In this document: positions 1-64,000 of the stretch, piece by piece
How the letters are laid out: each line of letters starts with the position of its first letter
Position numbering within the stretch: the stretch's first letter is position 1
IMG/VR virus record: IMGVR_UViG_3300045988_126190
Location: 5,268-69,267 of that record
Reading direction: 5' to 3' (one strand)
DNA: 64,000 bases
From: a virus
The notes under the pieces: generated by a model
Databases searched by the model: none
The model's input: only the letters and a program-made list of their open reading frames with translations
What the model was told of the DNA's origin: nothing
Translations under genes and position numbers: made by a program

Positions 1-579
1 ATCATCAACGCAGGGGAAGTTTATGATTATGCCGCAGGCAGCCGACAAGGGCCGTTCACCTACTACGGCTTCCCAGACAGCGCGGATGAAACTTGGTATG
101 CTCCAATCACAACCGGTCCGGTCAATCCGTGCTGGTGGGACTGGACGCTGCTTTCGTGTGTGGAGGAGGCCGATAACAGGTACCGCGTGGAGCAGGAATT
201 CCATTTCGGCAATAATGTTTCGACCGGCGCGATCTCCAACAACAATGCGCCGTCGCTTTGGAACAACTTCACGCGCTACCCGACGATACAGCGGGCCCCA
301 CAGAACTATCAGAGCGGCTCCCTGACGTCGCTCATCGGTGTAATTGCCGACGGGGAGTATACGGACACCATTGCGGCAAGAGACGCGATCTGGGCGCTTT
401 CTACGACGCAGAACACGTTGTTCCTCAAGAACCGGAAGGGCGACGTGCTGATGGTGGCGATCTCCGGCGCGATTACTATGCAGACGGGCGACAATACACC
501 GCAGCAGACGCAGACGGCGACCATCCCTTGGGTAGAAATCGGCAGCGCAGACGGCGTTCAGATATATTCTCTGAGCTGA
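1..579 (+). CDS. phage virion (tail/baseplate-region?) protein, C-terminal fragment, open at window start
   Basis: Frame 1 is open from nt 1 to the stop at 577-579 (track lists only 160..579). Last large gene of a + strand late operon. Confidence 0.55.
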   Translation: MINAGEVYDYAAGSRQGPFTYYGFPDSADETWYAPITTGPVNPCWWDWTLLSCVEEADNRYRVEQEFHFGNNVSTGAISNNNAPSLWNNFTRYPTIQRAPQNYQSGSLTSLIGVIADGEYTDTIAARDAIWALSTTQNTLFLKNRKGDVLMVAISGAITMQTGDNTPQQTQTATIPWVEIGSADGVQIYSLS

Positions 580-592
580 CGGAGGTGAGAGT

Positions 593-769
593 ATGGCGAA
601 GAAGCAGCGCGTTCTTGTGCTGAAAACCGGTGAGGAATTCCCTATTGTCGGGGAAAACGGCCGGTACTGGCTCTGCGAGGGAGCGAATTTCCGAAAATCC
701 AACCGGGAAATTCAGGAGATCAAGGCACTCAAGGCGGAAAAACCTGCCCGCAAAGAATCGGACGAATGA
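593..769 (+). CDS. small hypothetical protein (58 aa)
   Basis: ATG preceded by a GGAGGTG RBS. Below the track size cut-off. Followed by a terminator. Confidence 0.5.
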   Translation: MAKKQRVLVLKTGEEFPIVGENGRYWLCEGANFRKSNREIQEIKALKAEKPARKESDE

Positions 770-870
770 GTTTAACTTTTTAGGACTGAAAACTTGAACT
801 CGTTATCGGAATCACGGTATATCCGGATGGTTTTTGAAATGAGTTTAAGAAAAACGCACGAAAAACGCAC

Positions 871-908
871 AAAAATCGCACGGGCGTGTGTTCCCGTGCG
901 ATTTTTAT
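871..908. terminator. bidirectional intrinsic terminator
   Basis: AATCGCACGGG / CCCGTGCGATT stem with an A-run before and a T-run after. Lies between convergent operons. Confidence 0.6.
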
Positions 909-947
909 TATCTCAAGGTTCCATGCGTGAGCGTTTTCTCGGATTGC

Positions 948-1946
948 CTATCGCAGTTTTGCTACCATGTCGTCGCAGTAGCGGGAAATGTCGCACGGGT
1001 TGATGATCTGATATTTCTCGACGACCTTCTTGAAGTAGTCGTCAATCAGTTTCTTATCAATCGTGGCCGCGCTGCGGTCGTTTGGAAGCAAATTGCCTCG
1101 CGTTTCAATCCACGGGCGTTCGTTATGCGTAATTCGGCTCAGAACGCCGCCCGAATACATCCCGAATATATCTGCAACCGCGTTCATAAGGACGATTTCA
1201 CGCGTAGTAAACTCCGAAAAATCTTCGGCTTCTTCCATCGTCGGCATAGAAATCGGGTTCCATCCGCAGTCGCTGTACATCCGGTATATGTCGGGATAAA
1301 CAGGTCCATACGCCCACGCTTGGCAGTCGTCAGTGAAAAGGTCGGTACGGTACAATGCGCGGAAGAACGCCTGCGCAAAATACAGCAGTTTCTGGAGCAC
1401 CATAGGGGTAACTTCCTCGGCTCTGTGCAGCATATACCTTGCAACCAGCGCAATCTTGTCGCGACCGTACAGCACGGAAATCTTGTTTACCGCCGCCCTG
1501 CATTTTGCGTAGGCAACGGACGTGATACGGTCCTTGTTTTCCTCAAGGTACTTCCCCATCACGTCATGCGAGGACAGCACCTCCTTCAAGAGGTCAGAAT
1601 GCGCCTTTGACGGAAGCTGACCGCCGACGTAGCGGTTGATGGTCACATCGCCAAAACCCAGCAGTTTCGCAAGTGGGCCAGCGCCGATGTTGTATTTTTG
1701 GAGAATCTGTTCAATTTGCGCGACAGTGATCAGGTTGGCGGCTTTGCGGTATGCTTCATGTGCCGCAATAGCGTTTTCGTCGTTTACTTCAGCAACATAT
1801 GTTTCCTCGCCGCAAACAGTGCAGTAAGCAGTTCGTTCGACATAGCTAAATGTAATTCCGCGAACGGTCTGTTCGATTTTCCGCGACTTTACTTCATATT
1901 CTGTTTCAGCCCCGCAGTTGACACAAAAAGTATTCATATCGTTCAT
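948..1946 (-). CDS. antitoxin: MqsA-like zinc-ribbon/HTH fused to a Panacea (DUF4065) domain
   Basis: N-terminal CxxC...CxxC plus HTH. C-terminal LQKLLYFAQ...AWAYGPVYPDIY motif. ATG at 1946 has an AAGGGAG RBS and abuts the toxin stop. Confidence 0.75.
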   Translation of the reverse strand: MNDMNTFCVNCGAETEYEVKSRKIEQTVRGITFSYVERTAYCTVCGEETYVAEVNDENAIAAHEAYRKAANLITVAQIEQILQKYNIGAGPLAKLLGFGDVTINRYVGGQLPSKAHSDLLKEVLSSHDVMGKYLEENKDRITSVAYAKCRAAVNKISVLYGRDKIALVARYMLHRAEEVTPMVLQKLLYFAQAFFRALYRTDLFTDDCQAWAYGPVYPDIYRMYSDCGWNPISMPTMEEAEDFSEFTTREIVLMNAVADIFGMYSGGVLSRITHNERPWIETRGNLLPNDRSAATIDKKLIDDYFKKVVEKYQIINPCDISRYCDDMVAKLR

Positions 1947-1976
1947 AGAAGTTGCTCCCTTCACTTCACTTGGCAA

Positions 1977-2372
1977 TTATTGGTCATATTTCCCTTTTTC
2001 GTGAAATGAAATTACCATAACTATATCATACGCAGTACGCGTCTCGATATATAGTTTCAAGTACAGTTTTACTAATTCAGGTTCGCCAAAGTATAAAAGC
2101 TCGGCATCCTTGAAAAACTTGTAGACCTCGGCAGATATATCATATCGCGGGTTATCATTTGGAGAAATCTCGACGCAATCCTCTGCCGAAAGCATTTTCA
2201 AAATATCGCACTGTTCTTTGTGCGAAAGACGATACTTCTCTTGCAGTTCTTTATTTTTCCATCTTGGAATGACCTTGATGTCGCCGGTTGCCAGCAGCGG
2301 CTTCATCCTCTTAATGAATTCTTGCGCTTTTTTGTAATCGTCTGGCGAAAGTTCGGTACGGATAGGAATCAC
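1977..2372 (-). CDS. MqsR-like toxin
   Basis: C-terminal LYLKLYIE...DIVMVISFHEK resembles MqsR VYLKITVIHDVLIVSFKEK. Toxin-first gene order as in mqsRA. Confidence 0.6.
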   Translation of the reverse strand: MIPIRTELSPDDYKKAQEFIKRMKPLLATGDIKVIPRWKNKELQEKYRLSHKEQCDILKMLSAEDCVEISPNDNPRYDISAEVYKFFKDAELLYFGEPELVKLYLKLYIETRTAYDIVMVISFHEKGKYDQ

Positions 2373-2394
2373 CTCGGCTTCTCTTTCTGGCTAT

Positions 2395-2433
2395 AGTATA
2401 CGCTTGTGATAAGAAAAAGTCAATATCTTATCA
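2395..2433 (-). promoter_or_regulatory. TA promoter with palindromic operator
   Basis: Minus-strand TTGACT-17-TATACT. The -35 box is bracketed by the inverted repeat TGATAAGA/TCTTATCA (2407-2433). Confidence 0.5.
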
Positions 2434-2483
2434 TAAAATTATGCAGATGATAATTTTTGCTCAAATTTGATGTTATAGGGAAA

Positions 2484-2524
2484 ACGAGCGGAATCCCAAT
2501 TACGGGGCTCCGCTCGTTTTGTTT
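2484..2524. terminator. hairpin terminator/insulator
   Basis: ACGAGCGGA/TCCGCTCGT stem flanked by an A-run and a T-run. Confidence 0.5.
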
Positions 2525-2584
2525 TACTGGCTACAACGATTCTATGATTGCGCGCCGTGACGAAAAAATTTTTTGAGAATGGGG

Positions 2585-2613
2585 TTGACATATGCCTAGG
2601 CGTATGTTATATT
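2585..2613 (+). promoter_or_regulatory. promoter of RHH cassette A
   Basis: TTGACA-17-TATATT with the palindrome GCCTAGGC in the spacer. Confidence 0.55.
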
Positions 2614-2645
2614 TTGTCTAGGCGAAAGTGAAGTGAGGTGAGAGT

Positions 2646-2834
2646 ATGCCGCCGAAAACAGGCCGTCCTATCGTTGGGACAGAGCCAAAAAACAAGCAAA
2701 TCGCACTCAGGGCAACCGAAACAACCGTCAGGAAATTTCAAGAATGTTCTGATGCCACGGGAAAAACCAAGACCGAATTGCTTGAAGAAATGGTGGATTC
2801 CCTGTACAAAGAGGTAACGGCTAAGAAAAAATAG
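2646..2834 (+). CDS. ribbon-helix-helix (Arc/CopG-like) regulator
   Basis: 62 aa with N-terminal GRP motif shared with the RHH genes at 3383 and 42509. GAGGTGAG RBS. Confidence 0.6.
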   Translation: MPPKTGRPIVGTEPKNKQIALRATETTVRKFQECSDATGKTKTELLEEMVDSLYKEVTAKKK

Positions 2835-2899
2835 ATGCAACCCGTCCACGACCAAATGACCGGATTGCATCTACCCAAACGACGGGGAAGCCCCATCTG
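2825..2899 (-). ncRNA. putative sar-like antisense RNA of cassette A
   Basis: Predicted from the antisense promoter at 2906-2934 and hairpin 2833-2872, which has a T-run only on the minus strand. Confidence 0.4.
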
Positions 2900-2905
2900 A
2901 AATCT

Positions 2906-2934
2906 ATTATACTCAGATAGGGCTTCCTTGTCAA
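2906..2934 (-). promoter_or_regulatory. antisense consensus promoter between RHH and ant
   Basis: Minus-strand TTGACA-17-TATAAT. Confidence 0.6.
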
Positions 2935-2958
2935 ACACTGTTTTGAAAGGGAGCTATT

Positions 2959-3378
2959 ATGAATAACGAAATCCAGATTTTCAATTACAACGACCATGAA
3001 GTCAGAACCGTTCAGAAAGATGGCGAACCGTGGTTTGTCTTAAAAGACGTTTGCGGAATCCTTTCCATTGGGAATGTAGCTGATGTTTACGCTCGCCTTG
3101 ACACCGATGAAAAGGGGGTCGGCCAAATCGACACCCTTGGCGGACGGCAAAACATGAGCATTATCAACGAATCCGGACTCTACAACGTCATTCTCCGTTC
3201 CGACAAGCCAGAAGCGAAGCCCTTTCGCAAGTGGGTCACGTCCGAAGTCCTTCTATCTATGGTTGAAATGCACAATTCTGGTGCTGTGATTTTGTACATT
3301 ATGCCGCAAAATATTTTCTTGACATTTTTGCGTTCCGGAAATATAATTGAATTATCGGAACACAGAAATGCGAGGTGA
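2959..3378 (+). pseudogene. truncated Bro-N antirepressor
   Basis: Bro-N motifs are intact up to KWVTSEVL, then the frame runs into the promoter of the next cassette. Lacks the C-terminal half present in the 42800 paralog. Confidence 0.65.
3319..3347 (+). promoter_or_regulatory. promoter of RHH cassette B
   Basis: TTGACA-17-TATAAT with the palindrome TTCCGGAA (3333-3340) in the spacer. Confidence 0.55.
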
Positions 3379-3382
3379 AATT

Positions 3383-3556
3383 ATGGCTCCGAAGGCTGGG
3401 AGACCGAAGTCGGAGAATCCGAAGGATGTTGATGTGAAGGTAAGATTTGACAAGGAGCTGAACGCAAAGCTACTGCAATACTGTCAAAAACACGACATCA
3501 CGAGAACAGAAGCAATCCGGCGCGGTGTTCATCTGCTTCTCTCCCAAGAAAAATAG
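3383..3556 (+). CDS. ribbon-helix-helix (Arc-like) regulator
   Basis: MAPKAGRP...VRFDKE...EAIRRGV is homologous to the 42509 product. GAGGTG RBS. Confidence 0.7.
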   Translation: MAPKAGRPKSENPKDVDVKVRFDKELNAKLLQYCQKHDITRTEAIRRGVHLLLSQEK

Positions 3557-3559
3557 AAT

Positions 3560-3630
3560 AAGACAATCGGCCTGCCGTAGGAAGCTAAAACCGATTGCCT
3601 TATTTCAACACAACTCCTGAAGGAATTGGT
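3560..3630 (-). ncRNA. putative sar-like antisense RNA of cassette B
   Basis: Antisense promoter at 3637-3665 plus a bidirectional hairpin (ACAATCGG/CCGATTG) with T-rich flanks. Confidence 0.4.
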
Positions 3631-3636
3631 AAATCT

Positions 3637-3665
3637 ATTCTATCATTCCTCTGGGGAAAAATCAA
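3637..3665 (-). promoter_or_regulatory. antisense promoter overlapping the ant RBS
   Basis: Minus-strand TTGATT-17-TAGAAT. Confidence 0.5.
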
Positions 3666-3674
3666 GGAGGAATT

Positions 3675-4430
3675 ATGAATAATCAGATTCAAGTTTTTAA
3701 TAATCCTGAGTTCGGCACCGTCCGTACTATTTGCGAGGACGACAAGGTCCTTTTCTGTGGCAGTGACGTTGCGAAAGCGCTTGGGTATCAGAATCCCAGC
3801 CGCGATGTCAACCGGCACTGTAAGGCAATTATAGAGAGATGTACTACCGATTCGGTAGGTCGTCAGCAATCTATGCTTTTCATCCCCGAAAGCGACGTTT
3901 ACCGTCTTGTGTTCGGGTCGAAGTTGCCTACCGCCGAAAAGTTTACCGACTGGGTGACGGAGGAAGTTCTGCCCTCCATCCGGAAGCACGGGGCGTACAT
4001 GACGCAGGAGAAGCTGCAAGAGGTGCTGTGCAATCCTGATGCGCTGTTCCAGATCGTTTCTGCGCTGAAGGAGGAATCCGACAAGCGGAAGGCCCTCGAA
4101 ATCCAAAACTCTGCGCTTGCCGTGGATTTGGCGATCGCGCAGCCGAAGGCAGACTATTTTGATGACTGCATGGCACGCGGCGGGCTGATGAATTTCCGCG
4201 ACACGGCAAAGCTGCTCGGTATGCGGCAGAAGGAATTTATTGACAACCTCCTGCGGGACAGTTACCTTTATCGGGATAAGCGCGGCCGGCTGCTTCCCTA
4301 TCAAAAGCGGAACAACGGCTACCTTGAGATTAAGGAAGCGTTCAACAATTCGTCCGACTGGAACGGGGTGCAGACGCTTGTTACTCCGAAGGGGCGCGAG
4401 TTCTTTCGCTCTCTCTATCCCAGCGTTTGA
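3675..4430 (+). CDS. antirepressor (Bro-N + KilAC/ANT-like C-terminal domain)
   Basis: IQVFNN...FGTVRT, WVTEEVLPSIRKHGAY. AAGGAGG RBS. Confidence 0.85.
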   Translation: MNNQIQVFNNPEFGTVRTICEDDKVLFCGSDVAKALGYQNPSRDVNRHCKAIIERCTTDSVGRQQSMLFIPESDVYRLVFGSKLPTAEKFTDWVTEEVLPSIRKHGAYMTQEKLQEVLCNPDALFQIVSALKEESDKRKALEIQNSALAVDLAIAQPKADYFDDCMARGGLMNFRDTAKLLGMRQKEFIDNLLRDSYLYRDKRGRLLPYQKRNNGYLEIKEAFNNSSDWNGVQTLVTPKGREFFRSLYPSV

Positions 4431-4443
4431 GGGGGTGTTCGGC

Positions 4444-4620
4444 ATGTTTGAGGGCTACACCGAAAAACAGATCGTCGAGATGATTCGGGCGGCTTTGAAA
4501 TCGCCGGAGCGTCGCGCGGAGCTTATGCGCTTGTTGGATTCCCTAGGGCTTCTCCCACAGGAGGTGCCTGACAAATTGACACTCCCCACGGCTAAAGCAG
4601 GGGGATTCTCGGTTCGCTGA
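4444..4620 (+). CDS. small conserved cassette protein, 3' end replaced by IS sequence
   Basis: MFEGYTEKQIVEMIRAALKSPERRAELMRLLDSLGLLP is homologous to the 43568 and 25217 products. It diverges right after LGLLP, where the IS end begins. Confidence 0.55.
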   Translation: MFEGYTEKQIVEMIRAALKSPERRAELMRLLDSLGLLPQEVPDKLTLPTAKAGGFSVR

Positions 4621-4760
4621 CCGTAGCCTTCACCATGAGAGGTCTTACATGGTCTCCCCGAGCGTATCGGTTCGGGCGTGTCCCGCCCTACCATATATTC
4701 TATCTACGCCAGCAGGCGCAGACCTTCGTTGAGGATGTTCTTCGCGGCGTTGATGTCCCG
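4570..4760 (-). ncRNA. putative TnpB omega (re)RNA
   Basis: Position overlaps the tnpB 3' end and extends to the right end, as in characterised TnpB elements. Not folded in detail. Confidence 0.4.
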
Positions 4761-5822
4761 GCCGTGGACTGTACCGCAAACCGGGCAAAACCACTCCCGC
4801 ACAGAAAGGTCTTTCGTTCCGGGCCACTGAGCACCACATACAGAGCAAAGCTGGCTGGACGGAAAGAAGCGGTCTATCGTGACCACCTGTTTTCCATACC
4901 ACTTTGACTTGTATTCCAACTGCCGCCGGAACTCACCCCACGATGCATCAGAGATGGACTTGGCCAGCCTGTGGTTCTTGACCATGTTCTTGGGCGCCAA
5001 GTCCTCAATGCAGATCAGATCGTACTGGCGCATAAGGTCAGTGGACAACTTGTGGAGCATATCCTGTCGCTGGTTGGCGACGTGCTCATGCAGTCTTGCC
5101 AACTGAAGCCTTGCTTTCTCCCGGCGGCTGCTCCCCTTTGTTTTTCGGGAGAGTTGCCGTTGGAGTTTTGCAAGTTTCTTCTGGCTCTTGGATAGATACT
5201 TATGGTTCGGATACTCCACACCATCGGAGGTGATTGCAAATGCTTTCAGCCCCATGTCGATGCCGACCACCGCCCCTGTAGATGGCAGCGGCTCCATATC
5301 AACGTCTGTACAGCACAGGGCTACGAAGTATTTTCCGCTTGGGGTCTGGCTGACGGTTGCGGACAGAACACGCCCCTCTACAGGCTTGCTGATCCGGCAT
5401 TTTACCTTTCCCAGTTTGGGGAGCTGTACAGAGCCTTCCAATACTTTGATATTTGCGCCAACGCACTTGCTCTTATAGCTTTGTCGATGGTTTCGCTTGC
5501 TCTTGAACTTTGGGTATCCGGGTTTCCCGCCTTTTTTGACCCGCCGAAAGAAGTTCTGATAGGCTGTATCCAAATCCCGCAGAGAGGATTGCAGGGCGGT
5601 TGCATCAACTTCCCGCAGCCAGATGGTTTCCTCCTGTTTCTTCAGAGACGTCAGGTCTTTGTCTTGCGTGAATCGTGTGGGAGATTTTCCTGTTTCCCTG
5701 TATGCCTCTATTCGCTGTGCAAGATAGTGATTCCAAACAAAACGACAGCAGCCAAATGTCCGGTGTATCTGTTGCGCTTGTGCGATATTGGGATAGATGC
5801 GGAATTTGTAGCTATATTCCAT
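4704..5822 (-). CDS. tnpB: TnpB RNA-guided nuclease
   Basis: 372 aa with RuvC motifs GIDMG, IEDL, RDINAA and zinc finger CSVCG...CPVCG. Confidence 0.9.
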
Positions 5823-5831
5823 TTCGGAACC

Positions 5832-6242
5832 TCACACATTCTTCTGGCCTTCTATGTACTGCTTGATGACTAACAATGGCGCACCGCCAACAGTAGATAC
5901 AAAATACGAGTTAGTCCACAGCGATGGGAGCCGCGACTGAAGCCAGCTAAATTCTTGTCTCAGAATCCGAGAAGTACGCCCTTTTATTTGTTTTACGGCT
6001 TTGTGTATCCCGAATTGCGGGTCTACTTCCATAAGCAAATGCACATGATCTGGCATAATTTCCATCTCTATGACATCGATGTGGAGTTCATGACAAATTT
6101 CATCTATGAGTTCCTTCAAGCGGGCATTGACACCATCGACCAAGACCTTACGGCGGTATTTTGGACACCAGACCACATGGTACTTGCAAGAGTACACCAC
6201 GTTGTTGTTGTTCTTATATTTCATGGAATTATTATACCACAT
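5832..6242 (-). CDS. tnpA: IS200/IS605 Y1 (HUH) transposase
   Basis: YHVVWCPKYRR, DHVHLL and YFVSTVG motifs. The start may be the internal Met at 6224. Confidence 0.9.
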   Translation of the reverse strand: MWYNNSMKYKNNNNVVYSCKYHVVWCPKYRRKVLVDGVNARLKELIDEICHELHIDVIEMEIMPDHVHLLMEVDPQFGIHKAVKQIKGRTSRILRQEFSWLQSRLPSLWTNSYFVSTVGGAPLLVIKQYIEGQKNV

Positions 6243-6357
6243 TAAGGCATCTAATGCAAGACCTACTTTTTACGGGGAAATAAAGTGTGGCTTATATCCC
6301 CATGCCTAAAGGCAGGGGCTTTACGCCACGATTGGTAAATACCTGATGCTTTCCCTA

Positions 6358-6398
6358 CCGGATGCCCGATCCTTCAGGTCGAGCATCCGGTTTTTCTT
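6358..6398 (+). terminator. intrinsic terminator orphaned by the IS insertion
   Basis: CCGGATGC...GCATCCGG stem followed by TTTTTCTT. No + strand gene lies directly upstream except across the IS. Confidence 0.6.
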
Positions 6399-6434
6399 AA
6401 CATGGTCAATTTCGACCAGTTTCGCATAAGTGCA

Positions 6435-7463
6435 TCAGACAGCGGTGGAAAGGCTCATGCGCTTTTCGTTTCTGAGCGCTTCTTTTGCCATTGCGGCGAG
6501 GACTTCCTTTGCGGAGTTCTGACCCCGGCGCTGCATCAGACGACCGCAATAGCGCTGCGTCGTGGTGATGGAGACGTGACCAAGCTCGGACTGGACAAAT
6601 TCCATGCTGGCACCGGCATTCAGGAGAAGTCGGCTGCCGATATGACGAAGGTCGTGCGTCCGGACACCGGGAACGCCGGTGACGGAATTGACGTGGCGCT
6701 CGACAACGGAGGACAGCCACTGACTGCTTCCCCGGTGCCACTGCGCTTCTCCGCTGGTGAAGGTGCCGAATTCATGCGCGGCGGTCGTGCCGAACAAAGG
6801 CGCGGTATCGGGAGCATCAGCCGGACGAATGCCGGAGGCCAGATAAAGCCGGACGGCGCTCTGGGCAAAGGGCGTGAACTGCACGCAGCGGTACTTGTTG
6901 CCCTTGCCGTGCTCGACGTTGATCTCACCGTTTTCAAAGTCGAGATCGCAGAGACGAAGGTCGAGCAATTCCGAATTTCTGATCTGACTCGTCAGTAGAA
7001 TTGCCGTGATGGCGTAATTTCGCGGCCACATCGCTCTCATTTGCGACGCGGGGCATTCGTTGACGACCAGACGGGAAAGTTTCGTGTCGGGCAAAATAAT
7101 GTCATACGGACGGCTCTCCGTTTTCGGATAAAACTCCGGCTCGACCGGATTAACGGGGTATTGAAGCTCCCGGCCGAACAGAGGCTTACGAAAAGCAGAG
7201 AAGAAGTACGACAGCTCGTTGAGGTACTGCTTAACGGTCGTGGCCTTTTTGCCGCCGTTAAGCATGGCATCACGCCAAGAAAGAATCACGGAATAATCCG
7301 GGTCGGTTTCCGGCTCTGCGCTCTCGCAGTTGGAAATCCAGTAGCTCCGGAACAGCGTAAGCCGCGTTGCATAGTTGCGCAACGTCTTTTCCGATGTGTT
7401 CTTCATTCTCAAGTTCTGAAGGTAGGCTGACGTCGCCGCGTCAAACTTCTCTAGCGCTGTCAT
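6435..7463 (-). CDS. tyrosine recombinase (XerC/D-like phage integrase family)
   Basis: C-terminal THDLRH...LGHVSITTTQRY catalytic motifs. GGGAGG RBS before the ATG at 7463. Confidence 0.85.
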   Translation of the reverse strand: MTALEKFDAATSAYLQNLRMKNTSEKTLRNYATRLTLFRSYWISNCESAEPETDPDYSVILSWRDAMLNGGKKATTVKQYLNELSYFFSAFRKPLFGRELQYPVNPVEPEFYPKTESRPYDIILPDTKLSRLVVNECPASQMRAMWPRNYAITAILLTSQIRNSELLDLRLCDLDFENGEINVEHGKGNKYRCVQFTPFAQSAVRLYLASGIRPADAPDTAPLFGTTAAHEFGTFTSGEAQWHRGSSQWLSSVVERHVNSVTGVPGVRTHDLRHIGSRLLLNAGASMEFVQSELGHVSITTTQRYCGRLMQRRGQNSAKEVLAAMAKEALRNEKRMSLSTAV

Positions 7464-7523
7464 AGCTTCTTCCTCCCTGCTTTTTTGTTGTAGCACGCTT
7501 TGTTTCCTCGTGTCTACAGTTGC

Positions 7524-7552
7524 ATTATATCAGTTGCTAGCAACATTGTCAA
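7524..7552 (-). promoter_or_regulatory. consensus promoter with palindromic operator GTTGCTAGCAAC
   Basis: Minus-strand TTGACA-17-TATAAT. The operator at 7533-7544 also occurs in the promoter at 60358. Confidence 0.6.
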
Positions 7553-7582
7553 GAGGTTTTTTAGAAATTTCTAAAATATTTT

Positions 7583-8296
7583 TCAGACGAGTTTTCGGAT
7601 GGCATCAACAGCCTTTCGGGTGTAGCGGAAGGTCTGGACCTCCTTGTTGCTGTAGGGGCTTTTATCAAAGAACCACTTGCCGTATTCGGCGGTTTTGAGT
7701 CCGTTCTGGTTGGCGATTTTTCCGACGCGGTTTGCGGTGATACCGAGTGCGGCGGCAATTTCGGCGGCGGAATAGTAGCGATCGATCTTGCATTCCGGCA
7801 GCGGGATGACCTCCTTGCCTCCGGATAGAACGGAGCTGGCGTAGCTGCTGCACACCTGCTTATATTCCGGTGTTGCGAGGTTGCCGATCTCAAGCCACAG
7901 GGCGGCAACATTGGCGCGGCTGTTGTTCAGGTCAATCTCAAGCCGCTGCTTCTGCAAGGGGTCGGCTGTGTAGGAGCCGGTTTTCCGAATGGACGGAAGA
8001 ACCTCGGACGTGACCCAGCGTTTGAATTTCTTCGCAGTGGGCAGTTTGGAGCCGATAATGAGGGCGTAGAGGCCGGATTCGTTGATGATGGTTTGATTCG
8101 GATTGCCTTTTCCGTCGCGAATCGCGACGGTATTCCGGTCATCGTCATCTACGTGCTTAGCGATGGCATCTCTGGGGTTGCTGTAGCCCAGAATGTCCGC
8201 TACATCCTTTCCGACGAACCACGGTTCGCCGTTGATTGTGGTGGTTCGGACTTGGCCGAACTCGTCGTTCTTAAAGATTTGGATTTCTTTGCTCAT
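7583..8296 (-). CDS. Bro-N domain protein with C-terminal DNA-binding-like region
   Basis: IQIFKNDEFGQVRT, PWFVGKDV, RWVTSEVLPSIRK. Confidence 0.8.
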   Translation of the reverse strand: MSKEIQIFKNDEFGQVRTTTINGEPWFVGKDVADILGYSNPRDAIAKHVDDDDRNTVAIRDGKGNPNQTIINESGLYALIIGSKLPTAKKFKRWVTSEVLPSIRKTGSYTADPLQKQRLEIDLNNSRANVAALWLEIGNLATPEYKQVCSSYASSVLSGGKEVIPLPECKIDRYYSAAEIAAALGITANRVGKIANQNGLKTAEYGKWFFDKSPYSNKEVQTFRYTRKAVDAIRKLV

Positions 8297-8357
8297 TTTT
8301 ACCTCCTAATATTTTTTTGATTTGGTTGGCTGGGCTACCGTTTGTGACACACCCTTT

Positions 8358-8651
8358 TTACAGATTGGAGAGCGTTGCGTCGCCGAGGACCACAGCATTG
8401 GACGCAGAGCCGAACTGGACGACTACGCACTGTTGACCGACGGTAAGATTGGCTGCGCTGCCCACATAGGGAAGCTGGATTTCGTCGGAAAACGGCTGCG
8501 TGACTCCCATTTTCCCGCTGCGGGCTGCGGAGGTCACTTTGGCGCGGTAGAAGGTCACGGCGTTCTCCATGCGGGGCTTGATGCACTTCGCCCAGATGTA
8601 CTCGCCGAGATTGTTGGCGAGCTTGAGCATTTCTTCATTCTCGTTCGGCAT
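8358..8651 (-). CDS. hypothetical phage protein
   Basis: GGAGG RBS. Packed in the operon. Confidence 0.6.
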   Translation of the reverse strand: MPNENEEMLKLANNLGEYIWAKCIKPRMENAVTFYRAKVTSAARSGKMGVTQPFSDEIQLPYVGSAANLTVGQQCVVVQFGSASNAVVLGDATLSNL

Positions 8652-8997
8652 TTGGATTTTCCTCCTTCATCAGTTTTACTTTCTTCACATTGCGTGGAAG
8701 CCGGAGCTTCGCAGCTGCAAGGGATTCGGCCAGCACGCAGAATTCGGTCTTTTCCCCGTGCAGCTCGGCGGAGAAGGTGTATTTTCTCAGAACGACATTG
8801 CACTTTGGCGTCATTTTTTTCGTCTCCTTTTTTTCAGGTGGGATTTCGATGCGCTTCCCGTTCAGGTAGGGCTTGTACCCGGCCTTGGCAAGTCTTTTGA
8901 GCTGGGCGGGCGTATAGCCGCAGTATGGAATGGAGGAACAGACACCGGCCTCGCCGGATTTTCTCATTTCGTATACGTTACAGTCCTGTTTTGCCAT
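8635..8997 (-). CDS. hypothetical phage protein (start uncertain, 8997 or 9024)
   Basis: ORF in the operon. GGGGAG precedes the internal ATG. Confidence 0.45.
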   Translation of the reverse strand: MAKQDCNVYEMRKSGEAGVCSSIPYCGYTPAQLKRLAKAGYKPYLNGKRIEIPPEKKETKKMTPKCNVVLRKYTFSAELHGEKTEFCVLAESLAAAKLRLPRNVKKVKLMKEENPNAERE

Positions 8998-9262
8998 CCC
9001 ATTCTCCCCTGTGGCAGTAGCCATCTTCCTCGTTTTCGACCCCAGTCAAAGAGCAGAACCAGCCGACCGCGTCGCCGTATTCATCGGTTACGGGGCTGGC
9101 AAACGAGCATTCATAACAGTGGACGACCTCGACGAGCTTCCCGTCACGGATTTTCTGTAAAGCCTCCATTCCCATACGGCAAGCCTCGTTGACGGGGTCG
9201 ATGCTTTCGTAGTGCTCCCGATGCTCCGGGTCAAGGATTTCGATCGCGCGATCAAGTGTCAA
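8978..9262 (-). CDS. Cys-rich hypothetical protein
   Basis: TTG start overlaps the upstream stop (TTGA). GGGGGTG RBS. Confidence 0.5.
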   Translation of the reverse strand: MTLDRAIEILDPEHREHYESIDPVNEACRMGMEALQKIRDGKLVEVVHCYECSFASPVTDEYGDAVGWFCSLTGVENEEDGYCHRGEWDGKTGL

Positions 9263-9669
9263 GCTAACGCACCCCCTGCCATGTGCAACCCCGGCAGAAC
9301 ATCCATCTTGTAGCCGCTTTTGACGAAACGCCTTGCCAGTTCCGTGTCGATTCCGTTCCACAACCACTCATAAATAACGGTGATATCAGTCTCGGAAAAC
9401 GATGTGCCGCAAAATTCGTTAATCCCACGAAGATGATACTCATGTACCTCTTTGTTTCTCCACTCCACGCTGTAATGGCAAGATTCACACGCCTCCCGTG
9501 ATAACCACTCAAGGCACTTTACCCTCACATCTTCTTCCGTTTCGCACTTTCCCAATGCAAAATAGGAATTCACACGCGGGTTCGGGTCGGCAACAAACTC
9601 GATTTGGCCGTTAATGATTGCTTTTGGGAATGCGTGGAACAACTTTTTCAATGTACTCTGGTTAACCAT
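9259..9669 (-). CDS. hypothetical phage protein
   Basis: GGAGGAG RBS. 136 aa. Confidence 0.6.
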   Translation of the reverse strand: MVNQSTLKKLFHAFPKAIINGQIEFVADPNPRVNSYFALGKCETEEDVRVKCLEWLSREACESCHYSVEWRNKEVHEYHLRGINEFCGTSFSETDITVIYEWLWNGIDTELARRFVKSGYKMDVLPGLHMAGGALA

Positions 9670-9898
9670 GATTCTCCTCCTTGTAATTGTCCTTCATGTT
9701 CCGATTTCGACGGCAGCAGGAGCATTTTTGATAGCGCTTGCCGTTCCATTTGCAGCCGTCGCAGGTATTGCCTGACCGCCGCGCCGCGTCATGTCTCAAT
9801 TCCTTCGGCACCATCTGCCGGTATGCAGCGCCGCTCTCATCATAAAGCGAATTTTCGGATTTTGACGTTCCCCCAAGAGCAAACATAAATCTTTCCAT
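9662..9898 (-). CDS. Cys-rich hypothetical protein
   Basis: ATG overlaps the upstream TGA. Confidence 0.5.
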   Translation of the reverse strand: MERFMFALGGTSKSENSLYDESGAAYRQMVPKELRHDAARRSGNTCDGCKWNGKRYQKCSCCRRNRNMKDNYKEENHG

Positions 9899-10206
9899 CA
9901 CGCGTCACCGTCCTTTCGTTTTCCGTAACTGCAAAAGTCGTCCGCGTCCGGCGTTTCGTCTTCCCGCCATCGGCATTCTTCGTTCGGATAGCCGCCGTTG
10001 TTGTCCTGCCAGTACCGGCAATCCTCGCACCGGATAACCGATACTGCATCAATAGTCGGTTCTTGCTGCAAGAGCCATTTCAAGGACTCGTAGTCCCTAT
10101 CGCCAGAGCCGACCAATGGAACACAGTGGCATCGCTTGATTTCTCTGGCAAGAAACGCATCCGCATCAATCACCCGCATTATCATCACCGTCCTTTCGTT
10201 CCCCAT
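9898..10206 (-). CDS. hypothetical protein (start uncertain)
   Basis: ORF with several candidate ATGs (10206/10185/10179). Confidence 0.5.
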   Translation of the reverse strand: MGNERTVMIMRVIDADAFLAREIKRCHCVPLVGSGDRDYESLKWLLQQEPTIDAVSVIRCEDCRYWQDNNGGYPNEECRWREDETPDADDFCSYGKRKDGDA

Positions 10207-10360
10207 TCCAGCAAAACCAGTCTGGGCTTACTTTGCATGGAGAACAAAGCAGTCTATCGACCCAAGACACTTTTCCATTACCACCAGTAGCACATTTCTT
10301 CGACTGACAAGTCCTGTTCTCATTGTGGTAATAAATGCAGTCCTTACATGGATTTCGCAT
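10166..10360 (-). CDS. Cys-rich small protein
   Basis: Internal ATG with a GGAGG RBS. The upstream part of the track ORF overlaps the previous gene. Confidence 0.45.
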   Translation of the reverse strand: MRNPCKDCIYYHNENRTCQSKKCATGGNGKVSWVDRLLCSPCKVSPDWFCWNGERKDGDDNAGD

Positions 10361-10706
10361 CGTTGTCGCCTCCGTCCATGCGGCATCCGCAATTAGGACA
10401 ATAATTTGGCAATTTATATCTGTCATTGACAATCTCGCCACATTCACTGCAAGTATGGTCAAAATAGAAACAATAATAATCATCATCTGTATGAAAACTA
10501 TCATCGTCTTTAATCCAATGCCCATGCACCACCGGCGCAACGTCGGCGGCGGGCGCGTTTTCAACCGAACTTATAACATCTTCGCAATCAAACATCCCCT
10601 CTGGATATTTCATGCTTCTCCCATACACGCCGCCAGCGTCTGCCCAACAAGTAGGCAAATCCTTAATATGCGCTATCAGTGCTTCTCTTTCGACGTATTC
10701 AGCCAT
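10344..10706 (-). CDS. zinc-ribbon protein
   Basis: MAEYVEREAL...CSECG...CPNCG. AGGAGGG RBS. Confidence 0.55.
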   Translation of the reverse strand: MAEYVEREALIAHIKDLPTCWADAGGVYGRSMKYPEGMFDCEDVISSVENAPAADVAPVVHGHWIKDDDSFHTDDDYYCFYFDHTCSECGEIVNDRYKLPNYCPNCGCRMDGGDNDAKSM

Positions 10707-10881
10707 CGTTACCCTCCTTTCCTCCGTGGAACCATTCCTGCAGCTCGTGCGCACACGAAACGCACAATTCATAGTCGTTGTCGTCTATGTCGTTCTTTCG
10801 CAGCCGTATGCCTGCGTAAGTTACAGAGATCTTTGGATAGATTTCCGCGCCGCAGCGATCACATATCAGTTTTGTTGCCAT
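10699..10881 (-). CDS. small zinc-ribbon protein
   Basis: MATKLICDRCG...CVSC. GGAGGG RBS. Confidence 0.45.
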   Translation of the reverse strand: MATKLICDRCGAEIYPKISVTYAGIRLRKNDIDDNDYELCVSCAHELQEWFHGGKEGNDG

Positions 10882-11107
10882 TGTCAGCCCTCCTGTTCCA
10901 CAAACTAGAAATATAACGCTTTGCCTCTCGTTCTGGATTTTTAACCCAGCGCGGAATATGATAGCGATGCCTGATTTCTGCGCCGCATTGTTCGCAATGG
11001 GCTTGCACCTCGAAGTAATGCGGATTTTCACATTCATCGATTGCCCCGATGCCTCGCGAAGCTCTGCCGCCGCAGAACGGGCAGGGCTTCAGATTAGCAT
11101 TATCCAT
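10859..11107 (-). CDS. Lar-family restriction-alleviation-like protein
   Basis: LKPCPFCGG near the N-terminus and WNRR near the C-terminus. Confidence 0.6.
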   Translation of the reverse strand: MDNANLKPCPFCGGRASRGIGAIDECENPHYFEVQAHCEQCGAEIRHRYHIPRWVKNPEREAKRYISSLWNRRADNGNKTDM

Positions 11108-11279
11108 CGTCAATCCTCCTTTCCCACGCGTCTATAACTTTGTCTTTGTCCTCGGACTCTTTTGTCCGATTGAAGCAACCTCCGCAAGCGACGTAATACA
11201 CCGTCCCGCACATCGTATATCTTTCCAGCATGCTGATGTTCGCCGACCCGCAGAAGGGACAAGCCTTAAGTTCAACCAT
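11100..11279 (-). CDS. second Lar-family-like protein (59 aa, not in track)
   Basis: Own translation: MVELKACPFCGS...IDAWERRIDDG. Its stop overlaps the next start. Confidence 0.55.
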   Translation of the reverse strand: MVELKACPFCGSANISMLERYTMCGTVYYVACGGCFNRTKESEDKDKVIDAWERRIDDG

Positions 11280-11640
11280 CCCTTACCATCCTTTCCAGCC
11301 AGTCGATGACTTGCTCCTCAACCTGAACGCGCCCTTTGTAAAACCCCATCGGCATAATATTGTTCACGCTTTCGGCCATAACGTAGTTCTCGTCGTCGTG
11401 CTGGTGCTGTCTTTTTAGGTGCTCGAGCTGGAACTTCAGCGCAGCATTTTTTACTTCCAGTTTTTTGTTCCCGTATTGCCTCGGGCCGATGTCCGGAGCT
11501 CTGTTTATGATGTTCTCGATTACTTGCAGCACCCGCAGAATCGTGTCGGGATCGCAGACCTCGGTGTTCCACGTTTTGAGGTTTTTGTATTCGCTCAGCT
11601 CTTTCAACAGCCACTCGCGGCTTGTGTAACGGTCAGCCAT
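11272..11640 (-). CDS. hypothetical phage protein
   Basis: 122-aa ORF in the operon. Confidence 0.6.
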   Translation of the reverse strand: MADRYTSREWLLKELSEYKNLKTWNTEVCDPDTILRVLQVIENIINRAPDIGPRQYGNKKLEVKNAALKFQLEHLKRQHQHDDENYVMAESVNNIMPMGFYKGRVQVEEQVIDWLERMVRDG

Positions 11641-12100
11641 TTTGTGCCTCCTTCAATGCCGCCTCCGCTTCCTCGCGGGTTAGGAATACGGTCTTGCCGA
11701 CCGCCAAATCCCATCTTACACACTGCGTACTTGTCCAGTCGCAGTCGATGTCAGCCCAGAGGCGCGGTTCCGTATAGCCGTTCACATGGAACTGCCCGAT
11801 GCGCTTCTCAACTACCTTGTCGCAAAACTCGGTATACACGGTCGATCCAACCTTGCACGGCAGGATAACTGCGCGTCCCTCCTTGTCGGCCTCGGCCAGC
11901 TCACGCAAGCGGTCATAGCTGCCGATGCTGTTAAGCACTCGCATCATGGCGTCCCATTCAGCCCACAGGCTAGCCACTTCGCCCGGTGACAGCCCAACGT
12001 CCTCATAAGCCGCAAGGCGTATCATCGCGCGGCCTACATCGCCTGTCGGGATTGCGCGTATATGTCCGCCGAGCCTTTCGTATTTCGTCAGTCGTTTCAT
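11633..12100 (-). CDS. hypothetical phage protein
   Basis: ATG overlaps the upstream TAA (TAATG). GGAGGGAG RBS. Confidence 0.55.
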   Translation of the reverse strand: MKRLTKYERLGGHIRAIPTGDVGRAMIRLAAYEDVGLSPGEVASLWAEWDAMMRVLNSIGSYDRLRELAEADKEGRAVILPCKVGSTVYTEFCDKVVEKRIGQFHVNGYTEPRLWADIDCDWTSTQCVRWDLAVGKTVFLTREEAEAALKEAQNG

Positions 12101-12474
12101 TATGCTCCCTCCTTCGGCGCTTCCGGCAGCGGCATCCAATAAACAATTTCGTCGCCCCAAGCGTCCCAAAAGTCCGTTGGGGCAAGCCAGTCTATTCCGT
12201 TCCAAATCGCTACCATAAAGAGCTTTCGCCTCGTATACACAAGCATAGCTTCGCTTTTTCTTGTATTTTGGTGCACTTCTGGCAAGCGCTCCTCCACCGG
12301 AATCCACCTCGGCACCTTCGCTTCCAGCTCCGCAATTCGTGCCGCCTGCTGCTCGATCAGGTCGGCGGCATCAAAGATCATTGTGTCGCAGTCCAATCTC
12401 TTGCAATATGGGCAATCTCCGCAGGACCGTCTTCCGCACGCCCGCAGTGCCTTAACAATCTCATCTTTTGTCAT
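12100..12474 (-). CDS. DUF551-like protein
   Basis: PRWIPVEERLP...YWMPLPEAP. The N-terminus is near-identical to the 33799 product. Confidence 0.6.
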   Translation of the reverse strand: MTKDEIVKALRACGRRSCGDCPYCKRLDCDTMIFDAADLIEQQAARIAELEAKVPRWIPVEERLPEVHQNTRKSEAMLVYTRRKLFMVAIWNGIDWLAPTDFWDAWGDEIVYWMPLPEAPKEGA

Positions 12475-13181
12475 GTCGCTTCCTCCTCATACGCCTCTCT
12501 CAGTTTCCGAATCACGCTGCCGCCGTAGCTGTTTTCTGTGAGCTTGATAAACTCCTCCACCGTCAGCAGCTCGTCATCCGTGAGTTTGTATCCGTGGCGC
12601 TTGGCGAACTCCGACCGCCCCATATCGCAGGAGCCGGTCAGCCTGTGATGCCAGCCGTAGTAATCTGCCGAGGGATATTGCTTTCCCCACTCGTGCGCCT
12701 TGACGAACTCGGCAATTCTCTCCTCCTCCGGCATATCCTCGAACAGTTTGTCCCGCAGCGCATCCATCGCCGCGCGGAGCGTTTTCCCGTGGGCAAAAAG
12801 GCTGCCCTGCTTGACGATGTAGCAATCCTCTGTCGAGAGGTCGTCGCAAAGAATTCGCCCCTTGGCAGCGTTCCCGTGTACATGGTCAATGAGCGTTGGA
12901 ACGTCGTCAATTTGATATACCTTTTGGCCGCAAAAGGACACAACCCCCTTGTCGTAGCCGTAGCCGGAGCCGTAGCCGGGGCCGTAGCCGGGGCCGCAAC
13001 CGGAGCCGTAGCCGGAGCCGTAGCCGTCGCCGTAGCCGGAACCGTCATCGCCGCCGTAGCCGGAGCCGCCGCCGGAGCCTAATCCGTCGCCGTAGCTGGA
13101 GCCGCCGCCGGAGCCGTCGCCGCGGCCGATGCTGTCTACAGCCTCAGCGAACCGCTCCGCCGCCGTTTTCAGCGCTTCCAT
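12471..13181 (-). CDS. protein with Gly/Tyr/Ser-rich low-complexity N-terminal region
   Basis: About 60 aa of GSGYG/GPGYG repeats followed by a globular C-terminal domain. Confidence 0.65.
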   Translation of the reverse strand: MEALKTAAERFAEAVDSIGRGDGSGGGSSYGDGLGSGGGSGYGGDDGSGYGDGYGSGYGSGCGPGYGPGYGSGYGYDKGVVSFCGQKVYQIDDVPTLIDHVHGNAAKGRILCDDLSTEDCYIVKQGSLFAHGKTLRAAMDALRDKLFEDMPEEERIAEFVKAHEWGKQYPSADYYGWHHRLTGSCDMGRSEFAKRHGYKLTDDELLTVEEFIKLTENSYGGSVIRKLREAYEEEAT

Positions 13182-13489
13182 ACCTTTACCTCACCCAGAA
13201 TCTTCACCGCCTTATCCGAGCACGGCAAAATCTGGATTGCGTCCGTGACAACCATTTCCGGCACAACCACGGTAAATTTGCAGCTGCTCGGATTCGTCAC
13301 GCCGTCTACCGCCAGCTGCTCCACCGCGCAGGCGCCCTCCCAATGCCACAGCTTCCGCACATTCCGCAGCTCGACCTCCCGCCCGTTCCGACCGGCGATC
13401 TGCCCGAAGAACACGCCGCTCCGGTCGCCTCGGATGATGTAATACTTGTTTTCCACGTTAATTTCCTCCTTCAAATTTTTGGTTGTCAT
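13169..13489 (-). CDS. hypothetical phage protein
   Basis: 106-aa ORF. Confidence 0.6.
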   Translation of the reverse strand: MTTKNLKEEINVENKYYIIRGDRSGVFFGQIAGRNGREVELRNVRKLWHWEGACAVEQLAVDGVTNPSSCKFTVVVPEMVVTDAIQILPCSDKAVKILGEVKVWKR

Positions 13490-14376
13490 ATTGTCGTTGC
13501 TCCTTTCAGCCTGTAGTTTCTCGCCCGGTCTTTTCCTACGGTGATAGCGCTGCCCTTGGCCCGCTCGTAGATTCGGCTACCTACCGCCTCGTCAATGTCG
13601 AGCAGTTCGTCCTCTGTCAGCTCAGTCGAAATGATCGTGATGGATTTGGGGTTGGAATACCGGAAGTTCAGAATCTCAAACGCGACGTTGATATCTGCAA
13701 TGGTCGGCTTTTGATAGTCGCCATTTGGCGATTTGCCTGTCTTAAAGAGGTCGTCTATGTAGAGGACATCGACCGTCTTGTATACATCGACCATCTTCTT
13801 GTAAGTTTCCGAGTCACCAACGTTAGCTTTTATCGCGACAATTTCATCGCGCCACAGCATATATCTTACGTTTTTTCCAGCAAGCAGAAACTCGCGGCAG
13901 ATTGCTGTGCAGATGTGAGTTTTGCCGCAGCCAACTTGTCCGCCGACGAAGAACCATCCTTCTGGGCTTTCAGCATAGGTCATGGCTGCTTTCTTCAAAG
14001 CTTCCTGCCACGGTTCTGTTGCCTCAAATTTGTCGAACGTGTAGTCTCGGATGATATCTTTCAGGCCGCTGCGCCGCATCCGAAGGATTGAGTTCCGCAC
14101 AGGAATGCATTTGCAATCGCTTATGCTGTGGCTGAACGTCCCATCATCAAACTCCACCACGTTGGCGATATAGCCTTTGTTTTTGCACAGCAGACACTCG
14201 TAACCGTCTTCCTCGTTGCGCCGACCAATATCGTCATTTATACTGTTTACTCGGAATTGGGCATACTCTCTGGGAGAAAGAGGCTTAAACGTAGTGCCCG
14301 TACCGCGTAGTTGGTTGAGAAAATCCTTGATTCCCTCCACCAGATTCCCTCCTTTCGTGGTTTTCGTAATTCCCAT
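13486..14376 (-). CDS. DnaC/IstB-like ATPase (helicase loader)
   Basis: Walker A GGQVGCGKTH and Walker B VLYIDDL. The start is uncertain. Confidence 0.8.
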   Translation of the reverse strand: MGITKTTKGGNLVEGIKDFLNQLRGTGTTFKPLSPREYAQFRVNSINDDIGRRNEEDGYECLLCKNKGYIANVVEFDDGTFSHSISDCKCIPVRNSILRMRRSGLKDIIRDYTFDKFEATEPWQEALKKAAMTYAESPEGWFFVGGQVGCGKTHICTAICREFLLAGKNVRYMLWRDEIVAIKANVGDSETYKKMVDVYKTVDVLYIDDLFKTGKSPNGDYQKPTIADINVAFEILNFRYSNPKSITIISTELTEDELLDIDEAVGSRIYERAKGSAITVGKDRARNYRLKGATTI

Positions 14377-15121
14377 CCAAAACCTTTGGGAAGTTGTTTG
14401 GACGAATGAACCAGTCAAACGTGATGTCAAAGCCTTCCTTCGTGCGCCCCATGAGAAAATCGGAAGATTTAACGTTCTCAACAGCTTTCAGCACACTTTC
14501 CAGCCCGTAGTCCTTTATTCGCCTTTTCAGCCACGTGTACCGATCTGTGTTTTCGACAATCGCCCGGATTTGCTTCACGCCGATGGAATTCCATGCATCA
14601 ATTACAGACTGTATCTCTTTCTTATTACCATTTTCATTACCATTTTCATTATCAGTTTCATATTCATTTTCATTTTCAGCGTTTGTTGTGGTTTTTGTCG
14701 CAACAAAATTCGTATCAAAATCGGAAGAAAACTCAGATTTTTGTTTTTCTACTGCCTTCCCTCGCCTTGCTGAAGCCCTGATATCACTGAGTTTTCCGTC
14801 TTTCACCATACGGCGCTGAGAAAGCGAATCCCCATTTAACTGAATTACGTTTTCTTCGAGCAGTTCTTCCAGTGACCGCTTGATTACATCCACTGTGTAT
14901 GGCATTTGTCGAGAAAGTTTAACGGCAAAATCTGTAATTTTGTTCTCGTTTTGTTTGTCTTTTTGTCGCAACAAAATAGAACCGTATGTTTCGGACTTGT
15001 GAAGGAGACACATAAGTCGGATGTAGACCCCCGTACTCTCGGCACTGCATTCGTTGAGTTTTTCGTCACTCAAAAAATCCTGAACATAGAGCGGAAGGTA
15101 TGGCTGATTTCGTAGTGCCAT
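14285..15121 (-). CDS. replisome organizer (DUF1376/DnaD-like)
   Basis: N-terminal YLPLYVQDFLSDEKL. Internal NENG repeat. Sits upstream of the loader. Confidence 0.7.
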   Translation of the reverse strand: MALRNQPYLPLYVQDFLSDEKLNECSAESTGVYIRLMCLLHKSETYGSILLRQKDKQNENKITDFAVKLSRQMPYTVDVIKRSLEELLEENVIQLNGDSLSQRRMVKDGKLSDIRASARRGKAVEKQKSEFSSDFDTNFVATKTTTNAENENEYETDNENGNENGNKKEIQSVIDAWNSIGVKQIRAIVENTDRYTWLKRRIKDYGLESVLKAVENVKSSDFLMGRTKEGFDITFDWFIRPNNFPKVLDGNYENHERRESGGGNQGFSQPTTRYGHYV

Positions 15122-15137
15122 TCACACTCCCTCCCGG

Positions 15138-15569
15138 TCAGAAGGGCAACTCGGAGGGGTCGTCGGTCATCAGGGTATAGTCGGCGGTGCCAGCTGTGCT
15201 GGTCGGGGCTGCTGTGGCGGCAGAAGCAGGATAAGCGCCGGTGTTACTCGCACGGCTCTCGCCGAAGTAGATATTCTCGACGTTGATCTCTGCGGTCTTG
15301 CGCTTGTTGCCGTCACGGTCTGTCCATGAGCGGAATTGCAAGCGTCCGACGACCATGACGAGGCTGCCTTTGTGCATGGAGTTGGCAACAAACTCCGCCG
15401 TAGCGCGCCAAGCGACGCATTCGATAAACTGGGCTTCCTTTTCGCCGGAGTCGGAGCGCCGGTCCTCATCGACGGCAATGGTGAACGTGGTGACTGCAAT
15501 ACCGGACGGGGTGCGGCGCATCTCCGGTTCCTTGGTGAGGCGGCCGCCAAAAATGCATTTGTTGAGCAT
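15138..15569 (-). CDS. ssb: single-stranded DNA-binding protein
   Basis: OB-fold sequence and acidic C-terminal DDPSELPF. Confidence 0.9.
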   Translation of the reverse strand: MLNKCIFGGRLTKEPEMRRTPSGIAVTTFTIAVDEDRRSDSGEKEAQFIECVAWRATAEFVANSMHKGSLVMVVGRLQFRSWTDRDGNKRKTAEINVENIYFGESRASNTGAYPASAATAAPTSTAGTADYTLMTDDPSELPF

Positions 15570-15570
15570 G

Positions 15571-16179
15571 TTAATACCAATTCCTTTCATCTTCGTCGTC
15601 GCTGAAGGGGTTCGTGTCAGCGAGTTCGGTTTGCTCGTGATCGCTCGGATCGAGCTCCGGATTGCCCCAATCGGGCGGAGCACCGAAGTCGGGGAGCTTG
15701 TCGTAGGTGCTGTCGCGTTTTTTTGGCTTGCGCGGCTTTTTCTTTGCGTCCTTTGCCGAGAGCATCGGGTCGGGCGGCGCGTCGAAAACGCCGTAGAGGT
15801 TGTTAAACAGCGTATTCAGCAATTGACCGGGGACAAAAAAGCTGATTTCAAAGCTGCGGGAAACCTTTTCCGTTCCGGCCACGCTGTACTTGGTGTCTCT
15901 CTTGGTGATGTAGGGGCGCTCGGTGTAGGTGCCGAATGCGACGATGTAGTCGCCGGCTTCAAGTCCCTTGGCGATGTCGTACACCGACGACCGCTTACGG
16001 ATGATGCAGTTGAGGAAAATACCCTTCTTCAGCCGGAGAGCAAACTCGCAGTAGGGGCTTTTGCTTCGGCACTTCTCGACGGAATTGCGGGTGACCTCGC
16101 CCCAAGCAATGCACGACCAGTGCTGTACCCCACTATCGTCGGTAATCAGCGGCGTTCGGAATAATCCGCCGTATTTCAT
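15571..16179 (-). CDS. hypothetical protein with acidic aromatic C-terminal tail
   Basis: 202 aa, ends in FSDDEDERNWY. Lies between recT and ssb. Confidence 0.6.
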   Translation of the reverse strand: MKYGGLFRTPLITDDSGVQHWSCIAWGEVTRNSVEKCRSKSPYCEFALRLKKGIFLNCIIRKRSSVYDIAKGLEAGDYIVAFGTYTERPYITKRDTKYSVAGTEKVSRSFEISFFVPGQLLNTLFNNLYGVFDAPPDPMLSAKDAKKKPRKPKKRDSTYDKLPDFGAPPDWGNPELDPSDHEQTELADTNPFSDDEDERNWY

Positions 16180-16236
16180 GTTGTTCCCTCCTTTGCCGCC
16201 GCATCGGCGCGGACACGGCGGCGGTTATCAGCATGG

Positions 16237-17244
16237 TCAGTCATTGAAAAAGCTCTCCTGCGCCGGAGATGCCATTTTTTTCGCCGTAGACGGCTTTTCG
16301 GCTTCCGGGGTGAAATTAGACACCGGAACATCAATCGTTTCACCAGCGTCAAAATTCGCGCTCTCAGAGGCATCTGGAAGCGAATCAACGGGTGTAGCAT
16401 CAATCAGAGCACCGGAAATGGGGTTCGGAGCGTCCAAAATCGGCGCTTCGCCGTCCTTTTCCGGCGCGCTGTCAATGGCGATTGCCTCGCGGATGGATTT
16501 CGGGGCGCGGCCGTCGGACAGCAGCTGCTTGTACATGGTTTTCTTGCACATTTTGATGTGCGGTTCCTCATTGGGCAGTGCATACCACGAAGAGCCGGAC
16601 TGCTTCTTTGCAATTTCTTCGTCGGACAGCTCGTGATTCAGAATCATGTCATAAGTCTTTCTGTTAAACGCTTTACTATACTTGTCTGCGTGGCGAAGAA
16701 TTTTTTCGTGTGTCCAATAAATAGCTTGGAAATAGTTGTTGTAGTCGTCGTTGAGCATGAAAAACGCGTAGTAGCCGACGATGGGGAGCTGGTCGCGCAC
16801 GTCGTCGTCCTCAATCCACTCAAAGATCGGGGCGCGGGTGCGGGGGTCTCTGCCCTTGTATTCGCCCTGACGCACATCGAAGCAGTCGATGGCAGAGTAC
16901 TTTCCAGAGCGGATAGAAAGCTGCTGCAAACCCTTTGCGCCGATCTGGAAGGCAGCCTTTGTTCCGTAGGGAACGACGCTGTATTCGCCGAATTCTTCAG
17001 ACAGGTCAAGGCCGATTTCACCGTAAAGGACAGAGGAAACGATGGAGGCGGGGTCACAGTTTTGCAGTTTGGGAGACTTAGAGACGATGCGCTTCATGGT
17101 GGCAATGAGCCGCGCGGCCTTTTCGGCGCTGCCGCCGACCTGCTTGGTCAGACCGGCAACAATCGCATTTTGGTTTACGTAGCTGGTAAAGCTGGTGACA
17201 GGAGCGGCCGGTCTTGCGGCGGAAATCTGGTTATTTGCTTTCAT
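16237..17244 (-). CDS. recT: RecT-family single-strand annealing protein
   Basis: Characteristic RecT core (AAFQIGAKGL...IVGYYAFF). Neighbours are an exonuclease and SSB. Confidence 0.85.
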   Translation of the reverse strand: MKANNQISAARPAAPVTSFTSYVNQNAIVAGLTKQVGGSAEKAARLIATMKRIVSKSPKLQNCDPASIVSSVLYGEIGLDLSEEFGEYSVVPYGTKAAFQIGAKGLQQLSIRSGKYSAIDCFDVRQGEYKGRDPRTRAPIFEWIEDDDVRDQLPIVGYYAFFMLNDDYNNYFQAIYWTHEKILRHADKYSKAFNRKTYDMILNHELSDEEIAKKQSGSSWYALPNEEPHIKMCKKTMYKQLLSDGRAPKSIREAIAIDSAPEKDGEAPILDAPNPISGALIDATPVDSLPDASESANFDAGETIDVPVSNFTPEAEKPSTAKKMASPAQESFFND

Positions 17245-17260
17245 TCTTATAAAACACCTC

Positions 17261-17599
17261 TTATTTCGTTTTAGATTTACACTCTAATTTGCGCTTACGA
17301 TACCGAACGGCTTGAACAGTAACAGAGAGCATCGCGCTGATCTCACGCAGGGACTTCCCCTCGTCAAGGAGAGCGGTCAAGGTCTGATCAGAGAATCGAT
17401 GCGGTCTGCCGGGGTTGTCGAACATGCCCTCATTGGGAGAGCGCGCGTTTCTGAGGCAATTCACACATTCGGGATAGGGGCAATGCAGGCAGCGTTCGAT
17501 TTGCTCCGGGGTATCGCGATTGACGCTTCTTCCGACATGCGCTTCAGCGGCAGGCGCGGCATTCCAAGGATAGCGGCCGGAAACACCAAAGAAATTCAC
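17261..17599 (-). CDS. Cys-cluster + HTH (sigma-70 region-4-like) protein
   Basis: GTG start with a GGGAGGTG RBS. CLHCPYPECVNC followed by LREISAMLSVTVQAVRYRKRKL. Confidence 0.55.
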   Translation of the reverse strand: MNFFGVSGRYPWNAAPAAEAHVGRSVNRDTPEQIERCLHCPYPECVNCLRNARSPNEGMFDNPGRPHRFSDQTLTALLDEGKSLREISAMLSVTVQAVRYRKRKLECKSKTK

Positions 17600-17603
17600 T
17601 TCC

Positions 17604-18065
17604 TTACACCTCCCGAATGATAATGCCTTTTTTATCGGCAATTTCTTTTGCCTTGTTGATATAAACTTGGTTCCGCTTGCCTTTGGCATCCTCATAGATC
17701 GGCTGACCGTTGCTGTCTTTGTAATAAAAATCAGCCTTATAGATGACCGGCCGGATGCGCGTACCGTCGGGCAGCGTGAAGCCCTCGACGAGCGTAATGT
17801 TCTGCTGCAACCGGAGGTCGGTGATCTCGCCACGATCAAGCATAGCCTTGAGGACAAGGAAACGGTTTGCTTCGCGCTTGGAATCAAAGCGGATGCCGCA
17901 AACGTCGGCTTTTTGGTTTCCGTACTTGTTTTTCCTAGGCTCGTCCATCTCGGCCTTGATTTTCTGCGCGATTTGCCTACCTTTTCGCTGGGTTTCTTGC
18001 TGGTTGAGCTTTTGAAGAATTTGCCGCTGCGCCTTTTCCGGGAGCTGCGAAATATCAATGCTCAC
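17604..18065 (-). CDS. DUF1064-family (putative resolvase/nuclease) protein
   Basis: NKYGNQK...GIRFDSKREANRF motif. GTG start with a GGGAGGG RBS. Confidence 0.65.
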   Translation of the reverse strand: MSIDISQLPEKAQRQILQKLNQQETQRKGRQIAQKIKAEMDEPRKNKYGNQKADVCGIRFDSKREANRFLVLKAMLDRGEITDLRLQQNITLVEGFTLPDGTRIRPVIYKADFYYKDSNGQPIYEDAKGKRNQVYINKAKEIADKKGIIIREV

Positions 18066-18999
18066 GGGGAACCCTCCCGTATTTGATGCCGTGGTCAAGC
18101 AGGAACTCTCGCAGCGCCATGAGCTGTGCTTGCGTTGCCCAGACACGGAAGTCAATCACATTGATTTCCGGGAGCTCTGAGGAAGGCTGCTGCTCCTGCG
18201 CTGCGGCTCCTTGCAGTTTTGCCTCCCGCTCAGCGCCGACGACCTCTGCGACAGAGGCGGTCGTTTGCGCGGCTTTTTCCGTTGCGGCAGCCATTGCTTC
18301 AGCGGCAGCCTTAGCGGCGGCTTCCTTTTGCTCGCGAAGCTTTTCCAAGCGTTCCTGATCGGCAATCAGTTTCTCATTTTGCTGCATACAGGCGGCAAGG
18401 TCACGCGTCTTGAGGTACTGGTCAATTAACACAGCTTCAAATGGGCTATGTAACGAGTGAATCGCGCTAAGAGACGAGCGGACGGTTGTTATTGCGGAAA
18501 TAATGTCCTTCTGCGCCGCTTCTTCGCTGTAGGTCTTGTTTTCCCACTTAGGATTCTGGATGTCCTCGAAGGAGAGGAATCGGATATCCTCGCCGATTTT
18601 TTCATTGAAGAAGATGCGGAGAGAGGCAATCTTCTGGTCTTTCTCCCGGCGTTCAAATGCCTTGACCTGACTGTCGATGTTCCCAGCGGCCTCATCACAC
18701 ATGGCAATCAGGGGCTTGCAGTTGGCCTCAAACTCGGCAGCGGGCGCTGAGAGCAGCTTCTTGACGGTCTTTCGGTATTCGTCGATGTTGGAGCGCAGGC
18801 GGTTAACATTCGCCCTTGCGGACTTTGCATCGGGGATGGTGTCGGGCGTGACGATGAGCGTGGAATAAGGGATAAGTTTTTCCTTCAGGACTGCGCCGAC
18901 CTCCTCGAAGTTGGCAGGGATGCGAAGCTGCTGAACGGCGGCGAGGGCTTCCTGATCGACGCGAAGCTCCAATTCGCCGAGGTGGACATCATTGCTCAT
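18055..18999 (-). CDS. DUF1351-like recombination-module protein
   Basis: 314 aa with a coiled-coil middle region. Position is typical of RecT modules. Confidence 0.55.
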   Translation of the reverse strand: MSNDVHLGELELRVDQEALAAVQQLRIPANFEEVGAVLKEKLIPYSTLIVTPDTIPDAKSARANVNRLRSNIDEYRKTVKKLLSAPAAEFEANCKPLIAMCDEAAGNIDSQVKAFERREKDQKIASLRIFFNEKIGEDIRFLSFEDIQNPKWENKTYSEEAAQKDIISAITTVRSSLSAIHSLHSPFEAVLIDQYLKTRDLAACMQQNEKLIADQERLEKLREQKEAAAKAAAEAMAAATEKAAQTTASVAEVVGAEREAKLQGAAAQEQQPSSELPEINVIDFRVWATQAQLMALREFLLDHGIKYGRVPREH

Positions 19000-19252
19000 A
19001 ATCTGTGGTACTCCTTTCCGGTTTCAAAAGTGTGTAAACGGCGTAACGCACGGTAGCGCCGAAGGAATTTTTGCTTTCCTTTATGGTGGTGACAATGGGA
19101 ACGCCGCGCTTTCTCAGGTCCCAAATCCGAGCGCCAAGGCGCATACATCCGAACTCCCGAAGTGCATCAAGCGGCGTAATGGCACCGTGTGTTTGAAGGT
19201 ACAGGAGAATCATTTCGGTCTGGCTTGCGATCTGCTCCCTCACTCCCATCAT
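18989..19252 (-). CDS. winged-helix DNA-binding protein
   Basis: ILLYLQTHGAITPLDALREFGCMRLGARIWDLRKRG. Confidence 0.55.
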   Translation of the reverse strand: MMGVREQIASQTEMILLYLQTHGAITPLDALREFGCMRLGARIWDLRKRGVPIVTTIKESKNSFGATVRYAVYTLLKPERSTTDYEQ

Positions 19253-19458
19253 TCGCCCTCCGTGTAGTACGTGTCGATGGTGCGGCACGGGAAGCTCGGC
19301 TCTTTTATGTTGATTGCGGTGACAATGCCGCGCTGCTCCGGGTCGGAAACGGTCGGTGTGATGACTTTATCCCCGACGTTCAAGGGGAGCTTGGTCTCAT
19401 AGGTGTATTCGCGGCCACCATAGAAGCCGCCCTTGTAATACTTAATGGCTACAAACAT
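19249..19458 (-). CDS. hypothetical protein
   Basis: 69-aa ORF in the operon. Confidence 0.5.
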   Translation of the reverse strand: MFVAIKYYKGGFYGGREYTYETKLPLNVGDKVITPTVSDPEQRGIVTAINIKEPSFPCRTIDTYYTEGE

Positions 19459-19471
19459 TGTGTTTCTCCTT

Positions 19472-20125
19472 TCATAGCGTTAAACAGAGACTCGGCATGG
19501 TGCCGGTCTGTACGTTTTTCCAAAACTGCGCGGCCTTGGGGAGCATCCATTCGATGTCCGGCTGACAATCGGCGCGCTCAAAATGGTAGGCTCTGAGGGA
19601 ACCGTCGCCCTCCTTGTCCAGCAGCAGCGCCCACAGGACAGCAAACTCGAAGTCGCCGCAGTACATTTGCTGGCAGATTTGCGTGTAGTAATACTTCGGA
19701 ATTTGACAATTCCATTTCTCCCAATCGGCACGGCTGAGGCATGTTGCGGTCTTGCTTTCGTAGATACCCTTTCTCCCGGTTGCGCACTCTACCAGCTCTC
19801 CGTCCGGCGTGCAAAACAGGAAATCGTAGGTTCCCTCGCGCCGCAGGATGGTGTAGGGTGTAAAGCTCAGTTCAAATTCCGGGTGCATCAGCCGGAACAT
19901 TTCCCGCAGCGGCTCTTCTGCGCGGTTTCCGAAATCGACGCGCTCGTTGCCAGACAGGTCCTTTGGCTGAACAAGCCCGCATTTCTCCTTCCAGAGCTGC
20001 AACGGCGTCTTAAAGCCGCTCATACCGATGGCGGATGCTAGATCGCTTGCGCCGATGCCGCAGCGCGCCTCTAGCCATGTGTCGCGGTCAGGATAACTCG
20101 CTCTGCTGACTCTTGTAGCGCTCAT
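19472..20125 (-). CDS. YqaJ-type (lambda Exo-like) exonuclease
   Basis: GIGASD..., ESKTA and YYTQ.QQM motifs. Paired with recT. Confidence 0.8.
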   Translation of the reverse strand: MSATRVSRASYPDRDTWLEARCGIGASDLASAIGMSGFKTPLQLWKEKCGLVQPKDLSGNERVDFGNRAEEPLREMFRLMHPEFELSFTPYTILRREGTYDFLFCTPDGELVECATGRKGIYESKTATCLSRADWEKWNCQIPKYYYTQICQQMYCGDFEFAVLWALLLDKEGDGSLRAYHFERADCQPDIEWMLPKAAQFWKNVQTGTMPSLCLTL

Positions 20126-20366
20126 AAGCTAGGTCCTCGGCATATTTTTTGATGCTTGCCCAGATATACCGGCTGGCATTCTTCCCGTTTTTGAGTTTGC
20201 TCATATACTGCCGGAGCGCCGGAACGGAATAGCCGATTGCCTCGCCGAGGGATTGATAGGTAAGCGCGTTTCGCCGGATGAAATCTTGGATTTCAGAATA
20301 GCGGCGCGTATTCTCTTCTGCGCGGGCTGCCCTGAGAACGATTGTTTCTTGCTCTGCTGCTTTCAT
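20088..20366 (-). CDS. HTH protein
   Basis: Internal ATG with a GGGGGTGAGG RBS. Confidence 0.5.
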   Translation of the reverse strand: MKAAEQETIVLRAARAEENTRRYSEIQDFIRRNALTYQSLGEAIGYSVPALRQYMSKLKNGKNASRYIWASIKKYAEDLAYERYKSQQSELS

Positions 20367-20680
20367 TTCCTCACCCCCACCCAGATAGCGATAACGGCAA
20401 AAAGTGCAGGGAAAACAGCCGGAAGCGGGTTCTCGGCGTTCCACAGAAGCACGGAACAGAAGCCACAGAAGGTCGCGACGATTCCCATGATGCAGGAACG
20501 GACGCGGCGAAGCAGACGGCGGATTTCTTTGCGGCGGCGACGCTCGGCTTCACTGACGCGTGCTTCGACCTCGTGGCGCTGGCGGGCTTCACGAGCGCGG
20601 CGCTCCTCGGTGCGGCGCTCAAACTTACAGAATTCTGCGGTCTCGTCAATGACCGGAACGATAGAAAGACATTTATTCAT
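20363..20680 (-). CDS. Arg/Glu-rich protein with C-terminal membrane anchor
   Basis: AGGAGG RBS. Hydrophobic C-terminal segments. Confidence 0.5.
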   Translation of the reverse strand: MNKCLSIVPVIDETAEFCKFERRTEERRAREARQRHEVEARVSEAERRRRKEIRRLLRRVRSCIMGIVATFCGFCSVLLWNAENPLPAVFPALFAVIAIWVGVRK

Positions 20681-20909
20681 CGGCGCTTTCCTCCTGCTCG
20701 TCAAAAGGCGGAAATTTTCCGGTGACCGCGCAGTAGACTGCGACCACAAACTTTTCGGCATCCTTCTGCGTCGGCGTGATGGTCGTCGCGAAATTCGCAA
20801 AGGTCTTAACCAAAACCTTGGTGCTTATATCCTTGATATGAACGTCCTGTTTGATGCTTGAGGTGCCGTCGTTGTTTGGCTTAAAGGTGAATACAATTTT
20901 TCCTTTCAT
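20673..20909 (-). CDS. hypothetical protein
   Basis: AAGGAG RBS. Confidence 0.5.
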   Translation of the reverse strand: MKGKIVFTFKPNNDGTSSIKQDVHIKDISTKVLVKTFANFATTITPTQKDAEKFVVAVYCAVTGKFPPFDEQEESADE

Positions 20910-20939
20910 TATCAAATCTCCTTATGTAGTTTGTAGCGG

Positions 20940-21209
20940 TTAGTTGAGCATCTGCGACATTGCGTCGGATGCGCCGGGGAATTGCTTGAGGTTGAGCGCG
21001 TCGCTGAGTTGCTGGATTTCCGAAACGGTCAGAGAACGCGGCGCGCTTCGGCGGCGATAATAGGTCTGCGTTGACCATTTGAGTCTTTCGCAAAGCTCGG
21101 CGGCCTTAATTCCGGCAAAAACGCGGGCAGTCTCGACGATCTTGAAGAAATTTGTTGCCGCAATATCGCGCCGGCCCTCTACCGTCTGGCACCAATTCGT
21201 TTTTGGCAT
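20940..21209 (-). CDS. hypothetical HTH-like protein
   Basis: ATG overlaps the upstream TAA. Confidence 0.5.
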   Translation of the reverse strand: MPKTNWCQTVEGRRDIAATNFFKIVETARVFAGIKAAELCERLKWSTQTYYRRRSAPRSLTVSEIQQLSDALNLKQFPGASDAMSQMLN

Positions 21210-21469
21210 TACTCCTTCGCCTCCAAGCCGATACGGACGATCCGATCTACCGAGACACCAAGGGAACACGCGATGGCGACGGCACTTACAAGCGACGGGC
21301 TTGCTCGGCCGCTCTCAATATTGGAAATCGTCTGCTGCGCTATGCCAGTGTCAATCAGGATATCTGTCTGACGAATGCCCTTTTGCTTACGGACAATTCT
21401 GACACCGCGTCCGAACGCTTTCGCCAGCGCATCCGCATCAAATTTGGCAGAATGTACTCTTCTGCTCAT
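21209..21469 (-). CDS. XRE-family HTH regulator (Cro-like position)
   Basis: KGIRQTDILIDTGIAQQTISNIESG. First gene of the leftward early operon. Confidence 0.7.
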   Translation of the reverse strand: MSRRVHSAKFDADALAKAFGRGVRIVRKQKGIRQTDILIDTGIAQQTISNIESGRASPSLVSAVAIACSLGVSVDRIVRIGLEAKE

Positions 21470-21609
21470 TTCATCAACACCCCTAATAGCGCACCGAACA
21501 GCATTGCGAAACAGATGCCGACGGACGCAATGTTTAACCAGAGCAGCAGCTGCGTCTTGCGAGACAGCTCGTCAATCTTGTCCGGCTCGGTTTGATTGTG
21601 CCGCCTCAT
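21466..21609 (-). CDS. small membrane protein
   Basis: ATGA overlap with the upstream gene. One transmembrane segment. Confidence 0.4.
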   Translation of the reverse strand: MRRHNQTEPDKIDELSRKTQLLLWLNIASVGICFAMLFGALLGVLMK

Positions 21610-22736
21610 TGCGCTACTCCGTCCTGTTTGCCGAGAAAGCGGTTGATGAAGTAGCACTGGCCTTTCCCGGTGACGACCGTCGTCTTTGTGATGACGTTGC
21701 AGCCATTGGAATTGAGGTGGCAGCTCTCCTTTACCTCGAACAAGCCCATTTCCATAGCTCTCTGCGTAGGCATATTCCGGTTGTCACCGCGCTTGACAAG
21801 GAAGCCGTTCTGCCGGAGCCATTCAAACAAGCGGTTCTGACCGATGTTGATTCCGTTCTGCTTCAGCAGCTTTGCCAGAGCGCCGATGAGGATGGTCGTT
21901 TTGCTGGCCGATACGGCATTGGAAAAGAGGACGTGCGGCTTTTGCTCCTCGACGGTGGCCTCCAGCGCCTTGCGCTTGTCCTGCTCGGCTTTCAGCTCGG
22001 TCAAAAGCCGGATGCCGAAGTCCGGGGTCAGCACCATCTTTTCGAGCGTTTCGGGCGTCATATACGCGCCGTGCTTGCGAATAGAAGGGATAACCTCGTC
22101 GGCAATGAACGCCTGAAATTTTTCTGCCGCCTCGTTTTTCGCCTTCATCGCCAGCCGGTAAAACACATTTTCTGGGATGTAGCCGTCGCGCCCACAAGTG
22201 GGCACGCCCATTTCGCTCAAATAACCTTCGACGCGCGTCCAGCGAACAACCTCGTTGCCACTTGTGGCAACGGTTGTGAACCCAAGTCCTCTGGCGACAT
22301 TTTCCAGTTTGAGATATGCTGTCCCGTCCTTCTCGTAACAAGCCACGCCGCCGATGATAGTAATTGGGGTTTCCATGACGCATCGTGCGGTTTGCTGCGC
22401 AATATCAGTAGCCCCGTCTTTTTCATGCTTGCGGATGGAGGGTAAGACCTCGGACGTGACCCACCGCTTGAATTTCTTGGCTGTCGGGAGTTTGGAACTG
22501 AGGACGAGAGAATAGAGACCGGATTCATTGATAAGAGCTATAGCCGTCCCGTTGACGGTGAACGATTCGTTCACCGTCCGATCATCCTCGTCGATGTGAT
22601 CGCGAATCGCCTTCTGCGGATTAGAATATCCGAGAATGACAGCAACGTCTTTGCCGACGAACCACGGCTCATTGTTGATTTCTACGGTTCGGATTTCACC
22701 GAACTCAGGATTGTTAAATACTTGAATATCGTTCAT
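21606..22736 (-). CDS. antirepressor (Bro-N + KilAC/ANT-like domains)
   Basis: IQVFNNPEFGEIRT, RWVTSEVLPSIRKHE, and a second ...IPSIRKHGAYMTPE block. Confidence 0.85.
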   Translation of the reverse strand: MNDIQVFNNPEFGEIRTVEINNEPWFVGKDVAVILGYSNPQKAIRDHIDEDDRTVNESFTVNGTAIALINESGLYSLVLSSKLPTAKKFKRWVTSEVLPSIRKHEKDGATDIAQQTARCVMETPITIIGGVACYEKDGTAYLKLENVARGLGFTTVATSGNEVVRWTRVEGYLSEMGVPTCGRDGYIPENVFYRLAMKAKNEAAEKFQAFIADEVIPSIRKHGAYMTPETLEKMVLTPDFGIRLLTELKAEQDKRKALEATVEEQKPHVLFSNAVSASKTTILIGALAKLLKQNGINIGQNRLFEWLRQNGFLVKRGDNRNMPTQRAMEMGLFEVKESCHLNSNGCNVITKTTVVTGKGQCYFINRFLGKQDGVAQ

Positions 22737-22752
22737 ATGTGCCTCCTTTTAA

Positions 22753-23166
22753 TTATTTCGTTGTGACCTTCGCCAATTCGGCGAGGGCAGTTGCGGCCTG
22801 TACCACGACATCGGCAGACGTGGCCAAATATTCGCTGGATTCGGAATAGTGTCGGATGATTTTCATGAGCGAATCAGCGGCCTCGTCAATCCGGGTCTGC
22901 ATATCGGGTTTTTGGCTAGGGGTCTTTGGTTCGGTAGGCGCGCCGCTCACCAAATCCTGAACAGCCACAGAAAAGCGCTCGGCAATTCTTTGAAGCGCAT
23001 AAATACGGGGCATCCTTCCGCTTTTCCACCCAGTGACGGCGCCAGAGGAAATCCCGAGTTCGCGGGCTACAGCCGTAGGATTTGAGCCGAAATCTTCACA
23101 AAGCCGCTTGTAATTTCTCCAAAATATGGTTTCCGCTGTTTTATCTCCTAACTGATTGATTTTCAC
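22753..23166 (-). CDS. XRE-family HTH regulator
   Basis: VARELGISSGAVTGWKSG. Confidence 0.7.
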   Translation of the reverse strand: MKINQLGDKTAETIFWRNYKRLCEDFGSNPTAVARELGISSGAVTGWKSGRMPRIYALQRIAERFSVAVQDLVSGAPTEPKTPSQKPDMQTRIDEAADSLMKIIRHYSESSEYLATSADVVVQAATALAELAKVTTK

Positions 23167-23210
23167 CGCCCTGTACGATAAAATAAATTGTTTAGAAGGG
23201 AGGTGAGAGA

Positions 23211-23432
23211 ATGGCGCGTGATTATAGCGGGTTTTCCCTTGAAGTGCTCTATCGGCTGGCTCTTATCTGCGTAAAAGAGGATGTTGCATTGCTGCCGGAA
23301 GAAACGAAGGTTTCGTCCGAAGAACTATCTGCAAACGCCGTGGCTTCACTGGAAAGACATCTAGCCGAAATCAGGTCAAACCCTGCATTTGAAAGCATCG
23401 CAGACGACATTAAAAGAAATACTTGCGGCTGA
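23211..23432 (+). CDS. small hypothetical protein
   Basis: GGGAGGTGAG RBS. 73 aa. Confidence 0.5.
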   Translation: MARDYSGFSLEVLYRLALICVKEDVALLPEETKVSSEELSANAVASLERHLAEIRSNPAFESIADDIKRNTCG

Positions 23433-24291
23433 TCCAACCCCGTGAATCCTCCGGGACGGTGCTTTGCAGGACGAAGCGCTCACATTTGTCGCAAGCAGTT
23501 TTAATGTCATTCAACGAAAGCCCTTGTTCGTGAGATATTCGCAGTATTTCGCGGGCAAGGGCGTCAATATTTTCGGCGCGTTTCGTGTGGTAACGAGATT
23601 TCACATATGTGGCGGGTTCAGCAGAGTGCATTTCGCGCAGTTGATCGGGAGAGCAGCCGTACAGTTCAGCAAGCTTCTGCGCATCGTCGTCAGGTGCAAC
23701 CTCAACGCCGAGTTCGATGTCTTCCAAGCGCTTTTGGCTGATTCCAACGGCTCTCAGAACATCGTCCAGCGTCATTCCTGCTTTTTCGCGGAATTCGCGG
23801 TAGCGGGGAAGCTTTTCTGTGCGCTGGCATCGAGAAGCAGGACGTTCAATCAGCACATCGTGCAAGGTAACTCCAAGATAAGAAGCAATCTCCGCAAGCT
23901 TTCGTAGCCTCGGCTGGGTTTTCCCAGTATTCCAAAGAGAATACGCCGCAGACGTGATATTGCAGTCCTTAAAAAACTGCTGTTTAGATATTCTCTTTTC
24001 GGCGAGCAGAGCGTTAATTCGACCAACATTAGCATTAAACGAACTCGGGGCACCTCTTTTTTCCGGGTCACTCAAAGCAGTCGTGTCCTCAATAGAGCGT
24101 TGCGGGTCAATGAGTTCATCCACTGTAACGGCAAGATAATCTGCAATCAGCGAAGCGGTTCCAATTAACAACATTTTCGATCGACCACGCTTAAGGTCGG
24201 ATACAATCTCCTGCCGCAGCCCGAGCTCTTTACACATGGCGGCAATCGTGATACCTCTTTCGAAGCAAAGCCGCGCTATCGTTTCGTACAT
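23410..24291 (-). CDS. regulator with three tandem XRE-type HTH domains
   Basis: Three HTH units recognisable at about aa 5-60, 90-150 and 165-220. Confidence 0.7.
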   Translation of the reverse strand: MYETIARLCFERGITIAAMCKELGLRQEIVSDLKRGRSKMLLIGTASLIADYLAVTVDELIDPQRSIEDTTALSDPEKRGAPSSFNANVGRINALLAEKRISKQQFFKDCNITSAAYSLWNTGKTQPRLRKLAEIASYLGVTLHDVLIERPASRCQRTEKLPRYREFREKAGMTLDDVLRAVGISQKRLEDIELGVEVAPDDDAQKLAELYGCSPDQLREMHSAEPATYVKSRYHTKRAENIDALAREILRISHEQGLSLNDIKTACDKCERFVLQSTVPEDSRGWISRKYFF

Positions 24292-24315
24292 TGAATGTCT
24301 ACCTCCTGATCTCGC

Positions 24316-24525
24316 TTATGTATTCGTATCTTCTGCGGTTCGCTTTTGCAGAATCGCGTCAAGCGCGGCCTCCATGCGCTTTTGAATTCCTTCTGGCTTG
24401 CGCTTTCCGCTGAGAATCATGGAAATATAAGACTTTGTAACTCCCATTTCGCAAGCCAGTTCAGTAAATGTGATGCGAGCGTTGTGCATCTTCCCAACGA
24501 GACGTCCAGTCCATTTTTCCGGCAC
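24316..24525 (-). CDS. small HTH regulator
   Basis: GTG start with an AAGGAGGGTG RBS. ACEMGVTKSYISMILSGKRKP. Confidence 0.6.
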   Translation of the reverse strand: MPEKWTGRLVGKMHNARITFTELACEMGVTKSYISMILSGKRKPEGIQKRMEAALDAILQKRTAEDTNT

Positions 24526-24823
24526 TGTTTCACCCTCCTTCCCGTTATCAAATGAAATAGGCAGCCGACTGTATATGCCAAATATGAAAAAACTATAAAT
24601 TTTCTCGCCGCGGCCGCTTTTGGGGTTGCAAAAGTTAACAGTCTGTGTTACCATGTTGTTGCCATCAACGCAATAACGTCGGCTCGGGACTTGCATCACG
24701 GGCCTTGCTTGCTGTTTACTCTTTCAACCGCAATTTGATTATATAGCTATATTAGTTAGAAATCAAGTGTTTTTGTTAATTTTTCTAACTTTTTACGTTT
24801 AGCACAAATAGGAGGTGTTCAAT

Positions 24824-25144
24824 TTGGACAATTTCTACAAAAGATATTGTGAGCTCTGCGCAAAAGCGGGGAAATCTGTGTCCGGAGTGGCCGCAGCCGT
24901 GGGTCTGTCCAATGCCGCGGCAAATGGGTGGAAAAAAGGGAAAATTCCAAACGACACCACTTTAACGAAATTATCGGAGTATTTAGGCGTGACGGTCGAA
25001 TATCTCAAAACAGGCGAAGAAAAAGCGCCCACCCAAACGGGTGAGCGCAGCGACGACGAGTTGACTATGCAGATTCTTGAGGCGTTGAAAAATGCGGACA
25101 GGGATCAAAGGGAGGCAATCCTAACTCTGTTAACAAGGAAATAA
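24824..25144 (+). CDS. XRE-family repressor-like protein (CI-like position)
   Basis: AAAVGLSNAAANGWKKGKIP. TTG at 24824 lies 8 nt after GGAGG (the track starts at GTG 24815). Confidence 0.7.
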   Translation: MDNFYKRYCELCAKAGKSVSGVAAAVGLSNAAANGWKKGKIPNDTTLTKLSEYLGVTVEYLKTGEEKAPTQTGERSDDELTMQILEALKNADRDQREAILTLLTRK

Positions 25145-25217
25145 GCGCGGCTCGGCGCTCCGGGGATGCAAGGGCTTTACGAATCAGCTCGGTCAGTTCT
25201 TCTTCTGTACAGTCCAT
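25065..25217 (-). pseudogene. orphan homolog of the cassette small protein, antisense to the repressor 3' end
   Basis: Own translation: MDCTEEELTELIRKALASPERRAALISLLTELGLPP... GGAAAGGAG RBS. Homology ends after LGLPP. Confidence 0.4.
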
Positions 25218-25343
25218 CTTTTTCTCTCCTTTCCGCGACGAAGATCAGCATCGAGGCATAATCTTTTCGCATTTTAATTAAAATTTTATATTTTTGTGCA
25301 TTCTGCGAATAGAATTCCCGAGAAAAATGAGTATACTACAGAT

Positions 25344-25445
25344 AGAGTGTTATGCTCATGTGCCGCGTGTCGTCAGCGACGGATAAGAGTGCGACTTGCT
25401 AACATTTCCGCGTTCCTGCCAGCGGGATATAAGATGCGGGATTGA
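25344..25445 (+). ncRNA. candidate type III antitoxin RNA (about 2.3 imperfect 42-46-nt repeats)
   Basis: Units at 25344-25385 and 25386-25431 share AGAGTG...GCT...CCGCGT...CAGCG..GGATA. Downstream of a TATACT -10 box and upstream of a terminator and the toxin. Confidence 0.4.
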
Positions 25446-25448
25446 AAC

Positions 25449-25482
25449 GCCGGGGTTCTGTTTTTACAGGCTCCGGCTTTTT
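25449..25482 (+). terminator. terminator between repeat RNA and toxin
   Basis: GCCGGGG/CTCCGGC stem followed by TTTTT. Confidence 0.5.
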
Positions 25483-25497
25483 CTATGGAGAAATCAA

Positions 25498-25992
25498 ATG
25501 AAAAAAACAGAAATTTTACTCAACGGTCTTTACATTATCCGTGACGAATACTTTGCGAGATTCCAGAATGGGCGGCTGACGGACAATAAAGGGGCGGCAC
25601 GACCTAATTATTACGCCGTCAAGGACGCGGGCGGCATCTTCTGGATGATTCCTTTGAGCACACAAACGAAGCACTACAAGGAGAAAGCCGCTGCATATGA
25701 AGCTAAGTATGGGGCCGGACGATGCCTGTTTTATGAGTTTGCGAATATTGGCTCCGTAGAGCGTGTAGTTTTAGTCGGGAATATGTTTCCCGTAACCTCA
25801 GAGTATATCGAACGGGCATACACTATCGCGGGAAGCCGATATATTCTGAAAGACAGGAACGCAATAGCCAGAATCCGAAAAAAGGCCGGTCGATATTTGA
25901 GTTTGGTAAATCGCGGTATAATCGATAACCCAGCCAAGATTCTACAAATACGTGACGAGCTTCTAAAAAGCAGGTCATGCGAGCTCTTGTGA
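25498..25992 (+). CDS. ToxN/AbiQ/CptN-like type III toxin endoribonuclease
   Basis: IFWMIPLSTQTKHYK and NMFPV motifs resemble the ToxN YLAPLTSPKKWH and FMIPI motifs. GGAG RBS. Confidence 0.65.
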   Translation: MKKTEILLNGLYIIRDEYFARFQNGRLTDNKGAARPNYYAVKDAGGIFWMIPLSTQTKHYKEKAAAYEAKYGAGRCLFYEFANIGSVERVVLVGNMFPVTSEYIERAYTIAGSRYILKDRNAIARIRKKAGRYLSLVNRGIIDNPAKILQIRDELLKSRSCELL

Positions 25993-26289
25993 AATTCACC
26001 AAATCAGAAACGAATTTTTTGTGTAGTTTTTCTGTTGTGCCCAATTATGATTGATGGTAGAATTATTACATAGACGACATCTGCTGAAAAGCCGAGCCGT
26101 GCCGCCTGTACCAGAGGCAGCACGGCTTAATAGAAAATTCTGTCGTCAGAGGAAACGTCCGCCGTACATCTATCGTAACAGAAATCAGGAAGGATGTCCA
26201 CGCACAAATCTGAGAAAACTTCGCAGCTGTTGCGAATTCTCTGCGCAAAATTTGCGGACTCCTTCCAGAAAAAGAAAAGGGGCTGAAAA

Positions 26290-26868
26290 ATGAACGCGTA
26301 TCAAGAGCTGGCGCCACGCTTCGACACCTACCGCGATACCATCAAGGCTGCAAAAGCAAAGAAGGGGTATTCCCTATCAACGCTCGCCGAAGAATCCGGC
26401 GTTGCATATTCGGCAGTCAGCCGCCTATGCGACGGAACACAGTCTGAACCGAAACTGTTTAACGCCGTCGCACTTTGCAAGGTGCTGGGCATATCCATTG
26501 ACGACACCTTCGGGCTGAGATCGCCGACGGAGGAAAACACAGAGCAATTGCGGGAAAGAATCCACTGGCTGGAGCTGAAAAATGCTGAGCTTCGCGGAGA
26601 AAACGAGCGGTTAGAAGCAACTAACCAGATTCTGCAAAATGGCATCGACGCACGAAGGCCGTTGATCTATATTTTGCTGAGCTTGTGCGTCGCGCTGGCG
26701 TGTGGCATTGGTGTCTATCTTGTAATTGACGCGAATATCCGCGACGCAGGGCTGATACAGTTCGGCAATTTTTCACCCGGCGCGTGGGCTTTTGCCGCTG
26801 TGATCGTCGGGACACTGGCATCCGTGGTCATTGCCACACTGAAAATTACCAAAAAGCAAAGAAAATAG
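26290..26868 (+). CDS. membrane-anchored XRE-family regulator
   Basis: N-terminal HTH, a coiled coil and two C-terminal transmembrane segments. Confidence 0.65.
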   Translation: MNAYQELAPRFDTYRDTIKAAKAKKGYSLSTLAEESGVAYSAVSRLCDGTQSEPKLFNAVALCKVLGISIDDTFGLRSPTEENTEQLRERIHWLELKNAELRGENERLEATNQILQNGIDARRPLIYILLSLCVALACGIGVYLVIDANIRDAGLIQFGNFSPGAWAFAAVIVGTLASVVIATLKITKKQRK

Positions 26869-26891
26869 CGAACAAAAGCGAGGCATTCCCT

Positions 26892-27917
26892 ATGTATATC
26901 CCAGAACCAAAGAAAAATAAAGACGGAACATGGAGCATTCAGCTCAGAATCAACAAGCAATCCATCATGGTAAACGCTGATTCCGCCAAGGAATGCAAGC
27001 GCCGCGCGGCTATCGTCAAGGCAGAGGCGCAGAACGCCGCTAAACCAATAAAAAAGAGCGAGCTGACACTCACTCAGGCAATCGACGAATACATCAATAC
27101 GCGCCAAAATTCGCTGTCTCCGTCCACAATACGCGGCTACCGCATCATTCAAAGGACACGCTTTCAGTCTACGATGCCGCGCAGAATTTCAACGATCCAG
27201 CAAAACGAATGGAGAAAAATCATTGACGAGGAGCTTGGCGTCGCCTCGAAAAAGACTGTGAAAAATTCTTGGGCGTTCGTAAAATCCGTACTCAAGGAAA
27301 ACGGCATCACGCCGGACGATAGCGTGAAGGTCGCGCCGCAGCGAAAGAAAAGCGATGCGGTTTGGCTGGAACCGGACGAAATCAAGAAGTTTGTTGCCGC
27401 CGCTGCCGATAATTCTCTGTGCATACCAATGTTGCTTGCGCTGATGGGAATGCGCTTATCTGAAATAAAAGCCCTTCGGTGGGAAAAGATCGACAGAGAT
27501 GCGGAGATCATCCGAACCAACGGTGCCGTGGTGCGAAATGAGGATGAGAAGTACGTATATAAAAGCGAACAGAAAAATATTTCGTCTGACCGCGCGGTCC
27601 CGCTGCTGATGCCGGAGCTTCGTGCGGCGATTCGGCGCGAGTGGAAGTCGGAAGGAGATGTTCTTACCGTTGCAGAAAGTACGCTCAGACGGACGGTCGC
27701 CAGAGTGTGCGAGAAGGCGGGCGTGAAACGAGTAACCATTCATCAGCTTCGCCATAGCTTCGCCTCCCTATCCGCGCATTTGCGAATTCCAAAGGAAATC
27801 TCCAGAGAGATCGGCGGATGGAGCAATGATAAAATCATGGACGAGATTTACACCCACATAGCGCAATCGGATATCGAGCGATACAAAAATGAGCTTTGGA
27901 AGTTCTACAATGAGTAA
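26892..27917 (+). CDS. int: tyrosine integrase
   Basis: RLSE...HQLRHSFASL...GGWSNDKIMDEIYTH catalytic motifs. Adjacent to the att site. Confidence 0.9.
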   Translation: MYIPEPKKNKDGTWSIQLRINKQSIMVNADSAKECKRRAAIVKAEAQNAAKPIKKSELTLTQAIDEYINTRQNSLSPSTIRGYRIIQRTRFQSTMPRRISTIQQNEWRKIIDEELGVASKKTVKNSWAFVKSVLKENGITPDDSVKVAPQRKKSDAVWLEPDEIKKFVAAAADNSLCIPMLLALMGMRLSEIKALRWEKIDRDAEIIRTNGAVVRNEDEKYVYKSEQKNISSDRAVPLLMPELRAAIRREWKSEGDVLTVAESTLRRTVARVCEKAGVKRVTIHQLRHSFASLSAHLRIPKEISREIGGWSNDKIMDEIYTHIAQSDIERYKNELWKFYNE

Positions 27918-27995
27918 AAAATTTTCTGCGCATAACGCGGAATTTTTCGTTGAGCAGCCCGTTTTTGTGAGCATAGCAACGATACAGAACACGCT

Positions 27996-28020
27996 CGATA
28001 GCATTCTCGATAGCATTATT
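27996..28020 (+). repeat. arm-type direct repeat (GATAGCATT x2), left of core
   Basis: CGATAGCATTCTCGATAGCATTATT, 22/25 identical to 28226-28250. Confidence 0.55.
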
Positions 28021-28115
28021 GATTTTGAATTTTGCTATTGACGCGTGAAATATGGAGTATCCGTTCCAAAAATGGAACAATCAGAAAGCCCGCAAACCAT
28101 TGGAAATAAAGGAAA

Positions 28116-28152
28116 AGCCTCGAAACACTGATGTTTCAAGGCTTTTCTTTTT
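28116..28152 (+). terminator. intrinsic terminator abutting att core
   Basis: AAGCCTCGAAACA/TGTTTCAAGGCTT stem followed by TTTTCTTTTT. Confidence 0.6.
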
Positions 28153-28179
28153 GGCGGAGAGGGCGGGATTCGAACCCGA
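28153..28179 (-). other. att core: 27-nt tRNA 3'-end fragment (T arm + acceptor + CCA, Ser-like)
   Basis: Reverse complement is CGGGTTCGAATCCCGCCCTCTCCGCCA. No matching 5' acceptor strand or D/anticodon arms lie beyond 28180. Confidence 0.7.
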
Positions 28180-28225
28180 AAGATATTAGCTTAAAACGCT
28201 GTGTTTTCAATGGTTTCAAAATTAC

Positions 28226-28250
28226 GATAGCATTTTTGATAGCATTATTT
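28226..28250 (+). repeat. arm-type direct repeat, right of core
   Basis: CGATAGCATTTTTGATAGCATTATT. The inverted repeat AAACCATTGRAAA (28094-28107 / 28207-28220) also brackets the core. Confidence 0.55.
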
Positions 28251-28844
28251 CCCAGCGGTTGAAGCTTGGTATGCTGAATTCGTTTTTGTGAGCATAGCGC
28301 CAATGTCGTGTTTCATATTATTATTACGGTTTGTTATATGGAATGCAATTATTTTATCAAAAATTTTTTCTTTATTCTTTGCGAGTCGGAATCGTTTTTG
28401 TGCGCATAGGCGCGGGTTCGCGATTCTTCGCGGAGTTGAGGCCGTTTTTATGAGCATAGCGGCAGAAATCTGATGGAAGCATTTTCGTTTCTCTGAGTAT
28501 AGCGGCAAAAAAACTCGGCACGGCATTTTTGTTTTTCTGAGCATAGTCCGGGCTTGAAAATAATTACACAAGCATCGGGGAAAATATCGGGTGCTTCGCG
28601 CAAAGCTCGAAAAAGCTCCGACCGGGAAATCCGTTTTTCTGAGCATAGCAACGGATATTCCCGGCCGGAAAGCTCGTTTTTGTGAGCATATCGGGCAGCG
28701 GACGACGGTTTTCTGCGGACGGGCATCACGCAGCCGCGCCCGGAGGCACCTTCAAAATAGACAGCGGCAAGCAGTTTTTCATAGCTGATCATTTTTTCAA
28801 ATCCTCCATATTTTGAGAGAGGCGCAGCCGAAGCCGCGCCAATT

Positions 28845-29201
28845 TTACGCGATAGAATAGTAATACTCACGCATGGCCGGCAGTTTTTCCGGGATGCTCC
28901 GACGATCCCGGACATACTCCAAAAGCGCCGAGGTCGGCAGCGCGTCAAGAATTTTTTCATACTGCGCCGCATCCGGCAGCAGCTCGAAGCGCCGCGAAAA
29001 CTCCGCTTTATTTCGGCTTGCGGCCGCGCTGATCCGCTCCATATCGGCGGCGGGGATATAATCCGCAGAAACATACAAGCGAATATTTCCCGCCGGGGAT
29101 ATGTGCGCAACGCGTTTATAGTCGCCGTGCTCCGAAACGGCTTTATTGCATACCGTGATACCATTTCCAAGGCATCCGAGAAATAAATCAAAATTTTTCA
29201 T
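28845..29201 (-). CDS. hypothetical protein
   Basis: 118-aa ORF. Last clear gene of the RHH-led operon. Confidence 0.6.
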   Translation of the reverse strand: MKNFDLFLGCLGNGITVCNKAVSEHGDYKRVAHISPAGNIRLYVSADYIPAADMERISAAASRNKAEFSRRFELLPDAAQYEKILDALPTSALLEYVRDRRSIPEKLPAMREYYYSIA

Positions 29202-29221
29202 GTGTCAAGACCTCCGGCGCT

Positions 29222-29446
29222 TCAAGCGCTGAATTTATTATTTCCGTCGCGTTCGTGGCAGCGGTTCCAGAGCTGCGCCAATTCATACGCGGCTTTTTTT
29301 GTGGGCGCGATGCTGGCGAACATCAGGCAACCGGGGACGCCGGAAAGAAATTCGGCGATGTTGGTTGATTCGCTGACCTTGAGGACATACGCAACATATT
29401 TTCCGAAACTGTCTTTTACATCAACGGCAATATAAAAATTTTTCAT
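29222..29446 (-). CDS. hypothetical protein
   Basis: Internal ATG with a GGAGGGAG RBS. Confidence 0.55.
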   Translation of the reverse strand: MKNFYIAVDVKDSFGKYVAYVLKVSESTNIAEFLSGVPGCLMFASIAPTKKAAYELAQLWNRCHERDGNNKFSA

Positions 29447-29522
29447 ATATAGCTCCCTCCATAGGTCCGGCGCGGACGCGATCCGCGCCGGGTATATCTG
29501 TTTTTGTGTGTATTGTGGCAGT

Positions 29523-29924
29523 TCATGCAATCGCGCCGCAGCGCATCAGCTCCCGCGTTTTTTCGTCGGCTTCGTGGTACCGCATCCACCAGTCATCAAG
29601 CGCGGCGTTTTCTGCGTCAAAAAGCGCGGTAAATTCTGCGCGGGACTCAAAATCCATAATATCAAAATGACCGAACAAATCATAATTTGCAGGAGATACG
29701 CAGCGGGATTCGTTGATATCTGCACCGCGCAGCCGGGAAAATACAGCCGAGATAAAATCCCGATCAAGCGCGTTTTCGTAGTAAATGCGCCAGACATTGA
29801 ACCCGTAGCGATAACGGACGCGCTGAAGCTGCAAGCCGTTTTTCTTTGCAAGGGAAATAACTTTTTTATCGAACGCGGAAAGCTCAGAGGCGTTCACGCG
29901 GTTTTTCTGTGTATTGGTTTTCAT
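29523..29924 (-). CDS. hypothetical protein
   Basis: 133-aa ORF. Confidence 0.6.
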   Translation of the reverse strand: MKTNTQKNRVNASELSAFDKKVISLAKKNGLQLQRVRYRYGFNVWRIYYENALDRDFISAVFSRLRGADINESRCVSPANYDLFGHFDIMDFESRAEFTALFDAENAALDDWWMRYHEADEKTRELMRCGAIA

Positions 29925-29942
29925 TTCTGCATACCTCCCAAA

Positions 29943-30740
29943 TTAAAGCGCTTCGCGGGTTCTGAAGTATTCCGCACAGGCGGCCGTATAAGCGGACCGT
30001 TGCAGCTCGCTGAAATGCGCGGCGGCAAACAGCTTTTCGCGGTTTTCGTAGTCCTTCACGCTGTCCACATTCGCAAAGCAGGAAATAACATCATAGTCGG
30101 CTTGCCAGTTGATGCCGTATTCGTGATTATCCATTTCATAAAGGAAGGCGGATTTCCAATAGTCGAAGTTGTCCGCGTTGGCGTTGGCGGCGGCTTCGAT
30201 TCCCTGCCGAAGCTGTGCGCATTTCTTCACAAAATCGCGATCAGTATAATATGCGAAACAGACAGGACTTAGAACCATGGTTTTAATTTTCTGAGTATAT
30301 GCGGCCTCCTCTGCGTCATTGTGGAAGATCTGGAAGCAGGAAACACGCTTGCGCCGCATTCCGTAATAGTTTTGCAGATAGTAGCGGCGGCGGTCAATCT
30401 CGTCCGGGTCTGACGTCGGCGCTACAAGCTCGGCCTCCGTGAATAAAATGCGGTTAAGTTTCGCAACATACAGCGCGCGCAGCTCTTCGCGGCCCTTGCC
30501 TTTGTGGTGCAATTCATAATCATTCGCATAGTAAATATGCTGACCGTCTGCGAAAACGAGAGCGGAAAAACCGAAGTAGCCACCGAAGTCGATAAAATAG
30601 ACCTGATGCCCCTTGATTTCTTCCATTTCTTCCGCAAACGCTGCCGCGCCGGACTCCGTCAGCGCTTCAATATCGCGGATGTCGTATTCACTGAAATTTT
30701 TGCCGTTGTAATACTTGATTTCCTTCTGAATCTGTGCCAT
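29943..30740 (-). CDS. hypothetical protein (265 aa)
   Basis: Long ORF with an RBS. No motif recognised. Confidence 0.65.
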   Translation of the reverse strand: MAQIQKEIKYYNGKNFSEYDIRDIEALTESGAAAFAEEMEEIKGHQVYFIDFGGYFGFSALVFADGQHIYYANDYELHHKGKGREELRALYVAKLNRILFTEAELVAPTSDPDEIDRRRYYLQNYYGMRRKRVSCFQIFHNDAEEAAYTQKIKTMVLSPVCFAYYTDRDFVKKCAQLRQGIEAAANANADNFDYWKSAFLYEMDNHEYGINWQADYDVISCFANVDSVKDYENREKLFAAAHFSELQRSAYTAACAEYFRTREAL

Positions 30741-30838
30741 AATAATAATACCTCCATAATAATATTGATTTTCAATGTTGTTGTGAGTTGGGGCACGATG
30801 CGCGGCCTATCTTGCCGGACTGTCCGCGCATCGTGTTT

Positions 30839-31021
30839 TTATTTGTTGTTGTTGTCCTGAATTAACCTTTTAATTGCGCCGGTTGCAGATAGGCCGGAAG
30901 CCTTCAGCGCTTCGATTTTTGCGATCAGCTCGGCATCTTCGATCTTTCGCAGCTTTAACATATATTGCGAGTAGGTTTTTGTTTCGTATCGCCGTTTTGC
31001 TTCGTTGCTAACTTTTCCCAT
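30839..31021 (-). CDS. ribbon-helix-helix protein
   Basis: MGKVSNEAKRRYETKTYSQYMLKLRK... AGGGGTGA RBS. Confidence 0.55.
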   Translation of the reverse strand: MGKVSNEAKRRYETKTYSQYMLKLRKIEDAELIAKIEALKASGLSATGAIKRLIQDNNNK

Positions 31022-31032
31022 GAAATCACCCC

Positions 31033-31060
31033 TTGACATTCTGTTTTGATGTGGTATAAT
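31033..31060 (+). promoter_or_regulatory. promoter of antisense sRNA
   Basis: TTGACA-16-TGgTATAAT (extended -10). Confidence 0.55.
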
Positions 31061-31066
31061 ATTCCC

Positions 31067-31175
31067 GAAGGGTAAGCAAGGGGCGGCGACCGCTGCAACG
31101 GTCACGGCCCACCCCCCATTAAGTAGGAATTTGTGGAAGTGGCCGCGCCTTTGCTAGGGTGCGGTTATTTCTTTG
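31067..31175 (+). ncRNA. candidate type I antitoxin sRNA
   Basis: Carries CACCCCCCATTAAGTAG, complementary (16/17) to the toxin RBS region. Ends in hairpin CCGCGCC/GGTGCGG plus a T-run and overlaps the toxin 3' end. Confidence 0.45.
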
Positions 31176-31245
31176 CTATTGCGATAACTCCGAAGATAAC
31201 AACGGATAACAGATTCAAAAGCGCAATGACTTCTAATACTGTCAT
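31165..31245 (-). CDS. 26-aa hydrophobic Hol-Tox-like type I toxin
   Basis: Own translation: MTVLEVIALLNLLSVVIFGVIAIAKK. GGGGGGTGA RBS. Confidence 0.6.
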   Translation of the reverse strand: MTVLEVIALLNLLSVVIFGVIAIAKK

Positions 31246-31308
31246 ATTGTCACCCCCCGTTAAGTAGTCGGCGGGATGAGCTTTTCCGTTCCCCTTGCTT
31301 ACATTAAC

Positions 31309-31337
31309 ATTGTACCATACAATAACGTATTTGTCAA
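31309..31337 (-). promoter_or_regulatory. toxin promoter
   Basis: Minus-strand TTGACA-17-TACAAT. Confidence 0.5.
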
Positions 31338-32655
31338 TAACTTTTTGCTGGTTTTTCAATATTTTTTCAATTATTTTTGCAGCTGCCGAGATGCAGCGAA
31401 AGAGGGCACGCCGAGGAGATTTTCCCCGGCCTTTTTCTTTTCCCAGATGCAGAAGGCGCAAGCGCGGCCACGGTGCAAGGAATCAGGACGCGCAGACGGT
31501 GCAGGGCTTCCAGCGATACGGACGGCAAAAAAGCACCGGCGCCCCGGCTGGATGGATGAAAACCGCCGAGCCGCCCGGCTTCCTGTGTTCTCCGTCCCTT
31601 GCGTGCGCGCGTGTATATTGTAGCCTGCGCCCGTTTATATAAATAATATACAGTGCGCGCGCGTAAATGCTACCCCCGCCCCCGCGCCCCTCATGCAAAC
31701 AACGCCCCCGCCCCCGCGCCATTATACCCGCGTCCGCGCGTCCCGCGTTGCGCGTTCTCTGCAATGCAGGCAATTATATAATAATACTGTAAATCAAACT
31801 ATAGTTAATTGCAACTAACTCAATGGGGATATACAGGGGCGGGAGGTGTTTTTTGCAGTAACTAAGAAACTGCAACAAAGGACAAAAAAAGAGCAAAGAG
31901 CCGCCGCGAAGCTGTACCGGAGCGCGTCCGACCGTTCCCGGCTTCATGTTCGTCAATTTGCATAACGGCAGAAGCACCGCGCCCGGTTTCGGCTCTGCTG
32001 GCGTTGTGATTATTAACTATAATCGAAACATCAGCGGCACTAGCGGCCATTTCCCCGGCTGATTCCGAACGGCCGGGGGTGGGTTTACAGTTGGAAAGCG
32101 GATTTTTCTGCTACCAAAGGCAATAGCTCTTCCCCCCACCCCCTTGTTCCCAAACTGGGCTTAGACCACGGGAATAGATGCGGCAAAGAGCGGAGCCATC
32201 CCCTGTTCCCAAATCCAGCAACCAATGCAAACGCATCGCGGCGAATTATAAGCACCAACTTGTTCTCCTGACTGTGAGGGAAAGCCACAGAAAGTGCGGG
32301 AAGCATTTTCTTCCGTTGCGCTGTGATTTCGTGAAAGATTCAGAGGGATTTTTGCGAAAAGTATACACTTTTTTCATATCGAGGGAAAAAGGACCGTCCT
32401 AGGCTGGCTGAGCTGGCTTAGGGCGGTTTTGTTGTTTTGCGTTAAATTGGCGGTGGTGTGGTGAATCGGATGTGGGGCTGAGGTGGATTGTTTACGGGGC
32501 GTACGCGCTTATCGGGTGACGGGCGGGTAGTTTCAGCCATTGGGAGCCAAAAATCGATTCTGCGCGAAAATAACGGCATGTGCAGGTGGAAAATAATTAC
32601 ACGGGTAGGTGTGATATGCTGGAAATAGAAACGAGCGGAGAGGCGGTGAAGGTGG

Positions 32656-33327
32656 ATGGTGATATGCGACCACGACTGTGAGCGGTGCAAATATCCGGAT
32701 TGTTTGTGTGATGAGCTGACGGCGGAGGAGATTCGTCGGTCGGACGAGCTGGACAATGCGATTTTGCGGTCACGGGGAGAATTTGGGCGTGGCGGTCGGC
32801 ATCCGCAGCCGAGGGTAGAGCAAGAGAGCGGGGCCACGGTAAGGCAGTGGCGGGAGCGTAACGGCTTGTCTTTAGAGTCGGCGGCCTTTGTGATAGGGGT
32901 CGGCGCGTGGACAATGCGGTATATCGAGAGCGGCGGGCCGGTTCCCGAGGAGGAGTGGAAGAAGGTCGCGCGGTATGTGGATGAGCATTGTGAGGTAGAC
33001 GCGGAGGAGGCTTATACGCCGCAGGTGTTGGCGCGGCAGCTCATGGCCTCGCGGGCATCTTCTCCGTTCCGGGTAGCTCTGCGGTCGGTGTTTCTTTCCT
33101 GCTGGGACGACCTGTGCGCGGCGTGCGGAAAGAGCGGCGCAGAGTGTCAGGGCTGTAAATGGCAAAGAGAGGAGGGAGAAAAGGGTGCCGAAGTATCTGC
33201 TCGACAGAGCGATGAAGGGGACGGCAAATTTCGAGGTCAAGGTGCCGACCAATGGCGGGATATGGTCTGTGCCGGAGTACAAGGTGTACGGAAGGATCGC
33301 GCTTGGAGAGACCGTGACGGTGTATGA
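32656..33327 (+). CDS. Cys-rich HTH protein (3' end doubtful)
   Basis: VRQWRERNGLSLESAAFVIGVGAWTMRYIESG. The last 143 nt overlap the next, more protein-like ORF. Confidence 0.5.
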   Translation: MVICDHDCERCKYPDCLCDELTAEEIRRSDELDNAILRSRGEFGRGGRHPQPRVEQESGATVRQWRERNGLSLESAAFVIGVGAWTMRYIESGGPVPEEEWKKVARYVDEHCEVDAEEAYTPQVLARQLMASRASSPFRVALRSVFLSCWDDLCAACGKSGAECQGCKWQREEGEKGAEVSARQSDEGDGKFRGQGADQWRDMVCAGVQGVRKDRAWRDRDGV

Positions 33328-33454
33328 CGGCTCTGAGATGCACCGGGGCGAGGTCGTTTACATTCATCCGCAGGGGCGATTTTTTCAAATACAGGCAAAT
33401 GGGGAAACGTGGCGGACGTCGTTCGCGTTCCCGACAACGAAAGGAGAAGATTAA
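33185..33454 (+). CDS. hypothetical protein
   Basis: GTG start after GAGGAGGGAG. Confidence 0.55.
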   Translation: MPKYLLDRAMKGTANFEVKVPTNGGIWSVPEYKVYGRIALGETVTVYDGSEMHRGEVVYIHPQGRFFQIQANGETWRTSFAFPTTKGED

Positions 33455-33457
33455 AGC

Positions 33458-33802
33458 ATGGCAAGAAAGACGAAAGAGCAGCAGATTAACGAGCTGAAGG
33501 AGCAGGTAGCGCGTTTGGAGGAGTTGTTGCGGAAGCATTGCGCCTTGTTCGACGAGTTTAAGGGCCGGGTATTGCGCGGGGAGTTCCGAAGCCGGTGGCT
33601 TCCCGTGACGGAATTCATCCCGGATGAGGGCGAGTTCCTCTTTGCGCGGCTGGATGACGGCACGTTCATTGTTGCGAAGTACGCAGACGGAAAATTCGAC
33701 CTCGGCGGGGACGAGACGACCGCTTCTGTCACCCATTGGTTCTATGCGCCGTTCTTTGCGGAGCAGACAGAGGAAGCTGAAAGCGAGGAGGAATCAACAT
33801 GA
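33458..33802 (+). CDS. hypothetical protein (coiled coil + DUF551-like C-terminus)
   Basis: 114-aa ORF. Confidence 0.6.
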   Translation: MARKTKEQQINELKEQVARLEELLRKHCALFDEFKGRVLRGEFRSRWLPVTEFIPDEGEFLFARLDDGTFIVAKYADGKFDLGGDETTASVTHWFYAPFFAEQTEEAESEEEST

Positions 33803-34290
33803 CAAAAGATGAGATTGTTAAGGCACTGAGAGTATGCGGAGAAAGTAGGTTTTGCGAGGAGTGCCCCAGCTATGAGCTGAAAGACACGATGGGCGTTTAC
33901 CCTTGCGCCGACTTGCTGATGATGAAAGCTGCCGTCCTGATCGAGCAGCAGGAGGCAAGAATTACAGGGCTGGAAGCGAAGGTGCCGAGGTGGATTCCGG
34001 TGACGGAGCGGCTACCGATGAAGGGTGAAGATGGGCGCCGCGACAGCGATTGGGTACACTGCATTGTGTCTGTCATATGGACATATGGCAGCAATTTTGC
34101 CGATGCTGAAACGCACGTCTTTTCGGCTCCTGCTCTGTTCGATGTAGACCAAAAAATCTGGCACGTGGGGTCAACGGACGAGTCTCGCTTCAGCGTTAAT
34201 GCGCTGATTCCGCGGGAGATTTCTGATGGCAGCTACTTCGTCACCCATTGGATGCCGTATCCGAAACCGCCGCAGGAGGGCCGCAAATGA
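33799..34290 (+). CDS. DUF551-like protein
   Basis: MTKDEIVKALR...EAKVPRWIPV..ERLP...HWMPYPKPP. Paralog of 12100-12474. Confidence 0.6.
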   Translation: MTKDEIVKALRVCGESRFCEECPSYELKDTMGVYPCADLLMMKAAVLIEQQEARITGLEAKVPRWIPVTERLPMKGEDGRRDSDWVHCIVSVIWTYGSNFADAETHVFSAPALFDVDQKIWHVGSTDESRFSVNALIPREISDGSYFVTHWMPYPKPPQEGRK

Positions 34291-34634
34291 GCTATGATTT
34301 GAGAATTGCCGTGAAGGTTCAGGGCTGCGACCGGTTCGCGATCATTGCGACACCGGAGTATGACCAGCCTACCTACAACCTCGGCGAGATGTTCCGAGCG
34401 TGTACCGGTTGGGATTACAACCAAGGCGAGTATTACAACTGCGCCGAGGTGATTGGGAAAATCGAGCAAGGAATCCACGAGCTTTCTGTAAACCGCCAGA
34501 AATACAAGCCGATGGAGCCGAGTAACGGCTGGGGCAGCATCGCAAGCGCGAAGCGGGCGCTGGAAAGCCTGCGCGACTGCATCTATGAGCAGGCAGAGGA
34601 TATTCCCATCGAGTGCCTGTGGGTCGCATGGTAG
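34287..34634 (+). CDS. hypothetical protein
   Basis: ATGA overlap start. Confidence 0.6.
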   Translation: MSYDLRIAVKVQGCDRFAIIATPEYDQPTYNLGEMFRACTGWDYNQGEYYNCAEVIGKIEQGIHELSVNRQKYKPMEPSNGWGSIASAKRALESLRDCIYEQAEDIPIECLWVAW

Positions 34635-34646
34635 GAGGTGGACGAA

Positions 34647-34847
34647 ATGACAGAGGCGTTTAAGCAGGGCAGAGAGCTGACGGCAGAGCAGGTGCTCGCC
34701 GCGATTTATAACTGCAAACTCGACCATTGCCGCCAGTGCAAGTATTTGCTGCACGGGGAGGCTTGCATGGACGAGCTGCTGGACGATGCGGCGGGCGTGA
34801 TTGTGCGGCTCAATGCGGCGCTGGAAGCGAAGGAGGGGAAAGCATAA
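34647..34847 (+). CDS. hypothetical protein
   Basis: TAGGAGGTG RBS. Confidence 0.55.
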   Translation: MTEAFKQGRELTAEQVLAAIYNCKLDHCRQCKYLLHGEACMDELLDDAAGVIVRLNAALEAKEGKA

Positions 34848-35191
34848 TGGCAAAGGGAAACTATCAGCAGCGGCTCAAGGAAGAGCGGCAGGGATTTCTC
34901 GACGTTGGGATTGACTTTGGGACGCAGCGGACGGCGGATTATCTTTCCATCGTTCTGAACGACCCGGAGATCATGGGAAAATCGGCGATGGGTGCCAGCC
35001 GTCTCCGCAAGGTGTTCGACGCGGTACATGAGCTGGAAAAGACCTTCAATGCGGCGTTTTACGCCAATCCGGAGCAGGACTACTGGCAGGAGGTGCTTGA
35101 CCGCCGCCTTGCGGAAATCTTCGGGAAGGACAACCTGTGCCCGTTCAAGGAGCGCTATCCGTTTTTGAAGGAGGTCCGCTATGGCAAGTAG
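34847..35191 (+). CDS. hypothetical protein
   Basis: TAATG overlap start. Confidence 0.6.
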   Translation: MAKGNYQQRLKEERQGFLDVGIDFGTQRTADYLSIVLNDPEIMGKSAMGASRLRKVFDAVHELEKTFNAAFYANPEQDYWQEVLDRRLAEIFGKDNLCPFKERYPFLKEVRYGK

Positions 35192-35224
35192 CATCGTGCA
35201 TCAAAAGAAACGAGTGGATAAGCT

Positions 35225-35839
35225 ATGAAAACTTATACAAAAATCATCAAGAACGTGGAGGTATTCGGGCTTGAGCGGAGCGTGGCGGCGAGCCGGTATC
35301 CGATGGCGGTGGATGTCAGCGGGTGTCCAAGCGACATTTCCAAGGGAACGCTTGCGCTGGCGCAGTGCAGGACAGGGACGGGGCATGACCAGTTTCTGAC
35401 GGGTATCATCGTCCAATTCGACCTGACGTTTACGATAAAGGCGTGGGTCGAGGCGTGGGTCGAGGCGGAGCGGTATCATTTCTTCGACGTCGTTTCGAGC
35501 CAGTCTACTATGCATAAGGCGGCGAAGTTTGACATTTCTGCACAGTGCATCGGGTATGTGCAGCCGGAAATCATCGCGGCGTGCAAGGCGCTCCAAAGGG
35601 CGTACAGGAAGGAGCCGACACCGGAGAATTACCTCAAGCTGCTGTACAATCTGCCGGTCGGCTTCCGGCTGACGGCGCGAATGACAACGAATTACCGGCA
35701 GCTCAAGACCATTTATCAGCAGAGAAAAGATCACAGATTACCGGAATGGCGGCGCTTTTGCGACTTTATCGAGGATTTGCCCTTTTCGGAATTTATAACC
35801 GGCGAAAAGCCAAAGGTACAAAAGGAGTATGACGAATGA
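35225..35839 (+). CDS. hypothetical protein with weak ThyX-like motif
   Basis: ERYHFFDVVSSQS loosely resembles the ThyX RHRxxSxxxxSxR signature. Confidence 0.55.
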   Translation: MKTYTKIIKNVEVFGLERSVAASRYPMAVDVSGCPSDISKGTLALAQCRTGTGHDQFLTGIIVQFDLTFTIKAWVEAWVEAERYHFFDVVSSQSTMHKAAKFDISAQCIGYVQPEIIAACKALQRAYRKEPTPENYLKLLYNLPVGFRLTARMTTNYRQLKTIYQQRKDHRLPEWRRFCDFIEDLPFSEFITGEKPKVQKEYDE

Positions 35840-36057
35840 AGATATTAACACGGAGCCGCGTGCTCGACATATCGTCCACCATCGCAGCGCTCATGCATAC
35901 GAACAACGAACTGCTGGACGAAGGTACGGCGGCGGGGATCAATTTCGGACTGGTTCTGCTTGCCGACGAGATCGGCGTGCTGCATGTTGTGCAGAGGATG
36001 CTCAACACACACCTTGGGGCAATAAAGGAGGACGAGAAAAATGAAACTGGAAATTGA
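35836..36057 (+). CDS. hypothetical protein
   Basis: 73-aa ORF with overlapping start. Confidence 0.5.
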   Translation: MKILTRSRVLDISSTIAALMHTNNELLDEGTAAGINFGLVLLADEIGVLHVVQRMLNTHLGAIKEDEKNETGN

Positions 36058-36223
36058 AGTGCCGGATGGCTTTCTTGGCGGAGAGCTAGTGTTCCTTGAG
36101 GAAGCAGCGGGCGCTCTCAAACTGAGCACGATGACCGTCGATACCGACTGTGAGGCTCGGGGCAAACTGCCCGGTACGATACCAAAGCAGGAGAAACAAC
36201 TTGTTCCGTGGGAGGCGGACTGA
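36041..36223 (+). CDS. hypothetical protein
   Basis: 60-aa ORF. Confidence 0.45.
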   Translation: MKLEIEVPDGFLGGELVFLEEAAGALKLSTMTVDTDCEARGKLPGTIPKQEKQLVPWEAD

Positions 36224-36777
36224 TGGAAAACAAAATGACGACAGATCGCGCGATTGAACTTCTGCGGTGCAGGGGCGTGAATTTTACGCTGGACGAATAC
36301 TGCGAGGCGGTGGGCATGGCGGTAGCGGCGCTGAAACAGAGCGCAGGGCGCGACGTGCAGCACGAGACGGATGTTTTTAAGGATGCCATTAAAGAATTCG
36401 GAGAGACGGCACAGGTTACGATGGTGTTCGAGGAAATGGCGGAGCTGCAAAAGGAGCTCTGCAAGTGGATGCGGAACGGAGAATCCGTTGTGGCAACTCA
36501 CCACATTGCCGAAGAAATCGCAGACGTGGAAATCATGCTCGACCAGATGAAACTAATTTTCGACTGCGCGGGATTGTCTCAAGGTTACCGCAGGGCGAAA
36601 ACGGCGCGGCTCGCCGGACGCATCGAAAAAATAAAGAAGAATCGGGCGGATGAAGCAGAAGAAAAGAATGAAAGCCTTCGACAGACACAGGAAACCAACG
36701 GATGTCCGGCAGACAAGACGCTGACTAAGTCGGCGCTTGGACGGGGCTTTTGCAGGGAGACGGAAATAACTCTCTGA
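36223..36777 (+). CDS. MazG-like nucleotide pyrophosphohydrolase
   Basis: EEMAELQKE ... AEEIADVEIM metal-binding motifs. Confidence 0.7.
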   Translation: MENKMTTDRAIELLRCRGVNFTLDEYCEAVGMAVAALKQSAGRDVQHETDVFKDAIKEFGETAQVTMVFEEMAELQKELCKWMRNGESVVATHHIAEEIADVEIMLDQMKLIFDCAGLSQGYRRAKTARLAGRIEKIKKNRADEAEEKNESLRQTQETNGCPADKTLTKSALGRGFCRETEITL

Positions 36778-36806
36778 AAATTTTCCGAGAGAAACTAAAA
36801 AACGAT

Positions 36807-36816
36807 GTGGTATAAT
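36807..36816 (+). promoter_or_regulatory. extended -10 promoter candidate upstream of packaging genes
   Basis: TGTGGTATAAT with no good -35 box. Confidence 0.35.
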
Positions 36817-36891
36817 CGGGGCGTGATGGAACATTATCTGTCACGCTCCGCTGTTTTGCTATTTCCTTTCTATCGTCTTCCTTTCCCGACG

Positions 36892-36918
36892 GCCACGACG
36901 GACAGCCTCCGTCGTGGC
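36892..36918 (+). other. 10-bp GC hairpin in terS leader
   Basis: GCCACGACGG/CCGTCGTGGC with no U-tract. Confidence 0.5.
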
Positions 36919-36946
36919 TCAAAGGATAATATGACAGCGGAAGTAC

Positions 36947-37864
36947 ATGAAAAGGAATTGGCAGGTGAGGAATGTGCAGGCAAGAATCGTTGAGGCAGAG
37001 GCGGCAGAGTCCCGTTTTCGCAGTCTGAAGGAGCTGCTTGGCGCTGACCTTGCCTGTTTTTGCTTTTGCGCGGTCAACGACGTGCCGTATGACCCGGCGC
37101 TTCCCTCCCCCGAAAGCTGGGAGGCTTACTGCCACGCGCTGAAGGGCGAACGGTCGAAGGAATGGTTCATCGACGGCGAGACGAACGTCAACACCGTGCT
37201 TTACCTCGGAATGAACGACGAGGAGCGCTGGGAGCGCGTTTGGGGCAGCGGCGACCCAAATCGACCGTACAGCAAGCAGGACTACCAGCGGCTCGACGAG
37301 CTTTGGAAAACCTACTCCGCCAGACTGATGGGCGCCGGGGGGATGGATGCCCAGCAGGAGGACACGATCCGCACCTGCTGCAAGGAGCGGCTTCTGGCTG
37401 ACCGCTGCATCGCGCAGGGGACGAAGGAATCCGTCTATATGGCGGCGAAGCTCAACAAGACGATTCAAGACCAGCTCGCGGCAGAGAACCTACGCAAAAA
37501 GGACGCAAAGCCGGTGGAAAACGCGAAGGTGGACGGCATTGTAGACGCTTTGCGGAAGAAATACGGCGTGGGTGTGGAGCTGACCTATGAGCAGGCTGTT
37601 GAAATCTGCGCGAAGTGGATGACGAGCCACCGCTACCCTTATACGATGGACGCGGCGGAAAAGGCGCTGCTTTCGATTATCAACACGATCCGGAAGAACA
37701 ACGACCAAGCGGAAATGCAGGAGCTTCCGGCACAGTTCGGTCTTTTTGCACAGAGAAGCGAGTTTGCGGGAATTCCGAACGACATGGAAGAGGATGCCTA
37801 CCGCTACTTGGGCTTGACGAGAGAGCGAAAGCGCAAGGGCGCGGACAGCACTCTGGGAGAATAA
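36947..37864 (+). CDS. probable terminase small subunit
   Basis: Position immediately upstream of the large terminase. No motif recognised. Confidence 0.5.
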   Translation: MKRNWQVRNVQARIVEAEAAESRFRSLKELLGADLACFCFCAVNDVPYDPALPSPESWEAYCHALKGERSKEWFIDGETNVNTVLYLGMNDEERWERVWGSGDPNRPYSKQDYQRLDELWKTYSARLMGAGGMDAQQEDTIRTCCKERLLADRCIAQGTKESVYMAAKLNKTIQDQLAAENLRKKDAKPVENAKVDGIVDALRKKYGVGVELTYEQAVEICAKWMTSHRYPYTMDAAEKALLSIINTIRKNNDQAEMQELPAQFGLFAQRSEFAGIPNDMEEDAYRYLGLTRERKRKGADSTLGE

Positions 37865-37867
37865 GCC

Positions 37868-39685
37868 ATGCCGCGCAAGGGAACCGTCTGGACGGCGGGG
37901 GCCGGTTGGGTGCGGTCGCAGGAGTACGAGGCAGCACAGTATGACAGTCTCGGTGACGGATGGGGCTTTCTGATCTCCTTTTGGCGCTGGTTCCCGGATA
38001 TGCTTTGTGACCTTTCTCGCAGTGACGAAGCAGACTATGAGCTGGCGCTATTACAGCGTGTATTCATGCGAGCCAAGGCACGGTATCAATACTGCGACAT
38101 CACCGCCTGCCGTGGCGCGACCAAATCGTTCTGTTCCATTCTGGAAGAGGCCTGCGAGGGTCTGTTGTGGCCGGGCATTACGACGGCATATTTCGGGCCG
38201 TCCCTGCGGCAGACCGCAAAGATCGGCGCAGACACATGGGAAACCATTCAGGAAAACTATCCGGCGCTGGCCGCACACTATAACGTCGAGGTCAAGGGCG
38301 GCGACCGCTTTAAGATCACGACGGGATACGGAAGCAGCTTTTCCATTGACGCATTTCGCGGCGCAAACCTGTGTAAGGTCGTGGCCGAGGAATATGCGCA
38401 GGAGGAGGCACCCCCGTTTGACATTGAAGATTATAAGCGCGTCGTGCTGCCCGCAGTTCGTATTGAGTACCGCGTAAAGGGCAAGCGCGACCCGACCTAT
38501 GTCAGATTTAAGCAGCACTCCATTACCTCCGCATCGCGGCGGCAGAACCACGCCTATGAAACACGGTGCCGCCACATTCGGATGATGGCGAGAGGCGAAA
38601 GCGCCTTTGTAATGGACGTTTCCTATGAGGTAATCCTGCTGATGCAGATGCGCCCCGTGATGTGGGCAGAAACGCTCAAGAGCGAGCTTAGCCCCGACGA
38701 ATGGGCGCGAGAGATGGAGAGCCTTTACACCGGCAGCGACAAGAATCCGGTCGTTCGCGACAGCGTTCTGACGGAATCGCGGTGTATGCTGCTGATGGAG
38801 GAGCATCACTGCTGCAAGGACCACGCGAACAAGGTCAAGCCGGAGGATGTGAAATACATCATCGGCTATGACGTTTCTTATGCAGACGGCGCGATCAACG
38901 CAAAATGCGCCTGTGCTGTAATCAAACTGACGAAGCAAACCAATTGGCTCAAGCGAGATCGATATCTGAAGCAGGTCGTCTGGCTGTCCGGTTGGGAGCC
39001 GGAGGAGCCGAGGGCGCAGGCGGCACGGCTGAAAACCATTTGGAACCGCTACTGCTTTGAGGGCAGCGAGACCTACATTGCCATCGACGCATGGCAGTAC
39101 GGCACCGCCGTGTTGCAGGCACTGATGGGCGACTTGGAGGACGGGCTGCCTCCCTTGTGCAGCCACGACCATTCCTTCTGCCCGGAGCTGGAGCGTGACG
39201 GCGCGATTCCGGTCGTGTTCCCCGTAAAGGCGGGCGGCGTCGGCGTGACTGACCCCGACAGCGAAATGCTGCGCTATGCCGAGGTGCAGTTTGAAAACCG
39301 CAACGTACAGCTTTTGACCTCGAACTGGGGCGAGGGCTTAGATGCCTATAAGACCTATCACCGCATCAAGGACGACGAGTTAGACCACCTGATCTACGCT
39401 CCGTACAAGGAAACGAACGTCCTGATTGGGCAGATGCAGAACCTGAGGAAGGTTCCTTCCGGCGCAGGGATGGCAGAGAAGCGAATCTCGTCCCATATCC
39501 AGCGCGACGACTGGTCCGCACTGAAATATGCCCTGCGCGTGGCGCAGAAACTGGAAACGAAATATCTGCTCAAGACCTATCAGAAGTCGGCGTGGGACGC
39601 GGAATACCAGAAGGGTTCCAGTTTCTACGCATCCGGCGGCGGCGTCCGCACGGTGGGACGGTTTGCAGGAAGGAAATACACATGA
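37868..39685 (+). CDS. terL: terminase large subunit
   Basis: 605 aa. Size, position and ATPase/nuclease-like layout fit. Confidence 0.8.
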   Translation: MPRKGTVWTAGAGWVRSQEYEAAQYDSLGDGWGFLISFWRWFPDMLCDLSRSDEADYELALLQRVFMRAKARYQYCDITACRGATKSFCSILEEACEGLLWPGITTAYFGPSLRQTAKIGADTWETIQENYPALAAHYNVEVKGGDRFKITTGYGSSFSIDAFRGANLCKVVAEEYAQEEAPPFDIEDYKRVVLPAVRIEYRVKGKRDPTYVRFKQHSITSASRRQNHAYETRCRHIRMMARGESAFVMDVSYEVILLMQMRPVMWAETLKSELSPDEWAREMESLYTGSDKNPVVRDSVLTESRCMLLMEEHHCCKDHANKVKPEDVKYIIGYDVSYADGAINAKCACAVIKLTKQTNWLKRDRYLKQVVWLSGWEPEEPRAQAARLKTIWNRYCFEGSETYIAIDAWQYGTAVLQALMGDLEDGLPPLCSHDHSFCPELERDGAIPVVFPVKAGGVGVTDPDSEMLRYAEVQFENRNVQLLTSNWGEGLDAYKTYHRIKDDELDHLIYAPYKETNVLIGQMQNLRKVPSGAGMAEKRISSHIQRDDWSALKYALRVAQKLETKYLLKTYQKSAWDAEYQKGSSFYASGGGVRTVGRFAGRKYT

Positions 39686-40044
39686 TGAAAAGCACGGACA
39701 AATATGGGCTTTACGTCGTGAGGCCAGAGGACATCGGCGAAAACGAGAAATATTATCTGATTACGGCGACGTACTGCCTGCTATACACCAAGAAAAAGCC
39801 GAAGGACGGGTTTCCCGTGAAAAACCTGACGGCGCTGCCGTCGCTGGCGAAGCAGTGGTTAAACGGGGCCATTGAGAGCCTACGGCAGGAATATTTGATG
39901 GAGAATCAGCAACAGCTTTTGGCCAAGGGCAAGGCGTTCAGCGACGCGCTTCGGCAGGAGCTTGAGGCTGAGAGAATCCGCATCAAGGAAAGCGAGATGA
40001 CAAAGGACGATGCAGCAACAGCAGAAGAAACCAAGAGCGAATAA
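39682..40044 (+). CDS. hypothetical protein
   Basis: ATGATG overlap with the terL stop. Confidence 0.55.
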   Translation: MMKSTDKYGLYVVRPEDIGENEKYYLITATYCLLYTKKKPKDGFPVKNLTALPSLAKQWLNGAIESLRQEYLMENQQQLLAKGKAFSDALRQELEAERIRIKESEMTKDDAATAEETKSE

Positions 40045-41806
40045 TGCGTCGTCGTATGCCACCTACGACCAGTATTTCGGAGCGCTGCGGCAGTTAGCCT
40101 CCGAATACGGCGACGTACCGAGCGACGGTTTTTGGAGCGCGTGGACACGGGCTTCGATGTCAACGAATCCCTTTATCAACAACAGCCGCGTCAAGCATAT
40201 CTCCTCCTTCCCTGCCGACGTTACCAAGCCACAGATTGTGGAAATGCTCAAGGCACCGGAGGACAACGAGCAGGCGCTTCGCGAAACGGCGGCGGGCTTG
40301 GAATGGGGTGCCTTCCCCTTCCGGAAAATCCGCATGACCTATCAAGGGGTCAACACCTACCACTATTACCACTACCCCGCGAACCTCACAAAGGAGGACG
40401 CGAAATCCGATACGCTGCGGCGCGAGGGTGTGCTGCTGGACAAGTTCAACCGGCGCTTTCAGCCGGACGCGCTGGCGCACCAAATCGTCGGGCAGGCGTG
40501 GCAGATGGGCAAGGTCGCCTATTATCCGCGCTATTCGCTGGATAAGCCGCACAATCGGGTGAATTTCGCGTTTGCACAGCAGATTCCCTCGGACTGGATC
40601 AAAATCGTCGGCTTTAACTCCGAGAGCAAATACACGGTCATGTTTAACATGATGTACCTGTTGCAGCCGGGGTCTGACTGGCGGCAGTTCGGCGATTTGC
40701 TTGCGCCGTATCTGGACGATTTTGACAGCGTGCTCGACCCCTTCGGGACGACAGGCAAACCGGACGGTTTGGGGAAAAAGTTCGTCTACGCCTCAAAAAA
40801 CACGGTGCAGAGCGCAGACGGCAGAGCCTTCCGCATCCAGCCGGACAAATTAAAGGCGAACGCAGCGGGAAATCCGCAGATATACAACCAAAACGGGCAG
40901 TGGGCGTATTACGTCACCCTCCCTGTGGAGGACGTTTGGGTGTTCGAGATCGACGACACGACGAGAGCCGTTGCGCCGATGAGCACGGGACTGTTCATCA
41001 GTTTTGACCAGATTTCCCAAATTGAGGACGTGGCGCTTGCCGTGATGCAGAATCCGCTTGTGTCGATTGCGTTCGGCGAGATGCCGTACTACGCAGAGCG
41101 CAAGACGGAAACCAGCGACCCCATTAAGCTTTCCCCGACCGGACGCGCCTACTACGTGGAGCTGTGGAATCAGATGATTGCGGCGGCAAATGCGGGCGGC
41201 ATTGCGTTCTTCCCCGCACCGATGGAAAAGCTCCATTTGGAAACGCTGCCGGAGGCGACCGGCTCAAGCGACATGACCTCGAAAAACTACGCCTACGCCG
41301 TGATGAAATCCGGCATGAGCGGTCTTATCCCCATTAACAGCGACCCGAGAGCCGGTGCGGTGGAGATCAGCGCGAAGCTGGAGGAGGCGGTTTGCTTCTG
41401 CATCTACCGCCAGATGGAACGGATGATGGAATCCGTTTACCGCAGAATGGGCCTGCGGTACGAATGGCGGTTTACCATGTTCGGCGGCTTCGTTTCGGAC
41501 AAGGCCGACCTCGAAAACGCACGAAAGGGCTTGCAGATCGGAATGCTCTCCGAAACGCTCAAGTACCTTGCGCTGCGCGGGATGAGTCTGTGGGACGATA
41601 TGAGCGTGTCGCACTTCATCAATGAGAGCGGCGTGCTTGACCTGAGAATCCCACCTATCACGAGCTACACGGCGACGCAGGGCGAAAGCGGCTTGCCGCC
41701 GAAGGCTCCGAAAGACCCGGACAACGAGGGCGGCAGACCGACAAAGGACATTGACGCGGCGCTGGAAAGCGGCTCTGAGGCGCAGGAAAGCGATTTGGAC
41801 GGGTGA
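40010..41806 (+). CDS. portal protein
   Basis: 598 aa, downstream of terL. Confidence 0.7.
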   Translation: MQQQQKKPRANNASSYATYDQYFGALRQLASEYGDVPSDGFWSAWTRASMSTNPFINNSRVKHISSFPADVTKPQIVEMLKAPEDNEQALRETAAGLEWGAFPFRKIRMTYQGVNTYHYYHYPANLTKEDAKSDTLRREGVLLDKFNRRFQPDALAHQIVGQAWQMGKVAYYPRYSLDKPHNRVNFAFAQQIPSDWIKIVGFNSESKYTVMFNMMYLLQPGSDWRQFGDLLAPYLDDFDSVLDPFGTTGKPDGLGKKFVYASKNTVQSADGRAFRIQPDKLKANAAGNPQIYNQNGQWAYYVTLPVEDVWVFEIDDTTRAVAPMSTGLFISFDQISQIEDVALAVMQNPLVSIAFGEMPYYAERKTETSDPIKLSPTGRAYYVELWNQMIAAANAGGIAFFPAPMEKLHLETLPEATGSSDMTSKNYAYAVMKSGMSGLIPINSDPRAGAVEISAKLEEAVCFCIYRQMERMMESVYRRMGLRYEWRFTMFGGFVSDKADLENARKGLQIGMLSETLKYLALRGMSLWDDMSVSHFINESGVLDLRIPPITSYTATQGESGLPPKAPKDPDNEGGRPTKDIDAALESGSEAQESDLDG

Positions 41807-41810
41807 TGCT

Positions 41811-41990
41811 ATGGTAACGACCGAGGACATCAAAATCATCAACGACGCTCTTAAAAAGGGCTTTGACGTGAGAATTCAGAACACCCCGGACGGCTACCGC
41901 ATTGTCGCGGACAAGGTGAGCGTCCTGAAGCGCGGGCATTCCGCGAAAAAGCCCAGCGCAATGATGGGTTATTCCGACAAGAGGCAATAA
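41811..41990 (+). CDS. small hypothetical protein
   Basis: 59 aa. Confidence 0.5.
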   Translation: MVTTEDIKIINDALKKGFDVRIQNTPDGYRIVADKVSVLKRGHSAKKPSAMMGYSDKRQ

Positions 41991-41995
41991 AAAAC

Positions 41996-42012
41996 CGGCG
42001 GGTTTCCCGCCG
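41996..42012 (+). other. GC hairpin without U-tract
   Basis: CGGCGGG-UUU-CCCGCCG, starting 6 nt after the stop codon. Confidence 0.55.
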
Positions 42013-42016
42013 ATAT

Positions 42017-42083
42017 GCCGCGCCCTAGGTGGCTGGGAGGGCTGAATGACCCTCAATGATCGGTTCAATTCCGGTGCGCGGTA
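42017..42083 (+). ncRNA. mini tRNA-like element 1 (67 nt)
   Basis: Acceptor GCCGCGC/GCGCGGU. T arm AUCGG-UUCAAUU-CCGGU. Stem GAGGG/CCCUC with the 8-nt loop CUGAAUGA. 4-bp D stem with GUGG loop. No CCA. Confidence 0.5.
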
Positions 42084-42209
42084 TTTGATTTTCGTTGCAT
42101 TGGCCTCCTTTCTGTTAACGCCCCACGACGGATGGCGCTTTTGCGAGCTGCGAGACGGCCGAGCGTCTGGGATGAAACAATCCGTGCCGGTGAAAATCCG
42201 GCGACATAT

Positions 42210-42262
42210 GGGGCGCAAAGGGAGCGGCGACGTTGCCGGCGGTTCGAGTCCGTATGCCCCTT
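42210..42262 (+). ncRNA. T-loop-containing minihelix followed by U-tract
   Basis: GGGGCG/UGCCCC closing stem. GCGG-UUCGAGU-CCGU arm. Inner CGGC/GCCG hairpin, then UUUU. Confidence 0.3.
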
Positions 42263-42444
42263 TTGATCGTCCCCTGCCGCCGGGGTCTCACAAATAGGCG
42301 GCTTGCAAAAATCTTCTAAGGGGTGTCCATTTCGCGCGCCCCTTGCACACTGAACAACGTTATTCTTGCGATTACTCCTACAAATTCGTCACCCTGCACA
42401 AATCTAGCTCCTGAATTTCGTACATTCTGCTGTTTCAATTATCC

Positions 42445-42472
42445 TTGACTTTTGGCGGACATAAGTTATAAT
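42445..42472 (+). promoter_or_regulatory. promoter of RHH cassette C
   Basis: TTGACT-16-TATAAT with the inverted repeat CATAAGT/ACTTATG flanking the -10 box. Confidence 0.55.
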
Positions 42473-42508
42473 AGACTTATGGCAGACAAAAGTTGGAGGT
42501 GAGGTACA

Positions 42509-42679
42509 TTGTCGCCAAGAACCGGCAGACCAACAGAAAACCCGAAGCAAGAGCGCATTACCGTCCGATTGGACAAGGAATCCGCTGAAATCCTGCACCT
42601 GTACTGCGAGAAAAAGAACGTAGACAGAGCAGAGGCGATTCGCCGAGGGGTTAAGAAGTTGGCAGACGAAATAAAATAG
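42509..42679 (+). CDS. ribbon-helix-helix (Arc-like) regulator (56 aa, not in track)
   Basis: TTG start after GGAGGTGAGG. Own translation: SPRTGRPTENPK...VRLDKE...EAIRRGVKKL. Confidence 0.6.
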   Translation: MSPRTGRPTENPKQERITVRLDKESAEILHLYCEKKNVDRAEAIRRGVKKLADEIK

Positions 42680-42740
42680 AGTGTTGGCTGCCTCTCACAA
42701 CAAACCAACACCCTATCAGACAGGACAGGGAAACCTATCC
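42672..42740 (-). ncRNA. putative sar-like antisense RNA of cassette C
   Basis: Antisense promoter at 42747-42775 plus hairpin GTGTTGG/CCAACAC with a T-run on the minus strand. Confidence 0.4.
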
Positions 42741-42746
42741 GAAATC

Positions 42747-42775
42747 ATTATACATCGGAGCGGCTTCCTTGTCAA
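42747..42775 (-). promoter_or_regulatory. antisense consensus promoter
   Basis: Minus-strand TTGACA-17-TATAAT. Confidence 0.6.
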
Positions 42776-42799
42776 ACATTGTTTTGAAAAGGAGCTATT

Positions 42800-43552
42800 A
42801 TGAATAACGAGATTCAGATTTTCAGCAATGAAGAATTCGGAGAAATCCGCACTTTGGCTATCAACGATGAGCCGTGGCTCGTCGGAAAGGATGTAGCCGA
42901 AATCCTTGGATATGCAAACCCTAACGAAGCAATATCGGACCATGTAGATGACGAGGACAAACTCAATAGCAAAACGCTATCGAGTTTTTCTGCAAATCTT
43001 GGACAGCGCGGTGGCTGGCTCATTAACGAAAGCGGGTTATACTCGCTTATCATGAGTTCCAAGCTTCCGGCGGCAAAGAAGTTCAAACGCTGGGTCACAT
43101 CCGAAGTTCTCCCCTCTATCCGCAAGAACGGCGGGTATATCGCGGGTCAGGAAAGCATGACACCGGCGGAGCTGATGGCTTCGGCGCTGCTGATGGCGCA
43201 GAAAACGCTTGCAGAGCGCGAGGCGAGAATTGCCGACCTGACGGTACAGAATCAAATCATGCAGCCGAAAGCGGAATACTTCGATGAGCTGTGCGACAGA
43301 GAAACCTTGACCGGCATTTACGAGACGGCGAAGGAGCTGGGCGTAGCGCCGAGGAAGTTCACAGCGGATTTGGTCAAGCACAGATACCTGTACCGTGGGA
43401 AAAAGGGACAGCTCCTGCCATGCGAGAGCAAGAACGACGGGCTGTTTGTATTAAAAGAAACCTTCAACAACCAAACCAAATGGAGCGGCACACAGACGCT
43501 CATTACCGTAAAAGGGCGCGAACTGTTCCGCATGATGCGCCTCGGCGCTTGA
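42800..43552 (+). CDS. antirepressor (Bro-N + KilAC/ANT-like)
   Basis: MNNEIQIFSNEEFGEIRT, RWVTSEVLPSIRKNGGY. The leader is near-identical to that of 2959. Confidence 0.85.
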   Translation: MNNEIQIFSNEEFGEIRTLAINDEPWLVGKDVAEILGYANPNEAISDHVDDEDKLNSKTLSSFSANLGQRGGWLINESGLYSLIMSSKLPAAKKFKRWVTSEVLPSIRKNGGYIAGQESMTPAELMASALLMAQKTLAEREARIADLTVQNQIMQPKAEYFDELCDRETLTGIYETAKELGVAPRKFTADLVKHRYLYRGKKGQLLPCESKNDGLFVLKETFNNQTKWSGTQTLITVKGRELFRMMRLGA

Positions 43553-43567
43553 TTGGAGGCGTGCGGT

Positions 43568-43693
43568 ATGTTTGAGGGCTATTCGTTAGAGGAAATCACC
43601 GATATGATTCGGCACACGCTGAAAGACCCGGAACGGCGAGAAAGGCTGCTCGGCCTTTTGGAAGAGCTGGGGCTTTTGCCGAGGAATTCATAA
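43568..43693 (+). CDS. small conserved cassette protein (41 aa)
   Basis: MFEGYSLEEITDMIRHTLKDPERRERLLGLLEELGLLPRNS. Confidence 0.55.
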   Translation: MFEGYSLEEITDMIRHTLKDPERRERLLGLLEELGLLPRNS

Positions 43694-43709
43694 ACTACAT
43701 AGTGCAATG

Positions 43710-43792
43710 CAGCCGCGAATGGGCGGCTGTGAAGAGCAAAGAGGCTCATTGACACAGGAGACTGTGTTAATGGGTCTCTTTTTTGTTGTTTT
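43710..43792 (+). terminator. hairpin + GAGCAAAGAGGCTC + long terminator (copy 1)
   Basis: CAGCCGC/GCGGCTG hairpin, the 14-mer at 43734-43747, AGAGGCTCATT/AATGGGTCTCT stem, then a T-run. Confidence 0.6.
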
Positions 43793-43825
43793 CACAGATT
43801 ATTCAACCAAGGAAGTGATTATCAC

Positions 43826-44365
43826 ATGGCTTTAAGAGATTACGAGGCGCGATGGCAATTTCTGCGGCAACCGGCGCGGGAGGCTACCGAGGCCTACGAA
43901 ACCGGCACACGGTGGTTCGACCAGATGAAGGAGCTGCTGCTCATTGAGGGCGGGCTGGTGCATCTTTCGGAGATGTTCCACCGTACAGCACACTGGTTCC
44001 CGACGCAGTTTGACGTGATCGGAGACATTCTGCACCAGCGGCACGTGATTCAGGACTACGGCGCGACACCGGAATTTCCGGGCGTCGGCTTGTCGGACGG
44101 CGGCGAAATCGGCACTTGCTTTGAAATGGCAATGCGGGTGTTTGAGGAGATCGAGCGGAAGCTCAAGACGCTGATTCGCCTCTGCGACGAGCAGAACGCT
44201 TGGGCGATTGCGCGGCAGTTTGAAAATCTGCAAATCGCCAACAGCCAGCGGCACGAGCGGTTTCTGTACGCATGGAAGATGTACGAGGAAGCCGAGAGCG
44301 CCAGCTCGTTTGACAATTGGGTGCTGCACCTGCTGGACGAGGAAGAAACGGAGGCTGATGCGTAA
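43826..44365 (+). CDS. hypothetical helical protein
   Basis: 179-aa ORF. Confidence 0.6.
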   Translation: MALRDYEARWQFLRQPAREATEAYETGTRWFDQMKELLLIEGGLVHLSEMFHRTAHWFPTQFDVIGDILHQRHVIQDYGATPEFPGVGLSDGGEIGTCFEMAMRVFEEIERKLKTLIRLCDEQNAWAIARQFENLQIANSQRHERFLYAWKMYEEAESASSFDNWVLHLLDEEETEADA

Positions 44366-45792
44366 TGCCCTTTAAGAAACCGGCCGGAGGCGACCGCTAC
44401 CGGAGCTTTTGCGGCGAATTTCGATTCCTTTCGACAGACGATGCGTTCAATTTCCACGTGGAAATCTGGCTTTTGAACGATCTCGTCAACCGGAACAACT
44501 GGAAATACATCAATCTGGAACAGCACAGAGCACTGTTTGCGGGTACGCCGATCCTGATTGCCTATACCAACGGCGGCAAGGGCATCGGCGACGGACACAA
44601 TTTCCGCATGGAAACCGACCCGCGAACGGGAGAGGAAGCGCCGTCGTTTACCGGCGCGACCGCAGAACGAATTGTTGGCGCTCTTTCCGATGACCAAGCC
44701 GATGTACGGCTTGAGCAGAGGGACGGACATACATGGATTGTCGGCAGAGGCCGCCTGTGGAAATGGTACGCCAAGGAGCTGGTGGAAAAGATTGAGCGTG
44801 ACGCGCGACAGGGGCGCAGCATGAGCATCTCCATCGAAACCTTGGTGACGAAAGCCCACATGGAGGGCGACGTCGAGGTAGAGGAGGAATACAAAATCCT
44901 CGGCACAACCATTTTAGGCGACCATGTTACTCCGGCAGTCGCAGGCGCTCACATAGCCGCCTTGCAGGAGATGAAGCAGTTCAATGAGTTAAAGGTCCGG
45001 GCTGCATCCTACAACGGCAAACCCCAAGCAAACAGCAAGCCTAACAATCAACATCAAGATCGAAAAGGAGTGAAAACCTTGAATCTTTTCAGTAAGAACC
45101 AGCTCAAGGAGCTTCAGAGCCGCTTTGCCGAGCACACCGTTTTGGCAGCGGGCAGCGACGACAATGGCATTCATGTTTGCATGATTGACAAGGACGGCGC
45201 TCCCATTGTTTACACGATGTCGGGCATGGAGGACACCATTGTCCCCGAGGGCTTCCACAGAGACTCCGTGAGCGCGGAATTTTCTTGCGGTGTTCGTGTA
45301 GATGCCTTTGACGCAATCGAACGGGCGCTTTCGCCCATGACCGCCGAGAACCGCGTCCTGCGCGAGCAGAATGAGAAGCTGACGGCTGACCTTGCCGCCG
45401 CCAACAACAGCGTCAAGGCGATGCAGGAGGCCGAGGACAAGCGCCGCAAGGCCGCCGCAAAGGCCGCTGCCGAAGCGTTCCTCGAAAAGCTGAACGAAAA
45501 CCGCGACGAGATCGACCGCATCAGCGTTGAGATCATCAAGCCCGTGCTGGAACGTGCCGAGGCAGGCGGTTTCAACGAAATCTGCAACGAGGCCGGCGAA
45601 TGGTGCGGCGACCGCGCTGCCGAGGATGCCGTTTGCGAGCGCGCCATGCGCCAGCAGATGGAGATCGACAAGCGCAACGCCGAGCAGACCAGAAACGCGC
45701 AGAAGAAAACCTACGCGTTCGAGGTTGCCGGTAAGGACGGCACGAATTCCGGCTCGGAAATCGAAAACATCTACAACAACCTCATGAAATAA
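44365..45792 (+). CDS. probable prohead protease/scaffold fusion
   Basis: Position between portal and capsid. C-terminal coiled coil. Functional call is weak. Confidence 0.45.
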   Translation: MPFKKPAGGDRYRSFCGEFRFLSTDDAFNFHVEIWLLNDLVNRNNWKYINLEQHRALFAGTPILIAYTNGGKGIGDGHNFRMETDPRTGEEAPSFTGATAERIVGALSDDQADVRLEQRDGHTWIVGRGRLWKWYAKELVEKIERDARQGRSMSISIETLVTKAHMEGDVEVEEEYKILGTTILGDHVTPAVAGAHIAALQEMKQFNELKVRAASYNGKPQANSKPNNQHQDRKGVKTLNLFSKNQLKELQSRFAEHTVLAAGSDDNGIHVCMIDKDGAPIVYTMSGMEDTIVPEGFHRDSVSAEFSCGVRVDAFDAIERALSPMTAENRVLREQNEKLTADLAAANNSVKAMQEAEDKRRKAAAKAAAEAFLEKLNENRDEIDRISVEIIKPVLERAEAGGFNEICNEAGEWCGDRAAEDAVCERAMRQQMEIDKRNAEQTRNAQKKTYAFEVAGKDGTNSGSEIENIYNNLMK

Positions 45793-45810
45793 TGAAAGGG
45801 TGAATCTACT

Positions 45811-46452
45811 ATGGCTTCTATCGCTAAAACCGCATTTGAGGTTTCCGTGAGCAACATCACGAGAAACAACATCCAGAATGTCCCCGGTTATTTCGGCAGC
45901 GGAACCGGAACTTCCTTCGTTCCCGACATCTGCCCGGCCGGCTTCCTCTGCACCCGCTCCGAGCTGGCTGCGAACGAGGGCTACGAGGGCAAGGGCGCGA
46001 ACGGCGCTGACATTCTCAACGGCAACACGTGGCGTTTTATCGCGGCGGCGGCCGGCACCTCCGGCGACCGTCTGGGCGACCACACCGGCATTTATGCCTT
46101 TAATTCCTACAACGCACAGCAGGGCACCATCGGCGGCAATACCTACTATGCCGGTGCGAACACCCTCGGCCTTGAGCTTCCCGCAGGCGAGCGCGGCGAC
46201 TTTACCGAGCTGATTGTCGGCGAGCAGTACACGTGGGGCGTTGGCGACTTCTCGACCGCTCCCACGGACAGCACCTTCCTGTATGCGACCATCGTCAACG
46301 GTCTGCTTGTGGCCTCCAAGACCGCACCCGCAGACGGCAGCGGCGTGTACCTGAAAATCCTCCGCAGCAAGCCTTTCACGAAGGGCGCTCGCTACGCCGG
46401 ATTTAACGGCTATGTCTGCGAGGTTTGCCGCGCGGCGGCAGCCAAGTCCTGA
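45811..46452 (+). CDS. head-associated protein (decoration?)
   Basis: 213 aa, immediately upstream of the capsid gene. Confidence 0.5.
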   Translation: MASIAKTAFEVSVSNITRNNIQNVPGYFGSGTGTSFVPDICPAGFLCTRSELAANEGYEGKGANGADILNGNTWRFIAAAAGTSGDRLGDHTGIYAFNSYNAQQGTIGGNTYYAGANTLGLELPAGERGDFTELIVGEQYTWGVGDFSTAPTDSTFLYATIVNGLLVASKTAPADGSGVYLKILRSKPFTKGARYAGFNGYVCEVCRAAAAKS

Positions 46453-46474
46453 GAGAAAAGGAGAGTGAAGTAAT

Positions 46475-47701
46475 ATGTTGAAGCTCAACAGCCTTGACAC
46501 CAATGTTTTTATCTATCACAGCAACAACGACGAGACCATCGGCACCGGCGCGAACAAAATCAGCCGCGATGAGCTGATTGCCTCCGGCCGTCTGTGCGCT
46601 ACCGAATATCTCGGCAAGCAGCTCGACCCGAAGGGCTTCGTTTCCCGCCTTGCGCAGTTTGGCGGCAGCTACGACGTTGCGGCCCGCAAGCACATGGAGA
46701 AGAAGCTCCTGTTCTGTGCGACCAAGGCCTACGCGGCGGTCGGCAAGCCCGCTCCGGAGAACGTGGAAGCGGTCAAGAGCGACATGAACCTCTGGAAAGA
46801 CCCGATTTTCCTGCGCACGATGTCCTACATTGACGCAGAGGTCGTATCTCCCCTTCTGTACAGCGTCATTTCCGACCTCGGCGGCCAGATGCTGAATCTG
46901 CGCAGCGCTCCGGTTGGCCGCACGGTTGAAATCAACGTGCAGTCCAACGAGGCGTTCCTGTGGGAGGACAGCGCTCCCGGCTCCGGCCACAGCACCACCA
47001 AGAACTACCTGTACGGCGACACCATCACCCTCAACCCGAAGATGTACGTCTGCAACGGCACCATCAAGTGGTTCCAGCTCGTCGCTTCGGACAACGGCAT
47101 GGACGCCGGCTGGTACTACACCGCCATTATCCGTGGCCTGTGGAGCAAGATCACCGCGCTTTACACCAAGGCGCTGCTGAACGCGGCGACTAACACCATG
47201 TACGTTCCCTCCTACCTGACCTTCGACTCCTACACCTCCGCCAACTGGGCGTCCGCGACCACTGCCGCTGCGGTTGCCAACGGCGTTCGCCGCGAGCAGC
47301 TGATGGCGTTCGGCAACTACGCAAGCCTCCAGAAGGTGCTGCCCTCCGGGACCGCCTCTGACGCTGCACTGACCTATCAGCTCGGCGAGGAATGGATGCG
47401 CAACGGCTTCGTGAGCATGGTTGGCCGCGTGCCGCTGTTCGAGATCATGCCTGCCATGGTTCCCGGCACGGTGAACACCACCGGCACGATGATCGACCTC
47501 GACAAGCATCTGTTCATTACCGCACGTGTCGGCGACGCGATGGCTCCCATCTACGGCGCGATTGCCGAGGGCTGGCCGGTCGCGATGGAGTACACCCCGT
47601 CCGAGACCGCAGACTTCGAGATCAGCATCAACATGAGCACGCTCATGGATTTCAAGCCGGTGTTTGCCTCCAAGGTCGCCGTTATCCAGAACGTTATCTA
47701 A
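46475..47701 (+). CDS. major capsid protein
   Basis: 408 aa. Position, and followed by a stabilising hairpin. Confidence 0.6.
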   Translation: MLKLNSLDTNVFIYHSNNDETIGTGANKISRDELIASGRLCATEYLGKQLDPKGFVSRLAQFGGSYDVAARKHMEKKLLFCATKAYAAVGKPAPENVEAVKSDMNLWKDPIFLRTMSYIDAEVVSPLLYSVISDLGGQMLNLRSAPVGRTVEINVQSNEAFLWEDSAPGSGHSTTKNYLYGDTITLNPKMYVCNGTIKWFQLVASDNGMDAGWYYTAIIRGLWSKITALYTKALLNAATNTMYVPSYLTFDSYTSANWASATTAAAVANGVRREQLMAFGNYASLQKVLPSGTASDAALTYQLGEEWMRNGFVSMVGRVPLFEIMPAMVPGTVNTTGTMIDLDKHLFITARVGDAMAPIYGAIAEGWPVAMEYTPSETADFEISINMSTLMDFKPVFASKVAVIQNVI

Positions 47702-47715
47702 TCCAAGCCTTTTTC

Positions 47716-47737
47716 GGAGGGCGGGAAACCGCCCTCC
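47716..47737 (+). other. 9-bp GC hairpin with GAAA tetraloop, no U-tract
   Basis: GGAGGGCGG-GAAA-CCGCCCUCC. Confidence 0.6.
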
Positions 47738-47744
47738 CCTATCC

Positions 47745-47812
47745 GCCGCTCTGGGATGGTCTCCTTTCGGCAAGTACAGAAAGGCACGACGGTTCGACTC
47801 CGTCGAGCGGCA
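47745..47812 (+). ncRNA. mini tRNA-like element 2 (68 nt)
   Basis: Acceptor GCCGCUC/GAGCGGC. Perfect T arm GACGG-UUCGACU-CCGUC. Stem CUUUC/GAAAG with a 10-nt loop. Mini D arm. Confidence 0.5.
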
Positions 47813-47855
47813 CTTAAAAAACGAATTTTCACCATAGTTGAGGAGGTAAAAACCT

Positions 47856-48533
47856 ATGGCAGAGGCAACGAAGCGAACCTACACGAAGAAAACTACGGCT
47901 GCGCCGAAGGAAACCGCCGAAACGGCGGCTCCCGCAGCAGAAAAGACCTACACGAAGGCCGAGCTGGACGCCATGATCGCGGCGGCAGTCCAACAGGCGA
48001 TCGCGAATTATGCTCCCGCGCCGCTCCCCGCGCAGACGGCCGGCGACAGCGTTGTTACCGTGCTGTTTATCGCAGAGGTATCGAAGGAGAACCAGTTGGA
48101 GCTTCCGGGCTACGGCGCGATGCGTCCGAATTCGTATCTGGAAATCCCGAAGAAGGAGTTTGGAGGCAAGTTCATGTCGCCGCTGGCACGGCTCCTGATT
48201 GATAAGCGCCATATTCTGGTGGTGGACGGGCTGACGGAGGACGAAAGAATCCGCTGGAACTGCGACTACAAGGACGGCGAGGTGCTGTCTGAGCGCGTAT
48301 TTGACCACATGCTGGACTTTGACACCGCGCAGCTGTGTGACATCGTTTCCCATCTTTGCGACGAACACAAGCGCTTTGTGTGCCGCAGAATCACGCAGGC
48401 GCGGGTGGACAAGGACAACCGGCTCTCTCTTGACCGCGTAAAGGCGGTAAATGCGCTGACGACCCACATTGTTGAGGGCGGCCTTTTGCAGCCGGTCATT
48501 GAGGATTTTGCGAAGGAACTCGTGAAGAAGTAA
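47856..48533 (+). CDS. hypothetical virion protein
   Basis: 225-aa ORF. Confidence 0.6.
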   Translation: MAEATKRTYTKKTTAAPKETAETAAPAAEKTYTKAELDAMIAAAVQQAIANYAPAPLPAQTAGDSVVTVLFIAEVSKENQLELPGYGAMRPNSYLEIPKKEFGGKFMSPLARLLIDKRHILVVDGLTEDERIRWNCDYKDGEVLSERVFDHMLDFDTAQLCDIVSHLCDEHKRFVCRRITQARVDKDNRLSLDRVKAVNALTTHIVEGGLLQPVIEDFAKELVKK

Positions 48534-48580
48534 GCAAATCTACGCGATTCCCCCATAAAAATAAGACTATTTCAAAGGAA

Positions 48581-49291
48581 GTGACCAACGTGACGACAAG
48601 TTGGAGCGACATTCTCACCGCAGCGCTCACGGTTATCAACGATATTCGGTGGAGAAAGCAGCTTGCGACCAATGCGGCAGAGTTCTACCGAGCGAAATCC
48701 GCCTATGTCACAATGGCGCTTCCTTTGCTCTGCCGTCCTCCGGAGCTGCTACAGCACATGCAAAGCGGATTGGTGGAGCCGGAATACGCCTCGCTGGAAT
48801 GGAAAGTATCGGAAAACGACACCACCGGCGAGAAGGTTGAAATATCTACCGGATTGGTAGGCTTTGAGCTGATGAGCGTGTCGATGCTCCTGCCGGACGG
48901 AACCGGCGCGATTGCATATCCGAACGCAACCTATGACGCGGGGAGCGGCAAAATCACGTTCCCGCCGCAGGACGCAAGCGGCGTGATCTACAGCATCGAC
49001 TTTTACACGGACGGGCAGTTCCAAGACCTGACCTTGACGCAAAAGCGGCTGCTGGCGCTGGCCGTGGCGGTGGTGTGGGACGAGCATTTTGACCGAGACT
49101 GGCTGAACAGAACACCGAAAATCCACGACGCAAGCTTTGAAACCGTGAACGAGGCGAACTACACAGATAAATCATCCAAAAGCCGCAGTGAAAGCAGGGC
49201 AATCTTTGAGGACGAGCTTCGGAAGTATGAGCAAAACTGCGCATACGTCGCCACGATGCCGAAAGCGCCCCCGCGCGTCACACTGATTTAG
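48581..49291 (+). CDS. hypothetical virion protein (start 48581 or 48590)
   Basis: 236-aa ORF with GTG starts. Confidence 0.6.
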   Translation: MTNVTTSWSDILTAALTVINDIRWRKQLATNAAEFYRAKSAYVTMALPLLCRPPELLQHMQSGLVEPEYASLEWKVSENDTTGEKVEISTGLVGFELMSVSMLLPDGTGAIAYPNATYDAGSGKITFPPQDASGVIYSIDFYTDGQFQDLTLTQKRLLALAVAVVWDEHFDRDWLNRTPKIHDASFETVNEANYTDKSSKSRSESRAIFEDELRKYEQNCAYVATMPKAPPRVTLI

Positions 49292-49302
49292 GAGGTGCTG
49301 AA

Positions 49303-50112
49303 ATGGCAGAGGTTTTTCTGAAGGGCTCGGCTTATTCCATCCCGTTTCTGATAAAAAGCGGGAAAACAACCATCACAAACGAAAACGTTGCCAGCGTTCG
49401 GCTGGGGCTGGGCAACCTGACGGCAAGCTGGCCGGGCGGACGGCTCCGCTACAGCGGCGGGTACTGGCTTTTCCCGGTGACACAGGCGCAGAGCTACGCG
49501 CTGCCGCAGGGCGAAACCTACTATCAGGCGCAGATTCAAATGGCCAGCGGAGAGACGTTTTCCTCGAAACGGCAATGCATCTTCGTTGACGGCACGATCT
49601 TCCGAACGCCATTCGGCGAGACGCAGTTGTCCACGCCCGAAACGGCAGACGCGCAGCCGATTCCGGCGCAAATTGAGCCAAAGCCGGAGCAAATCGCGGT
49701 GGAAATCCAGACGCTTGGCGGTGGGCTGCCGTCGAGTTATGTGCTTCCTCCGGCAACGAGCGACAAGTTGGGCGGCGTAAAGGCTGACCCCGCGACCGAG
49801 CAAGATACCGTCCCCGTAAGAATTGGGGAAGATGAAAAGCTCTATGCAGAAAATCAGCTCCCGACCGTTACCGAGGAGGACAACGGGAAGGTTCTGGGCG
49901 TGGTGGACGGGAAAATTGGTCTGATCTCGGGCGGCGGCACGATTTACGAAGGCCCCTACGAGGTATCGCCCATCTTTGACGACCCTACCGTTCTGCCGAC
50001 GGAAGGAAAATTCCTGACACAGGACGTTTCGGTAAATCCCATCGGCCTTTCTAGGACGAGCAATCCTAGCGGCGGCCAAACTATTTTTATTGGAGGAATC
50101 ACAAATGGCTAA
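49303..50112 (+). CDS. fibre-like virion protein
   Basis: LPPATSDKLGGVKAD motif, common in phage fibre proteins. Confidence 0.55.
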   Translation: MAEVFLKGSAYSIPFLIKSGKTTITNENVASVRLGLGNLTASWPGGRLRYSGGYWLFPVTQAQSYALPQGETYYQAQIQMASGETFSSKRQCIFVDGTIFRTPFGETQLSTPETADAQPIPAQIEPKPEQIAVEIQTLGGGLPSSYVLPPATSDKLGGVKADPATEQDTVPVRIGEDEKLYAENQLPTVTEEDNGKVLGVVDGKIGLISGGGTIYEGPYEVSPIFDDPTVLPTEGKFLTQDVSVNPIGLSRTSNPSGGQTIFIGGITNG

Positions 50113-50692
50113 CCAGTACGTAAACAAGGTCGTGCTTGCCAACGGTACCACGCTCATCGACTTAACTGCCGATACCGTAGTCGCTGACAAGTTACTCAAG
50201 GGCTACACCGCCCACGACAAATCCGGTGCACAAATCACCGGCACCAGCACCTTTGACGCAGACACCAGCGATGCCACCGCCGGTGCAGCGGAAATCCTGC
50301 TCGGTAAGACCGCTTATGTGTCCGGACAGAAAATCACCGGCACGATGCCCAACAACGGCGCAAAGACCCTGAACATCACCAAGGCCGACACGCCAGTTGC
50401 CATCCCCATGGGCTACCACGACGGCTCCGGCAAGGCGCAGATTGACCCGACCGAGCAGGCGAAGATCATTGCCACGAACATCCGCGAGGGCGTGACCATC
50501 CTCGGCGTTGAGGGCTCGATGAGCGGTTCTGAGGACATGAAGCCGCAGGCCAAGACCGTCACCCCGACGTTTGCGGCGCAGGAGATTCTTCCCGATGAGG
50601 GCTACAACTGCCTGTCGCAGGTCACAGTCAGCGCAATTCCCGTGGCTTACGTGGACAATACGCAGGGTGGTCAGACCGTCACCATCGGCTAA
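50105..50692 (+). CDS. receptor-binding-like protein, paralog A
   Basis: N-terminus NKVVLANGTTLIDLTADTVVADKLLKGYTAH is shared with the 50727 product. Confidence 0.55.
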   Translation: MANQYVNKVVLANGTTLIDLTADTVVADKLLKGYTAHDKSGAQITGTSTFDADTSDATAGAAEILLGKTAYVSGQKITGTMPNNGAKTLNITKADTPVAIPMGYHDGSGKAQIDPTEQAKIIATNIREGVTILGVEGSMSGSEDMKPQAKTVTPTFAAQEILPDEGYNCLSQVTVSAIPVAYVDNTQGGQTVTIG

Positions 50693-50726
50693 ACAGCCAA
50701 GCGAACACTAACAGAAGGAGGCCGCT

Positions 50727-50990
50727 ATGGCAGCGAACAAAGTGATTATCAACGGAGAAACTGTGTTGGACTTGACCTCCGACACAGTAACTCCGGATAA
50801 GCTATTGCAGGGCGCCACGGCGCACGGTGCCTCCGGCGCTCTTGTAGAGGGCACGATGCCCAACAACGGCGCGGTGTCCAAGACGATGGACGGCCTGACG
50901 ACGACCTCCGTCGCCATTGCGGCGGGCTACACATCCGGCGGTACGGTGAGCCTCACCGATGCAATTGAAACGGCTCTTGCAGCTATTTGA
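50727..50990 (+). CDS. receptor-binding-like protein, paralog B (short)
   Basis: NKVIINGETVLDLTSDTVTPDKLLQGATAH. Confidence 0.55.
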   Translation: MAANKVIINGETVLDLTSDTVTPDKLLQGATAHGASGALVEGTMPNNGAVSKTMDGLTTTSVAIAAGYTSGGTVSLTDAIETALAAI

Positions 50991-51001
50991 GGAGGTTACT
51001 T

Positions 51002-52114
51002 ATGAGTGTACAGACCGAAATTGACCGCATCATTACGGCGGTCGGCGCGGCTTATGATGCCGTGGAGGAAAAGGGCGGCACGCTTCCCGCAAGCGAAACA
51101 GTCGCAAACCTTGCCGAGGCAATCAACAGCATTCCGAAGGATACACATCAGGCGGTGGAGCAGGCTACGCCGTCCCTGTCGCTCAATGCGGCGACCGGCG
51201 AGGTCACGGCAGAGGCGACACAGGCCGCAGGCCTTGTTGCCGCCGGGACGAAGAAGGCGACCATGCAGCTTGCGACCCAAGCGGAAAAAACGGTTACGCC
51301 GACAGAGGCGGAGCAGACCGCCGTTGCATCGGGGAAATACACCACCGGCGACGTTGTGGTTGCGGCAGTTCCTGCCGAGGCAAAGACCGTGGAGCTTTCC
51401 ATGCCGAGCGGCGACCAGACGGTCAGCCCTGATGCCGGGAAATTCCTGAGCGCAGTCACGGTAAAAAAACCCGCGACGATGCTTCCTGAGAACATCAAGA
51501 AGGGCGTAAGCATCGGCGGCGTGGTCGGCACGCTGGAAAGCGGCGGTGGCGACCTCGACGCGTTCATTGAGGGAAACCTCCCAATGATTACAAGCAACGC
51601 AAGCAATGTTAGAGAATTTGCGTCCTACTTCAACTCGTATATTTGGTCGGCAAGTTTCCCGAAAGCAACAAGCATTGGCAACGCTGCATTTCAGTACAGC
51701 GAGTATTTAGATTCTGTGAGTTGTCCACAAGCAACGAAAATTGGACAAAGCGCATTCGACGGATGCTGGAATTTAAGAACAGCAAACTTCCCACTGGCAA
51801 CGAATATTGACGAAGGCGCGTTTTCCGGCTGCGGCAATCAGCTCAGAACGCTAAGCTTCCCCAAAGCAACCAGCATTGGTGGAAGGGCATTTGCGGGTTG
51901 TGCCAAACTCACTGCACTTGTGCTTAGTAACGCAGAGGCAGTTTGCAAATTAAGCAACAGTACTAGCGCTGGCGACGCCCTTAAATCCACTCCTATTGCG
52001 GATGGGACAGGCTACATCTATGTTCCCGATGCACTGGTGGATAGTTATAAGGCAGCAACCAACTGGTCGATCTATGCGGCGCAAATCAAGCCCTTGTCGG
52101 AGTATTCGGCATAA
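51002..52114 (+). CDS. BspA-type leucine-rich-repeat protein
   Basis: C-terminal repeats ...FPKATSIGNAAF...CPQATKIGQSAF...FPLATNIDEGAF. Confidence 0.65.
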   Translation: MSVQTEIDRIITAVGAAYDAVEEKGGTLPASETVANLAEAINSIPKDTHQAVEQATPSLSLNAATGEVTAEATQAAGLVAAGTKKATMQLATQAEKTVTPTEAEQTAVASGKYTTGDVVVAAVPAEAKTVELSMPSGDQTVSPDAGKFLSAVTVKKPATMLPENIKKGVSIGGVVGTLESGGGDLDAFIEGNLPMITSNASNVREFASYFNSYIWSASFPKATSIGNAAFQYSEYLDSVSCPQATKIGQSAFDGCWNLRTANFPLATNIDEGAFSGCGNQLRTLSFPKATSIGGRAFAGCAKLTALVLSNAEAVCKLSNSTSAGDALKSTPIADGTGYIYVPDALVDSYKAATNWSIYAAQIKPLSEYSA

Positions 52115-52288
52115 GGAAGGATGGAAAGGGACGAATGATCTACTTACATGAGCAGCAGCTCGACGACCGCCTTGTGCGGCACTGGGCATACAGCGAAACC
52201 AATTGCGCAGGAGGTGGCTGCCCATGTTCGTGGCTCCAACGAAGTCGCCGAAGAAACGGCGCAAATCTAAAATCACTTACGGGAGGCG

Positions 52289-52576
52289 TTGCGTTTGGGC
52301 GCTCGAGAAATCTTAACCCTTATCGGCGAATTGATCGCGCTGATCAGCACGATTACCGCCTGCGCCGTGAGCATCAGCAAGGTCATGAGCGGGACGAAAT
52401 GCCTGCTACGGAGCGAGATGCTGCGAATCTACTACAAGCACAAGGATTCCCAACAGATACGGCAGTATGAGTATGAGAACTTCGTGTACCTTTACGAAGC
52501 ATACAAAAAACTGGGCGGCAACTCGTTTATTGACAAAATCTATCTTGAGGTAAGGACGTGGGAGGTCACGTCGTGA
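52289..52576 (+). CDS. membrane-anchored protein of lysis region
   Basis: N-terminal transmembrane segment plus LRIYYKH...YKKLGGN motif. Non-ATG start. Confidence 0.5.
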   Translation: MRLGAREILTLIGELIALISTITACAVSISKVMSGTKCLLRSEMLRIYYKHKDSQQIRQYEYENFVYLYEAYKKLGGNSFIDKIYLEVRTWEVTS

Positions 52577-52598
52577 GCCGGGCGAAGGGAGCGGAAAA

Positions 52599-52808
52599 AT
52601 GAAGAAGGAATACCAATTCGGGACGGTCCTCTACGACGAGCAAGAGCACCTGATCCGCTGCATGGCCTGCAAACGGCCGGTCAACGAGAAAAAGCTCCTG
52701 TTCCGACACGATGGACAGTGGGTGTGCGGGAAATGCCTGTGCGGCGTTGAGAACACTCCCACGCAATGCACGCTTTGCAGCACCGCTAAGGCGGCTGTGG
52801 AGGGATAA
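52599..52808 (+). CDS. small zinc-ribbon protein
   Basis: CMACKRP...CGKCLC. Confidence 0.5.
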   Translation: MKKEYQFGTVLYDEQEHLIRCMACKRPVNEKKLLFRHDGQWVCGKCLCGVENTPTQCTLCSTAKAAVEG

Positions 52809-52831
52809 ATTACGGGCGAAAGCCGGAAAGG

Positions 52832-53050
52832 ATGAGAAAAAACATGATGAACGATAAACTGTACAAAATTCTGAAGTACATTGCCATGATCTTCCTGCCT
52901 GCGCTGGGAACGCTGTATTTCGCGCTGGCGGGAATTTGGGGCTTCCCCTATGCCGAGCAGGTGGTTGGCACAATCACCGCAGTTGACACGTTCTTGGGCG
53001 TGATTCTGGGCATCTCCACGGCACAGTACAACAAGAAAATGGGAGGCTGA
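52832..53050 (+). CDS. holin
   Basis: YKILKYIAMIFLPALGTLYFALAGIWGFPY...VDTFLGVILGIS. Two transmembrane segments, upstream of the amidase. Confidence 0.7.
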   Translation: MRKNMMNDKLYKILKYIAMIFLPALGTLYFALAGIWGFPYAEQVVGTITAVDTFLGVILGISTAQYNKKMGG

Positions 53051-53054
53051 CGCA

Positions 53055-53846
53055 ATGAAGATCGTCCAGCAATTTACCACCAAGAATCCGAGCTACTATG
53101 CCAATGAGGTACAGCAGGACTATCGGTATGCCGATTTCCAAAGGTACGGCGCGAAGGGAGCCGTCCTGCACAGCATCGGATGCCCGCAGCCGTCGGCGCA
53201 GCTGATTGCCAACAACTTCAACCGCTCCAACGCAGAGGCATCCGTCCATGCCGTTTTGCAGGCGGACGGACTGGTGGTACAGACGATGCCGTGGAACTAC
53301 CGAGCATGGCACGTCGGCGGCAGCGCAAACAACACGCATGTCGGTGTGGAGATGACGGAGCCGGATTGCATCTGGTATGACGCGAAGAACGGCTACAAGC
53401 TGCACATCAACGACTACGCCAAGGCGACCGCGTTTGTCAAGGCGACCTATGCTGTGGCGGTGGAGCTGTTTGCGCAGCTCTGCGCGGAAAACGGCTGGAA
53501 TCCGCTGGAGGACGGCGTGATTCTGTCGCACAAGGAGTGCCACGCAAGAGGTCTCGGCAGCAACCACGGCGACCCGGAGCATCTGTGGGACGCGCTCAAC
53601 ACAGGCTACACAATGGACAAATTCCGCGCGGATGTCGCGGAGAAAATGGAGGAGGAAAATATGGTACGTTACCAACACGTCGAGGATATGCCCGAATGGG
53701 CACAGCCGGATATTCAGGAGCTGGTGGACGCAAACGTGCTGCGCGGCGACGAGAACGGCAACCTGAATCTGACCGAGGACATGATCCGGATGGCGATCAT
53801 CAATAAGCGCTACACCGATCAGACGAGCTGCTGCAAGGGCAAGTAA
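53055..53846 (+). CDS. endolysin, N-acetylmuramoyl-L-alanine amidase (Amidase_2/PGRP-type)
   Basis: HSIGCPQP, WHVGGSANNTHVGVEM and SHKECH motifs. Confidence 0.8.
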   Translation: MKIVQQFTTKNPSYYANEVQQDYRYADFQRYGAKGAVLHSIGCPQPSAQLIANNFNRSNAEASVHAVLQADGLVVQTMPWNYRAWHVGGSANNTHVGVEMTEPDCIWYDAKNGYKLHINDYAKATAFVKATYAVAVELFAQLCAENGWNPLEDGVILSHKECHARGLGSNHGDPEHLWDALNTGYTMDKFRADVAEKMEEENMVRYQHVEDMPEWAQPDIQELVDANVLRGDENGNLNLTEDMIRMAIINKRYTDQTSCCKGK

Positions 53847-53874
53847 AAAACAACAAGAAGGACGGGATGTCGCT

Positions 53875-55197
53875 ATGAGTTTGCAGGACAATATCAAAAA
53901 CGGGCTGCTGACTGGTGGCGGCATTCTCGGCTTTTCTTCGAGAAACCAGCCCGCAGAGTACAAGGACCGCGCACATCCGTATTTTTCGGACGCGACACGC
54001 GCCTTTGTGGAGGAGCGGGCGCAGTATGCCTCGGATTTTTTCACGGCAAAGACGGTAGGGCTTGACCCGAATGACCCGCTGCGGGAAATCTCCGTGCAGC
54101 TGCGGATGGCCAATGTGGTTCGTCCGTCCGCCGCCATCCAGCGCGCCTTTGACGATTTCAAGGAGGTTCTGCTGGCAAACCCCGAATACGACTACATCCG
54201 GCAAGGGACGAAATTTTTCGTCGAGGGAAGCTGGTGGCTGGCGTACAACCCGGACAATATTTCCAGTGTGAGCGCCAGCGGCATCATTCGCCGGTGCAAC
54301 GCGACTTGGAATTTTCTGGACTACTACGGCAACCTCCACCGCGAGCCGATTTGTGTGGAGGCGACGCACGCCAACGCCAACGCGCCGGATTCGCAGCAGG
54401 CGGTTGTTGTGCCGTCCGGCTATTTCAATGTGGTTTGCCAGTATAACGAATACACGGCGCAGATCAACGACAACACGCGGCTGATTCTGGGGTCGAGAGT
54501 CTACAGCGTGAGCGGCTTCAGCGACTTTGAAACGGAATTCACGGAGGACGATTCGTCGGTGCGGCTTCTGCGCTTCTCGGTACGCGTGGGAGAACCGAAC
54601 CACGACATCGATGATATGGCGCGTCGCGTCGCCGGAGCGAAAACCTTCTCTTGGGCGCTCGACGTGTTCGGCGCGACGCAGCTCTACGTCGGCGACGCAG
54701 CCAAACTGGCGGTCGCCTCGCGGAGAAACGGCGAGACCGTAGAGAACACACGGGAGCATCCTATCGACTACCGGTTTGAAAGCCGTGACCGGGACATTGT
54801 GACGGTTGACCGAGACGGGAATCTCAAAGCGGCGGCTGCGGGAGCGACGGAAATTCTGGTTTCCCTCGCGCAGAATCCGGAGGTCAAGACCGTGTTCCGC
54901 GTTACCGTGAGCGAGGCACAGGAGCCGTTTGTGGCATTTGATGCCGTGCCGCCTGCCTCTATGGACGCATACGGCGTTCCTGTTTCGCTCAGGGCAGCGT
55001 ATTTTGAGAACGGAGTGGAAACGGACGCGGCGGTGCAATGGGCGTTTACAGGCGCAAATAACGCCGCCTACAGCGCCGAGGTCGCAGGGAACGCGGTGAT
55101 GCTCCGGTGCTGGGCGGGCAGCGTTACTCCGCTGACTGTGACGGCAATGTGCAACGGCAGGAGCGTGAGCGCAGAAATTGCCCTTCTTGGGCTTTAA
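53875..55197 (+). CDS. virion protein with C-terminal Ig-like (Big_2-like) repeats
   Basis: DIVTVDRDGNLKAAAAGATEILV and a second Ig-like unit. Confidence 0.55.
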   Translation: MSLQDNIKNGLLTGGGILGFSSRNQPAEYKDRAHPYFSDATRAFVEERAQYASDFFTAKTVGLDPNDPLREISVQLRMANVVRPSAAIQRAFDDFKEVLLANPEYDYIRQGTKFFVEGSWWLAYNPDNISSVSASGIIRRCNATWNFLDYYGNLHREPICVEATHANANAPDSQQAVVVPSGYFNVVCQYNEYTAQINDNTRLILGSRVYSVSGFSDFETEFTEDDSSVRLLRFSVRVGEPNHDIDDMARRVAGAKTFSWALDVFGATQLYVGDAAKLAVASRRNGETVENTREHPIDYRFESRDRDIVTVDRDGNLKAAAAGATEILVSLAQNPEVKTVFRVTVSEAQEPFVAFDAVPPASMDAYGVPVSLRAAYFENGVETDAAVQWAFTGANNAAYSAEVAGNAVMLRCWAGSVTPLTVTAMCNGRSVSAEIALLGL

Positions 55198-55211
55198 GGA
55201 GGCGGCGCGAG

Positions 55212-55415
55212 ATGAAGCACACCTGTCCCTATGCGACGAGAAAACCGGGAAGCGCAAGCCTATACTGCAAGCTGTTAGTTGAGGCTAACAAGCCGTTCCC
55301 CTACTGCGCACATCAATACCTGTGCCGCATTACAAACCGCTGGGAGAACACAGAAATGTCGAGAGATTGCCCGGTTCGACCAGATATAATAGAGCGTGAC
55401 CATACCAGAGCTTAA
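55212..55415 (+). CDS. Cys-rich small protein
   Basis: AAGGAGG RBS. 67 aa. Confidence 0.5.
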   Translation: MKHTCPYATRKPGSASLYCKLLVEANKPFPYCAHQYLCRITNRWENTEMSRDCPVRPDIIERDHTRA

Positions 55416-55430
55416 AAGGAGGAAAAACGT

Positions 55431-56012
55431 ATGGAGCAAATGTTCGATATCATTCAGGCGCTCAAGGGAGCGCGCGACTATGTGCCGCACAAGGAAAAGG
55501 CGGCGTTTATCGCACAGTGTGCGGGGCGATGCTTTGACAAGCTGCAAATCACCGCAGACGGCATTGTGCCGCTTCCGGACGTTTACAAGGAAAACGTGGC
55601 GATGAAGGAGCGGTATCTGCTGGCGGCTTTGCTACGGCTCTATCTCGGCGTTCCGGTCGAGGCTGCCAGCACAGAGGCTGACCCATGGCTGATGAGCGAC
55701 GCGGAGTATGACAAATGGGCGGCACTGCACATTGAAAGCCAGATTCAGCGGACGAAGGGCGATTCCGAGCTTAGAAACCGCTGCTACGATCTGCTGGGCG
55801 ACTACTGGTCCTTGGGGCGGCAGTTCAGCGCGGAGATCAGCGGGATGCTGGCGGCAATGAACGACCCCATCACCAGAATCATGGCTTCTATTAAGGCCGG
55901 AGTTACCCCGGAGCGCGTGCAGGAGCTGGCCGAGAGCGTGAAAAAGCTCGAAAGCGACCTGAAGGGCTACGACGGACGCTCGGCATCGAAGGGACGGAAC
56001 GCCAATGACTGA
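55431..56012 (+). CDS. hypothetical virion protein
   Basis: 193-aa ORF. Confidence 0.6.
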   Translation: MEQMFDIIQALKGARDYVPHKEKAAFIAQCAGRCFDKLQITADGIVPLPDVYKENVAMKERYLLAALLRLYLGVPVEAASTEADPWLMSDAEYDKWAALHIESQIQRTKGDSELRNRCYDLLGDYWSLGRQFSAEISGMLAAMNDPITRIMASIKAGVTPERVQELAESVKKLESDLKGYDGRSASKGRNAND

Positions 56013-56700
56013 TTTTTCCAGTCCCTACTATCCCTACGAAAAGGTAAACGAGGGCTATAACAGCTTTGACGGCGCGGAGCTGATTCCATATCAGATTCTT
56101 TCTTATCTGATGGATATGGAGGATGCCCACGGCTATGTTCCCGTGGACGACAACGCAAGACCGCGCGTCCGGCTGATGAAATATCTTTACCACGACGGAG
56201 CGAATCCCTTGGCACAGCCGCTCCCGACCGGCGCAGAGAAGCGGTCGATCTTGTTTGACGCGAACGAGCCGGTTTTGAACACCGACGAGCAGAAGGCCAA
56301 GCATCCGAAGGGCTACCGCCTGTTTGCACAGCAATACTGGCAGCAAGCGGAGTTGACGGCAAGGACGCTGATGAAGTGCTATGTGGGGCGCGTGATTCCC
56401 TACTCCCCTTTTCAGGCTTCAATTGGGCTGATTTTTGAGCTTTGCACCTTCTATGGGATGGACGCAGTGACAAAAACGACCGCCTATTCCAAACTCTACG
56501 CAATGGAATGCGCGCTGCTGGCGGCCCTGCACGGGGTGAACATTACCGGCATCGGCGTGGTCAATTTTGACCGCAGGATGCACATTGACGCGGGGTCACA
56601 GCCCTATCGTGACGACGGGTCGCACCTGTACCGCGTCGTGAAACTGTCCATCGACTGGATGGAAAGCAAAAGCGAGGGCACCGTATCGGCTTGCCGGTGA
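56005..56700 (+). CDS. hypothetical virion protein
   Basis: 231-aa ORF. Confidence 0.6.
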   Translation: MTDFSSPYYPYEKVNEGYNSFDGAELIPYQILSYLMDMEDAHGYVPVDDNARPRVRLMKYLYHDGANPLAQPLPTGAEKRSILFDANEPVLNTDEQKAKHPKGYRLFAQQYWQQAELTARTLMKCYVGRVIPYSPFQASIGLIFELCTFYGMDAVTKTTAYSKLYAMECALLAALHGVNITGIGVVNFDRRMHIDAGSQPYRDDGSHLYRVVKLSIDWMESKSEGTVSACR

Positions 56701-56722
56701 CGGAGCATTTCGCCAAGCGCTG

Positions 56723-56804
56723 CGGCCGCGAAGGGGCGGCCGTTGAGAGCAAAGAGGCTCATTGACACAGGAAACTGTGCCGATGGGTCTCTTTTCGTTG
56801 TTTT
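56723..56804 (+). terminator. hairpin + GAGCAAAGAGGCTC + terminator (copy 2)
   Basis: CGGCCGC/GCGGCCG hairpin. 14-mer at 56747-56760. Same long stem as copy 1. Confidence 0.6.
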
Positions 56805-56840
56805 ACAAACAATTTTTGGTTCATCGGAAGGAGAGTTAGA

Positions 56841-57695
56841 TTGGACAAACTTCCATGGAATATTCAGCGAGCAATCGCTAGGTATGAGCCGATTGCCTTT
56901 GAAAATGCCACGCTCTTTCCCATCACAATGGAAGAATACGAGGAATTTACCGTGGCGCGGCAGGCAATCGAGTTCATGCAGCAGCAATTTAAGGACGTAA
57001 GACTGATGTCGATGCCGATTTTGCAAGCGTATTACGAGGTGGACAGCGCACTTGCAGCACGCGGAGAGCCGACGACCAATTTGTTCTTCTGTTCGCTTTT
57101 GTCCCTTGCGCTGGCTTTTAGGCTTGCACAGGGCAAGGACATCAACGAACGGGTGCAGCAGATTCAAATCGCGCTCTCCCCCGACGGCAGGAAGACGCTC
57201 AAATGTCTGCGGATTCCGCTTTCGGATGGGTCTTACGCCGAAATCACACCTGCCAAGTTTCAGAAACTTCGCGCAATCATTGCCGCACAAAACGGCTTGG
57301 AACTCGAAGCGGACGAGGCAAACCCCGACCTTGTGCAGTCCAAGCGCGACATGCAGTCGAACAACGCTCCGGCTCTGGATGCCCGCATTGAAATTTTCGT
57401 TTCTTCCGTTGCCGCCCTGTCAAGCACGGAGGAGGAGGAGATTTACCGCTGGCCAATCCTGAAGTTTGAGCGCCGCGCGGCTGCAATCAAACGCGCAATG
57501 GACTACATGATCTACACCACAGCGGAATTACAGGGGACAAAGTGGAAGGGCGGAAACCCGACACCGAATCCTTGGTTTGACCGCAAGAGCAATGACCTTG
57601 GGCTCATCGCTATGGGCGAATTCACCAATGGACAGGCTGTACAAACGCAGAGCGGCGGTTTTGCGCCGCCGCTTCCGACCACATCACAAGATTAA
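56841..57695 (+). CDS. hypothetical virion protein
   Basis: TTG start after GGAAGGAG. Confidence 0.55.
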   Translation: MDKLPWNIQRAIARYEPIAFENATLFPITMEEYEEFTVARQAIEFMQQQFKDVRLMSMPILQAYYEVDSALAARGEPTTNLFFCSLLSLALAFRLAQGKDINERVQQIQIALSPDGRKTLKCLRIPLSDGSYAEITPAKFQKLRAIIAAQNGLELEADEANPDLVQSKRDMQSNNAPALDARIEIFVSSVAALSSTEEEEIYRWPILKFERRAAAIKRAMDYMIYTTAELQGTKWKGGNPTPNPWFDRKSNDLGLIAMGEFTNGQAVQTQSGGFAPPLPTTSQD

Positions 57696-57708
57696 GGAGT
57701 TGAATTAT

Positions 57709-58839
57709 ATGGGACTTCCTTCCTTTACTGACCAGAGCATTTATCTTCAGGGCACTTGTAAAGCAATGTGCCTCGACCCCAAGACCGGCAATGTGGACTA
57801 CTATTCCGACAAGTTCTCCACCGCCAACGTGACCACCTCCAACAACGAAAACATCATCCGCTCCGGCCTCGGCAACGGCATTGCGACCATCATTCCGACC
57901 GACTGCGACGTTTCCGTTGACTTCGCTTCCGACGCGTTCTCCCTGTGGGCGAAATCCGCCAACGTCGGCGCGAGGCTTTCCTTCGGCGCTCCGGTGCTGA
58001 CCTGCACGACTGCAACCGCAACCGGAAACACGCTCAAGGCGGACATCACCAAGGGCACCCCTGTCGCCGGTATTGCCCGTAACGCCATCGAGTGCTACGT
58101 GCAGGAGGTCGGCGCAGCCGCTCCCGTCGCTACGACCGGAGCCGCGTACCAGATCAGCCCGACGGACGGCACCATCTCCGGCTTCACCGCAGTCAGCGGC
58201 AAGAGCTACAAGGTGTTCTACTACATCAGCACGGCGCGCGCCCAGATGGCGGCAATTCCGAGCCAGTTCAACCCGCGCGTCGAGTATTTCACCGCGCAGA
58301 TTGCCGGTTATCGCAACGTTAACGCGGCGAACAACAGCGGTACCCGCGCCGGTTGGCTGTATGTCATCATTCCGCTGCTGAAGTTCGGCGGCGCAAACGG
58401 CGGCATTGACGGCTCCCAGACCGCGCACGACACCACCCACCTTGTCGGACGCGCCCTTACTCCCGAGGAAGCGGTTGTTACCGATTCCTGCGAGGACTGC
58501 GGCGGCACCGGCTCGAGCGTGGCGTACTATGTTTGGGTCGAGGACGACGCTTCTGCCAACATCGATGGGCTTGTTCTCATCGGCGGCGTTGTTTCCGTTC
58601 CCAAGGGCGGCAAGGCGAAGGCCAACTTCCTGCTGGCGATGGCAGACGGCTCTCTCATGACCCCCGACCCTGCCTTTATGAGCTACGAGCTGACGACCGC
58701 GCCCACGGGCGTTACGGTGGACAATTCCGGCGTTCTGACCGCTACTGCCAGCGCTACCGGCGACGGAGAGCTGACCGGCACTTACACCGACGGCAGCACG
58801 ACCTTCACTCTCGCGGTGAACGTTACCGTTACCGCCTGA
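57709..58839 (+). CDS. probable major tail protein with Ig-like C-terminus
   Basis: AAGGAG RBS. 376 aa. Position upstream of the tape measure. Confidence 0.5.
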   Translation: MGLPSFTDQSIYLQGTCKAMCLDPKTGNVDYYSDKFSTANVTTSNNENIIRSGLGNGIATIIPTDCDVSVDFASDAFSLWAKSANVGARLSFGAPVLTCTTATATGNTLKADITKGTPVAGIARNAIECYVQEVGAAAPVATTGAAYQISPTDGTISGFTAVSGKSYKVFYYISTARAQMAAIPSQFNPRVEYFTAQIAGYRNVNAANNSGTRAGWLYVIIPLLKFGGANGGIDGSQTAHDTTHLVGRALTPEEAVVTDSCEDCGGTGSSVAYYVWVEDDASANIDGLVLIGGVVSVPKGGKAKANFLLAMADGSLMTPDPAFMSYELTTAPTGVTVDNSGVLTATASATGDGELTGTYTDGSTTFTLAVNVTVTA

Positions 58840-58948
58840 TATCCCCAAAACAAAGCCCACGACCTCATTTTTGGGGTCGTGGGCGTACGCGAACCTGAAA
58901 GGGCTATCCTTTTGGGCTGGCGCATAAAAACCGCGTGGAGGGGAAAAT

Positions 58949-59386
58949 ATGGGCTTACATGAGGACATCCTCCTGTTCCGCACTCGCCTCAACGCCGCAA
59001 TCGATGACGCGATGCAGACGGACGTTGCGGAGGCGGCGAAGCAGCGGCTTGCGGACACCGCGCAGGAATTGGTCTATGACGCGTATGAACCGGCGTTTCG
59101 CGACCGCTGGTACGACGACGGCGGCTTGCTGGACACGACGGAGAACGTGATGGAGACGCACTACAATCCTGCTGATTTGGAGCTGGAAATCGTCGATAAT
59201 CCGCCATGGCACGACGGGGACGATGAGAGCACGGCGGGGATTCCGCTGACAGAGGCAGTGGAAAAGGGCGTTTTAATGGGCGGCGCCGGTCCGCGACCGT
59301 TTGTTGCAGAGGCGGAGCACCGCTTTGCCGCAAGCGGCGAATTTTCGGAGGCGCTCATGGCCGGGCTGCGGCGAAACGGATTTTAA
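58949..59386 (+). CDS. hypothetical tail/neck protein
   Basis: 145-aa ORF. Confidence 0.55.
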   Translation: MGLHEDILLFRTRLNAAIDDAMQTDVAEAAKQRLADTAQELVYDAYEPAFRDRWYDDGGLLDTTENVMETHYNPADLELEIVDNPPWHDGDDESTAGIPLTEAVEKGVLMGGAGPRPFVAEAEHRFAASGEFSEALMAGLRRNGF

Positions 59387-59410
59387 TTCGTTTTCTTGTT
59401 TGCTCGATTC

Positions 59411-60094
59411 TTATTCCTGCCCACTTTGGTACATCATGTCTACAAAGGTTTCAATCCCGTCAACGTGTTCAAGCAGGTTCGCCTTCGGTGCCTGCTTCAT
59501 TGGGTCTAAAATAAAATCAATGCCGCTCCTGCGAGCAATTTTAGCAACAGGAAGGAAATCACTATCTCCTGCGATTAACACGATCTGGTTCGCAAGTTTC
59601 CCTGCGGCAATCGAAGCTGCATCAAGCCCAATTCGCATGTCGACACCTTTTTGTTTTACGTCCAAACGGAAATCCCAATCGGTAAGGTCGGACACCGCCC
59701 GGCGACCGCTAAGAAGGTCAGATACGACAGAAGGCTTAAGTATGAATTCAGCCTGATTTTCAGCTAATTCCCCGCGTCGAATTGCAACCTTTCTTTTTGC
59801 TGCCAGTTTTTCAAAAAAGTCTCGCGTCCATTTCGTTCCGGCACCACGAGAAAAGTCAATTGCATTTCCTGTTAACGGATGGACGATTTGTCTCGTCATT
59901 CCGGGGCAGTCGTAATAGAATATTCGGTAGAGATCGCGCGGCTCATCCGGTTCAGAAATATGCAAAAAACAATAATGGAATAGCTCATTTGCACGTTCTT
60001 CTGCGCTTTTTGTTCCCCACAAGGCGGCCGCGCGCTTGCGATAGTACCCGCCGTCTACCAAAATGGCAGTTTTTCTTATCTCTTTCTGATTCAT
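59411..60094 (-). CDS. NYN (LabA/DUF88-like) domain protein
   Basis: AILVDGGYY ... GVDMRIGLD ... IVLIAGDSDFLPV. Opposite strand and visibly AT-richer than its flanks. Confidence 0.75.
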   Translation of the reverse strand: MNQKEIRKTAILVDGGYYRKRAAALWGTKSAEERANELFHYCFLHISEPDEPRDLYRIFYYDCPGMTRQIVHPLTGNAIDFSRGAGTKWTRDFFEKLAAKRKVAIRRGELAENQAEFILKPSVVSDLLSGRRAVSDLTDWDFRLDVKQKGVDMRIGLDAASIAAGKLANQIVLIAGDSDFLPVAKIARRSGIDFILDPMKQAPKANLLEHVDGIETFVDMMYQSGQE

Positions 60095-60357
60095 TGTCTG
60101 CTCCTTTCAAAAAATAAAACCTATGAGTCCGGATTCTCCCGAAAGGTGGAAGCCCTCGCCCATAGGTTTGATAAAACACAACAAGGTAACCTTGATGCAA
60201 CTGTATTATATTCGATCTGCGCCAAAAAGTCAACCCAATTTTGAGCAAAATGCTCCAAATTTGCACATTGGGCTTCAATACGCACGACAATAATTGCCTG
60301 CGCTTCGGCGCTTTTAATAAAAAACGCCTGATTCGTTATCCATTTTATTATATTCCC

Positions 60358-60387
60358 TTGACTTAGTTGCTAGCAATGCTGTATACT
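60358..60387 (+). promoter_or_regulatory. promoter with operator GTTGCTAGCAAT
   Basis: TTGACT-18-TATACT. The TTGCTAGCAA palindrome at 60367-60376 matches 7533-7544. Confidence 0.6.
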
Positions 60388-60414
60388 GGTTCCAGAAAGC
60401 CAGGAGGTAGCAGT

Positions 60415-60600
60415 ATGGAGCGGAAAAGTCGCGCAGATTACTATCGGAAACGACGGGAGGCAATCGGGCAATTCAGCGTTCCGATGCCGCGAGATAAGCT
60501 GGAAGCGCTCACGAAGAAGCTGAAGGCCGAGGGAAAGACCAAAACAATGTGGCTGACCGAGAAAATCGACGAGGAAATCGGCACAAAGCACGAAGAATAA
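60415..60600 (+). CDS. ribbon-helix-helix regulator
   Basis: AGGAGG RBS. FSVPMPRDKLEALTKKLKAEGKTKTMWLTEKI. Confidence 0.6.
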   Translation: MERKSRADYYRKRREAIGQFSVPMPRDKLEALTKKLKAEGKTKTMWLTEKIDEEIGTKHEE

Positions 60601-60630
60601 AGGAAAACACAAAAAGAATATTGCAGCGCG

Positions 60631-60707
60631 GTCACAGGCTGGTGACTGCAAGGAGCAAAGAGGCTCGGAAAACGGAGAAAAACCGTTTTTCGGGGCTTTT
60701 TTTGTTT
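60631..60707 (+). terminator. hairpin + GAGCAAAGAGGCTC + terminator (copy 3)
   Basis: GTCAC/GTGAC hairpin. Identical 14-mer at 60653-60666. Stem followed by TTTTTTT. Confidence 0.55.
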
Positions 60708-60730
60708 CCTACGTCAAATGATAGGTAGGT

Positions 60731-63700
60731 ATGTCTATGGAAAGTGTAAAATTAACAGTCCAAGTCGTTGATGCGCAGCTGACGCAGCTGGAAAACCGGG
60801 TCAATGCGCTCAAAAACACGCCAATCTCGCTGAAAATCAACGCCACCGGACTGGACAAGGCGACCAAGGATACGACCGCGCTTATCAAGGCCTGCACAAA
60901 GCTCGTTGAGGCGCAGGTGCAGGTCACGAAGGCGGAAAACGCGCTGGAAAAGCAGCGGCTTTCGACCGAGGCTTCGGCAAACCGGGCAAGGACGGCGGAG
61001 GCAAACCTCGCAAAGCAGCACGCGGCGACCGCGACAGAGCAGGCGCGGCTTGCCACGCAGCAGGAAAAGACGGCCACTGCGGCGAAAAACCTTGAAATTC
61101 AGCAGGAAAAGACGAATACGGCGGTTGCGAAGGGCGAGGCTTCGGCAAACCGGGCAAGCCTCGGCTTCAGTACGCTGTTGTCAACCTATCTCCAATTTGC
61201 GGCGATCTCTGCGGTAAGAAGCGGGATTTCGGACGCATTTGAGACCATGAAGGATGTTGACACGCAGATTATCAACATTCAGAAGGTCACGGACGCGACG
61301 GATGCGGCGATGGACACGCTTTCCGAACGCGCATATTCCACCGCGTCGAAGTACGGCGTGGCGGCAAATGAATACCTTGCCGCTGCGGCAGCCTTTGCTA
61401 AGGCCGGTTACTCCAACTATGAGGAGCTGGCAGAGCTGGCGACGAAAACGCAGCTCGTCGGTGACGTGACGGCTGATGTTGCGTCGAAATTCCTGCTCTC
61501 TGCGGATGCGGCATACAAATTCGGCGGAAACGCGGATGAGCTGGCGACCGTTCTTGACAAGGCCAACGTGATTGAAAACAATTACGCCACCTCGATTGAA
61601 AAGATGGCGGCAGGCTTCCCGAACGTCGCCTCCACAGCCTCGATGGCGAAGGTTTCCATTGATGAGCTGATGGCGGCGCTCGGCACGGTCACGGCGGTCA
61701 CGCAGGAGAGCGGCGAAAAGGCCTCCTATGCGCTGCGCTCTCTGTTTTTGAATATCCTCGGTGACGTCGGCGCGGAAATTGACGAAACCACGAAGGTCAC
61801 TGCGGACAGCGTGAACACCCTTTGGGGCGTTATCTCGAAATATGCCGACGAATCGCTGATTGCGGCGCACAACGCCGGGGAGCTTATCGACCCGATGGAA
61901 GCGATTAAGGCGCTTTCCGAGGCGCAGAAGGACAATCTGCTGGAAGAAGCAGACCTGATGCAAATCGTTATGGCGCTCGGCGGCAAGCTGCGCACGAACC
62001 AGTTAAACGCCCTCATTTCCAACTACGACATGTACGAGGAAATGCTCTCGCAGATCAAGACCGCAACCGGCAGCGCCGACCAAGAGGTTGCAACCATGAG
62101 CAAGAGCTGGGAGGCAAGCCTCAAGCGGCTCAGAAACACATGGACACAGTTTGTTTCGCATGTGGTCAGCAGCGATACCCTTGTGAACGGGATCAAGTTT
62201 CTCGAAAAGCTGGTCAAGCTACTGGATAACGGCTTTGTCGCGCTAATTGCAAAGGTCGTTCTTCTCACTTCTGTCATCAAGCCGCTGTCGTCCGGCATTG
62301 CGAAACTGATTGTCGGCTTCAAGAATACTCTCGGCGCTGTAAAGAATCTGCCTCGCTATCTTCAGCTTCTTGGTGCTTCCGAAAAAGAACTCGAAGCGGT
62401 TGGACTTAGTGCTGCTGGTGCGCAAACTGCACTCAGTGTAGCGATTAGCGGGGTCCTTGTCGTCATCACGGGCGCCATCATGCTACATACTAAACTAAAG
62501 CAGGAAGCGGCAGAAACCGCCGAGAAACTTCAAGCTTCCGCTAATGCAGCTCGCGAAGATGCAGAGGAAAGTGCCAACGCTGTAGAAAAACTCATTGAAC
62601 TCCGTGGTGCTTATGAGCAGTCTAAAACGAAAGGCGACGTTGCAACAGAGGCTGCGAAAAACCTTGCCGAGGCCCTGAAAGAGGTTGGAATTTCCGCAGA
62701 CGGGGCGAAAGAATCTCTTTCCGGCTACGCTGATGAGGCAATCCGCAGCAATATAGAATCTGGGCTGAAAGAAGCCAGAAACGCAAAATCTAAAGCTACA
62801 GCGGCCCTGTATCATGAAGCTTCGACTGGCAGATCGGGGGAAAGCTCGGTTGCGTTTGATATGTTACGCGCCCTCGGCATTCAAGGCGACAAGAACTACG
62901 ACGAAAGATTCTTTTCTGGTTCGACCGCATTTGCGAACCTTCGTAACGCCAAGGAAAACGAACAGCTAATTCTACAGTATTATGATTGGCTTGTCGGCAT
63001 GAGCGAAGAGGTCGCAAATCTTGCTGAGGCTGACCCTGCAATATGGAACAAATATGCGGTCAAGGGTTTAATGGACGCAATTTCATCCCTCGAACCCGCT
63101 GTCACGACTTATCGAGAATCTACGGCAACGGAAGCTTCTTTTTACGGAATGCAGGCCGCATATCAAACCGCAATCCGTAGCGCTGAAGAATATAACAGAA
63201 AAATCGAAACCGTTTCCAATAACGAGGCGCTTTCTTCGGAGTACAGAGAGAACTACATCTCCACCCTTCAGGCGCTTTATCCGGAATATGCCGCGCAGGC
63301 AGAAGCAATTGACGAAGTAACCAGCGCCGCAGACGCTTCCAATGCGAGCGGCAAGAGGTTTATCGACACCCTGTTTGACGAAAAGGGCGCATTGAAGGAT
63401 TCTGCGGCGGCAACGCTGGAGGCCAACGGTGCCTTGCAGCAGATGGCCACCACCCAAGCCAAGGAGGATTGGGACGCCGCGACCGAGCACTTTAACAGTC
63501 TTGTTGAAAGCCTCGGCGGCGAGGACAGTGCCCTCGTCGTTAAGGCCCTTGAGCTTATCAGTTTGGGCAGTGAGGCGGCTGAAGCAGAGCTCGCCAAAAT
63601 GGGAGACGCCGGCAAGGATGTCGGAGACGCGATGCAACTGCTTGGCTCTGCGCTTGACGACGCGAACGCCAAGCAGGAGCTCTACAATATCATCACCAAG

Positions 63701-64000
63701 GCCACAGCGGCGACCACCGCAGCTGGTAATGCGCTGATTACAAAGGCGGAGGCGGCGCTGCGCGGGGAAGCGGGTGCGGCAGCGGCACTCAGCACGGCGC
63801 TTCAAAACGCAGACAGCGCTACCATTGAGTATGCACGAGCCACCGTGCAAGCGCAGGCTGTAGCGGCACAGGCGAATTTCAATAACCTTGTCGCCCAGCT
63901 CGGCGGCGTGACCAGCGCTGCCGTTCAGGCTACACTTGCCATGTATGCGGCATATACCGCATTCTCTGGCGGCGGCAGACCGCAGGGCGCAACCTCCGGC
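60731..64000 (+). CDS. tail tape-measure protein, N-terminal 1090 codons, open at window end
   Basis: Own translation shows no stop from the ATG at 60731 to nt 64000. Has coiled coils, a TP901-type core (NEYLAAAAAFAKAGYS) and transmembrane segments. Absent from the ORF track. Confidence 0.8.
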   Translation, partial: MSMESVKLTVQVVDAQLTQLENRVNALKNTPISLKINATGLDKATKDTTALIKACTKLVEAQVQVTKAENALEKQRLSTEASANRARTAEANLAKQHAATATEQARLATQQEKTATAAKNLEIQQEKTNTAVAKGEASANRASLGFSTLLSTYLQFAAISAVRSGISDAFETMKDVDTQIINIQKVTDATDAAMDTLSERAYSTASKYGVAANEYLAAAAAFAKAGYSNYEELAELATKTQLVGDVTADVASKFLLSADAAYKFGGNADELATVLDKANVIENNYATSIEKMAAGFPNVASTASMAKVSIDELMAALGTVTAVTQESGEKASYALRSLFLNILGDVGAEIDETTKVTADSVNTLWGVISKYADESLIAAHNAGELIDPMEAIKALSEAQKDNLLEEADLMQIVMALGGKLRTNQLNALISNYDMYEEMLSQIKTATGSADQEVATMSKSWEASLKRLRNTWTQFVSHVVSSDTLVNGIKFLEKLVKLLDNGFVALIAKVVLLTSVIKPLSSGIAKLIVGFKNTLGAVKNLPRYLQLLGASEKELEAVGLSAAGAQTALSVAISGVLVVITGAIMLHTKLKQEAAETAEKLQASANAAREDAEESANAVEKLIELRGAYEQSKTKGDVATEAAKNLAEALKEVGISADGAKESLSGYADEAIRSNIESGLKEARNAKSKATAALYHEASTGRSGESSVAFDMLRALGIQGDKNYDERFFSGSTAFANLRNAKENEQLILQYYDWLVGMSEEVANLAEADPAIWNKYAVKGLMDAISSLEPAVTTYRESTATEASFYGMQAAYQTAIRSAEEYNRKIETVSNNEALSSEYRENYISTLQALYPEYAAQAEAIDEVTSAADASNASGKRFIDTLFDEKGALKDSAAATLEANGALQQMATTQAKEDWDAATEHFNSLVESLGGEDSALVVKALELISLGSEAAEAELAKMGDAGKDVGDAMQLLGSALDDANAKQELYNIITKATAATTAAGNALITKAEAALRGEAGAAAALSTALQNADSATIEYARATVQAQAVAAQANFNNLVAQLGGVTSAAVQATLAMYAAYTAFSGGGRPQGATSG

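Follow-up and report, generated by a model that had tools for sequence, protein, structure and literature searches.

Whether a prophage remains silent or is roused by a newly arriving phage is decided by antirepressor modules. To our knowledge, such switches are almost unstudied in gut Clostridia. The closest described system is immI of phage P22, in which a small self-encoded RHH protein, Arc, acts at a strong promoter (Pant) whose operator lies in and around the core promoter; the antirepressor gene ant follows and is co-transcribed, and an antisense RNA of 68/69 nt, sar, arises between the two genes (PMC2629481, PMC12197685). In P22-like phages, the “ant moron” is an independently expressed unit in or beside the late genes, with high turnover and degraded ant genes in relatives (PMC2629481, PMC12197685). 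Plasmid pMV158 controls its copy number through a Rep gene, repB, which is co-transcribed from Pcr with the RHH repressor gene copG. Its short, oppositely directed antisense RNAII (48 nt; a 5' tail, one terminator hairpin and a U-tail) is complementary to the mRNA just upstream of the translation signals without covering them, and inhibits translation (PMC4485353). AriS-type ANT/KilAC proteins of Listeria, of other Firmicutes prophages and of phi11 (Gp07) join an exchangeable N-domain to a C-terminal KilAC domain (PMC9043618, PMC5944126). The N-domain alternates among AntA/B, Bro-N and pRha, and both AriS and the Bro-N+KilAC protein Lin2418 inhibit the Listeria SOS response through KilAC (PMC9043618). 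AimX, a 29-aa protein of the lysis-lysogeny module of arbitrium phages, prevents the repressor from oligomerising by binding to it (bioRxiv 10.1101/2025.11.23.689978).

The DNA analyzed here (“the window”, 64,000 nt of IMG/VR record IMGVR_UViG_3300045988_126190) is most of the genome of a temperate, siphovirus-type phage from human-gut Clostridia. Positions 2585-4620 lie at the right end of that genome, flanked by a toxin-antitoxin-like pair and an integrase, and constitute a high-turnover “ant moron” site. The locus is a variant of the immI/“ant moron” theme and not a new kind of system. What is new is a predicted small antisense RNA gene, previously unannotated, in each cassette, which makes the locus a new documented variant of that theme.

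As in immI, a small RHH gene stands first behind a strong promoter, where its product would bind in and around the core promoter; a co-transcribed antirepressor-class gene is second, and an antisense RNA of about 70 nt is predicted from the intercistronic region. The differences are several. No divergent RHH ORF of the mnt type was found upstream of P1, P2 or P3, and thus the second repressor gene of immI has no counterpart here. The predicted antisense RNA leaves the ant ribosome-binding site uncovered, the RHH proteins carry a conserved GRP..NPK arm and have no significant sequence similarity to Arc, and the candidate operator is a word copied on either side of the -10 element. The cargo is a Bro-N+KilAC protein followed by an MFEGY protein, and the host is a Gram-positive anaerobe. 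The Rfam sar model (RF00262) scored 18.4 bits against a threshold of 43 (E 2.2; 2887-2926, minus strand), and no Rfam family reached threshold anywhere in the window. The likeness to pMV158 lies in the co-transcription of the RHH gene with the controlled gene, in CopG being among the best structural matches of RHH1, and in the predicted antisense RNA of RNAII type. However, the controlled gene here is a phage regulatory gene, the predicted antisense RNAs are 71-83 nt long with two hairpins each, and the pMV158 model lacks the SD mimic/anti-SD/SD arrangement proposed below. The predicted RHH/antisense/SD-leader design resembles both arc-sar-ant and copG-rnaII-repB. With AriS-type genes the relatedness is at the domain level only: their N-domain repertoire equals that found behind RHH modules here, but an RHH/antisense control head is undescribed for them, and what tests have shown for them is SOS inhibition or filamentation rather than inactivation of a repressor. 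The MFEGY proteins (41-47 aa) recall AimX in being tiny members of such a module, but have no sequence relation to it.

Anatomy of the cassettes

Promoters, ORFs, domains and the homology of relatives confirmed two tandem cassettes of immI-like layout, the first truncated by the second, as the preliminary description had proposed. The term “decapitated” used there was misplaced, however: the first cassette retains its head, and the lost part is its tail end (KilAC and MFEGY). P1 (2585-2625, plus strand) has its -35 element at 2585-2590 and its -10 element at 2608-2613 (TTGACA-17-TATATT, 2585-2613; 11/12 sigma-70 consensus score, plus a TG extension). P2 (3319-3363, plus strand) has these elements at 3319-3324 and 3342-3347 (TTGACA-17-TATAAT, 3319-3347; 12/12). 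The promoter calls are matches to consensus only; 11 promoter-like sites occur in 2300-4800, compared to 2.2 ± 1.2 in shuffles. A signal scan found no plus-strand terminator between P1 and RHH2. The promoter of the toxin-antitoxin-like operon lies upstream of P1.

Perfect palindromes are present in both spacers, as had been noted (GCCTAGGC, 2594-2601, in P1; TTCCGGAA, 3333-3340, in P2), but they are not a conserved operator feature. TTCCGGAA is missing from the P2 promoters of the relatives L007, L009 and L011, whose RHH2 is identical. The conserved design of the candidate operators is instead a word repeated on both sides of the -10 element: a word of at least 7 nt common to the spacer and the 22 nt past the -10 element occurs in 62% of 80 promoters, compared to 2% of shuffles. 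In P1, the two copies are GCCTAGGCG (2594-2602, in the spacer) and GTCTAGGCG (2616-2624, just past the -10 element); in P2, inverted arms flank the -10 element (GCGTTCCG, 3330-3337; CGGAACAC, 3356-3363; all plus strand). The words lie ca. 21-24 bp apart and are putative RHH half-sites. P2 is preceded by a conserved leader (3260-3318, plus strand) with the motif TGCACAA-N17-TTGTACA at 3269-3298; the motif recurs at 42395-42424, at the same distance from the promoter of a third cassette (P3).

RHH1 (2646-2834, plus strand; 62 aa) has an N-terminal GRP..PK arm and is the presumed autorepressor of P1. RHH2 (3383-3556, plus strand; 57 aa) belongs to the same family and is 28% identical to RHH1 and 47-50% identical to RHH3. 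Both match PHROG 876 “transcriptional repressor” (E 3e-10 for RHH1 and 6e-16 for RHH2; reported range 1e-10 to 1e-16), and RHH2 matches PHROG 582 “Arc-like repressor” at E 0.006. Matches to RHH_1 and to PDB chains are below threshold: RHH1 scored 13.7 bits against Pfam RHH_1 (cut-off 20.5; E 0.064), the same domain search gave no RHH_1 match for RHH2, and a PDB profile search returned RHH chains at E 0.06-0.4. Membership in the RHH superfamily is assigned from the predicted fold. The AlphaFold model of RHH1 (pLDDT 77.5 overall, 86-90 in the core) has an extended segment (18-24) followed by helices 25-38 and 42-61, i.e. the strand-helix-helix topology of ca. 45 residues that defines the RHH fold. 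The first 14 PDB matches to this model, and most of the top 50, are RHH proteins; they include TacA1 (TM 0.70/0.80), CopG, Arc (TMt 0.88, rmsd 0.9 Å), AmrZ and NikA. The earlier label of an Arc-like RHH is borne out by this modeled fold for RHH1.

An antirepressor with both domains had been ascribed to each cassette; this holds for the second only. Ant2 (3675-4430, plus strand; 251 aa) comprises Bro-N (aa 16-100; PF02498, 8.6e-24) and ANT/KilAC (aa 152-247; PF03374, 8.2e-24). Bro1 (2959-3378, 139 aa) has Bro-N at aa 14-98 (4.4e-25, Pfam model positions 1-95 of 96), and the Pfam domain search detected no KilAC domain in it. Its Bro-N part (2959-3260, plus strand) occupies codons 1-101 of a truncated antirepressor gene, and its tail (3261-3378, codons 102-139) is read through the cassette 2 leader and P2; the TGA stop (3376-3378) falls within the RHH2 SD, 5 nt ahead of the RHH2 ATG. 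The Bro-N part of Bro1 is 92% identical in amino-acid sequence to the 244-aa proteins P0002 and P0003, and the upstream spacer with the first codons has 85.6% DNA identity to cassette 3; the Bro-N domains of Bro1 and Ant2 are 35% identical. The count of five Bro-N genes in the window was correct (starting at 2959, 3675 and 42800 on the plus strand, with 7583-8296 and 21606-22736 on the minus strand).

Cassette 3 (42395-43792, plus strand) is intact and lies between the portal and head genes, a position that recalls the P22-like moron. It contains the leader motif, P3 (42445-42472), RHH3 (42509-42679), Ant3 (42800-43552), MFEGY3 (43568-43693) and a terminator (43708-43792). A minus-strand antisense gene is predicted within it from promoter and fold (promoter 42775-42747, RNA ca. 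42740-42670). Ant3 aligns with Ant2 over aa 1-247 (41.5% identity) and matches PHROG 130 at 5e-75. The operator/RHH pairs of P1, P2 and P3 are three different ones within one genome.

Predicted antisense RNAs and ant leaders

Antisense RNA gene 1 (2934-2826, minus strand) has a 12/12 promoter (-35 at 2934-2929, -10 at 2911-2906). Its predicted RNA of ca. 74 nt starts near 2899 and ends with a terminator hairpin (2873-2832) and a T-run (2831-2826). Gene 2 (3665-3550, minus strand) has the promoter TTGATT-17-TAGAAT with a TG extension (3665-3637) and a predicted RNA of ca. 81 nt, which starts near 3630 and ends with a terminator hairpin (3605-3556) and a T-run. The predicted starts are 45-60 nt upstream of the ant ATG, and the SD lies outside the RNA. 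The folding of the three predicted RNAs of the window gave z-scores of -5.4 to -6.0. A minus-strand promoter was found in 32 of 33 distinct RHH-to-Bro-N spacers (6.35 expected from shuffles) and behind 78 of 88 RHH genes; its predicted start lay a median 63 nt past the RHH stop (IQR 59-69). A minus-strand T-run accompanied the RHH stop in 87 of the 88, and the hairpin ahead of it had a median of -16 kcal/mol (z -2.5). On the plus strand, only 30/88 had a promoter in the same region and only 25/88 a T-run.

These signals could be chance matches, or could reflect an RNA element of the plus strand or a protein-binding palindrome, with no regulatory RNA made. The promoter scans are matches to consensus, the inverted repeat around the minus-strand -10 element is a possible DNA operator, and not only the start site and effect of the antisense RNA but the RNA itself is a prediction. 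However, the conservation is locked in position in otherwise unrelated sequences (78/88 promoters, 87/88 T-runs, a start with an IQR of 59-69 nt), and it exceeds both the plus-strand frequencies and the shuffle expectation of 6.35 in 33. Explanations without a regulatory RNA are regarded as very improbable.

The ant1 leader contains a candidate switch (2881-2954, plus strand). The 5' arm (2881-2900) of its hairpin 2 is an SD mimic and is covered by the predicted antisense RNA; the 3' arm (2913-2932) includes an anti-SD, GCTTCCTT (2922-2929), which may pair alternatively with the SD, AAGGGAGC (2947-2954). The ant2 leader has a predicted SD-sequestering hairpin (3645-3673, plus strand), in which the anti-SD ATTCCTC (3645-3651) pairs with GGAGGAAT (3666-3673). 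Of 61 compact modules, 43 had a predicted SD accessibility lower than that of at least 90% of shuffles. When the antisense target was blocked, predicted accessibility fell by more than 0.1 in 28 and rose in 2. For cassette 1, it dropped from 0.51 to 0.02; for cassette 2, the values were 0.35 and 0.34, and the predicted sequestration of its SD does not depend on the antisense RNA. The switch model therefore suits cassettes 1 and 3 better.

Junction, alleles and origin of the tandem

The truncation of the first antirepressor was upheld: no full-length homolog with the same C-terminus was found, and the last 41 aa of Bro1 are confined to five near-identical contigs. All other close homologs of Bro1 are 240-244 aa long with KilAC and are 84-92% identical across the first ca. 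100 aa only. In other phages, the homologous counterpart of the DNA encoding the Bro1 tail is non-coding and forms the leader and promoter of cassette 2. The junction is at 3260/3261, where the sequence changes from being homologous to full-length Bro-N/KilAC genes to being homologous to cassette 2 in other phages. L005 and L006 match as far as 3251-3260, and L007, L009, L011, L013 and L015 match from 3260 onward; Bro-N genes of phages from unrelated hosts also cease to match at 3251. As had been described, the Bro-like part of the protein ends after KWVTSEVL (L98 = 3250-3252). At the DNA level, Bro homology continues past this motif to 3260, and P2 does not begin there. Because 3260 is 59 nt upstream of the P2 -35 element, it is the conserved leader that starts at this point, and not P2 itself.

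Exchange at conserved Bro-N sequence had been suggested. This stands for the right side: Ant2 is a mosaic whose identity profiles change partner near 3680 (the ant start) and at 3920-3980. The partners are L012 over 3320-3620 (96-100%), L007 over 3680-3980 (80-95%) and, over 3980-4575, the same-site alleles of L017, L016 and L006 (95-100%); in protein P0004, a hybrid, the N-domain of Bro1 is joined to the C-part of Ant2. By sequence comparison, the Bro-N 3' box (3920-3980) is a recurrent crossover point on this side only. At 3260/3261, the Bro-N DNA and the unrelated leader share at most 1-2 nt; the join is illegitimate and non-homologous, and not a crossover inside Bro-N homology. Nor do the five paralogs offer the “ample substrate” attributed to them, being 65-73% identical with longest identical runs of 10-20 nt.

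The tandem does not behave as a vertically conserved unit. P1 through MFEGY2 was found only in the five near-identical contigs, and L016 and L017, which share the backbone, bear different stacks at this site, both without the IS element described below. In L016, P1-RHH1-terminator is followed by P_B-RHH55-Ant254-MFEGY47-int; in L017, P1-RHH1-terminator is followed by P_B-RHH55 with 27 Bro codons and then by P_C-RHH62-Ant253-MFEGY47-int. Cassette 2 is located elsewhere in other relatives (upstream of the terminase genes in L007, L009 and L011; after a 231-aa gene in L012 and L014), whose backbones are 91-96% identical; the window retains a scar at one such position.

We consider it probable that self-limiting RHH/antisense/SD-switch cassettes became stacked when a resident cassette received the head of another. 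A resident P1-RHH1-asRNA1-Ant-MFEGY would have acquired leader-P2-RHH2-asRNA2-Bro-N through a right-hand crossover, either in the conserved 3' box of Bro-N or in the KilAC part, and an illegitimate left-hand join at nt 3260. The stacked “head” left behind would consist of P1-RHH1-asRNA1 and a Bro-N domain that is whole but lacks its tail. Counted against this account is that the closest sampled donor is 85-100% identical piece by piece only. Alternatively, two complete cassettes (P1-RHH1-Ant1-MFEGY1-terminator, then leader-P2-RHH2-Ant2-MFEGY2) may have stood in tandem and undergone an internal deletion from Ant1 codon 101 to the cassette 2 leader, without any head entering a resident gene. A non-homologous join at 3260/3261 is what a deletion predicts, and deletion scars of other cassettes exist in the same genome (the last ca. 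30 nt of an MFEGY gene, 36722-36760; a solo cassette terminator, 56721-56804). However, the three same-site alleles have P1-RHH1 on the left and the Ant2 C-part with MFEGY on the right in common (95-100%, i.e. backbone-level identity), while the middle differs and is cut after RHH1, at Bro codon 27 or at Bro codon 101; none of the relatives found carried two complete cassettes in tandem. Shared flanks with middles cut at three points make repeated head insertion the simpler explanation, and deletion is deemed unlikely. In-situ tandem duplication, with divergence and vertical inheritance as a unit, would account for the common gene order and architecture, but is already contradicted and scarcely credible: RHH1 and RHH2 are 28% and the Bro-N domains 35% identical, their operators show no relationship, cassettes located elsewhere in other phages match cassette 2 at 85-100% identity, and the tandem is limited to the five contigs.

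The truncated unit may nevertheless serve a purpose. Bro1 could be a working stand-alone Bro-N protein, or the P1-RHH1-asRNA1 head could be kept by selection, either to drive RHH2/Ant2 by a second route or to supply a repressor by which the P1-type cassettes of incoming phages are silenced. Bro1 retains a complete Bro-N domain, its frame stays open for 38 further codons and ends within the RHH2 SD, and transcription from P1 would meet no detected terminator before RHH2. Moreover, P1 and RHH1 are intact in all three alleles (95-100% aa identity), and tandem RHH heads occur in 9 of 92 locus-strands, six of them from unrelated IMG/VR phages. Still, the Bro1 tail is translated promoter and leader DNA common to no homolog, and 38 open codons are plausible by chance. 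The Bro remnant is 0, 27 or 101 codons long depending on the allele, which argues against selection on it. Taken jointly, these two possibilities are rather doubtful.

Proposed circuit and cargo

In the head-insertion account favored above, each cassette would operate as follows. A strong sigma-70 promoter, with two cassette-specific operator words flanking its -10 element, would be open upon entry or derepression and yield a pulse of cargo. The small RHH protein (GRP..NPK arm) is presumed to bind the words and close its own promoter, like Arc at Pant and CopG at Pcr. A convergent antisense RNA of ca. 70-80 nt, transcribed from a promoter in the RHH-ant spacer and terminated across the RHH stop codon, would silence the remainder by pairing with the SD-mimic arm or by collision with sense transcription. 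The CU-rich anti-SD of the ant leader would permit translation when paired with the upstream SD mimic and prevent it when paired with the real SD. The cargo is a Bro-N/KilAC “antirepressor-class” protein and then a 41-47-aa MFEGY protein.

The designation “antirepressor” is a label taken from annotation: PHROGs 130, 2899 and 463, annotated “anti-repressor”, match window proteins at E 1e-37 to 1e-77. The cargo could instead be AriS-like dual regulators, in which KilAC damps host SOS/RecA and the N-domain tunes phage transcription. The KilAC-dependent SOS inhibition by AriS and Lin2418 (PMC9043618) speaks for this, as does the same set of N-domains behind RHH modules (pRha 8, AntA 6, ORF6N 6, Bro-N 5). 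With the PHROG annotations against it, this function is judged possible though somewhat unlikely.

The alleles form a natural series (one, two or three stacked heads, three truncation points) that shows module swapping, with exchange points at conserved boxes at both ends of the Bro-N domain and one side joined illegitimately. The design of RHH autorepression, convergent small RNA and SD-sequestering leader can be tested, recurs in about 90 independent phage loci and connects Firmicutes phages with two classical circuits, P22 immI and pMV158 cop. Its confirmation would provide compact, mutually orthogonal pulse-expression parts and would make gut-phage cross-immunity predictable from operator words. 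A bolder and distinctly tentative reading is that GRP-arm RHH, operator pair, antisense RNA and SD leader make up an undescribed portable “pulse-expression head”, and that stacked cargo-less heads are kept as immunity. The head has no Rfam entry and recurs widely among phages of gut Firmicutes, even in bacterial chromosomes; its cargos (Bro-N, pRha, AntA, ORF6N) appear interchangeable, and cargo-less stacks are seen in six unrelated IMG/VR phages besides L016, L017 and the window. If so, an orphan RHH with its antisense RNA would silence those cassettes of incoming phages that share its operator type, and a phage could gather “anti-antirepressor” immunities.

An MFEGY protein of ca. 40 aa had been assigned to both tandem cassettes; it follows Ant2 only, and cassette 1 has none. 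MFEGY2 (4444-4620, plus strand) is 58 aa long in the window, compared to a native 47 aa (4444-4575), because an IS200/IS605-family element (4576-6334, minus strand) replaced its last three codons; its last 14 codons and stop come from the IS end. The only sign of a likeness between MFEGY and part of a repressor is a weak alignment with the C-terminal 30 aa of an HTH protein of the window (24815-25144; hhalign probability 27%, 11% with fuller profiles). The element encodes tnpB (4704-5822) and tnpA (5832-6242), and its domains (Y1_Tnp, 1.9e-44; OrfB_IS605, Cas12f1-like TNB and HTH_OrfB) place it in the IS200/IS605 family. It lies 3' of TTAC, which adjoins the tnpA-side end, and the exact empty site is present in L016 and L017.

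Structure of the tandem cassettes and truncation of Bro1

The segment at 2585–4620 was examined by ORF reading, a promoter scan, and Pfam and PHROGs searches, and the two tandem cassettes that had been reported there in the preliminary description were confirmed. A complete cassette features a promoter, a small ribbon-helix-helix (RHH) gene and a predicted antisense RNA gene (collectively the "head"), followed by an antirepressor-class Bro-N/KilAC gene (the "cargo") and a gene for a small protein that begins MFEGY. The elements of the two cassettes that are listed next are on the plus strand. Cassette 1 comprises promoter P1 (2585–2613; a score of 11/12 with a TG extension), RHH1 (62 aa, 2646–2834), a spacer of 124 nt, and Bro1 (139 aa, 2959–3378). 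The Pfam Bro-N domain occupies residues 14–98 of Bro1 (E = 4e-25), and no Pfam domain was found downstream of it. Cassette 2 comprises promoter P2 (3319–3347, within the end of the Bro1 ORF; 12/12), RHH2 (57 aa, 3383–3556), a spacer of 118 nt, Ant2 (251 aa, 3675–4430; Pfam Bro-N plus ANT/KilAC), and the small ORF MFEGY2 (4444–4620). The near-consensus promoter claimed for each cassette is therefore present. Overall, 11 promoter-like sites were scored in the 2.5-kb stretch, versus 2.2 ± 1.2 in shuffled sequences.

Bro1 and Ant2 were assigned to "anti-repressor Ant" families in PHROGs, and all RHH proteins to family 876 ("transcriptional repressor"); sequence matches of the latter to curated RHH families were below threshold. 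The AlphaFold model of RHH1 (pLDDT 77.5) has one extended segment and two helices, and the PDB structures that it matched were mostly ribbon-helix-helix proteins (the first 14 exclusively so), among them CopG and Arc (the latter with an rmsd of 0.9 Å over 40 columns). The count of five Bro-N genes in the window was reproduced by tblastn, which also located a third, intact cassette (P3, RHH3, Ant3 and MFEGY3) at 42.4–43.8 kb. An internally duplicated antirepressor-class gene without an RHH head is present in the leftward operon (21606–22736, minus strand); its 376-aa product has two Bro-N-like stretches and then a KilAC-type C-terminus (PHROG 130, E = 3e-107, two matched stretches).

The first antirepressor had been described as cut short, and the comparisons bear this out. 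DNA homology between the Bro1 region and full-length genes (those of contigs L005 and L006) stops at 3251–3260, and from 3260 on the window instead matches cassette 2 in five further contigs (L007, L009, L011, L013 and L015). In the aligned junction, the sequence is of the Bro type to ...TCTAT (3260) and is cassette-2 leader from GGTTGAA onward; the parents have at most 1–2 nt in common at this point. The match of the window DNA to Bro-N genes from phages of Bordetella, Gordonia, Mycobacterium and Streptococcus likewise goes no further than 3251. Because the homology switches here, the tail of Bro1 is translated leader and promoter DNA of cassette 2, and the Bro1 stop codon falls within the Shine-Dalgarno (SD) sequence of RHH2. 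Among 3,786 homologues, the last 41 residues of Bro1 were covered at high identity only by its own cluster of five near-identical contigs, and no full-length relative with the same C-terminus was found beyond that cluster. The next-best matches, the proteins P0002 and P0003 (244 aa in total), are 92% identical to Bro1 over residues 1–101, after which they continue as PSIRKNGGY... into a KilAC domain.

Exchange, relocation and stacking of cassettes

Cassette 2 of the window is itself a mosaic, as judged by sliding-window identity. The closest relative of 3320–3620 (P2, RHH2 and the antisense region) is L012 (96–100%), that of 3680–3980 (the Bro-N part of Ant2) is L007 (80–95%), and those of 3980–4575 (linker, KilAC and MFEGY) are the same-site alleles L017, L016 and L006 (95–100%). 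One partner switch coincides with the ant start (SD plus MNNxIQ) and the other with the W-V-T-x-E-V-L-P-S-I-R-K box, and it is at those two places only that identical runs of 15–20 nt are found among the window's five Bro-N paralogues. In addition, the homologous protein P0004 (from L006) combines a Bro1-type N-domain with the C-terminal part of Ant2, and P0102 is a mix of three sources. Since the in-genome paralogues are only 65–73% identical, other phages are the more likely partners in these exchanges; the suggestion that the five genes offer ample substrate for recombination did not hold up, as they are weak substrates at that identity.

Recombination had been proposed to occur at conserved Bro-N sequence. 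The identity switches and the hybrids P0004 and P0102 support such sequence as an exchange point in general, but the left-hand join at 3260 is non-homologous, i.e. illegitimate. The simplest history is that a foreign head was inserted into a resident antirepressor gene, with homology anchoring one side only; the right-hand crossover of this event probably fell in conserved Bro-N sequence. A deletion between two once-complete cassettes was considered as the alternative origin of the locus and was judged unlikely. In sum, the truncation and the turnover of cassettes are real, but the critical join is illegitimate.

The two cassettes are not inherited vertically as one unit: cassette 2 is found elsewhere in relatives, and other stacks occupy the site. 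RHH2 of identical protein sequence was present in 21 contigs. In L007, L009, L011 and L013, the backbones of which are 91–96% identical to the window, the cassette is located just upstream of the terminase genes, between the equivalents of window positions 36687 and 36743; its position in L012 and L014 is after a 231-aa gene (window equivalent 56676). The window has what look like scars of lost cassettes at both places. In L007, L009 and L011, a whole RHH2-Ant-MFEGY cassette occupies the first of these; the window retains there (36722–36760) just ~30 nt from the 3' end of an MFEGY-type gene, and 56721–56804, at the site of the L012/L014 cassette, is a solo copy of a terminator (87% identical to 43708–43792, the terminator after cassette 3). 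The L007, L012 and window boundaries showed no flanking repeats or target duplications of the kind expected if the cassettes were transposons.

Two further alleles, L016 and L017, occupy the same site between a toxin-antitoxin-like pair and the integrase gene. The L016 allele reads P1-RHH1-terminator, then P_B-RHH (55 aa)-Ant (254 aa)-MFEGY (47 aa)-int. The L017 allele reads P1-RHH1-terminator, then P_B-RHH (55 aa)-27 codons of a Bro1-like gene, then P_C-RHH (62 aa)-Ant (253 aa)-MFEGY-int. Across the alleles, the older cassette is cut at three points (after RHH1, after Bro codon 27 and after Bro codon 101), and in each case the next head begins directly there with its leader and promoter. Stacking of heads is a recurrent minority state, because tandem RHH heads were found in 9 of 92 locus-strands, six of these in unrelated IMG/VR phages. 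Stacking could be selected if the orphan repressors conferred immunity against cassettes of like type. The six IMG/VR loci (L103, L107, L128, L158, L165 and L199) have gaps of ~120–570 nt between the two heads with no Bro-N remnant in them, and a Bro-N/KilAC gene is downstream in L158 only.

No cultured or deposited phage in INPHARED had the cassette; the matches were confined to the conserved 3' segment of Bro-N. For host assignment, the closest TerL proteins in GTDB genomes, from MAGs of Eubacteriales, Acutalibacteraceae and other Clostridia, were only 56–58% identical.

A predicted antisense RNA gene, the ant leader and the operators

The most useful new result is a conserved predicted antisense gene, coupled with an SD-sequestering leader, across ~90 loci. 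The best minus-strand promoter match of the whole region (12/12) is in the RHH1–Bro1 spacer (2934..2906), and a weaker, TG-extended one is in the RHH2–Ant2 spacer (3665..3637). Both face a hairpin with a T-run behind it when read on the minus strand but not on the plus strand; this T-run derives from the A-rich end of the RHH gene. All 16 spacers first compared had this layout in common, their sequences being unrelated. RHH alignments were too short and variable for retrieval; GRP-arm RHH genes were gathered from IMG/VR using a degenerate DNA pattern. Of 33 distinct RHH-to-Bro-N spacers, 32 had a minus-strand promoter, where dinucleotide shuffles predict 6.35; regardless of context, such a promoter was present within 160 nt of 78 of 88 RHH genes, with the predicted antisense start a median of 63 nt (IQR 59–69) after the RHH stop. 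At the RHH stop codon, 87/88 had a minus-strand T-run (at least 6 T in 8) preceded by a hairpin (median –16 kcal/mol), versus a comparable plus-strand T-run in only 25/88; a plus-strand promoter was located upstream of the RHH gene in 87/88. The three RNAs predicted in the window (2899->2826, 3630->3550 and 42740->42670, all minus strand) are 71–83 nt long, and each has a 5' hairpin plus a terminator, with folding z-scores of –5.4 to –6.0. The loop of hairpin 1, CCGTAGGAAG, was considered as a general kissing or anti-SD loop and rejected: it occurred in only 5 of 81 spacers scanned, all encoding RHH2, and a close variant, CCGTAGGAAA, is in cassette C of L017.

The predicted antisense RNA does not extend to the ant SD. 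When the leader from the antisense start to the ATG was folded in silico, a CU-rich stretch folded onto the SD. SD accessibility was lower than that of at least 90% of shuffles in 43 of 61 compact modules, whatever the cargo, and lower than that of 95% of shuffles in 33. The CU-rich stretch of cassettes 1 and 3 doubles as the 3' arm of a long hairpin, the 5' arm of which is an SD mimic inside the antisense target. The SD is open in the predicted fold of the full-length cassette 1 leader; with the antisense target blocked, SD accessibility fell in cassette 1 (0.51 to 0.02) and in cassette 3 (0.63 to 0.13). Among the 61 modules, blocking produced a drop of more than 0.1 in 28 and a rise in 2; in cassette 2, the SD is predicted to be sequestered with or without blocking. 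In this in-silico model, the antisense RNA would cover the SD-mimic arm, the CU-rich stretch would be freed to pair with the SD, and translation of ant would be turned off. Instead of this SD-mimic switch, or in addition to it, the convergent promoters could act by transcriptional interference.

The layout is that of arc-sar-ant of phage P22 (PMC2629481, PMC12197685), and copG-rnaII-repB of pMV158 is closer still; there, the antisense RNA (rnaII) pairs just upstream of the translation signals (PMC4485353). By analogy, the cassettes may work like P22 immI and pMV158 cop. Unlike P22 immI, they lack mnt and an antisense overlap of the ribosome-binding site, and the window RNAs reached the threshold of no Rfam family, sar included (18.4 bits vs. 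43).

The perfect palindromes noted earlier in the promoter spacers are present, but they are not the conserved feature: in promoters serving an identical RHH2, TTCCGGAA is replaced by TTCCACAA, TTCCGCAA or TTCCATAA. As a general operator, perfect palindromes between –35 and –10 were rejected, those of at least 6 bp occurring at the shuffle rate in 80 promoters; palindromes of 8 bp or more were found in 14% (5.6% of shuffles). What is conserved is a cassette-specific word with one copy in the spacer and one in the first 22 nt past the –10. In 62% of the 80 promoters versus 2% of shuffles, the two regions had a word of at least 7 nt in common, the copies being inverted in 48 promoters and direct in 24. 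The predicted operator words are GCCTAGGCG / GTCTAGGCG for P1, GCGTTCCG / CGGAACAC for P2, and TGGCGGACA / TGGCAGACA for P3; because these pairs differ, the window would have three operator specificities. A motif, TGCACAA-N17-(T/C)GTACA, occurs ~50 nt upstream of the P2 and P3 –35 elements (3269–3298 and 42395–42424) and nowhere else in the 64 kb (0 expected by chance). It is a conserved leader element, possibly a site for a second regulator.

Cargo, MFEGY proteins and neighboring features

In IMG/VR modules, the cargo after an RHH head was pRha (8), AntA (6), ORF6N (6), Bro-N (5), ORF6C (4), or small proteins without an assigned family; a relative of RHH1 (78% identical) is predicted to drive a pRha/ORF6C gene. 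Most Bro-N/KilAC genes retrieved from IMG/VR had no RHH gene directly upstream; the head is one of several control modes for them. The same set of N-domains alternates in AriS-like KilAC regulators, whose tested activity is SOS inhibition, not repressor inactivation (PMC9043618); for this reason, "antirepressor" remains an annotation for the window's cargo proteins. The RHH module is not confined to phages, because a relative of RHH1 (72% identical) with the same layout is located in a bacterial chromosome (L221–L230, e.g. L221 1501–2076). This module, which retains the promoter, antisense and SD-hairpin arrangement and has an 88-aa protein as cargo, is between genes for a Spo0A-domain response regulator and an rRNA adenine dimethylase (RrnaAD family).

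MFEGY proteins form a tiny family: a search of 1.84 billion representatives gave nine matches at E ≤ 0.001, of which six were short proteins (35–53 aa) and three were partial matches to long ones (1,254–3,083 aa). None of the nine was a fusion to an HTH or repressor domain, and Pfam and PHROG searches gave no match. A third MFEGY copy (25065–25217, minus strand) is found at a putative lysis-lysogeny switch (24316–25217) with divergent Xre-type HTH genes at 24316–24699 (minus) and 24815–25144 (plus). It is convergent with the latter gene, which encodes 109 aa, and extends over the 3' end of that gene; the tail at the C-terminus of this HTH protein is an exchangeable module among homologues. MFEGY was considered as a mimic of the C-terminal helix of this protein, for which BLASTP found nothing. 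With a single sequence, hhalign gave a weak match to the C-terminal 30 aa (probability 27%, P = 6.5e-4), which fell to 11% with fuller profiles. The resemblance is a weak lead; AimX provides an earlier example of a small antirepressor (bioRxiv 10.1101/2025.11.23.689978).

A complete IS200/IS605-family element (tnpA plus tnpB; 4576–6334) was inserted 3' of TTAC in the last codons of MFEGY2, exchanging the last three (...PDKVNT-stop) for ...PDKLTLPTAKAGGFSVR-stop. Neither L016 nor L017 has the element, and their empty sites are exact (8513/8514 and 3846/3847, respectively). The tnpB-side end (4576–4703) should contain the omega-RNA region. On the other side, the toxin-antitoxin-like pair (948–2372, minus strand) adjoins the cassettes; it comprises a 342-aa gene product (MqsA-like zinc ribbon, HTH and SocA/Panacea domain) and, encoded upstream of it, a 131-aa protein without an assigned family. 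L001 has three extra genes between this pair and P1. A tRNA-like structure reported by ARAGORN in the structural gene region (47745–47813; ambiguous two-base anticodon) is probably a false positive. Finally, an inverted repeat of ~226 nt (75% identity; 12287–12488 vs. 34010–33785) connects the phage's leftward early region with its rightward region.

Follow-up and report, generated by a model that had tools for sequence, protein, structure and literature searches.

Convergent antisense RNA genes in RHH-antirepressor cassettes of a phage probably silence the antirepressor message

The window, by which we mean the whole 64-kb stretch of viral DNA that was analysed, contains three cassettes (A, B and C) with the same organization. 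In each of them a sense promoter, P_rhh, precedes a small RHH repressor gene that belongs to PHROG 876 (matching Pfam RHH_1 in cassette C) and lies immediately upstream of a payload gene. All three payloads encode antirepressors (Ant), as in the immI region of phage P22, and antirepressors decide the silence of a resident prophage. The features of the cassettes are listed in Table 1. The antirepressor ORF of cassette A extends into the promoter of cassette B, and the A-rich last codons of the cassette A RHH gene encode the U-tract of a terminator that reads in the opposite direction. A Panacea/MqsA-like ORF and a 131-aa ORF are present upstream of cassette A. The antirepressor protein of cassette C was also found, as the same protein, on human-gut metagenome contigs.

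Table 1. Features of the three cassettes, with positions in the 64-kb window (hairpins, antisense RNAs and operators are predictions).
Cassette	Feature	Position	Strand	Remarks
A	P_rhh sense promoter	2585..2613	+	TTGACA-17-TATATT, TG-extended
A	CTAGGCG repeats	either side of P_rhh -10		cassette-specific, putative RHH operator
A	RHH repressor gene, 62 aa	2646..2834	+	PHROG 876, E=2.6e-10
A	hairpin H1, antisense intrinsic terminator on RHH stop codon	2832..2873	-	from fold; U-tract encoded by 2824-2831
A	predicted antisense RNA, ~75 nt	2825..2899	-	ends inferred; 5' stem-loop, linker, terminator hairpin, U-tail
A	antisense promoter	2906..2934	-	TTGACA-17-TATAAT, 12/12; -35 at 2934..2929, -10 at 2911..2906
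A	hairpin H2 in sense leader	2881..2932	+	5' arm = sRNA target, loop = antisense -10, 3' arm = pyrimidine-rich anti-SD
A	alternative hairpin H3	2921..2955	+	H2 3' arm and -35 region pair with ant SD (AGGGAG, 2948-2953); constrained fold, cofold
A	payload: truncated antirepressor, Bro-N only, 139 aa	2959..3378	+	Pfam Bro-N 4e-25; PHROG 130
B	P_rhh sense promoter	3319..3347	+	TTGACA-17-TATAAT; GTTCCG/CGGAAC inverted repeat
B	RHH repressor gene, 57 aa	3383..3556	+	PHROG 876, 6e-16
B	predicted antisense RNA, ~84 nt	3547..3630	-	includes terminator hairpin H1 at 3556-3605
B	antisense promoter	3637..3665	-	TTGATT-17-TAGAAT with TG extension, 9/12
B	leader switch	3621..3673	+	short H2: AGGAAT 3621-3626 / ATTCCT 3645-3650
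B	H3	3645-3673	+	ATTCCTC...GAGGAAT, covers SD AGGAGG at 3665-3670
B	payload: antirepressor, Bro-N and KilAC ANT, 251 aa	3675..4430	+	
C	P_rhh sense promoter	42445..42472	+	TTGACT-16-TATAAT; CATAAGT/ACTTATG inverted repeat
C	RHH repressor gene, TTG start, 56 aa	42509..42679	+	Pfam RHH_1 4e-5; PHROG 876 2e-15
C	predicted antisense RNA, ~72 nt	42669..42740	-	includes terminator hairpin H1 at 42677-42716
C	antisense promoter	42747..42775	-	TTGACA-17-TATAAT, 12/12
C	leader switch	42728..42794	+	H2 ~42728-42768; H3 ~42764-42794 covering SD AGGAG at 42790-42794
C	payload: antirepressor, Bro-N and KilAC ANT, 250 aa	42800..43552	+	

The first-pass annotation of this DNA had claimed that each of the three ant leaders carries a promoter on the minus strand, and all three are indeed there. 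Perfect (12/12) promoter matches occur five times in the whole window (53.5% GC, both strands); two of them are the antisense sites of cassettes A and C, and P_rhh of cassette B accounts for a third. Simple arithmetic, assuming a uniform base composition, gives about 0.02 expected perfect matches per window, and hence the observed count is far above chance. As judged from the sequences of its relatives, the TTGATT/TAGAAT promoter of cassette B is a recurrent variant within the family and not a degenerate site: TTGATT is present in 13 relatives and TAGAAT in 23, and every TAGAAT is accompanied by the TG extension.

These relatives comprise 148 non-redundant loci drawn from Clostridia genomes and viral contigs. 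The antisense promoter is kept in 128 of them, 32 times as a perfect 12/12 match, whereas these regions gave 33 promoter matches on their sense strand, some of which are visibly the P_rhh of the next tandem cassette. Its position is also conserved: among the 128 promoter-bearing relatives the -10 box starts 55-78 nt after the RHH stop codon in 121, and the -35 and -10 boxes are separated by a spacer of 17 nt in 112. The -10 and -35 hexamers are the main high-information blocks of the intergenic region, the sole other one being a short A-rich motif beside the -10 box. A TGn extension is associated with 49 of the 52 non-consensus -10 boxes but with only 33 of the 69 consensus ones (Fisher p=1.7e-8), which is how real promoters behave, since they compensate in this way. 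Part of the conservation of the -35 box may reflect the pairing of the -35 region inside H3.

A P_rhh-type sense promoter was detected in 139 of 145 family members, and in 105 of these 139 a repeat of at least 7 nucleotides lies across its -10 box. These repeats are cassette-specific and, on sequence grounds, putative RHH operators. Their 8-mers are all but absent from the intergenic region of their own cassette (3/83), and the antisense promoter is therefore probably not under the control of the same RHH repressor. On the same grounds H2 was rejected as an operator of the RHH protein. One could more generally envisage that the inverted repeats are DNA operators, that the -10 and -35 matches are incidental or represent an RNA loop motif, and that no antisense RNA is made. 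H2 is a long, nearly perfect palindrome around the -10 box, and repeated sites are what RHH proteins bind. However, besides the lack of recurring operator words (3/83), the compensation of weak -10 boxes by a TG extension and the spacing fixed at 17 bp argue for a promoter, the strand-asymmetric wobbles described below (97 versus 5 in H1, and a bias in the opposite direction in H2) mark RNA rather than DNA, and in Streptococcus pyogenes a small RNA has been seen with the right strand and position. We consider this DNA-operator explanation highly improbable.

Each antisense promoter was also claimed to face a hairpin having a T-run on the minus strand. The hairpin concerned, H1, overlaps the stop codon of the RHH gene and its U-tract is present on the minus strand only. 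Across the family the pairs of H1 comprise 1365 Watson-Crick pairs, 97 wobbles that pair on the antisense strand only and 5 that pair on the sense strand only (p=3e-23). The mean dG is -18.9 for the antisense and -12.8 for the sense strand, the antisense strand being the stabler one in 120 of 121 cases, and a U-tract (at least 6 of 9 nt) follows H1 in 112/121 cases on the antisense strand and in 0/121 on the sense strand. H1 was also considered as a sense-strand terminator that would part the RHH gene from ant; this reading was rejected, given the sense T-run count of 0/121. The antisense promoter and the antisense-specific terminator are thus established computationally. The predicted RNAs have a median length of 72 nt in the family (IQR 67-75), and those of the window agree with the roughly 70 nt proposed in the first-pass annotation. 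That they span the 3' end of the RHH gene and the intercistronic region, and not the ant ribosome-binding site, was also correct: all three end upstream of the SDs. In addition, the antisense RNA has a conserved 5' stem-loop and a U-turn-like motif in the terminator loop. We are highly confident that a discrete antisense RNA gene is present in these cassettes.

The antisense promoter faces P_rhh at a distance of about 320 bp, the two are convergent and both are near consensus; RNA polymerase collision or promoter occlusion might reduce ant read-through while the RNA itself would be functionless. The P22 promoters Pant and Psar are convergent as well and each influences the other, which counts in favour of such transcriptional interference. 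Yet an RNA that is a mere by-product needs no terminator selected on the antisense strand (wobbles 97 versus 5; U-tract 112/121), and neither would one expect it to conserve its length (about 72 nt), a 5' stem-loop or a U-turn-like loop motif. Moreover, the collision zone is merely about 75 bp because antisense transcription ends before entering the RHH gene. Interference as the main effect is, in our opinion, improbable.

A plain MAFFT alignment analysed with RNAalifold recovered the base of H1 alone, and a voted structure and a covariance model, R1, were therefore needed. R1 matches 97 of the 100 independent sources searched (121 matches). Compensatory changes were observed in 33 of the 35 pairs of the model; 78% of the cells are paired in the R1 alignment, against about 43% when the partners are slid. 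The observed covariation score was reached in 0 of 500 shuffles, the alignment used for the pair counts having been fitted to the structure of the model. The window cassettes, all three of which are in the seed, score 89.5, 76.7 (cassette C) and 41.9 (cassette B) bits, and scores of 35-87 bits were obtained for known phages that had not contributed to the seed. The resulting family plan, to which the window cassettes conform, has the RHH stop codon within the antisense terminator, the -10 box in the loop of H2, the -35 box 17 bp off, and the SD within about 30 nt. The wobbles of H2 lean towards the sense strand (147 versus 79), a modest bias in a hairpin with many mismatches.

One probable relative has already been seen by experiment. 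Le Rhun et al. 2016 described Spy_sRNA800369, encoded on the minus strand of phage 370.3 of S. pyogenes SF370 and antisense to the 3' UTR of the hypothetical gene SPy_0978 (PMC4829319). This small RNA is a primary transcript that has a promoter and a terminator to itself, is smaller than 150 nt on Northern blots, has the highest coverage in Table 2 of that study, and is found elsewhere in strain Alab49 only (PMC4829319). It was catalogued without a target mechanism, a link to RHH or antirepressor genes, or a family. Its coordinate, offset by the position of the integrase, fits the region downstream of the RHH gene in phage record Javan489 (host S. pyogenes M1_GAS), and our RHH search gave the same match in the S. 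pyogenes prophages of M1_GAS (Javan489) and Alab49 (Javan446). R1 gives the Javan489 locus, which is outside the seed, 70 bits. Spy_sRNA800369 is probably a member of the RHH-countertranscript family, as judged from coordinates and strain distribution rather than from a sequence comparison, and experimental proof of the small antisense RNA thus exists for this probable relative only. The claims of a real antisense promoter making an RNA of about 70 nt, of an arrangement analogous to that of P22, and of an RNA that spares the ant ribosome-binding site all gain support from the comparison of more than 120 independent relatives, to which a probable streptococcal prophage RNA can be added.

Computation likewise establishes the covariation of H1 and H2 and the alternative pairing of H2 and H3. 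When the part complementary to the sRNA was blocked, the predicted probability that the SD is unpaired dropped from 0.32 to 0.09 (median 0.28 to 0.009), with the effect seen in 80 of 82 elements, whereas in controls in which the stretch from the 3' arm to the SD was shuffled it went from 0.35 to 0.40. For each of the three window cassettes, H3 covered the SD in constrained folds and in cofolds. The free-state value of 0.32 is at the level of the shuffled controls, meaning that the SD is not especially open, and hence the ON state may be kinetic or the sRNA may act otherwise. In some relatives, such as L175, and in cassette B, RNAfold predicts that the SD is sequestered with or without the sRNA. 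The payload start codon is preceded by more Ts than the RHH start codon (mean 4.9 versus 2.1 of 8 nt); at least 5 Ts are present among these 8 nt in 53 of 82 relatives, but cassettes A, B and C have just 2-3. H3 is thus followed by a weak U-tract in the window (UAUUAUG), which makes attenuation doubtful there.

Taken together, these models would make each cassette a self-contained control module. An autorepressed P_rhh would drive the RHH gene and then the payload, here an antirepressor. From within the intergenic leader, a convergent promoter that is strong and probably constitutive would yield a countertranscript of about 72 nt; its transcription would begin in the H2 loop, cross the H2 5' arm and then the spacer, and end at H1. 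In the free mRNA, H2 would keep the pyrimidine-rich anti-SD within its 3' arm. Pairing of the countertranscript with the perfectly complementary H1', spacer and H2 5' arm would free the H2 3' arm which, together with the segment complementary to the -35 box, would fold onto the payload SD to form H3 and so stop translation of the payload. In about two thirds of the relatives a U-rich tract follows H3, perhaps terminating transcription just before the start codon. Combined with RHH autorepression, this would result in a short antirepressor pulse upon entry into a naive cell and in tight silence in an established lysogen. We infer that RNA pairing drives the switch from H2 to H3, that the switch represses the payload, and what its biological role is. 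The complete mechanism, from a constitutive countertranscript through the H2-to-H3 switch and a hidden SD to payload repression, is the one towards which we lean, with clear reservations.

The sRNA could instead work mainly via RNase III, which would cut a duplex of about 70 bp extending from the RHH stop to H2 and thereby sever the payload cistron, leading to mRNA decay. The cut would expose the payload to 5'-end-dependent decay, so that RHH is kept and Ant lost, with H3 being secondary. In its favour, the complementarity between the sRNA and the leader is perfect over about 72-84 nt, cofold energies range from -156 to -174 kcal/mol, the sRNA:mRNA duplex sits exactly at the cistron boundary, and for some relatives a closed SD is predicted whether or not the sRNA is present. 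In S. pyogenes, antisense pairs have been shown to be processed by RNase III, but this was documented for asRNAs other than Spy_sRNA800369, which the same study does not list as dependent on RNase III or RNase Y (PMC4829319). Furthermore, cleavage leaves unexplained why the H2 3' arm is conserved as an anti-SD, and why blocking of the target closes the SD in 80/82 elements and not in shuffled controls. As the main mode of action we regard RNase III cleavage as unlikely. Decay by RNase III and sequestration of the SD by H3 are not mutually exclusive.

The module is common in gut Clostridia and in streptococcal phages. Searches for the RHH repressor gave at least 539 matches among the first 600 candidate stretches listed in IMG/VR and at least 188 among the first 600 candidates listed in GTDB representative genomes. 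Loci were retrieved with a single RHH protein, and the RHH alignment is without a conserved stretch of 7-10 columns. Cassette C had no blastn match in the phage collection. The gene directly downstream of the RHH gene is very diverse in the relatives; it is often a small ORF, and the antirepressor then comes next. With the window RHHs as queries, tblastn detected the RHH gene next to just 16 of 160 Ant-anchored loci, and for many Ant homologues the element in front is another regulator or a sense-strand terminator. The module therefore tracks RHH and not Ant. RHH homologues in the plasmid collection lie in phage-plasmid or partition contexts and not beside rep genes; the possibility that the same module governs plasmid rep genes was discarded, the PLSDB matches being phage-plasmids or larger partition-linked CopG proteins.

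If the proposed mechanism is right, the module would be a compact, very common and sequence-predictable off-switch for antirepressors in phages of Gram-positive bacteria and gut anaerobes, and it would supply a function and a target for at least one orphan antisense RNA of S. pyogenes, provided that Spy_sRNA800369 belongs to the family. R1 could seed an Rfam family, the module being absent from Rfam, and naturally orthogonal repressor-plus-sRNA cassettes are potential genetic parts. More tentatively, and with somewhat less than even confidence, the cassettes might be orthogonal 'pulse generators' that co-opted the logic of plasmid incompatibility and form a large family, so far undescribed, among the phages of Clostridia, streptococci and fusobacteria. 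Every unit would then have an operator specificity of its own (RHH) and an RNA specificity of its own (hypervariable countertranscript and target), and the units would be arranged in tandem arrays and drive highly diverse small proteins in addition to antirepressors; an RHH protein plus a ctRNA with U-turn kissing loops and an attenuator-like, SD-sequestering hairpin might be a modular anti-immunity/immunity unit whose diversification is driven by phage-phage competition.

No description of an RHH/antisense/antirepressor system in Firmicutes was found in the literature searched, save for the catalogued S. pyogenes asRNA. The first-pass annotation had likened the arrangement to arc-sar-ant of P22. 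In immI, too, a single operon contains a small RHH repressor gene and, behind it, the gene of an antirepressor, and a short convergent antisense RNA in or near the intercistronic region exerts negative control on Ant; this regulatory logic holds. P22-like phages carry immI as a 'moron' within their late operon (PMC2629481, PMC13397905), and several streptococcal relatives share such a late-operon placement, for instance after the hyaluronidase gene. The likeness does not extend to pairing with the ribosome-binding site or to any detected sequence or structural kinship between the module and sar. Whereas sar reportedly pairs with the ribosome-binding site of ant, the RNAs predicted here end upstream of the SD, with the -35 box between the RNA and the SD. 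A divergent small repressor gene that could be the counterpart of mnt was not found upstream of any window cassette, and a search of PDB with the RHH profile retrieved SvtR-like 2kel, ParG and RelB but neither Arc nor Mnt. The hosts also differ, being Firmicutes, and the payload of the relatives is often not Ant.

Plasmid pMV158 offers a closer parallel. Its RNAII inhibits translation in Gram-positive hosts and consists of a 5' segment and a rho-independent terminator hairpin with a U-tail; the antisense gene is intergenic, and its target directly precedes the signals from which the next gene is translated (PMC4485353). The window cassettes have this same arrangement. RNAII measures 48 nt and its 5' tail of 17 nt is unstructured, as against about 72 nt and a 5' stem-loop here, and the payload is a replication initiator, as against antirepressors or small phage ORFs; an H2/H3 switch, which we deduce here, is not described for pMV158 in the abstract and introduction of that source (PMC4485353). 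The RHH protein may act on its own promoter in the manner of CopG: the gene order and the promoter are present, and cassette-specific repeats flank the -10 box in 105 of 139 relatives.

In the leader of pT181 a middle segment can pair either with the sRNA target or with a segment further downstream, and binding of the sRNA lets a hairpin form just 5' of the start codon. A similar competition between segments is predicted here, with a U-rich tract after the hairpin in about two thirds of the relatives. The pT181 ctRNA (RF00242) is likewise an antisense RNA of about 70-90 nt with two hairpins and a large terminator loop, and the terminator loop motif AACUUUGGUC(G)G agrees with the RF00242 consensus. 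No Rfam family matched the 64-kb window at gathering scores. In a relaxed scan of the relatives one subtype alone scored against RF00242 (L144, 34.4 bits; L322, 31.3 bits; antisense strand, full model length), and since these values are below the gathering score of 56, the element was not assigned to ctRNA_pT181. pT181 is also not known to use a repressor protein; here H3 in addition contains the SD, and the payload is not a Rep protein. With respect to attenuation of the pT181/pIP501 RNAIII type, H3 is predicted to form in 80/82 elements once the target is blocked, and the U-tract is weak in the window.

Thus, by analogy, the anatomy of the module is closer to CopG/RNAII of pMV158 and to the ctRNA of pT181 than to sar, which it resembles in logic only. 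The logic of P22 immI would then have arisen again, or have persisted, in Firmicutes with the RNA mechanics of plasmid copy control: the sar idea rebuilt with Gram-positive plasmid RNA machinery, which probably silences the antirepressor message.

The first-pass annotation had proposed a minus-strand promoter in each of cassettes A, B and C, the three units of the window that comprise a promoter (P_rhh), an RHH gene, an antisense RNA gene and an antirepressor (ant) gene as payload. Inspection of the sequence confirmed all three promoter-like sites. The window has a GC content of 53.5%, and both strands of its 64 kb contain five 12/12 promoter matches with 16-18-nt spacing, including the antisense sites of cassettes A and C and the sense promoter of cassette B. 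By arithmetic for uniform base composition, about 0.02 such matches are expected by chance.

Features of cassettes A, B and C (window coordinates)
Feature	Coordinates	Strand	Description
Antisense promoter, cassette A	2934..2906	minus	TTGACA-17-TATAAT
Antisense promoter, cassette B	3665..3637	minus	TTGATT-17-TAGAAT, TG in front
Antisense promoter, cassette C	42775..42747	minus	TTGACA-17-TATAAT
RHH repressor gene, cassette A	2646-2834	plus	PHROG 876 'transcriptional repressor'
RHH repressor gene, cassette B	3383-3556	plus	PHROG 876 'transcriptional repressor'
RHH repressor gene, cassette C	42509-42679	plus	PHROG 876 'transcriptional repressor'; also Pfam RHH_1
Antirepressor, cassette A	2959-3378	plus	Bro-N domain alone, truncated
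Antirepressor, cassette B	3675-4430	plus	Bro-N/KilAC
Antirepressor, cassette C	42800-43552	plus	Bro-N/KilAC

On the sense strand, each cassette consists of P_rhh, the RHH gene, hairpin H1, a short spacer, hairpin H2, and the SD and start codon of the payload. P_rhh is near-consensus, with cassette-specific repeats on both sides of its -10 box, and the RHH genes have A-rich codons at their 3' ends. The RHH stop codon forms part of the base of H1, which is followed by a U-tract on the minus strand that is absent from the plus strand. The antisense -10 box (ATTATA) lies in the loop of H2, and the -35 box, 17 bp away, is located immediately 3' of the H2 stem. Assuming a start about 7 nt past the -10 box and an end within the H1 U-tract, the predicted antisense RNAs of cassettes A, B and C are ~75, ~84 and ~72 nt long; the predicted fold of each comprises a small stem-loop at the 5' end and the terminator hairpin. 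Cassettes A and C are 91% identical from the -10 box to the ATG; the operators and the sRNA/target sequences are unlike among all three. The cassettes appear to be modular, orthogonal units that often stand in tandem arrays with very diverse payloads.

The cassette A antirepressor is cut off past Bro-N, exactly at the start of the cassette B promoter (3319-3347), and cassettes A and B are therefore fused in tandem. Directly past a small ORF 3' of cassette B ant (4444-4620), whose C-terminus is unlike that of its cassette C counterpart (43569-43694), lies an IS200/IS605-type insertion (4704-6242) with tnpB (4704-5822) and tnpA (5832-6242) on the minus strand, identified by eye from translations. 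Immediately upstream of cassette C are terminase large subunit-like (37868-39685, plus) and portal-like (40010-41806, plus) genes. This adjacency to packaging genes marks cassette C as a moron-like insert, much like immI in the P22-like late operon, where immI is an 'ant moron' (PMC2629481). Upstream of cassette A, a 342-aa ORF with MqsA-like and SocA/Panacea antitoxin domains (PHROG 10390) is preceded by a 131-aa ORF (PHROG 34059); the two (948-2372, minus) may form a toxin-antitoxin or defence pair. Another antirepressor gene (7583-8296, minus; PHROG 130) adjoins a tyrosine integrase gene (6435-7496, minus), with a perfect TTGACA-17-TATAAT promoter (7552..7524) between the two; neither an RHH gene nor an element matching R1, the covariance model described below, is present upstream of this ant gene.

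A search with the Ant proteins showed that the regions upstream of most Ant homologues are of other types. When an RHH homologue was present, the same anatomy was found downstream in every case, even where the next gene was not ant. Far more loci came from a search with the RHH: a relative is encoded by at least 539 stretches in IMG/VR (of the first 600 candidates) and by at least 188 in GTDB representative genomes (likewise of the first 600). Among the matches listed, the genomes are nearly all Clostridia, with Oscillospiraceae, Lachnospiraceae, Ruminococcus, Lawsonibacter, Flintibacter and Pseudoflavonifractor represented. The module is also carried by C. difficile phiCD211 (a 'transcriptional repressor' gene, then an 'anti-repressor' gene), by the prophages Javan489 (S. 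pyogenes M1_GAS) and Javan119 (S. dysgalactiae), which contain, in this order, an RHH gene, a small ORF and a 'putative antirepressor', and by Fusobacterium phage phiFN37. The three-copy window element is an instance of a widespread, so far uncharacterised family; in the literature searched, we found no account of an RHH/antisense/antirepressor module of Firmicutes phages. The first gene 3' of the module falls into 61 sequence clusters among 112 elements (relatives L161-L319; median 75 aa), and several named phages have the antirepressor in second place past the module.

Clustering of the regions 3' of RHH genes gave 148 non-redundant elements. An antisense promoter matching at least 9/12 positions is present in 128 of these, at least 10/12 in 103, and a perfect one in 32; the corresponding numbers for the sense strand are 33, 13 and 1, and some of these sense matches are visibly the P_rhh of the next tandem cassette. 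The antisense -10 box starts 55-78 nt past the RHH stop codon in 121 of the 128, and the spacer is 17 nt in 112. The commonest -35 hexamers are TTGAAA, TTGACA and TTGATT, and the commonest -10 hexamers TATAAT and TAGAAT, so the promoter of cassette B is a recurrent variant despite its weaker look. When the elements are aligned by their -10 boxes, the highest information content is found at both hexamers and at a short A-rich motif beside the -10; the stems between them vary freely. A TGn extension accompanies 49 of 52 non-consensus -10 boxes, versus 33 of 69 consensus ones (Fisher p=1.7e-8). Functional promoters would be expected to show such compensation; an RNA loop motif would not. RHH operator words recur in the cassette's own intergenic region in just 3 of 83 cases, so the antisense promoter is probably constitutive.

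Next, we considered the hairpins. Across 121 elements, H1 contains 1365 Watson-Crick pairs. A.C on the sense strand, hence G.U on the antisense strand, is found at 97 positions, and sense-strand G.U at only 5 (binomial p=3e-23). Its mean dG is -18.9 kcal/mol on the antisense and -12.8 on the sense strand, with the antisense strand more stable in 120 of 121 elements, and at least 6 U are found in the 9 nt past the stem in 112/121 on the antisense and 0/121 on the sense strand. In most elements, no more than about 2 nt separate the RHH stop codon from the stem base, and the predicted antisense RNA has a median length of 72 nt (IQR 67-75). H1 is selected as a terminator on the antisense strand, and no other single argument for a discrete antisense RNA that is made and matters is as strong as these strand data. 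A terminator under such selection and an RNA of conserved length both speak against control by pure transcriptional interference. In the terminator loop a motif recurs, CUUUGGUCGG or YUUGGUAGG; most copies are on the antisense RNA, with an occasional one, UUUGGCGA, on the sense RNA. The motif includes a YUNR-type sequence; PMC4485353 presents YUNR motifs as general enhancers of antisense/target pairing on either partner.

H2, with 13 Watson-Crick pairs on average, shows the opposite bias, 147 wobble pairs on the sense versus 79 on the antisense strand (p=7e-6), and is part of the sense leader. Such strand-asymmetric wobble patterns speak against the inverted repeats being DNA operators and not RNA. 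The covariance model R1 was built from 33 leaders, the window cassettes included, with its structure set by vote over individual folds. Of 100 sources searched with it, 97 gave a total of 121 matches; apart from a weak window match (30842..30738), every match is on the RHH strand. Named phages outside the seed scored 35-87 bits. In the R1 alignment, which was itself fitted to the model structure, 33 of 35 pairs changed on both sides, 78% of cells were paired versus 40-45% with partners slid by 1-3 columns, and 0 of 500 shuffles reached the observed covariation score. Tandem arrays are frequent in the relatives, with up to four R1 matches within one 1.5 kb locus (L260).

The weak fourth window match (32.7 bits; region 30738-31021, minus strand) lies 3' of another, 59-aa RHH-like ORF (MGKVSNEAKRRYETKTYSQYMLKLRK...), which has a hairpin on its stop codon with a T-run on the opposite strand only, and is followed by the SD and ATG of a 265-aa ORF (30740-29943). 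The region lacks a clear antisense -10/-35 pair, so it may represent a degenerate or divergent relative of the module. Nearby, a 26-aa hydrophobic ORF (MTVLEVIALLNLLSVVIFGVIAIAKK; 31165-31245, minus) has its own TTGACA-17-TACAAT promoter at 31337 (minus), and a transcript from a perfect TTGACA-16-TATAAT promoter (31033-31060, plus) would enter its 3' end from the opposite direction, an arrangement similar to that of a type I toxin-antitoxin pair whose antisense RNA is convergent.

Pyrimidines dominate the 3' arm of H2 (CTTCC, CCTCT or CTTCT). This arm and the -35-complement segment next to it can pair with the SD region as an alternative hairpin, H3. The switch was tested on 82 elements whose SD is clear. 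Folding predicts an unpaired SD with a probability of 0.32 (median 0.28) in the free leader and of 0.09 (median 0.009) once the sRNA-complementary nucleotides are made unavailable, a decrease seen in 80 of 82; in controls whose 3'-arm-to-SD stretch had been shuffled, blocking moved the value from 0.35 to 0.40. In all three window cassettes, H3 covers the SD in constrained folds and in cofolds of sRNA and leader, in A and C solely with the sRNA target blocked; for cassette B, RNAfold gives H3 in both states because H2 is short. A weak point of the switch is that the SD is not predicted to be especially open in the free leader; some members have it closed with and without the sRNA, so folding during transcription may be needed for the ON state. 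The 8 nt upstream of the payload start codon contain 4.9 T on average (at least 5 in 53 of 82), versus 2.1 upstream of the RHH start codon; H3 in many relatives therefore looks like an intrinsic terminator just 5' of the start codon. The window tract is weak (UAUUAUG), which makes translational sequestration the likelier effect there.

Two layers of control, a countertranscript and RHH autorepression, are the best-supported reading. The constitutive countertranscript would pair with H1', the spacer and the 5' arm of H2, which would free the anti-SD arm of H2 so that H3 closes the SD; H3 may also stop transcription in relatives bearing the U-tract. With RHH autorepression as an additional layer, a pulse of payload would be expected upon entering a naive cell, followed by silence. 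It is also plausible that RNase III cuts the long sRNA:mRNA duplex at the cistron boundary, which is compatible with the H2/H3 switch.

A likely member of the family has been seen experimentally. Among the small RNAs of S. pyogenes SF370 sequenced by Le Rhun et al. 2016 (PMC4829319), Spy_sRNA800369 is encoded on the minus strand of prophage 370.3, 'antisense to the 3' UTR' of the hypothetical gene SPy_0978. A promoter and a terminator are predicted for this RNA, which was <150 nt on a Northern blot, was judged a primary transcript, had a coverage of 878, the top of Table 2, and occurs elsewhere in strain Alab49 only (PMC4829319). Another SF370 sRNA, at genome coordinate 779,816, lies between int3 and the next gene (PMC4829319), and the integrase gene of the Javan489 record is at 1-1140. 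With this int3 offset, coordinate 800,369 maps to ~21.7-21.9 kb of Javan489, at or within ~0.2 kb of the intergenic region downstream of its RHH gene (21,661-21,788). The RHH search gave the same match in the prophages of M1_GAS (Javan489) and Alab49 (Javan446). From these coordinates and strain distribution, we infer that Spy_sRNA800369 belongs to the family, which would give this orphan streptococcal antisense RNA a role. The comparative evidence for the antisense RNA module is unusually strong.

The finding is real and its first-pass interpretation essentially right, with a qualification as to its likeness to P22 sar. The module has the same circuit logic as P22 immI (arc, sar, ant). The defining feature of sar is reportedly its pairing with the ant ribosome-binding site, which the module RNA does not share; moreover, P22 mnt is without counterpart, and the module RHH is not detectably Arc-like. 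The two-hairpin RNA, its loop motif and the attenuator-like H3 recall the pT181 countertranscripts. At gathering scores, Rfam gave zero matches in the window; RF00242 matches the antisense strand of a single subtype over the whole model with 34 and 31 bits, below its threshold of 56, and the subtype is thus not a member. In the plasmid collection, RHH homologues occur in phage-plasmids or partition contexts, not beside rep genes. The closest circuit is that of pMV158, in which, according to PMC4485353, the RHH protein CopG is accompanied by antisense RNAII, encoded in the copG-repB intergenic region, complementary to its target just upstream of the repB initiation signals and inhibiting translation.

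Follow-up and report, generated by a model that had tools for sequence, protein, structure and literature searches.

The best-described systems that resemble the circuit analysed here are the small repressors of the P22 immI region, Arc and Mnt, and a set of small dimeric repressors that includes CopG, ParG, omega and the archaeal-virus proteins SvtR and AvtR. Arc and Mnt are small ribbon-helix-helix (RHH) repressors (53-83 aa) whose operators overlap strong promoters and which show negative autoregulation, and in these respects the protein family described below appears to be like them. In the second set, the operator repeats overlap promoters, and the proteins regulate themselves as well as other genes. 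The circuit logic, in which a small RHH repressor acts on a strong promoter, is classical.

We analysed a 64-kb stretch of phage DNA, referred to here as the window, for which it had been predicted that one palindromic operator, present in two consensus promoters, links a small RHH regulator to a XerD-like recombinase. We consider it likely, on the basis of sequence comparison, that the small regulator, a 61-aa protein, is a dimeric Arc-like RHH repressor of GTTGCT-AGCAAC which regulates its own gene and represses the recombinase gene in trans. The elements of this putative circuit are the following.

6435..7463, minus strand: tyrosine recombinase of 342 aa, XerC/D-like, with an N-terminal SAM-like domain and a catalytic domain
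7524..7552, minus strand: recombinase promoter, TTGACA-AT-GTTGCTAGCAAC-TGA-TATAAT, of the sigma-A/sigma-70 consensus
7533..7544: predicted operator of the recombinase promoter, GTTGCTAGCAAC, a perfect 12-bp palindrome within the spacer, the same as the consensus of the family's own operators
60358..60387, plus strand: small-gene promoter, TTGACT-TA-GTTGCTAGCAAT-GCTG-TATACT
60366..60377: small-gene operator, GTTGCTAGCAAT, 11/12 palindromic, in the spacer of the small gene's own promoter; proposed autoregulatory site
60415..60600, plus strand: gene of the 61-aa Arc-like, probable RHH repressor (phrog_3896)
60664..60694, plus strand: strong intrinsic terminator with a 12-bp stem and a T-run, which closes the small gene

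Both promoters were found letter for letter where the original prediction had placed them, that of the recombinase on the minus strand. The recombinase promoter has its -35 hexamer TTGACA at 7552-7547 and its -10 hexamer TATAAT at 7529-7524, separated by a 17-nt spacer (AT-GTTGCTAGCAAC-TGA), and matches the consensus at 12/12 positions, with the TG of an extended -10 in addition; a GGGAGG ribosome-binding site and the ATG at 7463 lie downstream of it. The small-gene promoter has TTGACT at 60358-60363 and TATACT at 60382-60387, an 18-nt spacer (TA-GTTGCTAGCAAT-GCTG), and AGGAGG upstream of the ATG at 60415. The palindrome begins 2 nt past the -35 hexamer in the two promoters alike, which agrees with the equal offset that had been claimed for it, and each promoter carries one operator. 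Beyond the palindrome, no convincing likeness between the two promoter regions was seen.

Frequent occurrence of the palindrome by chance, which by the original prediction would refute it, was not found. A search for further sites showed that the window holds only the two copies of TTGCTAGCAA, compared with 0.06 expected, and none of 100 shuffles gave two. No further TTGCTAGCAA site was found in the window at 1 mismatch, the two extra matches to the 12-mer in the window at 2 mismatches are within chance, and operator half-sites are not enriched in the window. When all 1888 pairs of promoter-like sites in the window were compared, the recombinase and small-gene promoters shared 11 nt at the same offset; the next-best pair shared 8 nt, and the maximum in 20 shuffles was 6-10 nt. 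Two other partial matches were treated as chance: a second half-site, TATAATGCAAC, past the recombinase -10, whose geometry is unlike that of the family's second operator, and GTTAGCAAC at 31004-31012, which lies inside a coding sequence. Taken alone, these tests are suggestive, and it is the comparative evidence given below that makes the case for a shared operator strong.

The window has a near-identical counterpart in a human-gut metagenome contig of 69,203 bp, the ends of which overlap by 55 nt, and coordinate arithmetic gives a circle of 69,148 bp. The window thus covers 64 kb, in rotated form, of a circular phage genome of roughly 69.1 kb, and the two palindrome sites, which are 16.2 kb apart in the public contig, lie across the window ends. 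The distance of 53 kb that was first proposed had to be corrected, since it is an effect of linearisation; on the circle the two sites are about 16 kb apart. The long contigs all have the appearance of free circular genomes. When 44 kb of the window was compared by megablast with 50,697 records of known phages, essentially nothing matched, and neither megablast nor tblastn with the recombinase found a close characterised phage.

Along the circle, a YomN-like gene, an NYN-domain gene and the 61-aa gene are followed by the tape-measure and tail genes and by a SocA/Panacea toxin-antitoxin-like pair. After this pair come two RHH-Bro-N cassettes, IS200/IS605 tnpB and tnpA, the recombinase and a Bro-N gene, and then a leftward early operon (RecT, SSB, replication), CI/Cro-like HTH genes and a second tyrosine integrase. 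The phage encodes several HTH regulators. The neighbours that bear on the circuit are listed here.

2585..2834, plus strand: RHH cassette 1, a promoter with two copies of GCCTAGGC, one in the spacer and one past the -10, then a 62-aa RHH gene
3319..3556, plus strand: RHH cassette 2, a promoter with GTTCCGGAA and CGGAAC, then a 57-aa RHH gene
7583..8296, minus strand: Bro-N antirepressor-like gene that adjoins the recombinase promoter on its upstream side, listed as context; some relatives lack it
26784-27917: second tyrosine integrase, adjoining the CI/Cro-like genes
59411..60094, minus strand: NYN-domain gene, an insertion that separates the repressor promoter from the YomN-like gene

Cassette 1 stands upstream of a Bro-N gene and cassette 2 upstream of a Bro-N/ANT gene. 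Judging by its sequence, cassette 1 represents an orthogonal repressor-operator pair of the same design as that of the 61-aa gene. In the RHH-Bro cassettes of the window, moreover, a consensus promoter on the antisense strand lies between the RHH and antirepressor genes, an arrangement that recalls Psar of P22. The 61-aa gene itself is closed by its terminator, right after which the tape-measure gene starts (about 60725-60737), so that with a promoter, an operator and a terminator of its own it has the appearance of a self-contained cassette, whose transcription probably does not depend on the late operon. The NYN gene diverges from it and has its own promoter; only this contig has NYN, and the relatives keep the 61-aa gene. 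Being private to this contig, the NYN gene was placed outside the circuit. A type II toxin-antitoxin system, with an RHH antitoxin and a NYN/PIN-like toxin, was considered and rejected, as the two genes are not co-inherited as an operon and NYN is a private insertion.

The 61-aa protein matched phrog_3896 over its full length (E = 2e-20), a family of 'unknown function' in PHROGs, and had no Pfam match. Its predicted layout comprises an N-terminal basic helix (SRADYYRKRRE), a strand (GQFSVPM), helix A, a G-K-T turn and helix B. The RHH turn G-x-S/T/N between helices A and B, after which helix B begins at the phosphate-contacting residue, is present as E-G-K-T-K-T at residues 39-44, with the G and the T conserved through the family. 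The best PDB matches of a profile of 61 family members were ParG, SvtR and AvtR, all of them RHH proteins aligned in register, at E = 0.07-0.4. With hhalign, the family matched the other RHH proteins of the phage (69% probability, E = 4e-5) and P22 Arc (52% probability, E = 1.4e-4), with QF, PRE and G-x-S/T aligned; the Arc sequence used agrees with PDB 1arq/1arr/1par. The other small repressors of the phage match ParG, SvtR, phrog_876 ('transcriptional repressor') and phrog_582 ('Arc-like repressor'), and one homologue of the 61-aa protein matches RepB-RCR_reg (E = 0.0023).

The AlphaFold model from the 61-sequence alignment (pLDDT 84) shows a helix at 6-16, an extended segment at 17-25 and helices at 26-39 and 43-60; as a monomer, it is unable to show the paired strand, or intermolecular beta-sheet, of an RHH dimer. 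Foldseek gave no significant fold match for the models of the 61-aa protein (only VapB 5x3t, E = 7.6), the single-sequence AlphaFold model had no significant fold match either, and the Pfam RHH models do not cover the family. The RHH label of the original prediction is therefore kept in part: a weak profile likeness to ParG, SvtR and Arc speaks for it, while Pfam and Foldseek gave nothing significant, and we refer to the protein as Arc-like and probably RHH, a designation weakly supported by profiles and models. The regulatory argument is independent of the RHH fold.

An identical 61-aa protein is encoded by at least 92 contigs, always in the slot between the YomN-like and tape-measure genes and with an identical promoter, and in more than 10 related contigs this promoter is the same with or without the NYN insertion. 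More distant homologues, with 57-70% identity, occupy other contexts: upstream of Bro-N/ORF6C or ORF6N antirepressor-type genes (L011, L012-L017), beside a Bro-N gene in the interval from terminase to portal (L020), and in a tandem array of three small RHH genes before a Bro-N/ANT gene (L061). In every case a GTTGCTAGCAA(C/T)-type palindrome is present in the promoter spacer, usually with a second copy just past the -10.

An exhaustive profile search for the family gave 124 representative clusters (at 50% identity), and a scan of 185,579 species genomes added 56 further loci; the relatives were found in genomes of Oscillospiraceae, Lachnospiraceae and other Clostridia. At the 56 loci, two 12-bp GTnnnn-nnnnAC palindromes flank the -10 of the gene's own promoter. 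An antirepressor gene follows downstream at 12 of 52 genome loci, in addition to L011, L012-L017, L020 and L061. Among the proteins with a GQF[SN] strand, 26 of 29 have GCTAGC within 80 nt upstream (mean 1.6 sites), compared with none of the 27 members with other strands, which have other palindromes at the same positions (Fisher p = 5.5e-13 over 56 loci, a value that is not corrected for phylogeny). The background of GCTAGC in the family loci is 0.02 per kb. Other strands go with other operator cores, and independent loci that have one strand in common also have one core in common, as follows.

Strand KTFSV: operator core TTACGCGTAA (L123, L136, L137)
Strand K[LI]FTVEV: operator core GTTGCACGCAAC (L131, L144)
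Strand KSFNVLL: operator core GTAGCACGCTAC (L124, L125)
Strand GQF[MY]AM: operator core GTAGCTAGATAC (L122, L129)

Since the operator core co-varies with the strand, GTTGCT-AGCAAC can be identified as the predicted site of the window protein. We read this co-variation as the signature of a sequence-specific autoregulator. It also lends some indirect support to a putative dimer that, in the manner of RHH proteins, would insert an antiparallel beta-sheet into the major groove of the palindrome. That the product of the gene at 60415 would regulate itself, as originally proposed, is strongly supported by an operator that travels with the gene and by a core that changes with the strand across the 56 loci.

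No additional trans sites were identified within 6 kb of 50 family genes examined in other genomes; thus, trans regulation is not general in the family. As most members have two operators and the two window promoters have one each, cooperative tetramer binding may not occur at the latter. An operator scan of IMG/VR gave 44 matches, mostly chance matches within genes, and the relevant ones were in L020, L037, L060, L061 and L043. A separate group of AT-rich phages (L019, L041, L046, L048 and L053) repeats TTGCTAGCAA around its early promoters. In the literature, no description of this operator was found, and the string occurs only in NheI-containing primers.

The XerD-like nature of the recombinase held up. 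Its translation matched PF00589 (catalytic, 9e-22) and PF02899 (N-terminal SAM-like, 1e-5), is classed as integrase by PHROG and shows the motifs RNSE, GKGNKYR, HDLRH, LGH and QRY, and has the features of tyrosine recombinases, i.e. a catalytic domain with the R-K-H-R-H/W-Y residues and an N-terminal SAM-like core-binding domain. By tblastn, it shares 24-28% identity with annotated XerD proteins and phage integrases, and its nearest phage record is an unannotated faecal phage (48%). It is an accessory, second recombinase, located at the distal end of the early operon and provided with its own promoter. No integrated copies with a close recombinase homologue were detected in the 185,579 species genomes, pattern scans of IMG/VR and of the species genomes gave no relatives, and no flanking inverted repeats that would suggest an invertible segment were found around the gene.

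The 10 contigs with an identical neighbouring 97-aa gene all carry the 342-aa recombinase, and 9 of the 10 have the GTTGCTAGCAAC promoter. Where contigs could be matched by name, 4 of 4 have this promoter together with the 61-aa gene and its operator; these close relatives are nearly identical overall, so that their agreement is partly due to shared descent. The scaffold of the recombinase promoter, AAAACCTCTTGAC...TATAAT...GCAGGGAGGAAGAAGCTATG, is conserved among relatives, and the operator in it is not always the same. Three phages have a GTGGCCAC-type recombinase promoter: L069, L063 (recombinase 85% identical) and L067 (96%) keep the upstream scaffold AAAACCTCTTGAC, the -10 and the ribosome-binding site, and carry TTTTTGTGGCCAC...-10...GTGGCCACAAAAA instead of GTTGCTAGCAAC. 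This operator is closely like TTTCTTTGTGGGCAC...-10...GTACCCGCAAAGAAA in the own promoter of a 59-aa RHH protein, 'GIKKGTKLTD', which is a different RHH present in these phages. L064-L066, whose recombinase is 71% identical, have yet another palindrome, ATAGTTTAATAACTAT, in the same scaffold, and this promoter is followed by a 60-aa RHH-like gene and then by the recombinase. In L147 and L148 (71% identical), a 60-aa RHH, 'MGIHKGTKLTD' (phrog_876), is translationally coupled to the recombinase; the gap between the YomN-like and tape-measure genes of L147 is 134 nt and contains no gene. With recombinases of 54-57% identity, this promoter was not seen.

The lineages with ATAGTTTAATAACTAT, with TTTTTGTGGCCAC and with a cis-encoded RHH indicate that the recombinase has repeatedly been placed under a small RHH-type repressor by way of an exchangeable operator, and the repressor on the recombinase side may sit in cis or in trans. 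The predicted repression of the recombinase by the 61-aa protein is thus supported, less directly than autoregulation, by the presence of GTTGCTAGCAAC in 9/10 relatives and by the other lineages that put an RHH in front of the gene, one of which (L147) has nothing in the slot of the 61-aa gene.

In the mechanism we favour, a dimer of the 61-aa protein would bind between the -35 and the -10 of its own promoter and block RNA polymerase, resulting in negative autoregulation. The same dimer would occlude the very strong recombinase promoter at a perfect operator, in the same position and about 16 kb away. Repression is the sign suggested by the position of the operators, and the expected timing follows from the gene layout. 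The recombinase promoter would fire only when the repressor is absent or scarce, e.g. just after infection of a naive cell, so that a genome entering a repressor-free cell would give a burst of recombinase that is later shut off, by analogy with Arc/Mnt on Pant. In an established lysogen or carrier cell, the recombinase would be held silent. The gene might also be expressed by read-through of the early operon upstream, which could supply recombinase on induction.

It is perhaps the case, rather unlikely in our view, that the 61-aa protein regulates itself only, and that the copy of the palindrome in front of the recombinase, left behind when phages exchanged promoter cassettes, has little or no effect, for example because a single isolated site is too weak or the level of the protein too low. 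Relatives have clearly swapped the segment with the promoter core and leader, two operators are usual in the family where the recombinase promoter has one, and the lack of trans sites near family genes in other genomes points the same way. However, the recombinase site, palindromic over all 12 bp, surpasses the 11/12 of the repressor's own, and is kept in 9/10 relatives at the same offset within the spacer of a 12/12 promoter; other lineages put the recombinase under a cis-encoded RHH, and an operator so placed would occlude RNA polymerase if bound at all. We regard it as very unlikely that another protein, either a host regulator or one of the several HTH repressors of the phage, binds both palindromes and that the 61-aa gene is merely regulated. 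Both the fold of the 61-aa protein and its binding to DNA are predictions, which leaves some room for such a factor, but the operator core changes with the predicted DNA-reading strand of this protein over many hosts and contexts, which is not expected were an unlinked factor reading the site, and the palindrome accompanies the gene into unrelated phages.

Slightly less probable again is that the 61-aa protein binds both sites as an activator or timing factor, or that the palindrome upstream of the recombinase belongs to a recombination site. In favour of the former, repression as the sign of regulation is deduced from position. Against activation, an operator between the -35 and the -10 of promoters that are already consensus has the classic geometry of occlusion. 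Against a recombination site, the 12-bp palindrome has no 6-8-bp central spacer, which the core sites of tyrosine recombinases have, and the same element precedes dozens of small genes with no recombinase nearby. Finally, two strong promoters might share an 11-nt string by chance, and in 1 of 20 mononucleotide shuffles a shared run of 10 nt did arise among promoter-like pairs. Yet the exact 10-mer was expected only 0.06 times, and the string is palindromic, has the same offset in both promoters, and shows conservation and co-variation among relatives, so that the comparative data effectively refute chance, to which we give almost no weight. The preferred reading thus remains that of a repressor which acts at its own promoter and, in trans, at that of the recombinase.

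A wider reading is conceivable, to which we would give somewhat less than even weight: phrog_3896 may be a large unannotated Arc-like family with a readable code, whose members act as orthogonal plug-in modules that re-wire the control of recombinases. If this is true, the code would consist of a 12-bp GTnnnn-nnnnAC palindrome in which the strand residues determine the core. By swapping the operator in a conserved scaffold, phages of gut Clostridia would then change which repressor gates a conserved accessory recombinase; the gating repressor would be encoded in cis or in trans, and a trans copy could sit in the tail operon.

The operator code and the autoregulation are proposed as a new annotation for phrog_3896, and would supply a widespread family, absent from Pfam and listed as unknown in PHROGs, with a function and an exact DNA target. 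The analysis also predicts a regulatory wire from a gene of the tail module to a recombinase at the end of the early region, a pairing that annotation by gene order would miss. An exchangeable operator in a conserved promoter scaffold would be a clear case of temperate phages re-wiring the control of recombination. In addition, the series of proteins and operators, with at least 10 core types at fixed promoter positions, offers candidate orthogonal repressor-promoter pairs for synthetic biology in Gram-positive bacteria.

Compared with XerC/XerD-like proteins and phage tyrosine integrases, the 342-aa recombinase has the common domain architecture and catalytic motifs, but it is a second recombinase in an integrase-bearing phage, and its transcription is seemingly gated by exchangeable RHH operators. 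Unlike in the case of CopG, ParG and omega, there is no plasmid copy-number or partition context around the 61-aa gene. The closest comparison is with P22 immI. The motifs QF(N/S), PRE and G-x-S/T of Arc are in register with the 61-aa family, although the sequence similarity is under HMMER significance, and the homologues of the 61-aa gene, as RHH genes directly upstream of Bro-N/ORF6N/ANT antirepressor genes, repeat the immI arrangement. The operator inside the gene's own promoter spacer, with conserved position and sequence, is likewise a trait of the immI type and would point to the same regulation. The 61-aa family differs from Arc in an extra N-terminal basic helix, and its predicted recognition of a self-palindromic 12-mer differs from the 21-bp, two-subsite operator of Arc. 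Moreover, in the window and in more than 10 relatives, a terminator and then the tape-measure gene come after the 61-aa gene, with no antirepressor downstream. In contrast to immI, therefore, the repressor gene stands here as an orphan cassette in the tail module, and its proposed second target is the recombinase promoter.

In three related loci (L009, L078 and L083), a 494-aa RRXRR (HNH-like) ORF is inserted right behind the gene of the 61-aa probable RHH repressor, and this insertion alters the C-terminus of the 61-aa protein, which gives a 64-aa form. Located in front of the tape-measure gene, the inserted ORF may represent a mobile intron or a homing element. A 50%-identical relative of the 61-aa protein, with the operator GTAGCTAGATAC, was identified in L129 (a MAG, Bacillota). 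As a tape-measure-like gene directly follows this family member, the pre-tape-measure position recurs in a second lineage.

In an unrelated, AT-rich group of IMG/VR phages (L019, L041, L046, L048 and L053), promoters were observed in which TTGCTAGCAA is present upstream of the -35 box and again just past it (tttttgctagcaaaagtaTTGACAAGTTGCTAGCAAg). These promoters precede assorted small genes, and the group may use the same repressor specificity or a similar one.

At the left end of the window, two features adjoin the tyrosine recombinase gene:

4704-6242: IS200/IS605 element (tnpA 5832-6242, tnpB 4704-5822)
7470-7523, minus strand: recombinase 5′ leader with the imperfect hairpin TGTAGACAC-N15-GTGCTACA

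The IS200/IS605 element has inserted into the DNA that immediately follows the recombinase gene; the related locus L075 has the same insertion, and most relatives are without it. The leader hairpin was found in all recombinase promoters that carry the GTTGCTAGCAAC type of operator; those of the GTGGCCAC type have a shorter leader that is devoid of this hairpin.

The second integrase gene (26784-27917) is directly followed by a repeat cluster at 27959-28700, in which a 23-nt motif (CCGTTTTTGTGAGCATAGCAACG-like) occurs six times, a 39-nt motif five times and CGATAGCATT(C/T)T(C/T)GATAGCATTATT twice. These repeats may belong to attP as arm-type sites for the integrase, or they may be iterons. Further features were located as follows:

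948-1976, minus strand: SocA/Panacea-domain protein with an MqsA-like N-terminus
1977-2372: 131-aa partner of this protein
12916-13140: 12-nt tandem repeat of about 13 units, inside the minus-strand ORF 12471-13181

The first two (948-2372) lie in the accessory region, resemble a toxin-antitoxin pair and have a promoter of their own. The tandem repeat makes ORF 12471-13181 internally repetitive.

The cassettes in which a small RHH gene precedes a Bro-N or Bro-N/ANT gene were associated with the following features:

43708-43803 and 56721-56816 (and about 9440-9520 in L064): 96-nt two-hairpin element
2906-2934 and 42747-42775, minus strand: consensus leftward promoters, each a short distance before a Bro-N start codon

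The two-hairpin element, the copies of which are 80% identical, is a 3′ boundary mark of Bro-N/ANT cassettes. At 56721-56816, the intergenic slot is occupied by an IS605 tnpB in L007 and by a complete RHH and Bro-N/ANT cassette in L004, which makes this slot an insertion hot spot for cassettes.

The RHH-Bro cassettes of the window (2585-2834 and 3319-3556) and of L063-L077 share the upstream scaffold gaaactgtgcaaattgacgaaaaaattttttgagaatgggg-TTGAC, and the inverted repeats around the -10 box are specific to each RHH type. At least six repressor-operator types were observed among these cassettes. The leftward promoters are directed back into the RHH gene that precedes Bro-N, and this arrangement is reminiscent of the antisense promoter Psar of the P22 immI region.
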